DNA of 62,764 nt, counting the filler, from Dugesia japonica (taxonomy: Eukaryota), in the NCBI GenBank assembly GCA_001938525.1. It is 5 parts of 5 records of this genome, joined end to end, with 100 filler letters (N's around TTAATTAATTAA, not from the genome) between each part and the next. Parts side by side here need not be neighbours in the genome. Positions count along the whole stretch, not along the records: positions 23,491 to 32,781 come from MQRL01592025.1; 4 more parts are not named here. The stretch is one strand, 5' to 3'. A model generated the notes under the pieces. That model saw only the letters and a list, made by a program, of their open reading frames with translations. It was not told where the DNA came from and made no database searches. How positions within the stretch are numbered: position 1 is the first letter of the stretch; every line of letters begins with the position of its first letter. The position numbers and the translations under genes were made by a program. This document shows positions 1-62,764 of this stretch, in pieces.

Positions 1-469
1 GTGACCCTGAGCATATGATGTCATTCATGTAAACTCCACCTCATCTTACTTAATCTACTTTTTCTCACAAACTTACATCTATCAATTATTTGCATAATCT
101 ACTATTATACTTATACAATACACTTATACAATCATAACGATCATATGGATAAAAAGATTTAATAAAAAAATACATATATGAAAATCAATACATACAAGCT
201 TTTAGGACAACACAATAAAAAATTGTAATCAAAAATAAAATAAATAAATAAATAAAATTTATAATCCATCATAAAACAATATATTAAAATTTGATACCAA
301 TACACGTAAAGTTCTAAGATAGCCTAATAAGTATAAGTATAATAGTTAAAAAATTAATTTTATTTTTGTAGTCTGTTGTCAACAATTTCAAAATTATTTG
401 TTGTTTTTTCTAATATTTCCAAATTAGTGGCAAAATTATATAGAAATATTCCCTTTAATGAAATTATCC

Positions 470-885
470 GACTATCATTAAACTTCTTTGATGTTAACAG
501 TGTTGTTTTTATTGATTTTATAGCTGCATCTAACGATGAGTTGATAAATTGATAAGAATCAATAAATCTGATGGTACCTTTAACTCTAAATATATATTTT
601 TGGCATTTTGTACATTGTTGTACTTGTTTAAATTTTATTGCAAAGTAGTTCATGTGTCTCAAAAGTCTTTTTACTATAAAATCCATTTAAACAATTTGGA
701 CACCATATTGACTGAATTCGTGCACCATCTCTTTTTGAATCCTTATTCATCAGTCTATTAAAATCCATTACTGCTGTTTAATGATAATTATCACCGTTTT
801 CAAGCAACAATAGATTAATTTTCTGTCCGTCTTCATCTTTTGATTGGTGAATAATATCCAAGTTAGGATGCTTCATGAATAAAAT
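470..885 (-). pseudogene. Internally deleted fragment of a Polinton-type protein-primed DNA polymerase B
   Basis: Minus-strand translation gives KINLLLLENGDNYH*TAVMDFNRLMN and WCPNCLNGFYSKKTFETHELLC, then jumps to IRFIDSYQFINSSLD. These motifs match the N-terminal and exonuclease regions of Polinton PolB. Boundaries are approximate. Confidence 0.65.
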
Positions 886-1134
886 AAAATGTCGAACAAC
901 ATAAAAGAGTCTATAAAAATATATTAATATATATTGGTAAATAATTAAAACTAACGTTTATCATCTAATTCGACTATATCCAAAGAGGTCCTAATCATAG
1001 AGAAAAAACTGGCATATGATTCACTGCTATATAAGCAGCAGTTATAGTGGTGCTTGTTACATTAGTTAAATTCTACAATATTAATTTTTAAATTAACGTT
1101 GCGATTTTCGTTGTTCGTTGTCCTATAATAAATA

Positions 1135-1348
1135 TAGATGCCCGGGGCCGCACGCGCGCTACAATAGCAGTTCCAACGAGTATACCTTACTAGAAATAGT
1201 TGGGCAATCTTGTGAAACACTGTGGTAACAGGGATTGGGAATTGTAATTATTTCACATGAACGAGGAATTCCTAGTAAGCGTAAGTCACTAGCTTGCGCT
1301 GATTACATCCCTGCCCTTTGTACACACCGCCCGTCGTTACTACCGATT
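1135..1348 (+). rRNA. Isolated fragment of eukaryotic 18S rRNA (3' third); non-functional
   Basis: Universal SSU motifs GGGGCCGCACGCGCGCTACA, GAACGAGGAATTCCTAGTAAGCG and CCCTGCCCTTTGTACACACCGCCCGTCG; the flanks are unrelated AT-rich DNA. Confidence 0.93.
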
Positions 1349-2012
1349 AACTGTTAATAGCTTTGTTTTGGTTTAGTATGAATCTTTAACAAATATTATT
1401 TTGTCGTTCATCAGAGAATATATCAAAAATGTAAATAAAGAATTTTTATTAGCATGTTTAATCCGATTTAATTGAAGCTTAGATTAAGGTAAAAGTTTCA
1501 ATTAAAAACATTATTTGATATAAAATTTTAATAAACTGAAATTGACATTATATAGCCTATGTTGCAAGTTTACTGTTCATACTATTTGAAAATATGTCCA
1601 ATAAAGAATTTACAATCTAAATCGCGGTTTTCAGACTTAATAAAACAAAGAAACCGATTAAAACAAGGATATTTCAGTTTATTTTTCTAACAAATATCAG
1701 CACAAGCCTTATATTGACAATTTTTAAGAAATGAATATTGCTTCGGCCGCATTTAAACAAAGCCCAAAAAAATCAAAATTTAGGGCTTCCATTAAATGAG
1801 ACATTCTCTCAGATGTTTGGGTAATCTGGTGAAACGTTTTGGGTTGAAGATCTATCAACCNAGATTATGTATCACCATGATTAGAAGATGATCCAGATTA
1901 CTGTTTTCAGTTTTGAATGAAGAACAAGGACGGTGGTGGTGGTAATTTATTGATTGATTGTGGCAGCTAATGAGGATGGTGCGGTGTCTGCTTGATAACA
2001 ACAATCAATATC

Positions 2013-2099
2013 TTATCCCATTCTACCGAGACCTGGTAATTTGCCAGCGGCACCTGACTGGAATTGTTCGAGGAGATTGTTGAGCCCAGCTTGACCACC
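2013..2099 (-). pseudogene. Possible terminal-exon fragment of SRP54
   Basis: Translates as GGQAGLNNLLEQFQSGAAGKLPGLGRMG*, resembling the metazoan SRP54 C-terminus (GGMAGLQSMMRQFQQGAAG...). It is preceded by AG. The match is short. Confidence 0.4.
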
Positions 2100-2160
2100 C
2101 TTTGCTCATGACCTTTAACGTTAACCACAAGAGTCATCACTTTAACTACTTGAGCATATG

Positions 2161-4475
2161 GTTGTGGAAAAGTTGGCTATATAAGAAGGTTATGTCAAGA
2201 AGTGAGGTGTAAACAATGTGGTAATGGTGAACATAGAGCAGAAGAGTGCTACACAAATTTGAAAATGAAAAGAACCAATGAGAAAATTTAGACAATTGAA
2301 TGCAGTAACGAAAATACAAGCCTTTCTTATGCCTAATGTCGATGAAATGCTGGACAAGTTAGGTGGAGCCAAATATTTCAGTTCAATATATTTAGGAAAT
2401 GCATACTATCAGGTAGAGCTCGAAAAAGAATCTCAGGAAAAAACGGCGTTATCAACGAAAAAAGGAAAATATTGTTTTAATAGAATGACATTTGACATCG
2501 CGGTGGCACCAGGGACATTTCAGGAGATTATGACAAAAGTGATTGGCGGAATCAGCGGAGCCATAGTTTATCTTGATGACATTCTGATATTTACGAACAA
2601 TAAAGATCAACACTTTGAAGTAATTAAAAGAGTATTGATGGAAATAATGAAGGTTGGTCGAAGAATTAATCCAGAGAAGTGAGTTTCTTCAAAGCAAAAT
2701 CAAATTCCTTGGACACATAATTAGCAAGGATGGTTAGAATTAGCAAGGTGTTAGAACTGATACGTCTAAAATAAAAGCAGTAAGAACATTTGGAAAACCT
2801 AACTGTGCGAAGAAGTTCCGAAGTTTCTTGGGAATTTGTAATTATTACAGGAAGTTTATAGAAAACTACTCTAGAAAATAAAAGATATTAGAGCAGTTGT
2901 GTAGCTGACTAAGCAACAAGAAATTAGAATGGACAGATAAAATCAACGATACTTTTGAGGGTCTGAAAAAATCTCTAATATCACCAATATTGTGTTTTCC
3001 AGACATAAACAAAGAATTTATATTAAATACAGATGCCAGTTTCGATACAATTGGANNNNNNNNNNNNNNNNNNNNNNNNNNNNNNNNNNNNNNNNNNNNN
3101 NNNNNNNNNNNNNNNNNNNNNNNNNNNNNNNNGAAAAGAGTTATTGGCTGTTTATTATTTCTGTATGCATTTCAAACATTACTTGTACGGTAGAAGATTT
3201 ACTCTTTGAACAGATCACAAAGCTTTAACTTTCATGATGACGACAAAGAAATCAATTACATCGCAATTCTAGACATGGATTATTTATCTGAGCAGTTTAG
3301 ACGTGGTTTTGGAATATAGAAAAAGAATTCAACATAGTAATGCAGATATGTTATCTAGACCAAGATGTGAGGTATGTGTATAGTGTCAAATGTCACATAA
3401 AGATGCCAAGAAAGTGGAGATTAAAACGAGAATACGAAACATAATCGAAAAGGACAAAGAAGATCAGTTAAACCTTTCTGAGTAAACAGATTTGATCTAG
3501 AAAATTAAAATTCCGGATGACAAATTACATGAAACAATTGAAGAAATACATAAATTATTATGTCATGCAGGAGTTGAAAAGGTGTACGAATATATGAGAA
3601 ACAAATATATNNNNNNNNNNNNNNGTAGCCAAATACAGAAGATAGTTCGAAGTTGTGAAATTTTTCAGAAGACCAAAGTAGTGACAACAGCAACTAAAGA
3701 GAAGACAAAGAGTTAAGAAGCTACAAATTTGTGTAAAGTGATATTCACAGACATATGTGGGCCAATGCGGGAGACAAGTGGACGAAAAAAATACATTCTT
3801 GGAATCATCGACGAGTACAGTAAATATCTAGTTCTTATACCATTTCCTAGACAAGACGAGGAAACAATACGAAAAGCTATTTTTGAAAGGTGGATACTGA
3901 GATTTGGATGTCCAAGAGAGATAAGATAAGATTGTGAAAAAGCTTTTGAATCCAGAGTTATGAGAGAGTTTGCACTGAAGCTAGATATTAAACTTTGCTT
4001 TTCGAGTTCATATCATCATAATGCAAACGGACAAATTGAGAGACAGTTCAGGACACTTCAAGATTTGATTAATGGAAATCTTTAGGAAGAAAAGACAACA
4101 GATTGGGTGGATCTTTTACCGGAAATAGAATTTACAATGAACGCAACAAAGCAGAAGACGACTGAAAAGAGCCCGACTGAGATCGTTTTTGGAAAGAAAA
4201 TTAGCAGGGAAAAGTGATATGAGTCAGACGTTTCAGATAGAATTAAAGAAAACATTTCAAACGTGATTACTAAAAGAGAATTCAAAGTGGGTGATTTTGT
4301 ACTCATCAAGGTAGAAACAAGAAATAAAAGTCAAGACAGATTTGAAGGACCTTATCGAATAATTGAGAAAATTCATGAAAGGTGGTATGCAGTACAAGGA
4401 GACAATAGACAGCGTTTAGAAAGAAATGTGGAAAAACTCAGGAAAATTCTTAAGAAGGGGGATATGAGGAAATAA
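2161..4475 (+). mobile_element. Degenerate Ty3/Gypsy LTR retrotransposon internal region (gag knuckles, RT, RNase H, integrase)
   Basis: CCHC-like knuckles CGKVGYIRRLC and RCKQCGNGEHRAEEC at ~2161-2260. RT: YYQV, APGTFQ, VYLDDILI. RNase H: FILNTDAS, EKELLAV, TDHKAL. Integrase: DICGP, IIDEYSKY, IERQFRT, FEGPY. Order is RT-RH-IN, with many stops and frameshifts and no protease. Confidence 0.93.
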
Positions 4476-4480
4476 TTATT
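4452..4480 (+). other. Polypurine tract and probable start of the Gypsy 3' LTR
   Basis: AAGAAGGGGGA at 4452-4462 at the end of integrase, followed 2 nt later by TG (TGAGGAAAT, 4465). Confidence 0.6.
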
Positions 4481-4783
4481 AATTAATAATCTCACCCAAT
4501 GGGAATTGAGATATCTAAATATTAATATTTAAATACTTGTATTTCATAATTATTTATCATATGAATTATAGTTCGTAGTAGTAAAATAAAAAATGTCTAA
4601 CAATATGAATTCTGATATACAAAATGAATTAACAATTGAAGATCTGTTAATGAGTAATTTATAATTTTATAATACTCTTGTTATAAATCTTTCATAAACT
4701 CTTGATCTTGTTTTACATCTTTAATAATCGCATTCATTTTATTAAGGTGAAAAATAAAGTTCGGACTTGCATGTCCGATTTTT

Positions 4784-6220
4784 TTAATTGTTAAAATAAC
4801 CAAATGGAAATCTATGAATAGGATTAATCATTATTCTTTTATCTTGAAATGAGTTTAATGCTTCTTTAGTTTGTTTAATTATTTTTATAAGATGTAATTC
4901 TGAATTTATTTTATAATTGCTTTTTGTTATTATTTTATTTTTCTCTAATGTATCTTTAAAATCTTTTAGTGTAATTGTGTCTTGTACAGTTTTAGTAACA
5001 CCTTTGAGTTTAATACAATTCTGGGACCCTCTGCGGTCAATGGTTTTATAATAATAACTTTTTGGCGCTAAAAATATTGCTTCATCTTTTTTTTTCCATC
5101 TTATTTTTTTCCCCATCTAATTCATCTTTAAATTTAAATAAATTAGAAGGATGAATGAAATCACCAAATTTATTTATTTCTTGTTCTATAGTCGAGTCAA
5201 AAGAAATTATTATTTCAATAAAAATTGAATCGGTATCAGTATAATGAATTTTATAGTTATTTAGTTTTTTATCAATACAATAACATATAAATCTATACAT
5301 AATTAATTTTGATATTTCTAAAATGTTAAATCCTGCATAATTAAATTTATCATCTTTTATAGTATTATTAAACAAATGAACTGTTGCTACATCTTCTGAA
5401 AAAATCATTTCTTTTTTAAATGTTGGTTTTGATAATAAATGTTTAAATTTCTTTGGATCAGTTACAATTTTTTTATTTTGCCTATTTCGTATATTTTCTA
5501 AAGTTTTTCCACAAAATGCATTACATAAAAGTGTAAAGAAATAATCACCAAATTTATTTCCATTTCTCTTTGATATTTTTCTTTGATTGATATTATTTTC
5601 TAAATAACCTTTTAACCATCTACTTTGTTTATATTTTATTTTTCTATGTATTTTAATAATTTTAATTCCATTATTTAAATACCATTTCAACATATTTTCA
5701 TCAATTATTTATTTTTCTTTATCATAATGTGTTAATAATAATTTTTCTGTTGGTTTATAATTGTGTGGTGTAATTGATTTTTGATAATTTGTAAATTCAT
5801 TTATATTTGGTTTTTCTTTATTTGGAAAAAATGGAAAACTTTTTGTTCTTTCTTTTATTTCTTGTGGATATTTTAAATCAATTTCATATGTAAATCATAA
5901 TTCTTCTGTTGATTCTTCAAAGTTTAGATTTGTATCTTTATCCTTAACAACCTATTCCATTTCTCCAGTTGGTAATAATTCACACATTGCAGATGAATAC
6001 AAAGAATTTGCATCATAATACATTAAATAATTTTCTTGAAAATATAATTTAAAGATTCTGAATTGTTTGTTTTTTTTAATCTTTGGTATCATTTCTTTAA
6101 ATAATTTATTTGTTTCTCTATTATTTGGTTTTACAAATCTATCTCTCAAAACTGAAGAAACTCCGCCTCTAATTAATTGTTCATAAAATAATAACATCAT
6201 AAGTATTTTCTTTATAATAT
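4784..6220 (-). pseudogene. Polinton PolB copy 1, C-terminal polymerase half
   Basis: IRGGVSS, YYDANSLYSSAM..LPTG, TLLCNAFCGKTLENIRNR, YTDTDSIF, KSY, KLKGV, DKR; frameshifted. Confidence 0.93.
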
Positions 6221-8807
6221 TGTTGGGCTGAAATACCCAGGCTGAAAAAAAGCCAAACAAAGGGCCAAAAGGGAAGAATTAATAAAGAAAAAGGATCAAA
6301 AGGAAAGTCAATTAGTAATGGGCATTTACGAGGAAAAGATATGGTAAATACATCAACAAAACGAAAGCACCAGAAATTAGTTATAAATAACCAGTATGGG
6401 TAAATTAAAAATGAAAAAAAATTAGAATACCAAGAAGATGGATAAAAAGATCTTGGATGGATAAATATCATTGATAATAATCAAAAGAAATTATGGAAAT
6501 AATAATAAAAATCGAGAAAAACTACAAGTAAGAAACCATTATATACCGAAAAAATATTAATTAATTTTTAAATAAAATAAAACAAAATTGGTCAAAAACT
6601 TGTTTTATACGAATAACTTTACTCTGCATAATTACAACAGCTTTTAGTAAGTAAATCTGAGAAGGGTTGGTGATGAAGCATTAAGAATGAGATACTAAAA
6701 AATCTTACCATCATCCAGAAGGTTGCCACAAGGATTTGAAGATTGGGCCAATAGGTGATCTGAAAATAAAAATAAAACAAAGAAATAATCATCACATATA
6801 CGCCAAAAATAGACGCCAATAAAAAGCATAAAAGTCCACGAAAAATCTGAAAAATTAACACCAAAACCAATAGTAAACGAGAATTTCAAAGTAAAAATAA
6901 ACAACCAATAGTAATGATGCCGGGTTGCAAAAGGCAGCGCCTTTTGGGGCAAGGAAATCATCAATTTTTGTGAAATCTATTAGCTAGTTTGACAGCGTAA
7001 TAGTAAACTGCTGAAAAACTCTATTGTGGAAAACTCTCAGCAAATCACTACTCATTATAAAGTGTAAGAGCAGTATTTCTATCAGTCATTTTCTAATTTG
7101 AATTTGTTTTGCAATTTTAGTAGAAGAAATTTCTAGTGGTAAAATCGAAAAATCTAGAAAACAGAAAGCTCATAAACGACAGATCTGCAATCAGCTCACT
7201 TTTAACGAAAATTATTAAAAGTAAGCATGTGTTGTTTGATTGTCTATTAAGTTTATGTACTGAGTTTTAGATGAGTAAATAATTGATAAATAAATTGTTA
7301 ATCATAATTTTCTTATTTTTAGCTTTGAAAAATTAATGGATAAGTTCGTATAACAAATTTTAGTTAGAGAAATAATTAATAAATAAACTGTTAACTATAA
7401 TTTTCGCATATTTAGCGTCAAATGATTAATAGATATTCTACTTCCGTCAATGCCGACTCAGCTATCACATACAATCATAGTAACCGACACCGCTGTTATC
7501 TACAACACATAGTGAGAACTACAATAGAAGACACGCTAGGCTCTCTGGATCATAAATAAAAAAGAATTCCCGACAGTCTAACCAACCACGCCTCATAAGT
7601 AATAAATGCAAACTTGACATTCACTTTTAGGGTTCAAAAGCACACACTACCAAATTATGACGTCATCCCATTTAAAGGTCAGGCATACACCCTCCTAATC
7701 GTAAGCAACACATACTTACCCATTATAACAATCACTGAATTCATTAGCAAAATCTGTTTTCTGGTTTACCACATCTGTGAACAGTAGTGTTCATTCACAA
7801 TTACTGACAATTATGTTACTTGGAAATTATGTATTGACATCGATTCGACCATTATCTCTGTGGTCGTTTGGTTTGATATAACTGAATTTTAATTTTAATT
7901 TTGAATCTACCATCATCAATTTAAGTAATTATTTACTTCAATATGTTGGACGTTAAGGACATGTACATTGACAGTACCAATATCGTCGCTATTAACCATA
8001 ATTTATGATCAACATAACTCAATCGATTATTTAGTTCATCATTTATGCGACTTCTTCCCAACCTGTCAGTGTTAATCGATTCCAAAACTTGTTAGAATTC
8101 TCACCCATTTTAACGATAATATTATCATAGCATCACAAATTTTATTTATTCACCATAGCCGTCATTTTAACATGTTATAATTGTTAAAATAATTTGATTA
8201 GGAGTTATGCTTATCAGAACGGGGTTCAATGAAGCTTCTATAAGGAGAGTTAATGTTATCAGTGTGACAGTTAAGGTACAAATAAGAACCTTACCAAAAG
8301 GGGTAATATTATGAAAATTTGCTCCGCTTTAGCACTGTCTGCTGCAACAGGGGATTTTGACAGCATTGCTAATCGAGGATTCTAACGACACCAATCCACG
8401 ACTATTTAATATCTACCCTATTTAGATTTGTCTTCAGAGCTAAGAGATGCCTTCAGAGTTATTCGGAAACAACGTAAAACCGTCAGACTACGGCAGTTGC
8501 TGGCTTAGATTCTATCGCGAGGTAGGATTGAACATCCCGGCGAAACAGACTTAAGTTGTTTCGTTGAAATGTTCCCTTTACCCTCCGGAGTGGATATAGA
8601 CGAGGAATTACCATCTTCAGTTCTATTGTGTTAAATGATAAAAAATATAAAATCAATTAATTTGCTCTTGACTTATTATAATCATTAATTATAAATTTCT
8701 CAATAAAATTTTGTTACATACTACAACAATACTATTAGATGACTAAATGATTTAACTGATTTTATTTGTTTTATGCTGCTATGTTTAATGGATCTTTACT
8801 GTTAGAA

Positions 8808-9227
8808 ATGGACTTTGTTTGGGAAACCTTATACGACCGTCGGACCTATAGGGTCGTTTTTAAAAGATATTGGAACCCACACGATCTCAATGCGGGAGTG
8901 ATGCGTGATTATACTAACTTACCACCCATCGACGTGGATAACGAAAGAGAGTGGGATGCATCCGAGCGAAATGCGTATTATGAATGGAGAGGCCCTGACC
9001 GCACACGGGATGTGCTCCACCGTTATACTATAACAAATGCAACGACGAGTGAGATCACTAGTGAGTGGAGGGATGGCCCCGCGTACCTACTTCTGTCTGC
9101 TGTGCATCTGACACCTAATACCAGGTTGCACGCTGATGTAGGCAACACTCTATGGGACTTGCGGAACAGCGCAAGAGGTGGATCGGCCGAGAACAACGCC
9201 CCGTACTCGGTCAACGAAACTCTATAA
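8808..9227 (+). CDS. Uncharacterised ORF inside the TGTT..AACA element
   Basis: GC-richer open frame of ~139 aa from ATG 8808 (MDFVWETLYDRR...), just after a TGTTAG acceptor-like site; no recognisable family. Confidence 0.5.
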   Translation: MDFVWETLYDRRTYRVVFKRYWNPHDLNAGVMRDYTNLPPIDVDNEREWDASERNAYYEWRGPDRTRDVLHRYTITNATTSEITSEWRDGPAYLLLSAVHLTPNTRLHADVGNTLWDLRNSARGGSAENNAPYSVNETL

Positions 9228-9429
9228 ATGCACCTAAATTTCTATTACATTTTAGCTGTCTGTTAAGGATAATAAAATTTTTTGTAAAATTTGATCTGAT
9301 TTTTTTCTTCTGGATCTTTGATTGACGAATAATTTGAAATTAAGCAGATGAATGTTCGATTGTTTTGTGAGATTTGAATTCTTAATCTAAATGTGTTTTA
9401 ATAGTCATGTTATTTTTTTATTATTCCAG

Positions 9430-10289
9430 TGCATTCGTCGTTAAATAGACCTCCGGTTTCTACCAAGAAAATAGGAGAGTCCAGTGATGAAGGTGAAATC
9501 ACATGGGACCTCTATAAACTGGCGAAGTGGCGCTGGGAAACCAATACTGCATCCGCCGAAGCCAAAGTTCGTTGTTACAAAAAGAAATGTCTAGCTTTTA
9601 AGACAGAGGCCGAGGCATTGCATAGCCAGCAAAGAGTTTGGAAAACTCAATTAGAATCGCTTACTGAGATCATCCGGTCCTACCAAGACCGAGAAAATAA
9701 ACTGATAGACGATATTTTTGAAATTAAGGAGGGCCATGCCGCTCGTGCCCCTTGTGGTGGACAAAGGAGTACAGACATACCGACCGTAAACGTTGTTCTT
9801 CATTTTTGGTTATAAATCATTTTCTTATTGACTAGATTTTTCAATTGATTCTGTCATTTATGTTCAAAATATTGTCTTGAATAAAATTTGGATTATGAAT
9901 AATGCCCTTTATTTATTGCCTAGAATTGCCTTCCCTAACAGCTTGAGGCGCTGCCACCGAATAATGCGTCACTTATTAATAGAAAGACATCTTAAGCGCC
10001 AAGCAGATCGGGCTCTCTTGAAGCAGCGCGACAAGCTAATCAAAAAATTAAATTTGATCATTAAAAAACAGAGTGACCTAGTTCGCCAGACCAAGGAGTT
10101 AGAAGATCAGGTTAAACAGTCGCTTTAGAGGAAAATAGATTTTCTAAAGCAGTACATTTCGAACATATCACGTCAACTGGGGAACCCAACGTGGGTACAG
10201 TGGGACGATAGTTATGACCAAGGGTACTTTATTTTTTAGTTACAGATCCGGCACAGTGGTTAGACCCTGGTGTTCTAGATGAATTGTAA
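9430..10289 (+). CDS. Spliced coiled-coil protein gene(s) inside the element (about three exons, one internal stop)
   Basis: GC-rich exon-like blocks (~9430-9785, ~9924-10222, ~10240-10289) bounded by AG/GT with AT-rich spacers. The helical peptide EIIRSYQDRENKL resembles EVIKIYADREASL at 25442-25711. Confidence 0.5.
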
Positions 10290-10538
10290 TTATTGAAATA
10301 AAATGTAGTTATTATTGATATTTTGATCGGTTTAATTGGTAAAATAATAAGGGAAAATAAGGAACCCGAAACAAAGATGTACGACTGAGAACCTTCCGTA
10401 AAGGTCGAAGGTCAACCGCTCTGCATTGAAGATCTAACTTAGGGGCGTTAGATTAAATTCTTGAAAGGGATCCCCTGAGGGCCCTTTTTTCCCATCCAAC
10501 GTTTACTTTTCATCATCAACTCAGGTGGAACCCCAACA

Positions 10539-12660
10539 ATATTTTAATTTTACATTTTTTTATATTTTAATCCACAGATCCATGTTAATCCAGGAGCAGA
10601 GTAACAATAAGAAGGATCAATATAAAATTTATTATTTGTTATATTTCTAAAGTTTTCCAAGTTATCAACTAAAAGTAATACACCAATTTTCAAATAACTC
10701 ATTGTATAATCTTTTATATTTTTACAATTTAATTCATTCCAATTTATTAAAGCTTGATTATATTCTTCTTCAGTAATATTCTTTTGTTTTATTTTATTAA
10801 AAAATTTATCATGAGAAGGTAATTTAGTTTCTTGCATAATTTCATTTATTTTATGAAACCTGCAGGTTTCGGTTATATAATCATATGGAAATATTCTTTT
10901 TAAAGGTTTCAGATTATATTTATTTAAATTTACACATTATTCTGGTTTTAAGGTTTTACCTAAATCTTGTAATGAATTTGGTAATAATCTTAAAGAGTCT
11001 GAAATTCTAATTCAACCAATTTGAAGAGAAATATATACTTCATCATTTTTACATAAAACATTTGTTCGTTTGGATTTAATGTCTTCTTTTAGAAATAATT
11101 TAGTAAATATTAAATATCAATCATATTTACTTCCATTATGAAAATACATTGGAACAAAATCAAATTTAGCTTTTAAGTTACAACTATTACAAGACAAACC
11201 TCTAAAGTTTCCATTGAAATTATCATGATATGTAACTATATTTTCTGTTAGCTCTTTATTACAATAATAACAATTACAAGTCTCTAGTTCTCTGAGGCTC
11301 TCGAAGATCCTAAAGTTGTTGATATTGGAATATTTGTTTTTAACAATTGTCGAAATTCATTTTCTAAAGATATAAATACATCAATAAACTTTTCTGTTAA
11401 ATCTTCTCCATAATATTCAATATATTCTGATTTTCTTAAATGTTCATAATTACTTGAAATATAAATTCCAAATGCCAAAGATTTTTGTTCGGGCCCCGTA
11501 GGGAAGAGATCTCCATTTAAATTATTAAAAGTCCGCAGTAATAATAAATGGAACTTTATTTTTAAAATGATGTTTATTAAAATATAAATATTTGTCTTGT
11601 TTCATTAATTTCAAATATATTTACTCTAATTCCATAGTCGTTTTCTTTATTAAAATGTTTTACATGATTAATTGAAACTGGTTCATCTTCTACAAAATTC
11701 ATTAGATTTTTAATTTCTTTATAGCTCTGATTATTATATTTTAATGAATTAATTATTGAATGATAAAAACATTTAATGTCATTGTAGCTTACATTAAATA
11801 AAAATTTTGATTTAAATGGTAATTCTTTAAATGTTCCACCTAATGGAGATGTATATTCACCAATAAACATTTCTATTGAATCTATATTTTGCAAAATTAA
11901 TCCACTTTTATTTCCTTCGTATTCTGTCATTCTTTTACTTAGTTCATTATATATTAATTCCATTTTATTTGTTAAATCTTCTTCATTTAAAATAATTTCG
12001 GCTGAAAAATTAATAATTACTGGTTCATCTTTTGTATTCCAATATGTACATTTAATTCTCATTCTTATTTTTAAATTATTAAATAAAGTTAAATAATGTT
12101 TTGCTGAGTTTTCAAATATTTCAAAAGATGGAATTGAAATTACTTCTTCTGTTTTTTCTTCTCTACTTGGAAATATTTGTTTTAAAGAAATTAATTTTTT
12201 ACTTCTTAATATATTTCTTTTGTTAATATTATTTTCTTTTAGATAATCATCAAACTCAAAATCATTATTTATTAATTCTCTATTTACTTTTCATACATTA
12301 AATAAATGTTCTTTTCCTTTTAAATGTTTTTATAACTCGTTTCTTCTTTAAAACCCTTTTCACAAATTTCACATTTAAATAATGTTGCTAAAGAACAAAA
12401 CTTTTCATGAGATAGTAATCCAGATTTACATTTGAAAACTTTGTTACATTTAAAACATTTAAATTCTTTTAGTTCTTTTTCTTTTTCTATTCCACACAAT
12501 TTTTTATGAGTAGTTAATCCAGATTTTGTTTTAAAAACTTTATTGCACTTTGAACATTTGAATTCATTAATAATTTCAGTTGGATTCAAAGGAAAACATT
12601 TTTTAGATTTTTTAATATGTTGATCTAAATCACTTTGTTTTTTAAAAACTTTATTACATT
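10539..12660 (-). pseudogene. Polinton PolB copy 1, N-terminal half (zinc fingers, OTU-like region, EndoVII-like insert, exonuclease)
   Basis: Repeats CSKCNKVFKTKSGLTTHKKLC; NDIKCFYHSI; CYYCNKEL..YHDNFNGNFRG..CNSCNL; YFHNGSKYD; IDPSYCYSAPGLTW. Confidence 0.9.
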
Positions 12661-13672
12661 TATTTCTAAAGAAAATATTTATTACAATTATTTTAATTTT
12701 AGATTTTAAATTTAGTTTTATTAATGAAAAGATGCGCGCATCAATTTTTTTTTAATTTTAATTTTTTAGATTTTAGTTTAAATTTAAATCCAAAGCTAGA
12801 GTAATGGCAAAGTGGGCGGCTTATGTATTTAGGCTGCTGCTATTAATATTTTTTTCTTTTATATGCGACGTGCTTGAAGGTGGTCATTTCAGGTGTCCGG
12901 TCAGCCCTCAGCTTTACCTAGGTGCTCCTACTTTACCTTTACTAAAAAATCTCAAAACTCGGATATTAGCGCTCTGATTTCTGTGCATAGATATCAGCTA
13001 TCGACTCAAATTTGGTATTATTTTACTCAGCAGGAAAAAGTAACTGTACAATGTTAAAATATCGTCTTGGGAAAAAATGCTTCCTAACTAATATGTACAG
13101 CCGCCCTCCCGGAATTCGGTAACAATTTTCGAAAATATCATAAGTACCTCAATAATTTATCGAAATTTATATTATTCGAGTGGGAATTTTACGGTGAGTA
13201 CGAATAACATAGTTACAAATCAACAAATTTTATACATAAAAAGTTATATAGAAAAAGCAAGTACTTTATTTGGAAGTCCCCGAGGAATATTAAAAATTAA
13301 TAAAAAATACAAGTATATATCAAAATTAAAAAAGATAACAAAATTTTTGAAACTAAATTTTATTTAATAAAAAATCTGATCAATCAGTCTGTTTAGTTTG
13401 TTATCTGGTTAACGTTTTCAAACTATTTTATATGATGATTATTTTTAGACTTTTTAATTGGTAATAATTTCAAGCTTTTTAGTTGATGATGACAAGGGTG
13501 TGTCCTTTCTTCATGTACATATATGTCTTGGGATAAAATAGTGTATAGTGAATATAAATAAACAACTTCTCGGGAAACCGCCATTTCACACTACTTGGGC
13601 TGTTGGTTTGATTTTTTAATTTTTAGATTTTTGGAATTTTGAAAAATATAATTATTTTTTAATCAATAAAAA

Positions 13673-13860
13673 ATGGCTGCTAATAATAAAAATATGAATG
13701 AATTAGATACAACTGAAGCAGAATTTTATAAACTCCTAAAAAATTATAATTTTATTGAAAACTCTATTTCAAGTTTTTGAAAATAAAATAATGTAAATGA
13801 AAAAACAATAAAAAAATTTTTAAAAGAATTTAATATTACATATAATAGAAAAAAACATTA
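13673..13860 (+). pseudogene. Polinton-associated small HTH-like protein, degraded copy A
   Basis: EFYKLLKNYNFIENSISSF*K*NNVNEKTIKKFLKEFNITYNRK aligns by eye with the 56493 ORF (VYKKIIDYDFVNNSVSEFAKDNNVNEKTIRKYLKFFKIPYNKK). Confidence 0.75.
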
Positions 13861-14137
13861 AATTTTCAGAAAGAGATGTTAATGGTCAACATAAATCTTT
13901 AATAAAACGATTTGAGCGAACACAAAGAAAAAATGAGTTAATACAAACAAAGAGTGAAAAAATAATTTTAAAAAAAATTAGAAAAAATAAAAAATATAAT
14001 ATCAGAATAAAACAGTAGTTTTTTATTATTATTTTTTAATATTTTTGTTAAGGTTCCGATTAGGTTCTGATTAGGTTCTGTATGGTTTTGTTCAGTTAAG
14101 GTTCTGTATGTTTCTGTAAAACATTTTTATTAATAAA

Positions 14138-14236
14138 ATGGTTTGTAATGAGCTAATACAAAGTGATTTTTATAAACTCTTAAAAAGTTATAATTTTATG
14201 GAAAATTCTGTTTTAAGTTTTTGTAAACAAAATAAT
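14138..14236 (+). pseudogene. HTH-like protein, tandem copy B, truncated by an AGTAG terminus
   Basis: MVCNELIQSDFYKLLKSYNFMENSVLSFCKQNN; similarity stops exactly at 14237. Confidence 0.7.
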
Positions 14237-14401
14237 AGTAGATAGATAGTAGCGGTAAAAAACAGCACACATTCAGTACCCCCCTCACCCCTCTCCCCTA
14301 CGTAATCGGATTATTATATAACTGATTTAAAATTTTTCTAATGTAAATAAGCGGCGGCACACATTTGTGTGCGTTACATAATGTAATTAATCTTGTCGCG
14401 A
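14237..14401 (+). mobile_element. Candidate Polinton terminus (start of a TIR)
   Basis: AGTAGATAGATAGTAGCGG followed by a C-rich tract; similar to 38413, 55251 and 62649. Confidence 0.55.
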
Positions 14402-14501
14402 NNNNNNNNNNNNNNNNNNNNNNNNNNNNNNNNNNNNNNNNNNNNTTAATTAATTAANNNNNNNNNNNNNNNNNNNNNNNNNNNNNNNNNNNNNNNNNNN
14501 N
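14402..14501. other. Artificial contig spacer
   Basis: N44-TTAATTAATTAA-N44 (stops in all six frames); the same structure occurs four times. Confidence 0.97.
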
Positions 14502-16825
14502 TTTTCACATAAAAAGAAAATATAAATAACTCGGTATTATTTAATTTCAATAAATATTTTACATTTATAAAAATTCTACTGAGTAATTTATTTAATTTCT
14601 TAATGGCCGAAGGTAATAGATTGTGTTAATAAATTTTTTATAATTCGTTTTAATTACTTAATAGATTCTATATTTTCACGTACATTAGCATGTATAAATT
14701 TTATTGGTTAGTTAAGATTAGTTGTTCTGAGATAAATTTATAAAGAATATCGTAAACAAATAATATGAACATGATATGAATCCAATATTAAATGTGATTA
14801 ACAATAAATTTCTTAGATGAATGGATTCAACGTGGATAAACTGATAAATGAATTTCAATTTTAACAAATGAATTTCAGTGAATTAATCATGCATTCAAAT
14901 AGCTCAAAGCAACAATATATATAAAATATTTTGTTTCGCAAAAAAAATGTACGAGATTTATTTCATTACTTAAATCATTAAACATCTATACTTAGATGTA
15001 TATTTAATTATTAAATATTATTAAGGTTTCTTGATTGGATAAAAGCAAAAATGAAACACTAGAAAATATTTAATGTTTTCATAATGTTTTTATTTTTTAC
15101 GAATTTAAGTTTCTAATATTAAAATGATTTTTTTTNNNNNNNNNNNNNNNNNNNNNNNNNNNNNNNNNNNNNNNNNNNNNNNNNNNNNNNNNNNNNNNNN
15201 NNNNNNNNNNNNNNNNNNNNNNNNNNNNNNNNNNNNNNNNNNNNNNNNNNNNNNNNNNNNNNNNNNNNNNNNNNNNNNNNNNNNNNNNNNNNNNNNNNNN
15301 NNNNNNNNNNNNNNNNNNNNNNNNNNNNNNNNNNNNNNNNNNNNNNNNNNNNNNNATACTTAAACATGACAATGCGCACAACAGCAGAACATAATGATAT
15401 GCACATAGTCAACCATGTTTTTATATAAATTATTTTAATGTAGTTTTAAAGATACGCAATGCATGAATAAATAAATAAATATATTTTTTTAAATACTCGT
15501 TTTTTTTAATTTAAAAATTTAGTGATTAGTTTTATTTTTATCTTTTTTATTTTCATTTGGCCTAATGGGAAAAAAATCACCAGAAAAAAGAAATTTCTTT
15601 GGAAATGAAAATTAAAATTTTAGAGCAATTTTTAAAAAATAAAGTTTCAGCTCAAAAATCAATAATTTATGGTACATAAATGACTGAAAAATTATAATCG
15701 TACTGAAAACATGCTCTATTATTATAAAAAATTACGAGAGGCTAGTAATTTAGATTGAGAAAATCGTTAAATAAATAGTTCTTGTAAGTGGTTCCTCTTT
15801 AATTCGACAAAACCTCCTCAGTTTTATGAGCGGATAAAGGAACTAAAAGTTTATACGTCTACCTACCATGAAAAAATAGTAAAATTATAAATAAATTTTT
15901 TTTTTCTATTTTTATTTTCATTTATTTATTATCATTTTATGAAAATTATTTCTCATTTTAATTATTTAATGGGTTTTTTTACAACAACGTGTAACATATC
16001 TACCGTATAAAAAAGGCTGATTGATTATACATCATTAAAAAATATGCAGTATAACCAGTATTTATAAGGAGAAATACGATTTTTTTAGCAGGTCGAATTT
16101 TTGATATTTTAAATTTCTAAATTATTCAAAAATAATTTTAATTAAATAATTGGTTGGAACAAATTTAAAGAATTGGTAGCCTAATTTTCAATAAAAATTG
16201 TTTAAATTTCTAAACGTGGTCAATAGCTAGATTTATTTAAATGAAAATGCTTTATTTTAGTTTTGAAAAATTATAATTGGTGAAATAATTTGTTTTTTTA
16301 TGATTGGAACTTGAAAATGTTTTTATTGAAAATACAACGGAAATATTGATTACATTTAGATGTTATTTAGTAATAATGAAATACCATTTTAACCGGTATA
16401 TGAATAACTGCNTTTGAAACTTAAAGAATGATGCAATGTTATTTCTAATCGAAATAATTAATCAATACAACACATTGATTATGACAATTTTCGCATTAAT
16501 TATAAATTTTTAACAACTCTTATGAATATGTGTATCTCTTAACAATTCGATTATATTAATGTCCATTATGGTAATGCGCTGTTGTTATGCTTTAGTATAT
16601 AGATGTTATGTACTGTAATATATATATANNNNNNNNNNNNNNNNNNNNNNNNNNNNNNNNNNNNNNNNNNNNNNNNNNATTACCATACATACTAAAAAAA
16701 ATTTTTAGATTTATTAGTAATATTTTTGGTAAATACACATGTATTTGAAAAAGATGTACAAATACATCAAATTTAACAAATCTGTTTCATTGAGAATATT
16801 TAATATGAATACAAAAGTTATTGAT

Positions 16826-17400
16826 TTAATTAAAATGATAATTCCGAAGAGCTATTGAAATATTTCTCATCATTAAACAGTAATATTCAAACCAGTCATC
16901 GTTTGTTATTCTTCTAATTCCTTCTGCAATCAGTGCTGTAATGCACATATTTTCAGATAGTATAAATAATTCAGTCAATCGTGCACGAACATAATCCTTA
17001 ATTGTTGAAAATACGCATTCTACTCGGTTTAACATACAGATGTCAGCGCAAAAAAATTGAAAAAAATATCCAATGAGGAAATAGTATTACTAGCCTCCTT
17101 AACATAATTTATTTTCATGTTATCCATTATTATCCACGATCCCGGAAGTGTTTATTCTCTATCTAAAACATTAATCATCTCATTAATAAACTCAATATAT
17201 TTGGCACCATTACATGTACCATCCGTTATTAATTTCGTATGAATTATACGCTCTCCAGATAATATTTTTACGGAGTTTTTATATTTAATTTCCAATTCAT
17301 TTACTGCTTCTTATATAGTTTCTCCATCATGAAGTACAAATTTCATAAGTACTTTTTAAATCTTCAACTTTTATATATTCCAGTATCTGTCATTCTTTTC
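16826..17400 (-). mobile_element. IS630/Tc1-family transposase remnant
   Basis: GTCNGAKYIEFINEM, GSWIIMDN and MLNRVECVFSTIKDYVR correspond to the second D and the (PYSP)xLNPIE glutamate motif. Confidence 0.65.
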
Positions 17401-19779
17401 GATTATTTAATACGTTGATATCATTAGAATTTTAAATATTTTCAGTACCATTTATTATTTTTCATTCTCATTCATAATAATATCCATAATCAATAAATGT
17501 ATTTTTTTATTTAAAGTTAAAAGTTTTTGGGTAATTTTTTTTAAATGGAGAATTATTTATTGAAAATAAAGAATTATTTTTAATAATATCAGACACGCCA
17601 AAAACAGATTGAATGATTGACACTTATAATTAATCATTTTATGTCCAAGTTTTATAAACAAACATTCGGAAATAATATCACTATTATTAAATGACCAATT
17701 TGTTATTAAGAAAACAAGTAATATTAGTCATAATGCGGTTAAAATTCCAATTGTGTCATCAATTTCAATTTCATCAAGAACAATAAATACCTTGTTTATC
17801 AACATGACTATGTTGAATAAATTTTATTTTTAAAAATTAATTATTATTTTTTATTCAACTTGGATCAATAGCATACTAATAATGAACAACTTAGAGTTTC
17901 AGATTTGAATTTCATTTTCTAAAAAGTAATTATAATATTTAAATGAACGTGAAAATGAAATAAAGTTATTTGCATCATTTAATATTTACTGATAGTTGTA
18001 TGTATTTTGTATGTTGATTAATTAAACAAACCAAATATCCACTATAAACTCTCATTAAAATAAAGTAATAGCTTCAATCAAATTAAATTGTTGTTATTCA
18101 AATTTTCGACTATTGTCTTAATTTTTATTCCTGAAGACATTAGGCGAAAATATGAATATATATAAAACAAATTAATTTGATCGAAGCTTACTTTATTACT
18201 TATTACTTTATTTTAATAAAATCTCAAATGCGATCAATGGTTAAGTTCAACAATCATTCTCGAAATAATTGTAAGTATAATACCATAAACATATCAAAAT
18301 ATTTCCAAACAGGTAATAGTTCGTTTGTATCCTATTCTCAATATGGATAAATAATTGTGTTTATTGAAACACAGTGGAGCAGAATAGGATTCAATAATTT
18401 TAATAGATAATTTAAATTAATTGAGTTATATTAAAAATCAACAGTACAATTATTATAATTAGATAATTGAAAATTTAAATATAAATAATATATTTTAACA
18501 AGTAACAATATTTTATGTAATAAAATGATGGTAGGTGAATACTTACAAAATATTCTAACCTAACATCTTGAAATGTGTGGACTCTTGGAAAGGTAAAATA
18601 CAAAAGTTCATGAATAAAACCAGGTACGAGTAAGGAGATTGCAACTTTGGTTTAAAGTTTTGTCTGGTGAGTTATAACTGCCATGTATCATATAGATATC
18701 AATTTTATTAAAAATATTTTCGTAAATATAAATGAAAGGTCATTATCTAAAGGTGTCATGGACAAAAAATACTTGTCGTGAAACGAATGCTGTTATATTT
18801 AGCAATCAAAGAATTTTTTTTAACTTTCAAATAATGAGTCTTTTTTCGTTGTATAATTCTCGTTATGTATTCAAATATTTCAGCAATATAACTATAGCTA
18901 CGATCTTAAAGCATAGATTATGTGAAAGGAAGCCTGGTGCAGTTTGGTCATTAAAAATTCAATTGCATAATATTTTTCCACAATCAAAATCAATAATTAA
19001 TATTTAGATAGGTGGATGAAGGTGAATCTAATTGTTTAAGAACTTATCATTTATTTTATCAATCTAAGTGTTTTTTGAATATAAAATTGCTTTTCTAAAA
19101 AAACTGTTTTGAAATTGGATGTGTTCAAATTTGATCCAAATTTATATAAAATGTTACATAATAATATATTCAGCTCTTTGTTCTTCTACTGCAGTTACAT
19201 GCATGCCATCACTAAGTTTCAATAGTCAATCATTGAATGTGTATCACTTGAAAAAATATTATTTTTATGTTTAAAACTTTTTAAGTTTTTCAATAATTTA
19301 TGAAATTTTAGGCTTGTGCCTACTATTTGTGTTTTAACTCCATGTTTCACAAATGCTAGAGTTTGTCTGGAGATTTTTAATGATCTTGAATTCTTCACAA
19401 TTTTTTTTATAAAGTTACTCTAGAAGCCAAGTTGCTTCATAACATTTTATGATTTNATACGTTTACATTAACTACAATATATTGTTCTGTAAGTTTTCAG
19501 CCACTTAAAATGGATTACATTTATCACATATTGAAAAATTTGGTAAAAATCCATTTAGATTACGATTAGTTTATTGGTTGATTTTGATTATAGCTATTGA
19601 TCTTGGCCTCTCTTTCTATGGTATATGCATTCGTCAATCAAAGGTTCTAAATTTGGATCGAGAATAATAACCCTATCTATTTTTCTATTATTATTGTATT
19701 CTCCCGCATTGAATGTGGTATCTTGTGTACGATTATTATTTTAAGTTTAAAAATTTAAAATGTATTAAAAATTCACCGC

Positions 19780-20237
19780 TGGCATCTATTGTGCTCAATT
19801 AGAAAGATTTCAGGAAAAATTGTAAATTAGTAAACAGAAAGAAGATTCTATTTCTTCAAGACAAGAATCGACTGTACGTGGCAATAAAACTGTTGGAAAA
19901 TTAACACAATTTAGGTGGGAGATTTTGTGTCATCAACTATATTCACCAGATATATCGCCAACAGATTTTCACTTGTTCTTTAATCATGAGGAAAAAGATG
20001 TTCAGAAATAAAACGGAGCTACAAACAAAAATGTCCGATTTCTTCCTTAGTAAGAATTCATAATTCCGTTTTCTTCCTTAGTAAGAATTCATAATTCTAT
20101 AAAAATGGTGTTACCAAGTTGCAAAACGGTTGAGACAAAATAGGTTTTTATTTTGATGAATAAATATATCTAAAATTAAAAATGTTAACTTTTACTTTTT
20201 TTTTTTATTTGGACACATAACTTTGATAACACATATA
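19780..20237 (+). mobile_element. Mariner transposase 3' remnant
   Basis: ILFLQDK...KLTQFRWEILCHQLYSPDISPTDFHLFF (the YSPDLAPSD motif). Confidence 0.8.
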
Positions 20238-21582
20238 TACAATATATAATATAATGTAAAAAGATGAGATCAATGTTTTGTTTATGTATTTCATTTTTAA
20301 TTTAATTGTCTTTAAACTTTTTGTAAAAATCATGTAAATAAATAAAGTAAAAAAAGAGACATTTTTAATAATATAAATGTTATCTTTTCAAGAAATTATT
20401 CATTACATTAGGGCCAAAATAATCAGCATATATTTATAAATTAAATTTATACATCTGTCAATTAAAACCGATCTTTTAAAAGGTTTTTATTATTTTATTT
20501 ATTTATTTATTTTTATTATGTATGTATCTAAATGCACATTTAGATACATACATACATACATACATAAATAAGTATATAATGAGGTATTGTTCTTTGCAAA
20601 TTAATATATGTTCCCAATAATAATTATTATCGATTATAATCGATCTTAAAAGTTGTTTTACGACATTAAAACAATTTAAAACTCATTTAATATAAAATTA
20701 AAATAGATAACAAAAAAAAATATATTGGTTTTCAGAAAATTAGAAACATGATAGTTACTTTATTAATAATAAAAAGTTATTGTTTGAATATTATTAAACG
20801 AGAATGAACAAAACAAAAAGTAAAATAAAAATATGGTTAATTAATTATTAATATTTTGATAATACTTATGATAAATGGCGTGTTTAAGTTATTCACGTTA
20901 TTCATTTACAATAAATGCATAAAAATTAAAAATGAACCATGTAAAATTGTCCATATTTTTAAAGAAAATAATTGGTATTCATTAAATAATTATTGAAATG
21001 ATGATGGTCATTTTAAAAATTAAATAATATGCTTGCATGATAAATTAGTTTATTTGAAATGATGATGGTCATTTTAAAATTAAAAATTATGTTTACATGA
21101 TGAAATAATTTATTGATAAATACATAGTTAATAATAATTACGATAAAATTTTAAAGCTACAGGTTTTAAAACGTTAAAATTTATTGACTCTTTTTGAAAT
21201 GAAATGTAATGAATTTTAAAATTTAAGGTTTAATAATTAAATTTGATGAATTCAAAAAATCATAAATTAAAAAAAGATTAAATAAAAAATTTAATGTAAA
21301 TTTAATTAATAATTTAATATTTGCATAAAAATTTTAAAAAATGTTATAATTTGAATATATATTTAAAAATGTTTGAAAGATTTAATTAATATTTTGGAAT
21401 AATTATAAAATTTAAAAACTTTGAAAAATAGTAATTTTTTCAAATTTAATGTTTAGTTAGAAAATAATTTTTAAATGAAAAATTTGTCAGAATTGAGAAA
21501 TGTTTAGCTTGTGTTAAATTAAACTAATTAAATTAAACTAAATTAAACCAATTTATGTTATGATATTTTTAGTAGTTTGATA

Positions 21583-22294
21583 CTGGCGCACTGGGTCACC
21601 CCTGCTGATGCAATCACATACAATGGATCTTAAATATATGCAATAAGTTATGTAATTGTTTTGTGGGGATTATAATGTGCGCACATGATTATCACATTAA
21701 TGTGATACATGATTATTGTCATAATTGGATAATAGTTATATAATCACTTTGTGGTTACATAATACTAGGAATTACATCATAATTAAAACATTTTTTATGC
21801 ATTCACTCGAAAAATTTGATTTTTCACAGAAATTCAGCAACAAAACCCATTTTTGTTTAAATTAACCATTTTTTAAAAATCTTCAAGTGTTATTCCACAA
21901 TTCATATTTTTGTTTAGATATTCCATATTTATAAGTACTGATTGCAAATATGTTGTACGATAATTATCTTTTCCAAAGTTTTGAGTATGTGTTTCTCGAT
22001 AATAACTGTGTTTCGATAGAGTTATTGATTTGACATTAAAATGATCGAATGTGAGATTGATGTTTTATAAATTCCATTATATCAATCTCCACTTTAAAAT
22101 GCAGCTAGAATAAAGTTAGGCAATCGTAAAAAATGATGTAACTGTGACTTAATTCCTACTATTATGTTATCGCTGAGTGATGTTGTAATCATGCGCAAAC
22201 ATTTTAATCCCCACAAAACGATTACATAATTTACTGCATATATTTTAGAGGCATTGTATGTGATTCCGTCAGCGGGAGTGACCATGTGCGCCAA
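21583..22294. mobile_element. Foldback/MITE-like element with ~200 bp imperfect terminal inverted repeats, flanked by TA
   Basis: 21583-21790 (CTGGCGCACTGGGTCACCCCTGCTGATGCAATCACATACAATG...) matches the reverse complement of ~22095-22294; TA at 21581-82 and 22295-96. Confidence 0.7.
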
Positions 22295-23359
22295 TATTCA
22301 TCTAATCTTTGTGTTTGTGTTGTTTTATAATAAGTTTTCTCATGGAAACTGTTGGTCTTTTCATTCAATCAGGAGTATATCAAATATTTTTTTACGTTAT
22401 ACACATTTTGTTATGAATTTCCTATCTTTTTGGAATAACAAATACCACTCTTACTTTTTCTTTTTTGAAGTTCTCTTAAGGTTATTTCGCCTTGGTAATC
22501 GTAGCCGGCTAATTCCTTTCAAAATTCTTTAATAAAATTTATGCTTCTTTTAAAATTTTAATCGCAAAGTGAATTATGATAGCGAAATTAGGAAACTTAT
22601 TGTTATAACGTATCATAATTATTCTGTTTTTGAATATATTCATATAAACCAGGATTTTGTACATTACCATAATTTAATAAATTTAATTCTATAATTTACA
22701 TATAAATACTAAGTGGTGATGTATTCTAAAGTTGTTATTATGAATAAATGATTTTTAATAAATTTTTATTTGAAGTAAAATAGTTTAACAAAAATAAAGA
22801 ATATGAAGTATACACGACAATGTTAAACGGCGTAAATATAGTTTTATTTTGTCTATATTGAAATGTTAGTTTGAGATTATTTATAGAAAATTTTATCATT
22901 GATTGTCTATACATACCAATATACAAATAATTACAATAAAAACAATTAGAATAAAAGCAATTATCGAAGTAATTGGATAAAAATTACCATACAAGATTTA
23001 CTTATGATTTCACGTTTTTCTATATTTTACTTTATAAGTCTTTGTTGTTTTGAACATAAAATCTACAATTTTTATTTAATTATAATTTAAAATTATTTCT
23101 AGATCTTCTCTTTGATAGCATTATAGACATATTTTCTATATTCTCTTGTATTGAGTACTAAAACCGTAATTATTTTGTTAGTTTTTTCACAACATTTTTA
23201 AAAAATTTTCTCTAATTTTCCCCTCATATACACACTTCAAATTTACAGGCATATAATGTAACATTGTAACATATGACCCGAAATTTTATATTGCATTCAA
23301 CAAATTTAAATAGTATGATTGTCTAAATTAAACATCTCTTCAACATATATAACTTACTA

Positions 23360-23390
<31 letters not shown>

Positions 23391-23490
23391 NNNNNNNNNN
23401 NNNNNNNNNNNNNNNNNNNNNNNNNNNNNNNNNNTTAATTAATTAANNNNNNNNNNNNNNNNNNNNNNNNNNNNNNNNNNNNNNNNNNNN
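23391..23490. other. Artificial contig spacer
   Basis: N44-TTAATTAATTAA-N44. Confidence 0.97.
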
Positions 23491-25441
23491 GGATAGCCAT
23501 TATTTAAAAATTTATTTTTTTATCAACTTGAGAGAGATCAATTTCATTTCTTCATTTGAAGATGGTCTCTCAGCTCGAATTAAATAAATAATCAAATTTG
23601 TTAGAAAATCAAAATAATTCGCAATAAATGAAAGCAAATTGTTATAATTGAAACTAAATTTAAATTTAATTTAATCAATAAAAAAATTGGATTTTAGAAA
23701 AATATTATAAATACCCCGGATAAAAATCAGATAATTATCTACGTGAAAGTAAACTTCCGATTCTAAATGGATGCACGTGAAGTATAAAAATACCTCCACT
23801 TCAAAAACTAGTATTCAATATAAACCCATCGAATCGCTCTCCTAGCCAGGTTGCAAAATATAAATCATTCAAATTCTCAATTCGGTCAGTAGGAAATTAC
23901 ACAGTATTCAATTCAACCACAATTTTAGTGAAGAAATTTTAAATTGACTCCCAGAAAACTCAACAAAACAATTTCTCATTCATTTAAATAGACAAGAGTC
24001 ACTAAAATAAAATTGTGTGCGATTTATCCATATTCTCTCCTGCCCAATCAGTATTGTGATTTACAGGGAAAACCAGTTCCAAGTTGGCGTGTCAAAAATT
24101 ATCATTTTATCCCGAATAAGTTTGCCATCCTTTCCCCACACTAGTCGAGTGCAGGGACAGAATCAATTAATCTCCAAATATTATTAACGCAACACATAGT
24201 CAAGAAGAAACTTTTCTACAATTGCAAGAAGTTTTCAGTGCAGAAACAAGACATAAAATTCTGTCAGAGTGTTTTTCATTCACTTTTTCATTCAGCAAAA
24301 ATTTTAAATTGACAACGAATTTCTAATTCAACGAGAGAAGAAAATAATCCGCCATATTGGTCACCATTTTGATTTCTAATAAGAATTTGTCTATTTTTAT
24401 TTAATTTTTGTAGCTTGGTTCGATCTCACCCGATTACTAAATTATGATTATCTTTTGAAGAAATAAGAAGAGTTTTTATTACCATTTGCTAGATCTTCCA
24501 TTAATTAAAGAAAGCAGTATCCATGAAAATTAAATCTCAGAATAAATAAATAGAATAGTTACGAGCCACGCCAATTTTCTTGTCAAGTACCACCTACAGA
24601 AAATATGACGAAAGAAAATAATATTCTTCCTAATATTCTAAAACTTCTTTTTTAGATGATTTATTTTACCGCTTTATAAATGTTGAGATACTTTGGGGGA
24701 TTAATTGCCAAAATAAATCAACAATGCGTGTTTAAATTATTGATTTTAATGTCACGATAATCCCAGTATTTTATGGTTATAAAAATTTCCTTATATGACT
24801 TAATATGTTTATTATAAATAAATCAATAGAATATAAATAAACTACATAGTGCTCCTTATTTTAAAGAATAAAGAATTAATTTTTAAAGTTATATCACAAA
24901 TTTCTCTACAGGTGTTATAAATTAACAGTTTGTTTATGCGTGGTTTTTGCAAGATAAGATTTTTAGTGAAATTGTGAAAAGATTCAAATTTATTTTCAGC
25001 TTTTAAAAAGGGTGAAAGTAATGAATTTTGACTCGGTATTTATACCAAATCGCTATTCATTATTCTCTCACGATGTTTGCATTAACTTTTCAAAACAAAT
25101 AAGCACCTTTTAAAAAATAAATTTGTTGGGTTTTTAGAATTTTGATGTTATGGTTTGCTATTACATTTTTACACTTTCAGTGTTCATTCAGTAAACAGAT
25201 AGGTCGTCTAGGAGCATACCTAAAAACCACAAGCGTTTGTGTCACCTCTGTGACATGCCCCTCTTTTCCTCAGGTTCAGCGCGACTTTGCGGAATCGCGT
25301 CTTACCATCGCTTTCTTGAATTCCAACTAACCTCTAGCTCATTTGCTCAGTATTTATTTATGATAATGGCAGCATAAAAATGGGTCATACATAACCAATA
25401 ATTACCAAATACCAAGCAACATGACAACGATAACGATTTAT

Positions 25442-25711
25442 TCATTCTACACCTACATCTAGGTCTACGGTATTATCCTTCACTTTTGACTCCTCGGATG
25501 GATCCCGATACAACAGCCACAGTGACCTCAAATTATTGAACAGTGACGCCTCGCGGTCGGCATATATTTTTATTACTTCGGCCATTAAGCAGTTGGCCTG
25601 CTGTAACGCTAGCTCCTTTTCTTTCAGCTGTTGATATTTGTCATTGTGCTTAGTGATTTGGCTCTTCAGCTGTAACAACTCATTTTTTGTGTCCGACGCT
25701 CCTCCTTCCAT
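25442..25711 (-). CDS. Coiled-coil ORF/exon in the second element
   Basis: NELLQLKSQITKHNDKYQQLKEKELALQQANCLMAEVIKIYADREASLFNNL; similar to the 9430 exon. Confidence 0.55.
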   Translation of the reverse strand: MEGGASDTKNELLQLKSQITKHNDKYQQLKEKELALQQANCLMAEVIKIYADREASLFNNLRSLWLLYRDPSEESKVKDNTVDLDVGVE

Positions 25712-26403
25712 TTTTTCTGCATCGATAGCACGTCCTTCATACTGACCTTACTTTCCGTTGTTTTATCCACTAAATTATAATGAGAATTAAGAAAATATTG
25801 GACACCACAATCGATTTAATTAATTAAATAACACCAATATTATAACTAAACTTATAATCGACTGAAATTTAAGAACACTGGTTTGTTAGAATCACTTAAA
25901 TACATGACTTATTATTGTTGCCCAGTTATCTCCATCTAATTCACCCATAATTATATAATTGCTTAAGAACGACATTTATCTGTAAAAATTTGTAAGTTTT
26001 GATCTCGGTAACAAAATTAAACACTCAAATATTATAACACAAATAAATAATATAAAAAAAAATAATTTCCTTTAACGAGGAACACCGATGACAACACCTC
26101 TGCCTCTGCAGTATTGTTTTACTTTACTTGTGACCTACATATCACACTCTCTAACTCGTATTAACAACAAAACAATTAACGCGAACTTTGCCATAAAATC
26201 AAAATTACACTGAGAAACTTTTATTAATATTAAATTTATTGTTCATTCGTATCCCTCTAATCCATCTGATTCTGGATTACTTCCCGCTCCTCGATCGCAT
26301 CGTCTGCCTCTGCAGCACTACTGAGTGAAAAAACACGAACGATTTTAGGCGAAGTGCTAGATAACTCCTCCTGGAGTTGTTTGATCTGGTTCTGTAGCGA
26401 CTC

Positions 26404-26637
26404 TCAAGCCCGTTCCAATTGACACTCTAACGCATTTATCAGATTATTTTTTACCACCAATTGTAGCCGGATCGTCTCGTTATCCGCCTCGAGGCTCTTG
26501 ATCTCATGAGAATGCCTCTCTGCTTCCGCTCTTATCATGTTCCTCACTTCGTTCCACTCAATATAATATCGGCCTACCTCGTCAATGTAGGGCCAGATAT
26601 AACNAGGCCTTTGGAGATTGCGTCTACCTTTAACCAT
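26404..26637 (-). CDS. Coiled-coil ORF/exon in the second element
   Basis: GC-richer frame with a heptad-like stretch (HEIKSLEADNETIRLQL...ALECQLERA) that continues helical past one stop. Confidence 0.45.
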   Translation of the reverse strand: MVKGRRNLQRPXYIWPYIDEVGRYYIEWNEVRNMIRAEAERHSHEIKSLEADNETIRLQLVVKNNLINALECQLERA

Positions 26638-27495
26638 CTAATAAACCAGAAACAATTAAATAAAGTAGTGAAATAATACGAGCACTAAGTTGACAAAATC
26701 ATTGCGGGTTAAATGTAGAATAATTTTCTTCGTAATATTTTACATGAATTCATTGTATTACCTAAATGGAATAATATAATGAATACAATTATAGGTGAAT
26801 TATTATATTATTGTTATCGTAACTGGCATAGTCAAACCTTTAGGTGGGATATTTTAATGATAATGTAATAATGTATAATTAGAAAAATTATGTTTAATTA
26901 TCAAATGAATTANTGAATAATTAGTAAATCAATGAAAGTTACTTTGTTCTGATACTTTTATTAACATTAAGTAGCTTATTAAGAACAATAAAAATAACAA
27001 AAATAAATACTTAGCTACCAAANNNNNNNNNNNNNNNNNNNNNNNNNNNNNNNNNNNNNNNNNNNNNNNNNNNNNNNNNNNNNNNNNNNNNNNNNNNNNN
27101 NNNNNNNNNNNNNNNNNNNNNNNTGCCAACTCATAATTTACGGATAATTCTACCAGATTCATTTTCTGGATTTTCTCTACGATAACTCTCATTTCTTTCC
27201 ATTCAGACTATTCGTGGCTAAGTAGAACCTTATAACATTTAGACATTCATTACTGGTCGGAATACCTCAGGAGCTCGATCCATCCCGGAAAATTTAAGTT
27301 TGGGCAATGGCACTCGTTTGCATAAATTCCAAAAAATAAAGTAAAACTATATATGAAGAATAAAAATTACTTTCAGTTTATCCAGAGTCCAAGATCCAAT
27401 ATTGAGAAATAATATTTTTTCACCAGTAGTAATTGATTTAATAATTTTTAACTTTACATCGTTGATTTATTAGTTATAGAATTTAATCAAACAAA

Positions 27496-27588
27496 CAAAA
27501 TTTTTTAATACTCTGCTTTTGAAAGTTAACCAAAAATTTTTTTAATACTCTGCTATAAAATTTAACAAAACTTTTTTTAATACTCTGA
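27496..27588. repeat. Three ~35 bp tandem repeats near the 5' end of the second element
   Basis: CAAAA(T)nAATACTCTG occurs three times. Confidence 0.75.
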
Positions 27589-29938
27589 CTGATTTCCTCG
27601 CGTCAGCCCGTTTTATCTCACCTAGGATAGATAGATTATTTGGCTCTCGATTAGCCGGCGAATCATGATGCTTATTTAATTATCTGGGCTTTCTGATTGG
27701 CTGCTATAGTCCTGAATTCGGTGTGCATACCTCAGTGTTTCTGCACACGAACTCAGACTTTTGAATTCTGGTAAATCTCGGTCATCACCTCATTTGACCT
27801 ATGTGATGCATCTGTTAGTTTCTAGGCAAAGTCCTTGTCTGAACGTCTGGCGAATAATCAGTTTCTTTGTTTATGTATGACTGCTATCATCAGATTCAGA
27901 CAAGGCAAAAAGATGACTGGACCAAAATTTACTTAATTCTCAAATAATATTAAACGCTAATTAGCGTTATTTATAATAAATAAAACGGGTTGTAGAGGTA
28001 CTTCTAATATATAATTATATTATTGTAGATTATTTTTATTATTTAATTCTTCATTCTCTTTCAGCTCTTATAAATTCTATTTCCGTATGATAAAATTTGG
28101 GTCCTCTACGCCCGAGTTTCGATATTTTGACAACTAATTTTATAATAATNNNNNNNNNNNNNNNNNNNNNNNNNNNNNNNNNNNNNNNNNNNNNNNNNNN
28201 NNNNNNNNNNNNNNNNNNNNNNNNNNNNNNNNNNNNNNNNNNNNNNNNNNNNNNNNNNNNNNNNNNNNNNNNNNNNNGGGACTACAATTTCTATTTCTGA
28301 ATGTGTTTTAGCCCAACAAATTAAAGAAAGTTCTAAAGATTGAATTTGTTAATAAATAAATAAAATTTCGTTTATGAAAAATTAAATAAATAAAATTCTT
28401 TTGATCTAAGCTTTTATATTATTTTGTTAAATTCATTTCGTTTGATTGAATATTAAATCANCAANTAAACAGAAAAACAGAAAATTTTGATTTCTGAAAT
28501 TAAATAAATGAAAATAGAATAACATAATAGAAAAATAAAATAATAAGACTAATTCACCAATTTGATATTTATAACCCTACTTCTACAGTTTCGTAAAATA
28601 AAATTAATAAAAAGAGATGATAAGATACATTCAGGGTCAGCAGATAATATACATATTGTCAGGTATTATAATGTCGATTGTCACACAAATATTGAAACTG
28701 TTGATCACTGATTTGGTTGATTTGGTAAAAATCTTGTCTGGAATCATTTGATTGATTTGATTCGAATATTATATTTTGTGTGTTATGTGTGCGTGCTTAT
28801 ATATTTATTATTGTGTATATTGTAGATTTATGAATATGTGTTTAAGGTTATTTTTCCCCAACATGAAAAGAAGATGCCATGATCAACCGCTACTAACAAT
28901 TCATCCTATAATTGTATTCACACGAACACTCGATTGTCTGATATCTAGATTTGATTGAAAATGAACAATGCTGTGATTTAATATTTATTATTCAATAAAC
29001 ATATTGGTTTATTGACGTTTATTTTACTTATTTTATTTATATAGAAGAGTGTGTGTTAGGTATGATCAATCAAGAGCTTCTATCGCTTTATGTAGATTAA
29101 TTAATTTATTTTGAACTCAAAGTGTATGGGTACACACCTTCACTTCCCGGAGGATTCANNNNNNNNNNNNNNNNNNNNNNNNNNNNNNNNNNNNNNNNNN
29201 NNNNNNNNNNNNNNNNNNNNNNNNNNNNNNNNNNNNNNNNNNNNNNNNNNNNNNNNNNNNNNNNNNNNNNNNNNNNNNNNNNNNNNNNNNNNNNNNNNNN
29301 NNNNNNNNNNNNNNNNNNNNNNNNNNNNNNNNNNNNNNNNNNNNNNNNNNNNNNNNNNNNNNNNNNNNNNNNNNNNNNNNNNNNNNNNNNNNNNNNNNNN
29401 NNNNNNNNNNNNNNNNNNNNNNNNNNNNNNNNNNNNNNNNNNNNNNNNNNNNNNNNNNNNNNNNNCAATAACACCAAATCGAAAATCCACAAAGGTTTAT
29501 ATGAATATTGACAATATATAATTTTCAAAACAAAATAAATTTTCGACAAAGCTTGGCGAATGTAGGTTTATCAAAAATGATAGTTTATTTTATAAGATCC
29601 TCAGAAAGTATATTGTTGTTCTATAATGTAGTAATTGAGAAAAAAAATAAAATAAAAATATGAATTTGAAGCTACAAAAGCTCAGAATGAAAAACACATT
29701 TCATAAATGTAAATTTGAATGTATAGAATATTGTAAATAAAATTGTAAAAACAAATTATGTAAAATAAAAATAATGAAATAAACAATTAAAAATTGATTC
29801 ATGATAATAAAAGTGCATCTAATAGGGAAAACATAAATGATAATTGATATAAATTGATATATTCAAAAACCTCAAATCATCATTAATAATGCGAGATATA
29901 TGGGGATTACCGACTATTTTGAGAGGAAATTGAGTTAT

Positions 29939-30842
29939 TTTAAATTTTAAAGGGGTTCGAACCCAAACCCTCTGTTGATAGCGAAAATGTAGAGTTTGCG
30001 TGCGACCAATGAAATATCGACTTAACCAAATTATTTGATTGGATAATTGTCTTATGAATTTTAGTTGATGAAATATTTTATTGGAGAATACTTTTAAAGT
30101 CAATTTTGAGTGTGTTAAATTATTATTGGTTGGTACGGTTAATTGTTAGAAATTTGTGTAAAGTCGATATGTATGTGTGCATAGAAAGTACTATATAAAT
30201 GAATGCANTATTTGTAAAATCCAGAAGTTTTGTGAAAAATATTTGAGTGGAATTTTGTGTCAAAATTTTTGAGTGAATTTTCGAGTGGAAATTTGTGTAG
30301 AATTTTTATTAAATCAATAAAATCTATTTGAAGATTTTATTCTATTCGATTTACAGTAATAATTANNNNNNNNNNNNNNNNNNNNNNNNNNNNNNNNNNN
30401 NNNNNNNNNNNNNNNTTTAAATTTTAAAGGGGTTCGAACCCAAACCCTCTGTTGATAGCGAAAATGTAGAGTTTGCGTGCGACCAATGAAATATCGACTT
30501 AACCAAATTATTTGATTGGATAATTGTCTTATGAATTTTAGTTGATGAAATATTTTATTGGAGAATACTTTTAAAGTCAATTTTGAGTGTGTTAAATTAT
30601 TATTGGTTGGTACGGTTAATTGTTAGAAATTTGTGTAAAGTCGATATGTATGTGTGCATAGAAAGTACTATATAAATGAATGCATTATTTGTAAAATCCA
30701 GAAGTTTTGTGAAAAATATTTGAGTGGAATTTTGTGTCAAAATTTTTGAGTGAATTTTCGAGTGGAAATTTGTGTAGAATTTTTATTAAATCAATAAAAT
30801 CTATTTGAAGATTTTATTCTATTCGATTTACAGTAATAATTA
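29939..30842. repeat. ~427 bp direct duplication either side of an N gap
   Basis: 29939-30365 is essentially identical to 30416-30842; probably an unmerged scaffold overlap. Confidence 0.85.
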
Positions 30843-31547
30843 CTTTTTTTGGAAACTAAATTGACAAAGACGTGACCTATTGATCATAGTCTAAGTTGAA
30901 TTAAATTGAGATTGGAGTCCAAGTGTCGTGTATACCCCGACAATACAATTGAATACTTTAATGATTTTACTTGGCTCACTTAAAATCCAGTGTGATGATT
31001 ATAAATTCCCAATTTTCAAATCAATTATTTGTGGGATTTAAAGTCTATATAGTTCCCCTAGGTTGTATGTTCTTAGTATTTCTGAATTATTTGAATGTGT
31101 TACAAAATTAAATGTTTTAAAATCAAACTTTGTTTCATTAACATCAATAGTAAAATTAATTTTTAAAATTTCTTTTAAATTCAAAATCTAAAAATTTATA
31201 TTAATAGAACCAAAATTATTTTTCTCTAAATGTTTCAGCAATAATGAATTTAATGAAGTTAAATATTTTATTATTAACTAAACAAATTTATTTAATTACT
31301 TATCATTTACTAATTTTTCTATACACTCATTATTTTACCTTTAAATGTACTACTAGAGTAACTTAACATTTCATTAATTTTACTTAACATTTAATTAGTA
31401 CCCATTATTTTTTATTATTTATTATTTATTAATTATTTAAATTAATGAACTTAAATATTTTATTATTAAGTAAAGTAGTTTAATTGTTCAAGTATAAATA
31501 TACGAAATTTAAATTTAAAATTTAATTATTTAAAATTACTTATAAAA

Positions 31548-32749
31548 ATGAGTCAATTACCAAGATACGAATCAAATGATGACGAAATGGATTTTTTATG
31601 AACTGAGAATGTAAGAAATAAGAGTAGAAAAGTGAGAGATAAGTGGATTTTATGCAATAAGCATAACAATGCAAATGAAGCTACATTGTTTATCAAAAGT
31701 GAAAAAATATGGTCTTATTTCTACACAAATAAAACAACAGATGGAGATAAAGTTACTTATAGATAAAATAAAGTAAAAGCACATGAAACACAATGTAAAG
31801 CTCAACTATATTTATTATATCATGCTGAAAATGAAGATATTTCTGTGTATAAAACTACATGTAAAAATACCTGTAATGGTAGAAAAAATATTGGTTTACG
31901 AGATGACGTGAAATTATTCATAAACGAACAAATTAAGAGTGGTGTGAATAAACCAAAAACAATTTTATCAAACATTGAAAGAAATGGTTGGCAAGTTCCA
32001 AAAACAAATCAACTTAATAATTATTTAAAGCAATATCGTGAATAAAACTTCGGTGTTTCAACTATTAGTATGGGTGAATTAAAAAGATGGTGTGAATCAA
32101 AAAGTATATTTATTTATGCATTTATTTTATATCATGAAATTTGCGATAATGATGAGTGTGAGGTAAATTAAATAGACAGATTGATTCGGGGAATTTTTTT
32201 TTGGCAAATCAATAAAAAAGTAATAATTTNNNNNNNNNNNNNNNNNNNNNNNNNNNNNNNNNNNNNNNNNNNNNNNNNNTTCGGTGTTTCAACTATTAGT
32301 ATGGGTGAATTAAACAAATGGTGTGAATCAAAAAGTATATTTATTTATGCATTTATTTTATATCATGAAATTTGCGATAATGATGAGTATGAAGATATAG
32401 AGGATATATAAAATGATGATCAAAATTCAAAACAATATGTTCGTTTTTGTATTACTGCAAAACGTTTACTTCAAATTGCTTCAATTTCAACAGCAGTTCA
32501 CGCAGATACTACTTATAAATTGAATTGACAGGGTTATCCAGTATAAATAACAGGTACAACTGATGCAGATAGAAAATTCCATGCATTTTGTCTTGCAGTG
32601 TGCAATTGCGAAAAAGCAGCTGATTATAAATTTTTATTTGAAATGGTGTCAAAAATATTTATAACAAGGAATTCAAACCAAAAGTCATAATAGCAGACGC
32701 ATCATAGAAATGGTTTTGAAGCAGTTTTTGGAAATAATTACAAACGTAT
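31548..32749 (+). mobile_element. Mutator/MULE transposase pseudogene
   Basis: AVHADTTYKLN*QGYPV, GTTDADRKFHAFCLAV, FKPKVIIADAS, NGFEAVFG; has stops and frameshifts, and is cut at 32750. Confidence 0.85.
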
Positions 32750-32781
32750 TGTTGAGGTTCCACCTGAGTTGAGTGACACGA
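32750..32781 (-). mobile_element. End of a third copy of the TGTT..AACA element, inserted in the MULE
   Basis: TGTTGAGGTTCCACCTGAGTTGA matches the reverse complement of 10516-10538 (TGTTGGGGTTCCACCTGAGTTGA) at 22 of 23 positions. Confidence 0.85.
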
Positions 32782-32881
32782 NNNNNNNNNNNNNNNNNNN
32801 NNNNNNNNNNNNNNNNNNNNNNNNNTTAATTAATTAANNNNNNNNNNNNNNNNNNNNNNNNNNNNNNNNNNNNNNNNNNNN
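32782..32881. other. Artificial contig spacer
   Basis: N44-TTAATTAATTAA-N44. Confidence 0.97.
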
Positions 32882-32964
32882 AATAACTGAAAAAACCATA
32901 AAACTCATTTTTCGGACCTGGAAAAAATTCACCGATTTTCGACGGTGGGGGCGATACACTGGTT

Positions 32965-33255
32965 TTGACAACTACTATTGGTACTTTGAATTCATCTTTA
33001 ATAAAATATAAAAAGAAGAAGTATAAAAATTTAATTCATGAATTAGAAACTGTTCAAAATAAATTATTTTTATTTCAGCAAAAACCTTTATCTGACGACA
33101 TTTTAACTGATGAAGAAATTTCAATAAGCAAAAATATGGTTAAACAAGTTAAAGATTTAATTTCCTATGAAAATAAAATTGAAAGTAAAATTTTAAAAAA
33201 ACTAGAAGAACAAATCGAAAATCAACAGAAAATAATTACTAAATTAAAGAAATAA
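32965..33255 (+). CDS. Small coiled-coil ORF convergent with PolB copy 2
   Basis: Open K/E/Q-rich frame of 96 codons; start uncertain. Confidence 0.35.
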   Translation: MTTTIGTLNSSLIKYKKKKYKNLIHELETVQNKLFLFQQKPLSDDILTDEEISISKNMVKQVKDLISYENKIESKILKKLEEQIENQQKIITKLKK

Positions 33256-33492
33256 TTTTTATTTTGAATTCCTGAAATGGGATTTACCCTTTAAAATCTC
33301 CCAAATTACAATTTAATTTTAATTGTACCTGCAGGCACAGGTTTTTATATTTTAAGATAAGAATTGTTCGTTTTTTAAATTTTATATTAGAATAAGCAAG
33401 AAAGGTAAAGAAATGCCATTTCTATTTTGAATTTCTCATTTTTACCCTTTAAAATCCCCCAAATTACAATTTAACTTTATTTATATTAAATT

Positions 33493-36400
33493 TTAATTTA
33501 ATTTTCCTTTTAATTTATCTAATCTTAAATGCCACTGATTACAAACTTCACATTTAAATTTATTTCCATGAGGCCATGTTCTTATTCCATTATCTTCTAT
33601 TAATCTTTTGTCGTCATATCCTGTTAAAGCAATCTTTTTTTGCTCAAATAATTCAATTTCATGCTTATTTGATTTTAAACTATGATTAGTTCCATATATT
33701 ATTTCTTTTGGGTTACTTAAAACTTTATCATAATGTTCCATTTCTATTTTATTAGTTTTAGAAACTCCTTTATGTTTTGTTTCTATATTTCGGGTGTCGC
33801 CCCCGGCTTGAGCTACGCGATCCTGAATAATATAACTTTTTGTTTTAATAAAATTACATTTAACTATTTCAAAATTTGGTTTTTCATCTTTCATCTCAAA
33901 TAAATTATTTCCTAATAAACTTGTTACTTTGTTTAAATTCTCTTGTCCAATTATTTCTACAAAAATTGAATCTGTATCTGAATAATGTATTTTATGTTTA
34001 TTTGGTTTTGCTTTATCCATCTGATTATAAATAAAGTGGTAAATTACTTCTTTAGCATATTCTAAAATAGTAAATCCTATGTAAGGAAATTTATTATATT
34101 TTAATTTTGTTTNNNNNNNNNNNNNNNNNNNNNNNNNNNNNNNNNNNNNNNNNNNNNNNNNNNNNNNNNNNNNNNAACTAAATATTTTACTAGATTTAAA
34201 ACTAATTTTACTTGCAAACGTTTGATAATCTTTATCTGAATCTACAATTACAACATTATATCTATTTCTAATAATTTCTAATGTTTTTCCATAGAAAGCA
34301 TTATTTAATAATTTAAAAAAGTAATCTCCAAAAACATTGTTATTTCTTTTTGCTTCATTTCTTTGATCAATATTAAATTGAATGTAATCTTTTAACCAAG
34401 GTTTTGTTGGCATTTTATATTTAGAATGTACTTTTAATATTTTCATTCCTATAGATAAATATAAATCTAATGTTGATCCTAAAATAATAAAATTTTGTTT
34501 GTCAAATTGATTTAATGTTAATTTAATATTTTTCTTGCTCAACTTTTTATCAAAAAATAATTGATAAGGAGCCAACATTTCTTTTGTAATATTTAATGGA
34601 TCTGGTGCTAATGGAAAGTATTTTGTCTTTTCATGAATTTCTTGTGGATATTCCAAATCTACTTCATAAATGTAATTTATTTTATCTGATGATTTAGTAT
34701 AATTTAAGTCTCTGCATTCATAGATTTCTCCAGTTGGTAAGGGTTTAGTCATACAAGATGCAAATAATGAATTTTCATCTAAATATTTTAAAAAAGTTTC
34801 TTCTTTCCAATTTAAGGGATAAGTTTTATTTTTAATAAATGAAAATAATATATCTCCAACTTGTGCTTTGTTTAATTGTCTAGTTCTTCCAAATCTATTA
34901 TTTGATTTTTGGTTTTTTGAAAATACTTGCCTCTCTCCACAAACTCCTGAATATCCTCCTCTATCTCCTCTTTCAATTTTAATAAATCTGTCATAAGTTT
35001 CTTTTTGTGCATATTTTAATTTTACTTGAGTAAATTTAATTCCAGAATTCCAAGTTAGACCCGGAGTTGAATAACAATAACCGGAATCAATTTGATAATT
35101 ATTTAAACATGTTTCTCTAAAATTCTCAAAGAAATCAGCTAAAATAATTACATCTAGTTTCATGTAATGCAACATATAATCCCATAAATTATTAAAACGT
35201 TGGAAATCTTGTATAAATTCATTGTATTCTTCAGTTATTTTTTTTGTCTAAATATATTATTAAAATCTTCTTTTGTTGGAACTTGGTTACTTTTTAATAA
35301 TTCAATGACTTGATTAATATTTTCTCCTTTGGAAATGCTATTTTCTTTGCTTTTAAATTAAATGATTTTAGATGATTATAATTATTAGATTGATTTAACA
35401 TTTCNNNNNNNNNNNNNNNNNNNNNNNNNNNNNNNNNNNNNNNNNNNNNNNNNNNNNNNNNNNNNNNNNNNNNNNNNNNNNNNNNNNNNNNNNNNNNNAG
35501 TATGAGGAATTATCTTTTTAACTTTACTCGGATATTTACTAATTAATTCTTTGAAAAACAGATGATTATCATGACCAGATGCATTGTGAAAATAAAAAGG
35601 TATAAATAAATTCTTTATACATTTATCTTGTAAATTACATTTTGAATGAGAATTCCCTATTAAAGTGATCGTGATCAATTATTTCTTTATTACAATATTT
35701 GCATTTTAAGTGAGCTTGTAGGTGAGCTTGCTCACCTTCCCCAAGTTTAGGAACCTCTCCATTATAATATTTAATTAATTTATTTTCTTAAATATCTTTT
35801 AATTTATTATTTAATTCATTTAAAAATTCAAAGAACTCTTCATGAATATTTTCTCTTAAAAATTCTTTTTATTCATTTTCCGTTAAATTTGGATATTTAC
35901 TCACTACATAAATTCCAAGTGATAAAGGTTTTTGTTTCTTTGTATTAATATTAGTCCAACTTTCAAAGTCACCATAAACTACAAAAGGTAATTTGTTTTT
36001 GTAATAATAATTCTGATAATAATAACTAAAATGTTTTGAAAATATTATGTTTGATATTTCATGATTAATACATTCTTTCTGATGATTAATTAATAAATCT
36101 TTGCTATAATAACAATTCATACATCTAATATACAAATGATTTTGATGACTGTTTGTTGAATGAAATACTTCTACATTTCTACATAAAATAAAATGGTTTT
36201 TATAAACTAATAAATTACATTTATTCTGCTCTGGTTTGAGTTGAGTTTCATAATGAGAAATATATAAAGGTTCAAGTTGTTTAGACTCAGTTACAATAAA
36301 TACATTTACTTTAAAATCATTTAATTTTCCAAATTTTTTAACATAATCTATATTTACTGGAAATTTTATTCCATGGGACCCTTTGGAATTGGTTTTTATT

Positions 36401-37330
36401 TCATCTAAATATGGAATACATTTTTCAACTCTAGTTTGATGATCTTTAAATTCATGTTTATGTGCTAAAATTGAATATAGAAAACATTTTTCATCTTTAT
36501 TTTCAATATTAATTACTCCTGATTTAGAAAAAGGTCATTTACGATAAGATGATTTCCCTCCAGCCAAAGATTGATATTTTGATAATTCAATTTTATAATC
36601 AACAATATAATTTAAATTCCATCCAGATTCATTTCTATCTTCATCTTCCATAAATCTTTGAAGTTGATTTAAAATTTCAACAACACCTTCATTAATTCCA
36701 CTTGAAATTGTTTATTATTTGAATATGAATTCAAAATTCTTTCAACATTTTCACCATGAGACCCTTTGGGATTTACATCTTTATTATAATGAAAATTTAC
36801 ACTCATTCGAACAATAATCTTTTTCCCATAATTGAAATACTTGGTAATAATTTCTTTGATTTCAGTTTGAAATTCATTAATCATTTTTACTGGTCTTTCC
36901 ATTTGTTCAACATTTCTAGTTAATTCAACTTTACTTTCTTTAAAATATTCAATTTCATAGTTTTTGTATATTCTAAAAATACCTCAAATTTCTTGATCAT
37001 AATCAATTGCTTCTTCCCCATGTAATTCATAAATAATATTTTGTTGACCATTTCTTTATGTTTATTTGAATTTAAATGTGCTTTTGCATGATTTTGTCTT
37101 GAAAACATTTTGTTACAAACTTCACAATACAACGGAACTTTCTCTGAATTACCACAATTAGTGGAATTCAAATGTTTAGTCAAACCCCTCATAGATCTAA
37201 AAGTATTTAGACATTTTGAACAAGTAAATATTGCTCTGTCTAAAAGACAACATCTTGATCTTACATGTGCTGATAATCCTGATTTATTTTTAAAAACCAT
37301 TTTACAAAGATTATTAGGACAAATCAACTG
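33493..37330 (-). pseudogene. Polinton PolB copy 2, near full length, frameshifted in the N-terminal half
   Basis: Three N-terminal zinc fingers; ESGWNL and DEKCFLYSI; VVYGDFES; DHDH..SHSKCNL; FHNASGHD; then a 560-aa ORF with YLDENSLF, KLLNNAFYGK, YSDTDS, KHKGV, YDDKR. Confidence 0.95.
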
Positions 37331-38412
37331 AGTGCTAGATATTTTAAGTATAAACAATTTAGTTGACTAATTTTTTCTCCTGTTTTAACTTGGTTAATTT
37401 TATTTTCCAATAGCTCATAATTCAAAAAATCAAACCCAAAAGGACCCACCAAAAGACATATAACGAGTAATGGGAAAAAGGCGCTTTTACGACAGTGAAT
37501 TATCGTTATAATGTGCATTGGCATTAACAATCACAATTACACACCAAGCCCATGACAAATCCAAGCCAAAAACAGAGCTCAAGCTTTAAAGGCTTTATTT
37601 ATTAAAGTTGTTCCACTAATACCAAACTTTCTTTCCCTGGTAATGATCTTCCTCTTTTTCCTAATCACTGCTTAATTTCTGTTCCCCTGGTAATGAACTT
37701 TGTTATAGTACTAACGTTTATGCCGTTTGCTCGATTTTGAAGCTACCCCACTGGCGTAAAAGCTACCCCATTACTAATATCGTTTATGAAATGGCATGGA
37801 AGAACTATTATTCCAAAAATTATTTCAGTGGTTTATCGTTGAATTTTGAAGATTATCTCAACAAATGTAAATGTTGCCAATAGTCTGTTAAATTTATTCT
37901 CTCTTGAACTATTTATCGATGCAATGGAGGAAATATCAAACAATGAAATTATACTTTATCGCCATAAATTAGAAGAAACATAACAAGGCGGTCTACAAGC
38001 TCTTATTCAAATCCTATTTCTGGATAGTCTTGTAATACTCAGAAGAATAGAATTAATAGATAAGCTGAAATTTAATTCAGATTCATTGGAAAACATGACA
38101 TTTCTAATAGATAATTTAGTAAAATTTCCTAAACTTGAATTGTCAACGGTTGTAAATGAATTTTATGAGAATGCAAAAAAATTATTAATCAAAGAATTTA
38201 ATGACGATTTAAGTTATTCAAGTTCAGAACCAATAAATCAAACTCAAATGAATATAAAATTAAAGGCATCAACAATTGCAGTAAGACAGAAATATGGATG
38301 CAAAATGGAAAGAGATCCAAATACTTTAAGTAATCTTGGTTGCTTTAATAATCTATTTTAATATTATAATTTCAGTTGCCAAATGTCATGCAGAACAATT
38401 ATTGGAACATCG

Positions 38413-41395
38413 AGTAGTAGGTAGATAGTAGCGCATAAACACAATTTACAACCGCCCCTGTGGAGGGCTCGGAAACTGCTTACGAATATGTTTTGATTTT
38501 TTGGGTAGTTTTTCTCTTCTAAGATTTTTGGGATCAAAAAAGTTTGTATCAGATGAAACTTTTTTTTGATCGGATCATTTATTTTGATTCTGGTGGTGTG
38601 TGTATTTTTTATTTTTAAAATTTGTATGTTTGGGTTGCTAAGGGAGTTAATTTAAAATAGGTCAAGTTAAGTTTGTGTGTATGGGTGTGTGTGTGTGAAA
38701 GAATGAATTCGGACTTTAATGGGAGCTGGAGATCTTGGAAATAATTTTTTGGGAGTTTATAAAATTTGGTTGTGGTTGGACGAAAATTCATTCTATACAT
38801 TATCTAAAAGACTTATGAGGTGCGATGGATAGTTTTCACTGGAAGTGTGGTAGCGCATAAGCACAGTCATATGAGTTATTGTGTCGTGTGTTTTGTAAGG
38901 GTGTATGTTTTTAAGGGGGTTGTCCTATTTTATTGGTTGATGGGTTGATGGAAAGGTAGTGTGATGGGGAAGATGGTGGTTGTCTTATGTGCTTTGATTT
39001 TTGATTATAAGGGTTTGAATTTGATTGGTTGATATTTGTAAGTAGTATAAGTGTGTTAAAAAATTTTTCGGGAGAAGGAAAGTGGTATGAGTGGAAAGAG
39101 AATTAATAATAAAATTTTTAAAGATTTATTTAAAATTTTTCTGGTGAGTGGGTGTAACGTGATAAAATTTTGAAATCTTTATTTTGGTAAAAAATGATGT
39201 ATTTTGCTTAAAATGATGAATTTTTAGAAAATAATGGTATTTTTGAGTATTTATTGAGTATTTTTGGTTGGGAAGGGCTGTTTTTTATATGTTTTTATGG
39301 GGGAAGAGGGAGTCTTGATAATTTTGGAGGGAAAATTAAAAAATGTTTTTTGGCCGACTTTATATTTAGTATTGGATGAAAGGAGTCTCTATATTTAGCA
39401 TGGTATGGGACAGTCTTGATATTTTGCATGGTATGGGACAGTGTCTATATTTTGCAAGGGATGGGCAGTCTAAAATTCATAGGCATATGATTTTCATTGT
39501 ATGTGTGTTGCATCTGAGTTACATCTGAGTTGCATGCCTATTACATTTATTAAAAAAAATTCACAATGGCAGCTATGTTGAGTTTTAAAAAATTCAAGTT
39601 GAATTTTTTAAAAATTCAAAATGGCGGAAATTTTAAAAAAAATTATTAAAAATTTTCAAGCGTGATTTTCAGTGTATGTGTGTTGCATCTGAGTTGCATC
39701 TGAATTGCATACCTATTGCATTTATTAAAAATTTATTTCAAAAAACCAATAAAAATTCCTGGGCACGTGTTGCTGTACTGCATTCATATTGCATTTCTAT
39801 TGCATACATTAATTAAAACATTGGGGTAGTCTTTATATTTTGTGGTATACGGGTCAGTCTTTGGGATATTTACATGATAAAATATATCTAACAAAAAACT
39901 TCAAAGCGGGGAATCTTTTTGATATTTACATGATAAAATCTTTTCTTTACAAGATGCTTAAAAACAGAACTTTTTTTCATAAAAAACATATATGCTATGT
40001 AATTTTCTATAAAAAAACATATTAGTCATGCAATGTTTAATAAAAAATCTCATTAGCGATGCTATTTTTCTTTAAAAAAACGTATTAGCTGAGAACATTT
40101 CTTTACAAAATGATAAAAACATAGAACTTTTTTTCATAAAAATCACAAATTCATGGAACCTTTCCATATATAACTTATAAATATTTTTATGATTGTATAG
40201 GGTTAATGAGTATATAGGGTTTATGAGTATATTATTTACATAGTTACCTTGTATTATTTACATAGCAACCATTATAAGGTTCATGAATATATTATTTACA
40301 TATTAACCATGTAATAAGAGTACACTATACAAAATGCATCAAAAGGTATGCTTGCGCCATGACAAGGCATGCTCGCGTTATGATCATAAATATTTTAGAT
40401 AACAAATCATATCATTTAAAACAAATTAAACCCAATCATATAAATTAAAATTAATATTAACCATTCATTTGCTTTAAATTTAACGACCAATAAAAACTAA
40501 CAAATAACGAGTATGTATGTGTCGCAGCTAATTTATAAACAGCAGGTTTCGTAAAATAAGTCACTTTTACAATTCAAAGTTATTATCAAAATAAATAAAT
40601 AAGTTTAATAAATAGAGTAATTTTCACACATTTAGCGTGAACTTTCAAACCCTATACTTTACAAACTTTTTGTTTAAATGCACATGAAATGATTATTATA
40701 TTATTATTTATATGTTCTTATAGATGTGAATTTTCACATCTTTGACACCAAATGCAAACAATGACTTTTCATCAGCATACAAAAATGCTCTTACATTGTC
40801 ATTATAATTATTATAATGAAAATATTTTCACACTTTATTCTTTAAACTTTTTTCGCTAAAATCTGAAAAATTAGCCTCAAATAGTATTTTTATCTATGAA
40901 AATTTTCACAATTTAATTCAAAAATGAACAGTTTTCATTCTTTTTTATTGGTATATGAAATATTATTAATGTTATTATTATTTAAATGTTTATTTATAAA
41001 ACATGAATTTTCACACCTTTGACGTGAAGTTTCACACCTTTATGTAAACTGTGAAATTTCACACACTAATCTTTACAAATTTTTCTTACATGAAAATGAT
41101 GAGCCTCAATGATGAGGTTTACCTATAAAAGTTTTTCACTTAAACCATGATCTTTTAAAAATTTTCTTTTTAAAATCTGTCTACAGCGAAATCTTTCAAT
41201 TATCCAGTTTGAGATTTTGATACCACTCGACAGAAAATTAAAAACTGTCTATACATTGTTGAAAGAACCAATATAGATTTATTTGTTTTATAATGAAGTA
41301 ATTTTAATTTTTTATTATTTTTTGTTTAAATAGTTATGCATGTATATGGAAATTGTTTAGCATGTATATGGGATGTGTATTAATTATTTTGTGTA
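38413..41395 (+). mobile_element. Candidate Polinton terminus followed by a long repetitive non-coding subterminal region
   Basis: AGTAGTAGGTAGATAGTAGCGC at 38413, then nested repeats (TATATTTtGCATGGTATGGGACAGT ~x3, GTATGTGTGTTGCATCTGAGTT x2, TATTATTTACATA x3, many TTTCACAC). Right boundary is uncertain. Confidence 0.5.
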
Positions 41396-42133
41396 ANNNN
41401 NNNNNNNNNNNAACACAAAATCATTTTATTAACAAGTTTAAAAACTTTATTTAATAATTTAATAAGCTTTTATATGTATGATATATTTTTATACATTTTA
41501 TATCATCTTGATGTAATTTTTACACATTTGATCATTTTATTATTGGGTTCAAAACATGAATTTATTATTTATGATACACATAATTTCTCTATCAACACAA
41601 ATAGTTGCTGTATAAGAAGTATATAGAAAATAAATTCTTGAATCGCAGTAATGCAGTTATCCAACTAACAATATTTCTAATCAAAGTTTACGTTGTTAGT
41701 TTTATTTCTGAAATCTTTATCAAATTGCTTCACTGTCAGCCAAAAAATCACAATCACTGTGCTTCATTGATGATGGTTAAAATTGATTTGTACGACTTAT
41801 CAACAGCTGTATCGATTTGTGAGTTTAGATAAACATCAAAATCTTATTTCAATTTGTTTCACGGGTAATCATCACTTATTCTTTCCATTAACAACGATGT
41901 GACTCCAGAACTTGTTCCACATGGAAAGGAATGAAAAATTAAAAACTCATTGTATTCCAGTACAATTATGGTTTATTATGTAGTGCTCTACAATTAGACT
42001 TCATGAATCAACCGAAATATCTTATTCCAGTTGTGAATGCTCTTATTCGATTGAATCAAAGTTATTGAATCAAAGTGCAAAATTGATAATAAATATAAAA
42101 TCAGTCAGTTACTGCAAAATAAATACGGAAGAC

Positions 42134-42233
42134 NNNNNNNNNNNNNNNNNNNNNNNNNNNNNNNNNNNNNNNNNNNNTTAATTAATTAANNNNNNNNNNN
42201 NNNNNNNNNNNNNNNNNNNNNNNNNNNNNNNNN
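42134..42233. other. Artificial contig spacer
   Basis: N44-TTAATTAATTAA-N44. Confidence 0.97.
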
Positions 42234-42241
42234 ATATATGA

Positions 42242-42649
42242 ATAGGAACTCTTAATACAAATGAATTATTAGGAATTCTCGATGTATGCCGTGAAAATAA
42301 CATCAATATAAAATATGCAACTGACTATATTTCTCCATTTTTACCGAGGATAATCTGTTTAAATAAATTAACGCAATTATATCCTAAAAAATGTTCAGTA
42401 GAAATACATGAAGCTATAACGAGACGCATTATGATTCATAACTTTAATGAGCCTTTATATGATAAATATATTGACGTTTGTAATCTTCAGATGGAAGAGA
42501 AAGCGAAATATGCTCCAAGGCCTGGTTTAATAAGCGGCATGAGTTCTATTCCATCAATGGCCATTCCAAAAAAGAACGAGATATTTGGAGTGCCATATTT
42601 AGACATCGATTCGTCAAGTCATGTTACTACGGAGTCAAATGCCAGTTGA
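42242..42649 (+). pseudogene. C-terminal part of a superfamily 3 helicase (CRESS-virus Rep-like)
   Basis: Open frame LLGILDVCRENNINIKYATDYISPFLPRIICLN...EAITRRIMIHNF shows motif B', motif C (hhhxxN) and an arginine finger. Walker A/B would lie beyond the contig edge. Confidence 0.55.
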
Positions 42650-44456
42650 GTACACTTCATAAAGAGACTTGCTTCATGTTTTTCGATATTATTGCGATGC
42701 TTGCGAATATAAATTGTTTAATATGCGAAAGTTATTGAGAAGTGAAGCAATAAAAACTGCAACTAGAGATAAAAATTGTACTTAATCTTTGTTGTTTTAA
42801 TATTTAGAATAAATGTATTAGTTTTCAAATTTTATGTTTCTTGATTATTTGCATATATTATTCACATTATTTTGTCTATTTTTATTAAGTTTTTCATTAA
42901 ATATTTATCGATGGTATCTAAATTATAATTTAGTAAACCTAATGAATAGTCATAATACAATTGTTAATAATTATACTAAAATATAATAATGACTGATGTT
43001 ATTAATGTCCTTAAAAATTTTTGCTATCAATTTACTAGTAACTCTCTCTCGCTTCACTTATAATAATTGCCATTATCACCAGGTGTATAATGCTTACGAA
43101 AAACTTAATATTGTTAACAATAACGAACTTTCTCAAATTTATGAAAAATTGATATTGGTTTATAAAAATTTAATAAAACTTGTTACTTCATATTAAAAAT
43201 AATATTTTTTAAAAAATTTATTTAACTTCAAATTACTTAAAATTTATTTGTTTAAAAAAATATATATTTATTTATAAGTTATCTTTAGTCTTATTAGTTT
43301 TCTTTAAGACTTTATAGGGTTTCAATAGTAATTTTAGATTATCTATTAGGTTTATATGTGCTTATTGGATTTTTAAATTGTTTTATAAGGCTTTTTATAT
43401 AGTAATTTTGATCTATCTATAGGGTTTATTAGATAACATATGGTTTCTATGAAGATTTATTTATTCTTTTAAGTTTTATATAGGGTTCTTTGATACAGTA
43501 ACTTTAAGTTATATAGAGTTTTATATAGGATTTTTATGGGATTATATAATCTGTTAAACTCCACATATAGACATGATAAACTAATGTACATAATAAATCA
43601 ATACATACACTCCTCTCTTTGAATATTTTTTTAATAGATATATTTTATAATAAAAATATATAAAAACTCTCCACTTGGAAACAATACACCGTAACTATTT
43701 AATAAAACTCTAGCGTTTTAATACACAAATGATAGTAAAATGTTCGGTGTATACACTATAAAGTCAGAATGAAGAATTGATGTATTGATCGATTTAAAAT
43801 TCAATTTAATACCAATAAAGCAATAATAGAAGTATAATTGAACACTTAAATTGCAGATTTAAACCGCTTACTGGCATTGAATTTAAAAAACTGTCTGATT
43901 TTCTTGAGGCAAATTTAAAGAAATTAATTAACTTTTCAAATACAGAATTTCAAAAGGATTTTTTTTTAATAGTTCATGTCAAAATGCTTCGTATTTATGC
44001 CATCATCGCAGTTGCATACAGAACTTTGGGGAAATAAAAGACGATGTTGGTTTCAGGTTAATCGAGAAATTTGCCCATTTATTTCTCACTCAAGTGACTT
44101 ACAAATTTTTGTACATTTTTCATCATTTAAAGTTGAAAACTGGGAGATTATTAGTATTTGGTATAAAAATCAAATTTATAAATATAAAGAATTCATTTTA
44201 AATCTTCCAAATAAATACAGTTCTTCAAATTGGTGCAACTCTAACGATAATAAACAGCCAAATATAGCCAAATGTAATAAAATAAATTCTAATAAGAATG
44301 GTTTAGTAATAGAAAATAGAATTATAAAATATCGTAAATGGAGATTTTCTTATCTTTATTCAGATGTTGTTGATATTAGATTTGAAAATATGAAAATAGT
44401 ATTTGAAATTCGTTTAGAAGAAATTGTTACAAGTTATTGTGGATTTTCGGCTTTTA

Positions 44457-45739
44457 TTAGGTGTACCGGAAAGAAATGCGGATTTTTTTGAAAAACAAAA
44501 CACGAAAATTTTAAAAAATACATAAATATATTTTATTCAAAGAAATGTCTATTATTAACTACACATTTCTCCCATCTTTCAGGTAACTTGTGAATGCCGT
44601 CCCAAAAGAATTTTTCTTGTTTCGAGACGAACCATTCCGAGACCCAATTTTGGACATCTTCGTAGGTTTTGAAGTTCTGCTCAGCAAGTCCATGTGCCAT
44701 TGATCGGAACATATAAAAATCTGAAGGAGCAAAATCTGATGAGTATGGCGGGTGGATGAGTACTTAGAAGGCTAGATCTTTTAACATGTTTTTTACTCCT
44801 TTTGAATTATGTGACGATGCGTTTTTATGGAGCAAAATTACTTTACCATGTCTTTTGGCCCATTCTGGACGTTTGGTAATCAAACATTGGTTCAGCTCCA
44901 TTATTTGTTTTTGATAGCGATCAGAATTAATAGTTTCACCTTCTTTTAGAAGCTCATAATATACCACACCCTTTTGATCCCACCAAACACAGAGCATTGC
45001 TTTCTTTCCAAAACGATTTTGCTTTGCAGTCTGTTTTGAATCTTGACCCGGATCAATCCATGATTTCTTACGTTTGGGATTATCATAATAAATCCACTTC
45101 TTATCTCCGGTCAGAATTTTATGCAAGAAAGGTTTTCGTTCGTGTCGTTGCAGCAACATTTCACAGACTACTTTTCTGTTTTCCAGTTGTCTATAGTCCA
45201 GTTTATGTGGCACCCATATCCCTTCCTCTAAAATCTTGCTCATTGCTTTTAAGCGATCAGAAACTGTTTACTGAGCAATGTCTAGTTACATGGCAAGTTG
45301 TTTTTGAGTTTGACATGCATCTTAATACAATAGAGCTTGTATTTGTTGGTCTTCAAATGCAGAAGTACGACCTGGACACTCATTGTCCTTTACATTGAAA
45401 TCATTTTTGAAGCGCTTAAACCAACGCTCGCTGGTAGCCTGAGATGGTGCACGTTCCCCATAGACATTGCAAAGTATGCGGTATGTTTCTGCAGCAGTTT
45501 TTTCCATAATAAAATAGTGGATCATCACTACCCGCAAATGCTCTTTTCCATGAATAAATTTTGTCATGTTTAAATCTAAAAATACTAAAAATATTATTAC
45601 TTTAATAATATTTAAATGTTTATCCTAGTAATCAATGAATATTCAAACAAAATACAATACATAAACAATAAGATTTATTTAATCATATATGATAAAAAAT
45701 AGATTTAAAAAAATCCACATTAATTTCCGGTACACCTAA
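44457..45739 (-). mobile_element. Full-length mariner (Mos1-like) DNA transposon, inactive
   Basis: TIRs TTAGGTGTACCGGAAA at both ends; TA duplication at 44455-56 and 45740-41; 1283 bp. Confidence 0.96.
44533..45567 (-). pseudogene. Mariner transposase
   Basis: HTH region ERWFKRFK, WVPHKL, TGDKKWIYYDN, MLCVWWD, HKNA (catalytic D mutated), PPYSSDFAPSDF; has stops and frameshifts. Confidence 0.95.
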
Positions 45740-46543
45740 TATTCAAACAATGACATTTATTGAATCTATGTATAGAATTGGAGATTTCATTTCTGAATTA
45801 TCTCTAGGTGTTGACTGTCCAGAAAACGCTCAATTTTTTCCAGTTTTTAAATTTTTAAAAATTCTAATATTCCTCATAGAGTAAAACGAGCTATCTTTGT
45901 GTTTACGAGAAAGAGTACTAAACCGTTAGGCAGACATTTGGAATTTCAAGGAAATGGTCGCAATATGAAATTTACTTCAGTATTTCCAAATTATTTACTT
46001 TATTTTAGATATATAATTTCTTTATACAATTATGATTATATATTTGATTATATAATTCACGATAGTGGTGTCATTGACATATCAGTGACACCAACTGGTA
46101 GATGATTTTAGTGATTTACCATTGTAATTTGTTGTATTTGACGTAATAATATAGTATTTTTATTGATTATGGTGTTAATTTTGTAGTTTTTGCGTGAAAA
46201 ATAGTTGTCTTTTGTTGTGATTTGTTAGTGTTTTAGTGTTTTAGTGATTTGTTAGTGAAATTATCATTTTTAGTGTTTTTAGTGCTTTTTAGTAATTTAG
46301 TAATTTAATAATTTAATAACTTAATATTTTGAAATTTTAGTGAAATTTATAATTTTGTTTTTTAAAAAAATATAATTTTATGATTTTTTAAAAAATATAA
46401 ATAATTTAGTTTAAAAGAAAAAAATGATTTTGTTTAAAAAATGATTTTTACACTAATTGAAAAAAATTCAATTAGCGTAAAAATGATTTTTATATTAATT
46501 AAGAAAAGTTTTTTTAGAATACACTAAAATATCCCTCTAAGAA

Positions 46544-48741
46544 ATGTCTGAATTAATTTGTGAAAAATGTGGTAAAAGTTTTAAAAATAAAGCAGGGCTA
46601 TCTCTTCTCATAAAAAATCAAAAATATGTGATAAAAAAGTAATTTAAAATTTGTCTGTGATAATTGTGGTAAAGAATTTCATAATGAAAATGGATTAAAT
46701 CAACATATATCATTAAAAAATTGTTTTAATAATAATGGTTATTTATTTCCGCTATATTGTGAAAGTTGTAATAAAAGATTTTTGGTAGAAGCACATACAA
46801 AACAACATTTTTTAAGTAAAACACATGAAGAAACTAGTATAAAAAAATAGAGAAAAAGAAACACAGATGTTATTTAATGAACTTATACAAGATCGTTCAA
46901 TAGAATATTATTCAAAAAAAATATTTGAAGATTTTCCAGAATATAAAAAAGAGGTATTTAAAAACAGTAAAATTGAATTAATTAATAAAACAAATTTAAG
47001 AAATTTAAATAATTTAAAAGAAGAAACAGAAAATATTATTAAAAGATATTTAGAAATCAATGGAAAAAGTAAAGTTCGATTAAGTATTAAAACAAATATA
47101 AAAGAAAACGGAATTGATAAAATTAAATATGATTACTATTCTGAAACAAAAAGAATCGTTTTATCTGATGATATAAAGAAATATATTAATAAACAATTTT
47201 CAGATCTTAAAAATTATATTGAAAGAGAATTAACAGGATCTGGATCGGCATTTTATAATATTTCAGAATATAAATTCGAGCTTTGTAAATATCAATCTTT
47301 AGTAGGATTTAGTTATGTTAAATTACCATTTAAAAAAATAGAATAATTAATATAAAAAATAATGATAACAAATATTTTATTTATTGTGTTTTAGCATACA
47401 AACATGAATTAAAAAAAAATTCAGAAAAAGAGTTAATAATTATTTAGAATTTGTTTCAGAATTAGATATTAGTAAAATATCTTTTCCTGTGAAGATTGAT
47501 GATATAAAAAAATTTGAAAGAAAAAACAATTTTAAAATAATTGTTTTTAATGTAGAAGATAGTGAAAAAATTAAACCAATTCATATTTCACATTATGATA
47601 CACATCCATTGGAAAATGAAAATAAATGTAATTTATTATTTTACAAAGAACATTATGTTTTGTGTCGAGATTTAAGAGTATTTATAAAAACAAATAAAAA
47701 TAAAAATGATCTTTGTGTTAATTGTATGAATTGATACAGAAGTATAGATTTATTGAAATCACATCAAAAAGAATGTATTTATAATCAATCAACAGATGTA
47801 AAGTTTGAACGCGATGAATATTATTCTTTTAAAAATAATTATTATATAAACAAAATTCCATTTCAAATATATACAGATTGGGAAAGTTATCTAAATGTAA
47901 ATAATAATAAACAAAAACCAATAGCAGTTGGAATTCAGATAATTAGTAATTATCCTGAATTATATGAAAATACATATTTGCAATATTATGGAGAAAATGT
48001 AATTAATGAATTTTTAGATTTTCTCGAAATAAATATTACATTAACAAAAATAAAAAATAATGAAAATGAAAAATATTTAATACACAAAGAAACAGATCAT
48101 CCTCCTTTTATATTAAATACAATTTGTAGATATTGTGATAAAGAAATTGTGGATAATTATGTGATAGGCTATGATCATTTTAATGGGAAATTTCGTGGAT
48201 AACACACAATAATTGTAATTTACAAGATAAATCAATAAAAAATTCTTTATTCCATTACATACACATAATTCTTCAGGATATGATAATCATTTATTTTTTC
48301 GAGAATTATGTGAAAAATATCCTGAAGAAATAAAAAATATAATTCCACATAATGATGAGAATTATATTTCATTTCATTATAAAAATATAAGATTTTTAGA
48401 TTCTCCAAGAATGTTACCATTTACATCAATAGAAAAAATGGGGGAAATATTAAAAGAAGCAAATAATTATAATATATTACAAAAAAATAATTTAGAACCA
48501 AAAAAGCAATGTTTCCTTGTGAATATTTAAAAGGAAAAATACCTTCAAAAGAAAATTTCTTTAATAGTTTAAAACAAAAAGAAATGTGTGATTTAGATTA
48601 TGAAAATTTTTTGAAAGATTTTGATAAATTTGATGTTAAATTATATGTTATATTATATGAAATTAGATGTGTTAATTTTAACAGATTTTTTCGAAAACTT
48701 TCGTGAAACTTGTCTTAATTATTATAAGATTGATCCAAGTT
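46544..48741 (+). pseudogene. Polinton PolB copy 3, N-terminal half only
   Basis: MSELICEKCGKSFKNKAGL zinc fingers; TGSGSAF; EHYVLC; IYTDWES; CRYCDK..YDHFNGKFRG; HNSSGYD; IRFLDS; ends at DFFENFRETCLNYYKIDPSY. Confidence 0.92.
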
Positions 48742-49041
48742 ATTAAAAACATCTTCAATTTCATCATCATCATCACCTCCTATGGAGGCTTGAGCTACGC
48801 GATCATCATCATCATTTTCAGAATTATTGTTGAAGAAATAAATAACTTCTTCAAATGTAAAATAATTATCATTATCATTTTCAGAATTTACTAATAAATT
48901 ATTATCATCATCAAAACAATTTAATACATCCTCAAATAATATATTTTTTAATTTTTCAAATATTTCTTTTTGTTTAAATCGTAATAATAACTCTAATAAT
49001 ACTTTCACACAAGTTTCATCATTTTCACAAAAAGTATTCAT
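48715..49041 (-). CDS. Acidic ORF of unknown function abutting the truncated PolB
   Basis: 108-codon D/E/N-rich frame with an internal duplication and a GC-rich insert shared with PolB copy 2. Confidence 0.35.
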   Translation of the reverse strand: MNTFCENDETCVKVLLELLLRFKQKEIFEKLKNILFEDVLNCFDDDNNLLVNSENDNDNYFTFEEVIYFFNNNSENDDDDRVAQASIGGDDDDEIEDVFNNLDQSYNN

Positions 49042-49614
49042 TAATAAATAACCATTTATTATTTCATCACGGTCTATTTTTTTAGAAAAACAATAGGTTA
49101 AAAAAATTTTTTTTTTAATTTTTTCTTACCGCATAAATTTAACATATTAAAATTTAATTTAAATTTAAATTAAACTTGTTTAAAGTGACAACAAAGCAGA
49201 GCTTTGTTTATCTCAAACTTGTTGAGATGGCATAAAATAGAAATTGTTTCTCCATTAAAATCAATTAAGTTATTATTTTCATCAACTATTTTACCTCCTA
49301 TTTTTAATTTACATTTTAATATTGATATATCATAATCAATAATTATTTATAATAATTTATCACAATATTATGAAGAATCGGTTATACTTCTATAAATTTC
49401 AATAAAATACATAAAAAGCCTTTTACAAATTAATTTTCGCTTATTTAAACCTTTCACGTCATATTGTCCAGAGTCTGTTATAGAAAGCGGTAACCAAGCA
49501 CGTGTGACGCTTATTGGTGTCCAACGAATAACTTAAATTTTTGATAAAATTATTAAACCAAAACATGAAAAACCAGTTTTAGTGAAATTAGTGATTCAAT
49601 TTTTCCCCCAAAAC

Positions 49615-49709
49615 AAGAGAGGTCAGTTCGAATTACTCGACTTTTAGGTTAAGTTTCGAATACTCCACTATCCGAGTAGTTCAAAAGTTCGAGTAATTTG
49701 ACCTCTCAA
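49615..49709. mobile_element. Tiny hAT-like MITE
   Basis: GAGAGGTCA...TGACCTCTC inverted ends, internal TTCGAA/TACTCGA repeats, and a near-perfect 8-bp flank duplication (CCCAAAAC / CCCCAAAC). Confidence 0.55.
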
Positions 49710-49821
49710 CCCCAAACGAATGAATCAAAATTTTATTTATATAAATTATTCTGAAATTAAATACTTATGAAATTAGATTTTACTTTTACTATTAAAATAA
49801 TATCAAAAAATTAAATTATCT

Positions 49822-51201
49822 CTAAACTTCAAATGGACATTGAAATAGGAAGCTAACAACTTCACCGAAGAAACTGGAACTGTTTAATCCATTAAGGTGA
49901 CCCGTAGATGATATTAATGGATATGATGCACTTGTTGGACTAATTGGATTAATATCGAAATTTAGATTTTCATTCGACAAACTACACGCATTATTAGATG
50001 GAATCATTAAATTGGGAGATGGCATTAATTGATCTTTTTTTGTAATATTGTTTAAAATGATCATTACTAACCAAATCATTTATTGACAAAAGATTAAACC
50101 AATTATTCATTTCTCCCGAAAATTTAATCACACTGGAAACAGAAGAAGTTTTATCATTAACTTTATCATTATTTAAGAGAAGTCCGAAATTATTCCTAAT
50201 AACATTAGTTATTGATGAAACATTATCTTTTAATAAAATACTTGTTTTAACATAAGTATCTATTTGTTTTTCAGATAAATCAGTAAGACAATTGAGAACC
50301 ACTAATTATTTTGCAAAATTCTACATTAGAACATTTGTCTAAATATGATTTAGATAATTGAAGAGCGTGCTCAATATACTCTAAATACTTCCCCCCTCGA
50401 TTAATTTCATTCATTATTCTGAATTATTCCAGGTCATCATGCAGCTCTTTATTTTTCTTTAAATATTCACACTTTATTTCATCAATTGCAGTTTTCCATT
50501 CATTACAAACTTCTTAGATAAGAGTTTTGTTTTCATCATGACCATTATTTACTTCCATTAATGCGTTATTTAGTTTATCAATAGTAATTTTATTCAGTTC
50601 TTTTGATTAATTGCAGTTTTCAATATAACCTCCAATACGAAATCGAATTTTTAGAAGAAAGTCCTGAAACAAAAAACTGTTGAATGATCAGCATGATCTG
50701 ACAATAGGCATCGAGAATACGCCAACATTCCACATTGAATACAGTAATTTGAGTATTTTCTTTCGCCATGATTTTCACATTTGACAGCTTTATTATCAGA
50801 CAAATGCTTCTTCAACATTTTAATTTATATTTACTATCTTCCCCACTGGTACAAAGAACACGTTTCAAATCATTTGAGTCAACTGTAGTAACATTCAATT
50901 CTGTAGATTCGATAGCATATTGAGTAATATATGGTTTTAAACTTGAAAGACTACCACTCTGCATGTGACATTTAGGACATGTAACAACGGGAAATATACT
51001 ATCTGCGCATTCAAATTTTGATAAACATCCACAATCAAAAACATGCAAGCAATTTAATACAACAGGCTCCGAAAAGTTATTTTTACATTGAGAACAAATT
51101 GATGGTAATTCTTGCTTATTTTCCAAACTACCACCCTCAACATACTCCAAAGTAAAATCTTCAATTAAAGTTTTATCCAGATCTGTCATAACTGAATACA
51201 A
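49822..51201 (-). pseudogene. TRIM/RBCC (RING, B-box, coiled coil) E3 ligase, disrupted
   Basis: RING CSQC...PVVLNCLHVFDCGC...VTCPKC; B-box CENHGE...YCIQC...CLLSDHADH; helical region; several stops and frameshifts. Confidence 0.8.
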
Positions 51202-54200
51202 AAACTAATTTCATTTTAAAATTTTTAATAAAAAATTACATAACTTAACAATTATGCACGAGTTTATATAAATTGAATATATAAATATAAAAATGGATAA
51301 CTATAACGCACAAATTAAAACAATGAAAATTTGGTAATAAATTTTATAATGAAATTCAAGTCGTTAGATTTGGATGGAATAACTCGAAACTTTAATAAAA
51401 CTATTTATGTTTTCAATTTTTTGAAAATTCGTCAAGAAAAATATATAATTAAATTATATTTTCAAATCTAAATCTATTTTTAATGAATTTATATTAAAAT
51501 TAATAGAAAGAAACCTAAATGTTGATAAATCTATTACACTTTATTAACCATAAATCTAAAATTAATAATTTTTAATAAATATTTAAATAAAATTTAAATT
51601 AATGAATTTATATTAAAATTATTAGAATCAAAATTTATTGAAGCTTTTATATTTTGACAAAGATCGATTCTAATGTCCACCAAACAAACTTTATAAGTAT
51701 GAAAAACGACACTAGATTGCTTGGCGCAACTCAGTTGCATCACCACAAACATATCCAATAATATATTAATTACATTTTCAATCACCTTACAACTTTACAT
51801 AAAAATAGTCTACCAATATGCCCACCAGAATTTGACAGGTTTTACTGCAGTCTCTAATGTTTACATGTACAATTTCTGAATCATTATTTATATAAGGCAA
51901 ATTTACATCAGTAAATTTTATTTGCTTGCTTAAAGTTAATTTTAATTGTTGGTCATGAGTATTTACAGTTAAATTGTTCATAAATTAACGTTTTCTCTTT
52001 ACAGTTTAAGTTTACCTTCGTTAATTTGTGAGAAATTAATATTACGAATAACTAATATACTATTAAATTAATAACTAGACCGTAACAACCAAATCTAGCA
52101 TTTTGCTCATTTAAAATACTAGCACGATTGATGCACTCTTTCGCATTTGGAAATCTTGTATTCAATTTTTACTATCATGAAAACGATAAAAATCAAATAC
52201 TTTCTAATACGACATGTGTGGATAAGGATTTCGTCATCAGAATACTCACAATCAAAACTTATAGATGTTCTTTCAATCTGAAAGAGATAAAGAAAAACGA
52301 GAAATTTAAAGATAAAGAAAGAAAAGTAACGAACTTCGTGAATCAACAATTTAAATACAATGTTCGACTTCATATATCCAATAATTGTTGGGAGGTTATT
52401 TATAATCATATGGTCTGAAGTTTCTTCGATACCAGTGTTTTCCACTGAATCTTCATCTCCAGAACCCAATTTCATTTGTTTACTCTGAATTTTATATAAC
52501 AAATCAACACAACTGACAGATAGATTCTCGTTTGTGTAAGAATTCTTTCTTCTGTAAGAATTTCAAAAATATTATTTGTTAATTACTATATTCCTTACAA
52601 TATTAATAATTTTCTTAATTGCATCTACTGTCAATGGACTCAATTTTATTGGCCTCAACAATAAAATTTTCTCACTACGTGTCGCAGACGTTGGAACTGT
52701 TCATACCTTAGTGGTATTCAATACAAATAAACGATAACTTGGAATCATTCGATATTTAATTCCACACACAACTATAAGAAAATAATTTCATTCCGAATTG
52801 ATAGGAATAAATAATAATTCAAGATCACCTTTCTTTACTTGATTAAACAATTTCTAAATAATTTGCTTCACTATTTTTTCATTATAATTTTCGCTTAAAT
52901 AAGCTTAATAAAAAATTATTTTTTTAAATGATAACATCAAAATTGTGATATGAATATTAAAAAAAATGTTATTTTATTAAAAAACAATAATTTAAATTAT
53001 AACTATTAAAACTTTAAATATAAAATAAATTCTAATTAAGTTTTATAAATATAACTAACTTTATTTACTTTTAAGCAATATAATAAAAACTACAATCAAG
53101 AATTTATTCAATGCATTTATGTAAAAGTAATGAAGGATTATTCAATTAAGCATTAGCCAAAAACTAACTTTATGTATAGATTTATTATTATAGACTACTG
53201 AATACATAAAACATAATATTTAACAAAATAAAAATTTAATTTAATTCACTTTAATGGGAACTCCTTCAGTTCAAAACCTTTCTTCCGAGGAAGCCCAGTG
53301 ATTACACAATCTCCCCTTCAACTCGATTTAATTAAATATTTAAATAAAGCAGAGAAAATTGGAAAATTTCGACAAAAAAGTGCTCAAAAACATAATTTGC
53401 ACTGGATATTTTGATTATTATGAGAAATTTATTATTGGAAAATTCATTTTACTAACAAATTATTATTAATTCCTCCTCAAACCAATAAAAATACAAACAG
53501 CACTTAACAATTTCATGAACTATATTTTATGCAAATGCGAAATTCACATAAATACCAAACTTACAAATCTGCACTATTCACTCTAGATAAATTAATTTTA
53601 TTAAAATAATTATTTATCTTTATATATATTATTATAAAAGATAAAAAAATATTAATTATTTAATTTAAATATAAATTTAATAATAAATTTATTCAAACTG
53701 GAAATCTTACTGCATATTTTATCCTGATATCTATCAATTATTCTCATCGAATCCATGCAAGTTTTTTGAATGGAATAAAATAGCTATTAAATACTAATTT
53801 TCTCTTTATATATAAGAGAAATATTTTACTTCTAATTTCGCATCCAACTCTGAATGAGATGCTAAAACATGTTAATCTTCCTTTACGACCAAATTTTTTA
53901 ATTACAACCTGCTTTGTTGTCCAGTAAGCATTTTTCAATTTATGAGTCGTAGAACATTCTGTAGATTCGTTGTATCTATCGTATTGTGAACCATAATACA
54001 ATCCTCTTCTGTTATAATAGATCATTTGGAATACTTAAAAACAAATCATACTCTGACATTCAAATATCTACTTTATATTTAAGGACTTTATATAATATAA
54101 CTAATTATGTAAAAATTAGGTAATTCGTTAAAATTAATGAAGTGATAAATAATTACGATTTAAATATATCAAAATTGTAACAAATATAAAACATTTAAAA

Positions 54201-54527
54201 CAAAAGGTATGAATGGATATAATAATTATTACTTGAAATATGATTTTTAATATTTCAAAGTATTTGATAAAACAGTATTGTATTGAGGTTTACATTTCAC
54301 TTGAAAAATTTTATAATTTATTTTAATTTCTAAGAATAATATATTTTACATTTTTAATAATTAATTTCATTCAATTTTGTAAATTTTATTAAAACATAAT
54401 TAAATTATACAACTTCTTATCGGAATATTTATATATTTTTATGTATTATAAAAAAATTACCGTACGGTTACTGTACCGTTAGTGTTATTGTTAGTGTTAC
54501 TGTTAACTCAAATTAGATGTATAGAAA

Positions 54528-55218
54528 ATGGGATCAATGAAATCGCATACTGGATCAAAGAATGTGAATTCATCTAAACCACTGAAACAAGAATTAACTA
54601 TAAATACTTTATAGAACACGCTTAATAATTTACAAGATCTTAGTAAATTTAGTATTGAAGAGATAAAGAATTTTAATACTTGTGAAATAACAAGACACTT
54701 CAGATAAATTTATAACAATAATAAAACAGTTATATGAAGAACTAGATAAAATTGATAGTAAAGATAAAAATAAAGAAAAATTTAAAGCAATATTTAGTAT
54801 ATTGATTAGTAAATTTTGTGAATTAGATTGTAAAACTCAAATAATAAATTATTTATCAAAGAGAGATGAAAGAAATATATAAATTATAGAGCAAATGAAA
54901 AAAGATTTTCAGAAAGAAAGAGATGAGCATAATAAATTAAGAGAAGAATTTAATCTTGAAAAGAAACTATAATATATGGAACATTCAGGATTAAAAATTA
55001 CAGTAATAAAACATGATGATGGTGATAAAATAACTAATTTTGGATGTATAAAAATAGCAAATGCAGCGATAAAGAGTGATAAGAGATTAACAGAAAAAAT
55101 GACACGTTTAAAAGTTCCTGAAAAATATAAAGATAATGTAAAACGGATAAATGCCGCAAAGAAGGATTTACCAAATTACACTGGTAATACTTCTAAACCA
55201 GTAGATTATGAAAAATAA
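54528..55218 (+). pseudogene. Degraded paralogue of the Polinton ORF at 56706
   Basis: ELTINTL*NTLNNLQDL / HMTLSTLEQTVRNFPDL; FQKERDEHN / LQKERDEHN; KMTRLKVPE / KMTRFPVPE; same TATAGAAAATG start context. Confidence 0.8.
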
Positions 55219-56022
55219 AATGAGTAAGGAACTAACGTTTGGTTCCTCTAAGTAGATGTAAAAAGACGGAATTGGGACCCCCACCCCCTACCCCGAAACT
55301 TTTCTTAAAAACACTAGTTTTTAAGGTAAAAATCATACATTTTCAGCGAAAAGTGGCCATTTTTCATTGAAAATGTAAGATTTTTCATAGTTTTTAAAAC
55401 TACTAAAAAAAGTCATTTTTTTCATCATTTTTTGAAAAATCAAATTTTAAAATTTCCCCTATTTTTCATGATTTTTAACTTTTTCCAAAAAAAACCATTT
55501 TTCATTAAAATAATCAACAAAAAGTTAAAATAATCATCAAAAGTACTATTTTTTTATCAATTTTCAAAAATGACCAAAAATATTCATCCTGGGTACTTTT
55601 TATGGGTAAGTAGGGGAAATGAAAAAATGAAATTTTAAAAATATACAAATTAAACATTAACCCTTTTTGGTGTTTCATTACCAGTACTTGATGTATCATT
55701 ACACCTATTTCCTCATGATTTTCATTATTATGCAATTTTAACATTTTACATGATAATTTTACATGATAATTTAAAAAATACAACAAAAAGTACTAATTTT
55801 CATCATTTTAGAAAAACTAGAATTTTTAATATTACCCCCATTTTGAAGATTGATCCTAGGTAAAGAAAGATTGATCCTAGGTACATTTGTTCAAAACCCC
55901 ATACAAAACCTGATGATGATTTTTTAAAAATAATAATTTTTGATTTTTAGTACTAGACCAAAATGCTTTCTAAAAAAATTGCAACTTGTAACTCGTAACT
56001 CGTAACTTGTAACTCGTAACTT

Positions 56023-56493
56023 CTAACTTGTAATTTTTTGGATGACTCTATGGATGACTCTGTGGATGACTCTGTGGATGACTCTGTGGATGACTCTGTG
56101 GATGATAATAACTTTATTTATTTTTTTTAATATATTATTCAAAGATTCAAAAAATAAATCAGGATTTTCTCTAAAATAAGGTATATCTCTACTTGCACTT
56201 GTAGTTGCACTTGTAGTTGCACTTGTAGTTGCACTTGTAGTTTGTTTATATTTTTTCTTTTTATGTTTCTTTTCTTCATTATTTAAAAAAGATGTAAAAG
56301 TAAATGTTTCAGTGACAGTTCTATTTTGTATTATATTTCTTGGTTTCTTATTATATGGTATTTTAAAAAATTTCAAATATTTTCTAATAGTTTTTTCATT
56401 AACATTATTATCTTTAGCAAATTCTGAAACTGAATTATTTACAAAATCATAATCAATTATTTTTTTATAAACTTCACTCATTGTTAAAGCCAT
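56023..56493 (-). CDS. Small HTH-like DNA-binding protein with repeat-expanded tail
   Basis: MALTMSEVYKK...SVSEFAKDNNVNEKTIRKYL fits an HTH pattern; two homologues at 13673 and 14138; TTSA and HRVI repeats arise from 12-bp tandem units. Confidence 0.65.
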   Translation of the reverse strand: MALTMSEVYKKIIDYDFVNNSVSEFAKDNNVNEKTIRKYLKFFKIPYNKKPRNIIQNRTVTETFTFTSFLNNEEKKHKKKKYKQTTSATTSATTSATTSASRDIPYFRENPDLFFESLNNILKKINKVIIIHRVIHRVIHRVIHRVIHRVIQKITS

Positions 56494-56705
56494 TTTATAT
56501 AGACACAAATTTGTTACCGTATACCATATTCCGTACTGTATTCCGTACTGTATTCCATACTGTAAACTGTATACTATACTGTAAACTGTATACCATACTG
56601 TAAACTGTATACCATACTGTAAACCATATTCCATATACCATACTGTATACTGTATATTCTGATTTTAAATTTATTATATACAACCTCAAATTTTATCTAT
56701 AGAAA
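56494..56705. promoter_or_regulatory. Repeat-built intergenic region between divergent genes (candidate bidirectional promoter)
   Basis: Array of ATACTGTA/ATACCAT/AAACTGT units between ATG 56493(-) and ATG 56706(+); both starts have an AAAATG context. Confidence 0.4.
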
Positions 56706-57371
56706 ATGGAAGGACAGATTAATAAAAAAAAATTAACAGAAAAACTGAAAAAAGAACATATGACATTATCAACTTTAGAACAAACCGTTAGAAACTTTCC
56801 AGATTTAAATAATTTAACTATAGAAGATGTTAAAAAGTTTAGTAAAATTCCAGCAACAGTAGATTTTGTTAAAAATAAAATGTTAATAGTAGATGATGTT
56901 TTTAGTAAAATAAAAAATTGTAAACCAGAAGACGAGAAAATATTTAAATTTTTATTTACAATTTTAATGACATGTTCAACAGAAAATGGATGTTTAAAAA
57001 TAATGTATAATGATTTGGCACATAAATATACTGAATTATTAGAAATGTATAGTCAAGCTAAAGAAGAGTTACAGAAAGAACGAGATGAACACAATATAAT
57101 AAGAAAGAAATATCAAGAAGAATTAAAACCTGAAGTTGTGGCTCTCCCAGGTTATAAAACAACTGTAATTTGTAAGACGAATGATACTAAATTAGAAATA
57201 GATTCATTTTTAGATTTACATAATTCAATAACTGAAAATCATAATAATTTAAAAGCAAATAAAATGACACGATTTCCTGTTCCAGAAGGATTACAAAATA
57301 GTGTTACTCGTTTATATGTAAAAGCAGATGAGAAAACATCAATAACACAAAAAGTTACAATGGTCAGTTAG
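56706..57371 (+). CDS. Uncharacterised Polinton protein (221 aa, central coiled coil)
   Basis: Intact ORF directly upstream of the capsid gene; paralogue at 54528. Confidence 0.75.
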   Translation: MEGQINKKKLTEKLKKEHMTLSTLEQTVRNFPDLNNLTIEDVKKFSKIPATVDFVKNKMLIVDDVFSKIKNCKPEDEKIFKFLFTILMTCSTENGCLKIMYNDLAHKYTELLEMYSQAKEELQKERDEHNIIRKKYQEELKPEVVALPGYKTTVICKTNDTKLEIDSFLDLHNSITENHNNLKANKMTRFPVPEGLQNSVTRLYVKADEKTSITQKVTMVS

Positions 57372-57399
57372 CTCAGAGCCAAAAGTAGTTTCTTAAAAA

Positions 57400-58704
57400 A
57401 TGACAGACCTCGATTTTAATATTAGTTTTACTCACACTCAAATGAAAAATAATTTACTAAAAATATCACCTACAAGTGGATCAATAGTTAACTTGAATAA
57501 AGCTGGATAAGTTACATTTCAATCTTTACAAAATACAAATCCCATTGATATTGGAAATGCAAAACTATATTTTAGAATAAAAATCAAAGATGTTGCAGAA
57601 GAGGCAACACTTGAAAACGATTTCTTTCCAGCTTTATTCTCTACATTTAGATTAAAAATTGGTAGTAGTTATATAGAAAGTATTACATTTCCTGATGTCG
57701 CTTCTACAATGTTGAATTTAATTTTAATAGACGAAAGTAGTTTAAAAAAACTAAAAGCCTATGGTTGGATGCCTGATACTGATAATAATAATTGCAAGGC
57801 AAGAACTGATCTCTACAATAAAGAATACTAAGGTTATTATCCTCTCAAAAACCTATTCGGATTTTTAGCAAACTATAATAGATTATTATTTAATACATTT
57901 ATTCAATTGGATTGTAATCGTGATTTACAAAATGAAAAAATATTTTATAGTAAAAAGGCAAACTCCAAGGGTTCAATTGAAATTATTACTTTGGAATTAC
58001 ATATTCCAGAATGGACTCTAAATCCCAAAAGTGAATTAAATTATTTGGATAGATTGTCAACAAATAAAAGTATTCAAGTTTCTTTTCTAGAACGAGAAAT
58101 GGGAAGTTGTTCTTTATCAACAGGAACAAACTATTCAATGAAAATGAGTAATTTAGCTTATAGACCTAGATTTGTAATTATTGGTTTCAAAACACTAGCA
58201 AATTTATTTGGTAATAATAATAATTTATTTACTTTATCAGGAAGTGTAACTAAAAAGGTTGGGACTCCACCAGAAGATAAAACATTTAATTATTATTTAA
58301 AAACTATTCAATTACAATTAAATAATATTTATTACCCCAACAATAGAATTGAATTCTTTAATGATGCCAACAGAAATCAAGTTATGTTTCCATATCAAAT
58401 GTATGTAGAACTTTGTACTTGTTTTGGAACAGAACCTCAATTAACTATAACAGATTGGTCAAGCTTTTACCCAATATTTTGTTTTGATTGTAGTGCCTAA
58501 GATGAAAAACTAACAATAAATAATGTAGATGTAACTTGTCACATAACAAAAGACTCTGAACTAACTGGAACATTGTATTGGTTAATACTTCAAGAAAAGC
58601 ATGTAGAATTAAAGATTTCAAATGGTAAAGTTATGTTTGTAGAAAATATTAAAGGCACAGACATTAATAAAGTAAACCTACTACCAATAGTGAAACCAAA
58701 ATAA
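57400..58704 (+). pseudogene. Double-jelly-roll major capsid protein (Polinton PY/hexon-like), 434 codons with three internal TAA
   Basis: Single frame from ATG 57400: LENDFFPALFSTFRLKIG, YPLKNLFGFLANYNRLL, RPRFVIIGFK, IQLQLNNIYYP, YPIFCFDCS; stops at 57508, 57829 and 58498. Confidence 0.82.
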
Positions 58705-58715
58705 ATAATTAAAAA

Positions 58716-60149
58716 ATGAATCACAACGTGTATCACAACGTGAATCACAACGTGAATAATAATAAATGGATTTGTCCAAAATGTAATGTACCTCAAACTA
58801 AAGCTAATAGAGCAAGACATACTAGGAGGTGTAAGAAAGTTGACCTTGAAGAGGTTCAGTTAGAAACAACTAAAAACGGCCCCTGCAGGGCCCATCTAGG
58901 AGGTGATTTACAATCTTCACCTTTAACTTCAACAATTTTGAAACCATTTACAACAGAAAAATACCCTGGTGAAAGACATTTATTTCATCATAATTATACT
59001 GGTCTGGGAACTAGATTAGATTTAAGATTAATAGAAGATGAACAAGGTAATTTAGTTCTAAAAGAAGGAGAAGAACCAATTAATCAAGTTGATGCTTGTG
59101 CCTTAAAACATGATATTGCTTACATGTCTCAAGATTTAAGAGATCGACATTTAGCTGATGTTAATTTGATACATGATTTAGACAATATTGAAAATCCTAC
59201 AACCAGTGAGAAAATTCAAAGAGCAATAGTAAAACTTGCAATGAAGGGAAAAATAATAGCAGGTTCTGGAGTTTCTCAGAGGAGAAAGGTTGATAATAAT
59301 AACCAACGAGTGAATGAATTACATAAACCATTTATTAAAAGAAAAAAACATTTCCTCAAAGTAAAAATATTTTTCAAAGATGAAACTTGGTCAGCAGATT
59401 TAATGTTTTTAGGTCCAAGGACTGGTTATAACAGAAATGCAAAAACAAATGTTCCCGTTTTAATAGTTATAGATTTATATACAAGATTTGTATTTTTACA
59501 AGTTCTTGAAAACAAGACAGGAAAAGAAATAACAAAAGCTTTTGAAAATATATTTGAAACTTTTAATAGAACACCAGTAAATTTATGGACTGATTATGGA
59601 AAAGAATTTTACAATAAAGTGTTTGAGGAATTTTGCCAAGATAATGGTATTAATTTATATTCTACCCGAGGTAAAGCAGTTTTTGCTGAAAGAGTGATTA
59701 GAACTTTAAAAAGACAATTGTAAAAAGTTTTTTCAGCTCAAGAAAATCAAAAATGGAATGAAGAAATGTTACAAGATTTAGTGTTCTATTATAATGATAA
59801 ACCTCATAGTAGTATTAAAATTTCACCTCTTGAAGCCTCTGACTCTGATAATCCTCAGAGTCAACTATTGATTAAAAAAATTATTAATTGGAATAATAAA
59901 AATAAAGACTTTGTCTCCAGTAAACTGAAAAAATTTAAAGTTGGAGATCGAGTAAGAATTTTTATAAATAAAAAAACATTTGAAAAAGGATATACAGCAA
60001 ATTGGACTAGTGATATTTATATTATTTATAAAATTTATCGAGAAAATAAAGCTTGGGATGGTGTTTTAACTTATGGAATTATGGATCTTGAAGGAAATAA
60101 AATACTTGGAAGGTTTTATGATAATGAGTTACAAAAAAGTAGTTTTTGA
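58716..60149 (+). CDS. Zinc finger + parvovirus-type phospholipase A2 + retroviral-like (rve) integrase fusion; one internal TAA at 59721
   Basis: CPKC..RHTRRC; NYTGLGT...PINQVDACALKHDIAY...HLAD; WSADL, VIDLYTRF, LWTDYGKEF, AERVIRTLK. The same frame continues after the stop to YYNDKPHSSI, FKVGDRVRI and FEKGYTANW. Confidence 0.9.
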
Positions 60150-60209
60150 TACAAAAAAGTAGTTTTTGATACAAGATACACTTTAAGACCAAATATTAAT
60201 TAATAAAAA

Positions 60210-61004
60210 ATGACTAGTAATATATTACCTATATGGAAAAATAATTTATCAAAGTTTAAACATGAAATATTTCCACCACAATTTAGATGTTTAATAATTG
60301 GATCTTCTGGTTGTGGTAAAAATGTTTTACTATTAAAAATGTTACTTACTCCTGGATTTATAGATTATAATAATTTAATTTTATTTTCAACTACAATATC
60401 ACAATTTGAAATCCAATTATTAAATCATGGTTTTAATCAAGGTCTTGGTAAACAAGATTTGATGAATATATTTTCAGATGAAGTTCAAAATAAATTACCC
60501 AAAGATTTAAATCCTGAAGAAATAATTTTTTGGGATTGTCAAAGTGAATATAGAAATGTTCATGTTAATGATGTTCACCTTTCTGATAATAAACATGAAG
60601 ATATTATGATTACAGTTTCAAATAAAGCATCAGAAATTGTACCTTGTGATAAGTTGCCTACAAATAGAAAAAATTTAATTATATTTGATGATGTAGTTAA
60701 TGAAAAGAATCAACAAGTACAAAAAAGTTATTTTACACGAGGTCGTCATAATAATTGTAATGTAATTTACATTTCTCAAACATATTATGATTTGGATAAA
60801 AATAGTATTAGAAATAATAGTAATTGTTTCATCTTTTTCAAATTAGATAAACGTGATAAAGATAATGTTTATCATGATTTATTTATTAACATTTTTAATA
60901 ATAAAGAAGAGTATGATTTTGAAACTAATCATCATTGGAAAACAAAATACAATTATTTTTATTTGGATAAAGAAAAAGAAGTCTTGATGGACAACTTGTT
61001 TTGA
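60210..61004 (+). CDS. A32-like (FtsK/HerA superfamily) DNA packaging ATPase
   Basis: Walker A GSSGCGKN (usual T/S replaced by N), Walker B LIIFDD, FTRGRHNNCNVIYISQ, IRNN. Confidence 0.93.
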   Translation: MTSNILPIWKNNLSKFKHEIFPPQFRCLIIGSSGCGKNVLLLKMLLTPGFIDYNNLILFSTTISQFEIQLLNHGFNQGLGKQDLMNIFSDEVQNKLPKDLNPEEIIFWDCQSEYRNVHVNDVHLSDNKHEDIMITVSNKASEIVPCDKLPTNRKNLIIFDDVVNEKNQQVQKSYFTRGRHNNCNVIYISQTYYDLDKNSIRNNSNCFIFFKLDKRDKDNVYHDLFINIFNNKEEYDFETNHHWKTKYNYFYLDKEKEVLMDNLF

Positions 61005-61060
61005 CAGGGACAACTTGTTTTGAGGGCCCGAAGGGTCCTATCAAATTAAAATATAATAAA

Positions 61061-61666
61061 ATGGCTTCTAGTATTGCTTCAAACATCACAGAAAAAGAAT
61101 TATTAGAATTGATAAATAGTACAAAATGTAAATCAATAAAAATTAATGGTAAAAATTATTGGATTGGTAAAAGAGCTAAAGAGATTTTAAAAGATAAACT
61201 AAATAAAGATAAACACTCGGGTGGTGTATTTCCACTATTAGCTTTAATACCTGGAATTTTAGCAGGTATTGGTGCAGCAGGAACTGCAGCTGTAAGTGTT
61301 GCGGGTGCAGCCGCAGGAATTGCAAAGGCAGTTGGTAATGCACGTGAAGCTGTTAAACTAAGTAAAGAGAATGAATTGTTGGATATTCAATTAAAACAAC
61401 TCCAGTCAACTGGAAAGAAAACTTCTGAACCTAAACCGGTAGAACCAAAGTCAGAGGTAGAACCTAAACCAGAGACCTCTGTAGAAGGCTCTGGATTATA
61501 TTTAAATCCTTATCAAGGTTCTGCTATTCATAAATATATTAAGTCTATTTCTCAACCAAATAACCATAGTTTATTGAAGAAAACTAAAAAATTTACACAA
61601 GGTGTTTTAGTCCGGAAACGAGGAGATGGATTATACTTAAATCCATATACATGGGAGGTAAAATAA
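61061..61666 (+). CDS. Virion core/membrane-active protein with adenovirus pX-like hydrophobic segment
   Basis: SGGVFPLLALIPGILAGIGAAG...AAGIAKAV resembles adenoviral pX (GGxLPLLIPxIAAAIGA); two GxGLYLNPY repeats. Confidence 0.7.
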   Translation: MASSIASNITEKELLELINSTKCKSIKINGKNYWIGKRAKEILKDKLNKDKHSGGVFPLLALIPGILAGIGAAGTAAVSVAGAAAGIAKAVGNAREAVKLSKENELLDIQLKQLQSTGKKTSEPKPVEPKSEVEPKPETSVEGSGLYLNPYQGSAIHKYIKSISQPNNHSLLKKTKKFTQGVLVRKRGDGLYLNPYTWEVK

Positions 61667-61678
61667 TTTAATATAAAA

Positions 61679-62593
61679 ATGCCTTTAGATTGGATTGAAG
61701 ATAAAAGAAAAATACTTAAGGAACAAATTACAGCTTAAGAAAAATATAATCAATTTATTGTTGACCAAGTACAAAGAAATGTTGATTTTTACGACTTACA
61801 AAGTAAAACTCAAGCTCCTTTATTACAAGGATTACAAGGATTGTCTCAACAAGGCTTACCTGTCCCCGTTGTTCAAAATCAACAACTTAAACAAGATCCT
61901 CAACAAGTTCCTTTAAAACAAGATCCTATCCATAAAGAAGAAGAAAACTTGAAAAATATTCTTTTAAATCAAGGTCTTATTGATAATGATGATGAAGTTG
62001 AAAATTTTTATATAAATACTGAAATTAATAACACTTTTGGAATTTCTAATTCAATAATACCAAAATTTGAAAGAAATGAAATAGGTAAATTTAGTTTTTT
62101 TGAAATAAGAGGAGTATTAATTTCATTAATAAAAATAGGTCGGAGTATATATTTTATAGTAGGAAATCCTCCTTATAAAAAAATAAAATTAACTGGAGAA
62201 ATATTAAAATTAATGTTTGGACATGGTTCAGATGATTTAGAAGCGAGAAAAAAATATATAAATGATTTTGATATAAATTTTCCTCCAAATAGTAAATATT
62301 ATAAAGTTTGTAAAACTGATTATCCTTTTAAAAGTGGTATTGAATTGATGAAAGTAGATCATGATAGAAGTAGATTAGGAGACAAGTCGGAAGGTAATGG
62401 TCTTGATGATGATACAGAGAAGTCAGAGAATCCTTTAAAGTTGTTTGAACAACTAACCATAATAACTTCAGCTATTAAAGCAGGACATGACAATTTACAA
62501 AGTGAATTAAAAAATGTAATTGATAAACTTTTGTATAAAAAATTAATTACCAAAGAAAAGTATTCTAGTATTCTTAATAAGTATTCTCACTAG
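61679..62593 (+). CDS. Polinton accessory protein (304 codons, one internal TAA at 61736)
   Basis: ATG 61679 is in frame with the 61841 ORF. The C-terminal NPLKLFEQLTIITSAIKAGHDNLQSELKNVIDKL resembles a helical xAGN/H motif I recall from Polinton ORFs. Confidence 0.6.
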
Positions 62594-62648
62594 CTTAATA
62601 AGGTCTAAATAAAATCTAAAGAAATATCTTGATAGCTCGGTTTATAAT

Positions 62649-62764
62649 AGTAGGGGGATAGTGGCGCACTGCTTCAAAGCCCCCCCCCCACCCTCCCCCC
62701 GCCGATTAGTGATGTAATTTCGAGATTATCGGTAATTTGATATCTTAATCTGTGATGTAATTGC
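62649..62764 (+). mobile_element. Candidate terminus of another Polinton-like element
   Basis: AGTAGGGGGATAGTGGCGCAC plus a poly-C tract; similar to 14237 and 38413. Confidence 0.5.

Follow-up and report, generated by a model that had tools for sequence, protein, structure and literature searches.

LTR elements are marked by TG..CA ends with a short inverted repeat, by AT-rich 4-bp target-site duplications, by the polarity of the ends and by a poly(A) signal set at a constant distance from one of them. Coding sequence can reach into the LTR itself: MMTV sag, HIV nef and foamy-virus bel2 are ORFs that lie in, or run into, U3, are expressed from spliced RNA and end at the LTR poly(A) site. Polintons (Mavericks), by comparison, have AG..CT ends, long terminal inverted repeats (TIRs) and duplications of 5-6 bp. 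The window analysed here, the whole stretch of 62,764 nt (filler included) joined from five records of the Dugesia japonica assembly GCA_001938525.1, contains two insertions, E1 and E2, and one terminus of a third, E3. E1 differs from Polintons in ends, TIR and duplication alike. Whereas sag, nef and bel2 are each a single ORF associated with an LTR of about 1-2 kb, the present insertions show at least three units of acceptor, ORF and AATAAA spread over 3-4 kb.

Two giant LTR lineages and one group of DNA transposons are also among the systems closest to these insertions. Burro/GYPSM1, from dugesiid planarians, can be set beside E1 and E2 by description only: it is a giant gypsy lineage, as E1 and E2 probably are, from an AT-rich, Polinton-bearing invertebrate; its LTRs add up to more than 5 kb, and it has tandem repeats as well as accessory ORFs. 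Its cargo (MATH, BIR, BCL2 and env), however, belongs to the internal polyprotein or to an accessory ORF, and no ORFs inside the LTR are described in the accessible part of the source (PMC6431247). Multi-kilobase LTRs do exist, those of Ogre (1.9-6.5 kb) bracketing the 3.2-4.3 kb of our insertions, and they are implied for planarian Burro because its internal region reaches up to 25 kb in elements exceeding 30 kb in total (PMC6431247, in part). Ogre also has extra ORFs of unassigned function; unlike E1 and E2, however, Ogre elements are plant Ty3/gypsy elements with those ORFs in the internal region. Ginger1 and Ginger2/Tdd share with E1 and E2 the TGTNR ends (here TGTTG), a 4-bp duplication, a size of 2.6-7 kb and, in Ginger1, introns, which in E1 are predicted, but differ in carrying a transposase, which E1 lacks, and in TIR length and target (PMC2836005, in part). 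Specifically, the TIR is 40-270 bp in Ginger1 and about 50-180 bp in Ginger2/Tdd, as opposed to 7 bp here, and the targets are CCGG/CCGT duplications in Ginger1 (ATAT and AATT here) and RTATAY sites in Ginger2/Tdd, as opposed to AATATT and AAATTA in our two cases (PMC2836005, in part).

The insertions, their ends and their relatives

The insertions and the target of E1 are as follows (window coordinates).

6221..10538, + strand: E1, 4318 bp, likely a solo LTR, with cargo read on the + strand
6217..6220: left target-site duplication of E1, ATAT
10539..10542: right target-site duplication of E1, ATAT
6221..6236, + strand: left terminus of E1, 14/16 nt the same as the left terminus of E2 (0.02 such matches expected by chance in the window)
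10516..10538, + strand: right terminus of E1, 22/23 nt the same as the E3 terminus (5e-9 expected by chance)
5082..6216, - strand: target gene of E1, C-terminal portion of a Polinton-type PolB, dead (aligned with its paralog across 379 columns at 39% identity, E 1e-50)
10543..12751, - strand: target gene of E1, broken N-terminal portion of this PolB, including C2H2 zinc fingers
25124..28318, - strand: E2, 3195 bp including about 230 N, with the 7-bp ends of E1, between AATT duplications at 25120-25123 and 28319-28322
32750..32781, - strand: E3 terminus, the right end of a further copy or of a sister family, adjoining GTAT in a transposase-like remnant

E1 is a genuine and clean insertion. It runs from TGTTGGG at 6221 to CCCAACA ending at 10538, is inverted at its ends over only 7 bp and is bracketed by an exact ATAT duplication, just as a preliminary description of this locus had proposed. 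Its GC content is 0.35, versus 0.20 and 0.23 in the kilobase on either side. A TIR with a duplication is by itself weak evidence here because the AT-rich window yields 110 such pairs in a blind scan (TGT..ACA, TIR of at least 6 bp, duplication of 4-6 bp); among the 110, a TIR containing four G/C is confined to E1 and E2, the two pairs that also have the largest GC steps.

The target provides a second view of the insertion. When the flanks of E1 were compared as separate pieces with the paralogous PolB of the window (33493-35247), the right flank matched query residues 2-75, stopping at window position 10553, and the left flank matched residues 92-455, resuming at position 6182. The 16 absent residues equal the 48 nt remaining after one copy of the duplication is set aside, so that nothing was lost at insertion. 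The expectation that the PolB would rejoin on excision is thus upheld in that the flanks are collinear with the paralog, though the gene is otherwise broken. In either flank the aligned frame is interrupted by three stops, and frame changes occur as well: the target is dead. A reading of this PolB with TGA as tryptophan, as in an organellar plasmid, was dropped, the paralogous ORF being open over 584 aa in the standard code with TGG tryptophans.

The reported lack of enzymatic motifs in E1 stood up to both searches made: no Pfam match to a reverse transcriptase, integrase or DDE transposase was obtained in 12 E1 frames, and tblastx of E1 against the window's own gypsy pol remnant gave no match. 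Terminal direct repeats are also absent from E1, and neither of its ends recurs internally.

The preliminary description would have lost its footing had E1 been alone in bearing such ends, and two relatives, E2 and E3, lie in the same window. The ends are polar: the left ends of E1 and E2 are alike, and so are the right ends of E1 and E3, but a left and a right end have only the 7 bp in common. For E3, the contig stops 32 nt into the terminus. All five termini of E1, E2 and E3 adjoin target DNA (5/5), and at none of them was a full-length parent, PBS or PPT seen. E1 and E2 are to be treated as distinct families because they share no other significant nucleotide similarity; specifically, their last 250 nt are no more alike than shuffled sequences (548/1000 reach the score), nor do these segments fold better than shuffles (z 0.87 and -0.62). 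Further occurrences of TGTTGGG (at 52386) and CCCAACA (at 28863 and 58342) had no partner with a duplication and were set aside. Taken together, E1, E2 and E3 form a real family of several members, 3-4 kb inserts of integrase type that lack an enzyme and whose cargo is probably coding. The earlier attribution of the integration to a retroviral-type integrase is supported.

Cargo reading frames and their predicted processing

The cargo comprises the following features.

7248..7433, + strand: tandem 93-bp duplicate in E1 (73% identity) containing GT..AG segments of 48 and 53 nt, one in each unit, predicted leader mini-introns
7416..7784, + strand: GC-richer block of E1, possibly coding, with frames of only 47 and 62 aa
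8330..8634, + strand: GC-richer block of E1 with frames of at most 41 aa, possibly a decayed ORF, with a stop and an AATAAA 67 nt on
8808..9227, + strand: ORF1 of E1, 139 aa, open, with a T-rich AG 2 nt before the ATG and a relative, P0001
9430..9815, + strand: ORF2 of E1, a predicted coiled coil following a strong acceptor (AG/TG), with weak homology to the last exon of E2
9895..10289, + strand: ORF3 region of E1, basic and coiled-coil-like, with an in-frame stop at 10126-10128, a frame change and a last stop at 10287-10289
10297..10302, + strand: AATAAA of E1, 242 nt before its right end, the predicted poly(A) signal of R/U5
26257..26637, - strand: ORF A of E2, coiled-coil-like, starting at TTAG/ATG, with one in-frame stop
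25442..25769, - strand: predicted last exon of E2, starting at AG/TG, with one frame change and a stop overlapping AATAAA

This cargo is probably coding. The long frames of E1 are all on the + strand (155, 136 and 98 aa from stop to stop, with at most 93 aa on the minus strand); the top three same-strand frames total 389 aa, a value reached in 5/500 block-wise dinucleotide shuffles, and the longest ORF by itself is equalled in 19/500. In the blocks at about 7450-7790 and 8340-8630 no frame exceeds 62 aa and no homolog was found. The present copies are decaying, stops or frame changes having damaged ORF3 of E1 and both ORFs of E2, with ORF1 of E1 still open.

Of 1.84 billion representatives searched, only P0001 is a convincing relative of ORF1. 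This unnamed protein of 94 aa, encoded on a 512-bp ENA contig, matches from the corresponding methionine at 48% identity over the N-terminal 65 residues (E 1.8e-14). Two other candidates, P0002 (RTX repeats) and P0003 (T9SS tail), were dismissed because their matches are short and fall in repeated domains of bacterial proteins. Additional protein searches confirmed none of 5 candidates for ORF1 alone, none of 1417 for alignment A1 against longer proteins and none of 20 for A2; an Atlas search returned nothing for ORF1, and generic coiled coils for ORF2. AlphaFold on a two-sequence alignment gave a model too poor for use (pLDDT 43), with which Foldseek found 0 matches at E<=0.001 in BFVD and PDB, an uninformative outcome. 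The cargo is as unrecognised as it had first been called, and ORF1 together with P0001 makes up a small protein family for which Pfam, the Atlas and fold comparison gave no match.

Between E1 and E2, a weak to moderate case for homology, based on protein alignment, can be made for ORF2 of E1 and the last exon of E2, a pair picked from 64. The BLASTP E value of 0.002 applies to a single pair and is not significant among 64. When no frameshift is allowed, the score is reached by 100/5000 full and 261/5000 heptad-preserving shuffles, and the frameshift-tolerant score of 49 is reached by 0/150 and 0/150 shuffles. Both sequences start at AG/TG in the same phase.

The layout of these frames modifies the initial picture of intron-containing genes built from exons with GT/AG borders. 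Acceptor-like sites do occur, with a T-rich AG before each main block (TTAG/aaATG at 8808, CCAG/TG at 9430, TTAG/ATG at 26637 and TTAG/TG at 25769), but the main ORF blocks of E1 and E2 close with stop codons, not donors. Nor does the single exon proposed for 9430-10289 hold, since this interval contains in-frame stops and a 50-nt GT..AG segment (9786-9835); the other two such segments in E1 lie in the predicted leader, at 7275-7322 (48 nt) and 7363-7415 (53 nt). An AATAAA follows within 67 nt of 6/6 chosen ORF stops, against a background of 0.15-0.21, a test that is biased upward because the stops were picked post hoc, at GC-to-AT transitions bordering AT-rich spacers. In E1 these signals lie at 8702, 9271, 9880 and 10297. 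The last AATAAA lies at nearly the same place in both insertions, 242 nt before the right end of E1 and 235 nt before that of E2. The blocks therefore look not like exons of one spliced gene but like alternative last exons, each with its acceptor, ORF, stop and AATAAA, and the cargo is more aptly described as several short ORFs, distinct and set one after another, with predicted splicing.

Origin of the insertions

We consider it moderately probable that E1, E2 and E3 are solo LTRs of a giant Ty3/gypsy-type lineage, the ORFs within the LTR being predicted alternative last exons. E1 and E2 show what is expected of a solo LTR, namely TG..CA ends with a short inverted repeat only and a 4-bp duplication round a single unit. 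A large solo LTR is favoured because the ends are polar, the AATAAA is positioned 235-242 nt from the right end and the inverted repeat falls short of a Ginger TIR; the preliminary description had offered either a giant solo LTR or a cargo element mobilised in trans, and these observations leave the latter less favoured. ATAT is also the 4-bp site of several gypsy-group families of Drosophila (PMC3276498, in part). Under this solo LTR scenario, a gypsy-type integrase would have placed a full element into an AT-rich site, where the 4-bp duplications and TG..CA ends are observed, and recombination between its LTRs would then have deleted gag-pol, leaving a single LTR flanked by one duplication pair. 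The left third is predicted to supply a promoter and a leader, the latter being joined by splicing to any one of several acceptors; every ORF would terminate at an AATAAA of its own, the last one serving as the putative R/U5 signal. For the splice signals to outlast reverse transcription, either unspliced RNA would be packaged or the cargo would be antisense to the genomic RNA. Herein lies the weak point of the solo LTR scenario: were the genomic RNA in the sense orientation, it would need to read through several internal poly(A) signals and escape splicing, a conflict that antisense cargo would avoid.

Other origins can be envisioned, the most serious of which dispenses with a parent element altogether. 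E1, E2 and E3 could be stand-alone, non-autonomous 3-4 kb units, with integrase attachment sites only and neither an LTR pair nor a long TIR, mobilised at the DNA level by an integrase of gypsy, Ginger or Polinton type acting in trans. Moving as DNA, such units would keep introns without difficulty and would retain splice and internal poly(A) signals more easily than an RNA-borne element; two diverged families with a common layout would also be accommodated, and the TGTNR ends, 4-bp duplications and Ginger1 introns described above offer a partial precedent. That the termini abut target DNA, with no parent seen, fits solo LTRs and stand-alone units equally. However, the inverted repeat is far shorter than the TIRs of Ginger1 and Ginger2, the targets are neither CCGG/CCGT nor RTATAY, and polar ends with an AATAAA at a fixed distance from one of them are LTR-like, so that we regard stand-alone units as unlikely. 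Equally doubtful is the related proposal of a new class of enzyme-less 3-4 kb cassettes with polar attachment ends of 7-16 bp, mobilised in trans and spreading alternatively spliced, separately polyadenylated small genes of an undescribed protein family through an invertebrate genome.

Two further origins appear less probable still. In an internally deleted LTR retroelement, a piece of the 5' LTR would be fused to a 3' accessory-gene region and a short 3' LTR, and the ORFs would be ordinary internal extra ORFs; invertebrate LTR elements are described both with additional ORFs that are expressed through spliced transcripts and with partial copies that arose by deletion (PMC5408684, in part), but E1 is devoid of terminal direct repeats and of internal copies of its ends, and a layout common to two independent elements argues against it, making this origin quite improbable. 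Integration of a DNA virus segment, or of a viral satellite such as a hitch-hiker dependent on Polintons, would suit the Polinton-rich window, the position of E1 inside a PolB and a cargo richer in GC than its surroundings. Conversely, E3 lies in a transposase-like remnant and not in a Polinton gene, no relative was found in IMG/VR, and Polintons have other ends and another duplication length, all of which render a viral origin very improbable.

The E1 family is thus most likely a gene-bearing giant LTR, a variant of known LTR elements. If these are solo LTRs, each recombination event would leave the host a complete multi-gene expression unit, beyond a mere promoter, and would open a route for accessory genes of retroelements to persist and be co-opted without gag-pol. 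In planarians, a cargo domain of Burro1 has been reported, at second hand, to aid regeneration (PMC13465017, in part). The presence of several acceptors and poly(A) signals within one LTR further raises the question of how the full-length RNA is made and packaged. If no parent element exists, the insertions would constitute a new kind of non-autonomous element; if E1 matched a known LTR over its full length, only the ORF array would be new.

Collection searches and the rest of the window

No relatives emerged from the collections searched by pattern: in JGI metagenomes 0/390 matches were confirmed, in IMG/VR 0/378 and 0/19, and the right-end motif gave 0 matches in both. Two contigs matching a left-end 20-mer (L001 and L002) were discarded, the match being a chance one within a phage-like gene; they resemble the window nowhere else. 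In the literature, no LTR-internal ORF array is described in the accessible parts of PMC5408684 and PMC6431247, in a search that left aside the primary Burro papers, Repbase and Dfam, and the readable supplements of PMC11410931 contained no match. The E1 family may well be present in some repeat library already, as a plain LTR.

The window as a whole has a GC content of 0.26 and contains Polinton genes together with mariner and gypsy remnants. An exact look-up of six window proteins matched 0/6, and an Rfam scan of the window identified only an 18S fragment, at 1163-1262, assigned at the 'eukaryote' level and possibly flatworm-like. Part of the stretch was found in 7/24 listed sequencing runs, none of them RNA, which belong to three studies under a single organism label and show a share of 0.23-0.42.

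Polinton-type and PolB-type genes and contig joins

The window holds a gene block of Polinton/adintovirus type and two more genes of PolB type:

56023-62593, Polinton/adintovirus-type gene block
33493-37366 (-), first of two further PolB-type genes
46843-48527 (+), second of two further PolB-type genes

The block encompasses a capsid of double-jelly-roll type, an rve integrase fused with a PLA2-like domain, and an A32-type ATPase. The first PolB-type gene is open for 584 aa, with zinc fingers upstream, and a 71% inverted match ties the second to it. Because the window consists of short contigs joined together, neighbourhoods spanning its four 100-nt gaps (TTAATTAATTAA in mid-gap) are uncertain:

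14402-14501, gap
23391-23490, gap
32782-32881, gap
42134-42233, gap

Surroundings of E2 and E3

One more CCCCAACA end lies 545 nt past E2, the shorter relative of the insert E1, at 28848-28863, where the minus strand matches the left terminus at 12 of 16 nt; no partner end was found for it. The terminus E3, which resembles the right end of E1, is where a further feature stops:

31600-32749, transposase-like remnant

By eye, this remnant appears MULE-like; a Pfam scan covering three frames returned no match.

Other remnants and host sequence

Two further mobile-element remnants and two pieces of host sequence are present:

2250-4500, gypsy pol remnant, decayed (RVT_1 at E 1.8e-19)
44490-45740, Mos1-like mariner remnant
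1120-1350, 18S rRNA fragment (Rfam match 1163-1262)
45851-46102, copper amine oxidase exon

The gypsy pol closes with a purine tract, after which comes TG; it has no similarity to E1 and is of another family. The mariner remnant has 38-nt inverted ends (44455-44492 and 45704-45741). The 18S rRNA fragment may be informative about which clade the host belongs to. Among the 43 frames scanned, the copper amine oxidase exon was the sole clear host-gene piece.

Follow-up and report, generated by a model that had tools for sequence, protein, structure and literature searches.

The window analysed here, a 62,764-nucleotide stretch of five joined Dugesia japonica contig parts, raises the question of whether one contig (MQRL01592025.1) carries a mobile element related to another in the same stretch, where that element ends and what kind it is. 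The reference element, A (6221..10538, +, 4318 nt), is flanked by an ATAT duplication at 6217-6220 and 10539-10542 and splits a Maverick pPolB gene (best search match 44%); the duplication is exact, as the split gene leaves 48 nt, or 16 codons, between its aligned halves. The second element, B, lies on a separate contig, as the original prediction had stated, the parts being divided by N44-TTAATTAATTAA-N44 spacers. It was described as a 4720-nt divergent relative of A at 23599-28318. Element B is a real insertion with a revised extent of 25124-28318 (−), about 3.2 kb (3195 nt including 231 N), and an AATT duplication. It is a decayed insertion of mobile DNA, an older copy within a multi-copy family, and 1.5 kb shorter than first described.

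The right end of B was confirmed, and the left end was moved. The 5'-type terminus TGTTGGGCTAAAACAC at 28303-28318 (−) agreed with the 5' end of A at 14 of 16 bases, where 0.03 such matches were expected (none of 100 shuffles had 2 matches), and one AATT copy followed directly at 28319-28322. The other copy, originally placed at 23595, was replaced by AATT at 25120-25123. When 23491-28311 was shuffled 3000 times, the AATT/TGTTAG motif (AATTTGTT) of the 23599 end turned up in 34% of the shuffles, a chance level, versus 0.1% for AATT/TGTTGGG (AATTTGTTGGG), which is present at 25120; the boundary most likely does not lie at 23599. The 3'-type terminus at 25124-25149 (+, TGTTGGGTT...) is common to other copies and resembles the 3' end of A, so the 3' termini of the two elements do not differ as had been proposed. 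Among public contigs, a 1162-nt contig of another copy switches to foreign DNA at 25120-25124; a copy bounded there and not at 23599 is one of the two outcomes originally named as refuting the proposal. We placed B at 25124-28318 because of the rare motif, the likeness to the 3' end of A, a coincident GC step and this foreign joint.

At all six sites left of 25124, depth per contig was 12-28; inside B, it exceeded 30 at 22 of 25 sites. The bins left of 25124 are repetitive too (depth 82-1765, overlapping the lower B bins of 48-400), and the segment at 23599..25119 is most likely older flanking repeat DNA outside B. An abundant repeat at the start of the contig breaks at 23581 rather than 23599, and its continuation was not found within the window. 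Among the 15 of 68 joints listed, seven began at 25143-25149 and none was an empty-site joint, which says nothing either way; no loose ends at 25124 or 28318 were present among the 24 of 1941 listed. The read evidence bears on the 25124 side, and none of it on 28318.

With these boundaries, B reads TGTTGGG...CCCAACA with an inverted part of only 7 nt, and A and B each carry one TGTTGGGCT end and one TGTTGGG(G)TT end. A longer TIR was not detected in register (A, p = 0.26; B best match, p = 0.04, off register), nor were the two direct terminal repeats of an intact LTR element or TRIM (B, p = 0.65 and 0.13; A, p = 0.12), 128 N near the B 5' end masking part of the comparison. Neither long end repeats, inverted or direct, nor an enzyme gene was seen in B.

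Inside B, a CCAAT-box motif at 27694..27702 (−), 617 nt from the 5' end, may mark a promoter; A has three CCAAT-type 9-mers at 526-683, against a background of 0.18 per kb. An ORF-like, coiled-coil block of 126 codons at 26257..26637 (−) contains an in-frame stop at 26404-26406, and a GC-rich exon-like block behind a TTTAG acceptor at 25442..25769 (−) encodes a coiled-coil peptide with a Y-x-DRE motif and has a frame change near its start. The first clear ORF begins 1.7 kb into B, not the ~1.1 kb given before. An AATAAA at 25353..25358 (−), 235 nt from the 3' end (242 nt in A), would serve for polyadenylation. In one poly(A) library (~25% read), the exons were covered at a depth of 0-3 with no splice joint. 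Copy signal was much higher in a 5'-proximal segment at 27807..28138 (bin depth 11,000-21,000) and in a ~100-nt core at 25206..25305 common to a very abundant repeat (73,000-116,000, versus a single-contig depth of ~5-15). The core matched no Rfam family and its folding was not unusual (z = −0.4 and −1.6), so no ribozyme is claimed; an Rfam scan of 1-33000 found nothing within A or B.

Kinship between A and B is plausible, judged from sequence features: the end types, the 4-bp A/T duplications and the offsets of the CCAAT box and AATAAA. Both share a layout of two-type 7-bp inverted ends, a CCAAT box at 0.5-0.7 kb from the 5' end, coiled-coil exons and an AATAAA ~240 nt from the 3' end. Interior DNA was not alignable between them, as originally noted and now confirmed by alignments. 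The conservation claimed at the protein level was not recovered. TBLASTX, run as had been suggested, gave a best E of 0.10 and, with masking, a best score of 24.0 bits, versus 22.6-26.7 bits in 20 control chunks; this is the second outcome originally named as refuting the proposal. B-against-A comparisons by TBLASTX, tblastn, blastn and composition-aware tiles yielded nothing clearly above controls; the best tile scored 29.8, and control maxima reached 29.7. Colinear alignment of the 5' parts (p = 0.014) failed the tile test and was dropped. The two quoted coiled-coil peptides do exist, on the same relative strand in A and B; their match is marginal, with 7 of 19 identities in a pair chosen post hoc (uncorrected p = 0.023 with plain shuffles, 0.11 with heptad-block shuffles). 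The best peptide pair reached p = 0.002 against plain shuffles, yet its order is swapped and it is generic coiled coil. By eye, the spacing from W to Y-x-DRE is alike in both elements, spanning the B frame change. Selection on the cargo is likewise unsupported: the frames of both A and B carry in-frame stops, and that of B also a frame change. The two insertions are linked by ends and layout, and not by provable protein similarity.

The reading we favour, with a probability of about 0.5, takes B as a solo LTR, the remnant of a giant Gypsy-type retrotransposon in what is likely a planarian host. A full-length element would have been inserted by a Gypsy-type integrase through a 4-nt staggered cut in A/T DNA, and recombination between its two LTRs would then have removed gag-pol, so that a single LTR of 3-4 kb stayed behind, flanked by the 4-bp duplication. 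Its long U3 would hold the CCAAT promoter at 0.5-0.7 kb, along with short coiled-coil exons that are spliced together and end at the AATAAA ~240 nt from the 3' end; element A may be a solo LTR from a distant sister family. Consistent with this, the ends are of TGTNR type (5'-TG...CA-3') with nothing significant in register past 7 nt, a pattern of Gypsy LTRs and Ginger according to the available text of PMC2836005, and a single unit is flanked by a duplication (AATT in B; ATAT in A), 3-6 bp being typical of LTR elements in the accessible part of PMC10045372. Candidate promoter and poly(A) motifs lie at like offsets in A and B, but the one library read gave them no transcript support. Giant Gypsy elements in planarians are longer than 30 kb, of which up to 25 kb is internal, implying LTRs of some kb (PMC6431247, as available). 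Neither a full-length parent nor a primer-binding site or polypurine tract was seen in the window or in the short public contigs. Protein-coding exons inside an LTR are unusual, and this counts against the solo-LTR reading.

Other origins were weighed against the same evidence. It is unlikely that A and B are stand-alone LTR-like units of 3-4 kb without a gag-pol interior, carrying their own promoter and coiled-coil genes and mobilised in trans by an integrase of Gypsy or Ginger type. The two complete copies in the window each form a single unit flanked by a duplication, segments near the ends greatly exceed the interior in abundance and no parent was seen, but solo LTRs would look identical with no new mechanism required, and the short contigs used could easily have missed a parent. 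It is likewise improbable that B is composite, with an inverted, abundant solo LTR or MITE of ~205 nt at 25124-25328 contributing one end, while the 28318 end comes from a long element that is unrelated or truncated. The core is ~100-fold more abundant than the interior; among the six RNA-run loose ends listed, two bear AATAAA and a CCCAACA-type end ~25 nt right of the core, so the last 205 nt of B may be a separate short unit; a decayed CCAACT lies at 25323-25328; and the contig joined to foreign DNA at 25120-25124 ends at 25327. Against this, depth at 25309-25336 stays at 86-574 in register with the window and contigs at 25336 extend to 27-32 letters from their ends, so the junction is common to many copies, and AATT flanks 25124 and 28318 rather than 25328. 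A composite moving as a whole would be the same as a stand-alone unit.

A non-autonomous Ginger2/TDD-type DNA transposon with cargo appears quite improbable. Its TGTNR ends, 4-bp A/T-rich duplication and length of 3-7 kb, as given in the available text of PMC2836005, are shared by B, whereas the 45-297 bp TIR, RTATAY target and transposase described there are not: the TIR of B is 7 bp, the targets are AATATT and AAATTA (RTATAY at neither of two complete sites, weak evidence as it is a preference), and no transposase remnant was found in the scanned A and B ORFs. The 4.7-kb version with conserved, selected cargo is very unlikely. AATT/TGTT is indeed present at 23595-23602, the DNA left of 25124 is repeated as well and the W to Y-x-DRE spacing is similar, but the motif and depth evidence, the repeat break, the broken frames and the missing protein match oppose it, and the contig joining foreign DNA at 25120-25124 largely refutes it. 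Mavericks are neighbours in the window, one of them hosting A, but their 5'-AG ends and 6-bp duplication (available part of PMC6839031) were not found in B, nor were long TIRs.

If B is a solo LTR, as we prefer, it is a matter of ordinary repeat annotation. In short motifs, both elements resemble the planarian GLT/GLT2 repeats, which we take to be of class LTR/Gypsy. GLT and GLT2 of Schmidtea mediterranea are known here from probes (Repbase names; Table S1 in the available material of PMC8532177), compared by eye over the first 400 nt printed. Within these, GLT2 has an A/T-rich stretch ending TTTAG/TGGA followed by a GC-rich coiled-coil exon, as B has at 25769, and the CCAAT context of GLT resembles that of B. 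Among motifs picked post hoc, an 11-residue GLT2-probe motif had its best six-frame match (7/11) in the coiled-coil exon of A (0 of 20000 shuffles), and two GLT motifs occurred in order at the B CCAAT box; a 17-nt GLT motif and a GLT2 primer gave no match. The similarity is at motif level, making B at most a distant family. Burro/GYPSM1 giant Gypsy elements (PMC6431247, as available) likely come from the same host group, with TG...CA integrase ends and LTRs that by implication span some kb, but their extra domains lie in the internal polyprotein and the small exons of B inside an LTR-sized unit; this likeness is by description, not sequence. A literature search on Burro-1, SLF, GLT_SM/GLT2_SM and GLT returned no description beyond the available texts of PMC8532177 and PMC6431247.

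Under the solo-LTR reading, the interest lies in multi-kb planarian LTRs that apparently have small coiled-coil genes of their own; this would supply a structure for the GLT-type repeats, which serve as tissue-specific markers of PIWI loss in the available text of PMC8532177. The corrected boundary of B makes the search for a gag-pol parent direct. If there is truly no such parent, integrase-type elements would have a new mode of travel, bearing on the LTR-to-Ginger route proposed in PMC2836005 (as available). A broader and doubtful proposal would place A and B in an old and diverse 'LTR-only' class, 3-4 kb long with integrase-type ends, their own promoter, spliced coiled-coil genes and no gag-pol, spread in trans, one of whose ends may come from an inverted short LTR; such elements would form a living link from LTR retrotransposons to Ginger-like DNA transposons, with relatives switched on tissue by tissue upon planarian PIWI loss.

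Searches with the exon peptides returned no homologue at thresholds of E ≤ 0.1 or 1, a single low-complexity repeat protein, only sub-threshold coiled-coil families in Pfam, Atlas leads that were absent or below the recognition bar, and no metagenome loci; viral and metagenome contigs, scanned for DNA patterns, gave no matches or chance ones. Planarian proteins are few in the searched sets, so the lack of homologues shows no novelty. An AlphaFold model of a 139-aa ORF of A, made without an alignment, had a pLDDT of 36 and was not used. A third terminus at 32750..32781 (+), at a contig end within a MULE-like remnant, was identical to the A 3' end at 22 of 23 positions. An rRNA fragment, identical to a Schmidtea 18S probe at 39 of 40 positions, suggests that the host is a planarian.

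The original prediction had given elements A and B a common 5′ terminus, and this was recovered: the 5′ end of B (28318, minus strand) matched that of A (6221-10538, plus strand) at 14 of 16 positions (0.03 expected in the window), with AATT directly beyond it. The opposite end of B had been placed at 23599 (AATT followed by TGTTAG) and described as differing from that of A. When 3000 shuffles of 23491-28311 served as the control, AATTTGTT, which occurs 25 times in the window, was present in 34% of them, whereas AATTTGTTGGG, found once, at 25120, appeared in 0.1%. With 25124 as the end, A and B alike have TGTTGGGCT at one terminus and TGTTGGG(G)TT at the other, so that the 3′ termini are of the same type. 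G+C rises from 0.27 to 0.42 at 25124. The distance from this end to the closest AATAAA is 235 nt in B (803 nt if measured from 23599), and the equivalent distance in A is 242 nt; with eight such hexamers in B, one near the 235-242-nt offset has roughly a 5% chance. The earlier observation was thus partly confirmed, with the boundary moved to 25124. In other copies of a very abundant repeat at 23491-23581 (bin depth 129,000-207,000), the sequence takes a different course past 23581, so that a real breakpoint lies 18 nt before 23599.

Three contig sets (X1, X3 and X4) and a poly(A) run (X10) were aligned to 23491-28460 at 85% likeness, and the rows listed covered 40 of 640 differences, 15 of 68 joints, 24 of 1941 loose ends and 24 of about 15,800 pieces. 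Among the pieces listed, a 1162-nt contig aligned over 25120-25327 only and its first 953 nt were foreign, indicating that another copy ends where the end of B is placed. Seven of the 15 listed joints connected 25143-25149 with 25204-25228, showing that further copies have the terminal stretch in common. To the left of 25124, all six listed sites had a depth per contig of 12-28; inside B it exceeded 30 at 22 of 25 listed sites (non-independent sites, after removal of 9 of the 34 inside rows that were neighbours or extreme-copy sites). The summed depth on the left side of 25124 was 82-1765; this DNA is therefore repeated too, which counts against the boundary. No listed difference, joint, loose end or piece bore on the 28318 end, and no empty site occurred among the 15 of 68 joints. 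Within B, contigs 86-91% alike had a depth of 60-92, compared to about 5-15 for single contigs, so that a younger subfamily with several nearly identical members exists and B is an older copy.

The TGTNR ends and 4-bp duplication of B point to a Gypsy-type integrase; both features are common to Gypsy LTRs and Ginger (PMC2836005, PMC10045372). In each element only 7 nt of the ends are inverted, and the ends are not direct repeats. CCAAT-type 9-mers were found three times in A (526-683 nt from its 5′ end) and once in B (617 nt from its 5′ end), against a background of 0.18 per kb. Short inverted ends and a duplication around one unit, with a 5′ CCAAT cluster and a 3′ AATAAA, make up solo-LTR anatomy. 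We give a probability of about 0.5 to B being the solo LTR of a GLT-like family of giant Gypsy-type elements. Insertion by a Gypsy-type integrase, the step supported by the ends, would have involved a full-length parent, followed by LTR-LTR recombination, the route by which solo LTRs arise (PMC6839031); the CCAAT box would serve as promoter and the exons would be spliced. Planarian giant Gypsy elements exceed 30 kb, with an internal part of up to 25 kb (PMC6431247), which would bring LTRs of 3-4 kb within range.

The closest named candidate relatives are the transposons GLT and GLT2, whose annotation comes from Repbase; of their probes (Table S1, PMC8532177), we used the first 400 characters of each table cell. 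In this portion, GLT2 has an A/T-rich stretch ending in TTTAG directly before TGGA, then a coiled-coil exon, and B looks alike by eye at 25769. An 11-residue GLT2 motif, chosen as the best of about 70, had its best six-frame match in the exon of A at 9540 (7/11; next best outside A and B, 6/11), and none of 20,000 shuffled motifs reached 7 in five peptides. Two gapped GLT motifs fell in order at 27656-27700, the CCAAT box of B, a circular match because the motifs were built from what GLT and B share. A GLT2 13-mer matched 25206-25305 without extension; a 17-mer from GLT had no match, nor did a primer for GLT2. GLT is presumably filed in Repbase as LTR/Gypsy. The sequence likeness makes kinship of A and B with GLT/GLT2 a lead, not membership. 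A literature search found no fuller description of either in the text it covered; the supplementary PDF of PMC8532177, outside that search, may hold one.

Two GC-rich minus-strand blocks of B showed a heptad pattern, with a hydrophobic share of 0.67-0.73 at a/d versus 0.24-0.30 (best phase chosen, without control): 26637-26257, interrupted by a stop at 26404-26406, and 25769-25442, in which the frame changes close to the start. Blocks like these also occur in A, where one is interrupted at 10126 by a stop. The protein-level conservation proposed earlier was not borne out by TBLASTX of B against A (best E 0.10; masked, 24.0 bits versus 22.6-26.7 for 20 control chunks). The similar peptides, 7/19 identical, stood out from plain shuffles (p = 0.023) but not from heptad-block shuffles (p = 0.11); another A-B pair reached p = 0.002 against plain shuffles, yet in swapped order. 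The exon peptides had no homologs in protein, Pfam and metagenome searches, in sets with few planarian proteins. With matches within controls or marginal and no homologs found, selection on a coiled-coil cargo is unsupported. About 25% of X10 was read, and 526 of 543 reads lay only partly on 23491-28460; in that share, depth over the exon blocks was 0-3 and no splice joint was found there. Over 25483-26644, X1 reached up to about 2-4 times the depth of X3 and X4, the opposite of what other repeats showed; this is possibly a strain-specific expansion, depth being no measure of copy number.

Other readings were weighed against a solo LTR. B might be an LTR-only unit moved in trans, which we consider unlikely. 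That B is a composite with a short inverted unit, equally unlikely, was raised because two of six listed X10 loose ends carry AATAAA with a CCCAACA-type end immediately to the right of 25206-25305, whereas a depth of 86-574 runs on in register across 25309-25336. This 100-nt, GC-rich core is very abundant, turns up in a different setting in some poly(A) reads, and could be part of a solo LTR or MITE family of 205 nt whose ends are likewise TGTTGGG; like 27807-28138, its abundance is far above that of the interior of B.

A Ginger2-type element would share the TGTNR ends and 4-bp duplication of Ginger, but Ginger2 TIRs measure 45-297 bp (PMC2836005), against 7 inverted nt in A and B; this reading is slightly less likely than the two above. 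The original extent, 23599-28318 with a selected cargo, draws on the repeated DNA left of 25124 and is highly improbable given the frequency of its end motif in shuffles, its distance from AATAAA and a TBLASTX score within the control range.

Element A is a clean insertion, because the pPolB halves leave exactly 16 codons between them: alignment to the window's other pPolB runs as far as residue 75 on one side and resumes at residue 92 on the opposite side, and the intervening flank, minus one ATAT, is 48 nt. Inside A, 7265-7435 is a tandem duplication (80%) of an intron-like 79-nt unit. A third end at 32750, at a contig end, had 22/23 identities to the 3′ end of A and is inserted in a MULE-like transposase remnant (31767-32749; Pfam E 0.04, under the cut-off).

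The five contigs, joined by N44-TTAATTAATTAA-N44 spacers, are A/T-rich; planarian genomes exceed 70% A/T (PMC11410931). Maverick/Polinton genes lie on three of them: pPolB (33493-35247, minus), capsid (57832-58500), integrase (58713-59723), A32 ATPase (60207-61004), the split pPolB of contig 1 and pPolB pieces near 47300-48750. An isolated 18S rRNA fragment (about 1137-1345; Rfam RF01960, E 5.5e-59) matched a Schmidtea mediterranea depletion probe at 39/40 where it departs from the Rfam consensus, and these probes are reported to be effective in other freshwater triclads too (PMC6884822), which makes a planarian the likely host without fixing the species. A decayed reverse transcriptase at 2269-3700 (RVT_1, E 1.8e-19), then RNase H/integrase-like text by eye, appears to be a Gypsy-type remnant 2.5 kb from A. 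A Mariner transposon with 38-nt TIRs and a minus-strand transposase occupies 44455-45741. The 172-nt inverted pair at 21573-22304 (75% complementary, spacing 388 nt) is likely an old MITE, and the near-identical duplications at 29939-30715 and 32049-32392, flanking 50-N gaps, are likely scaffolding artefacts.
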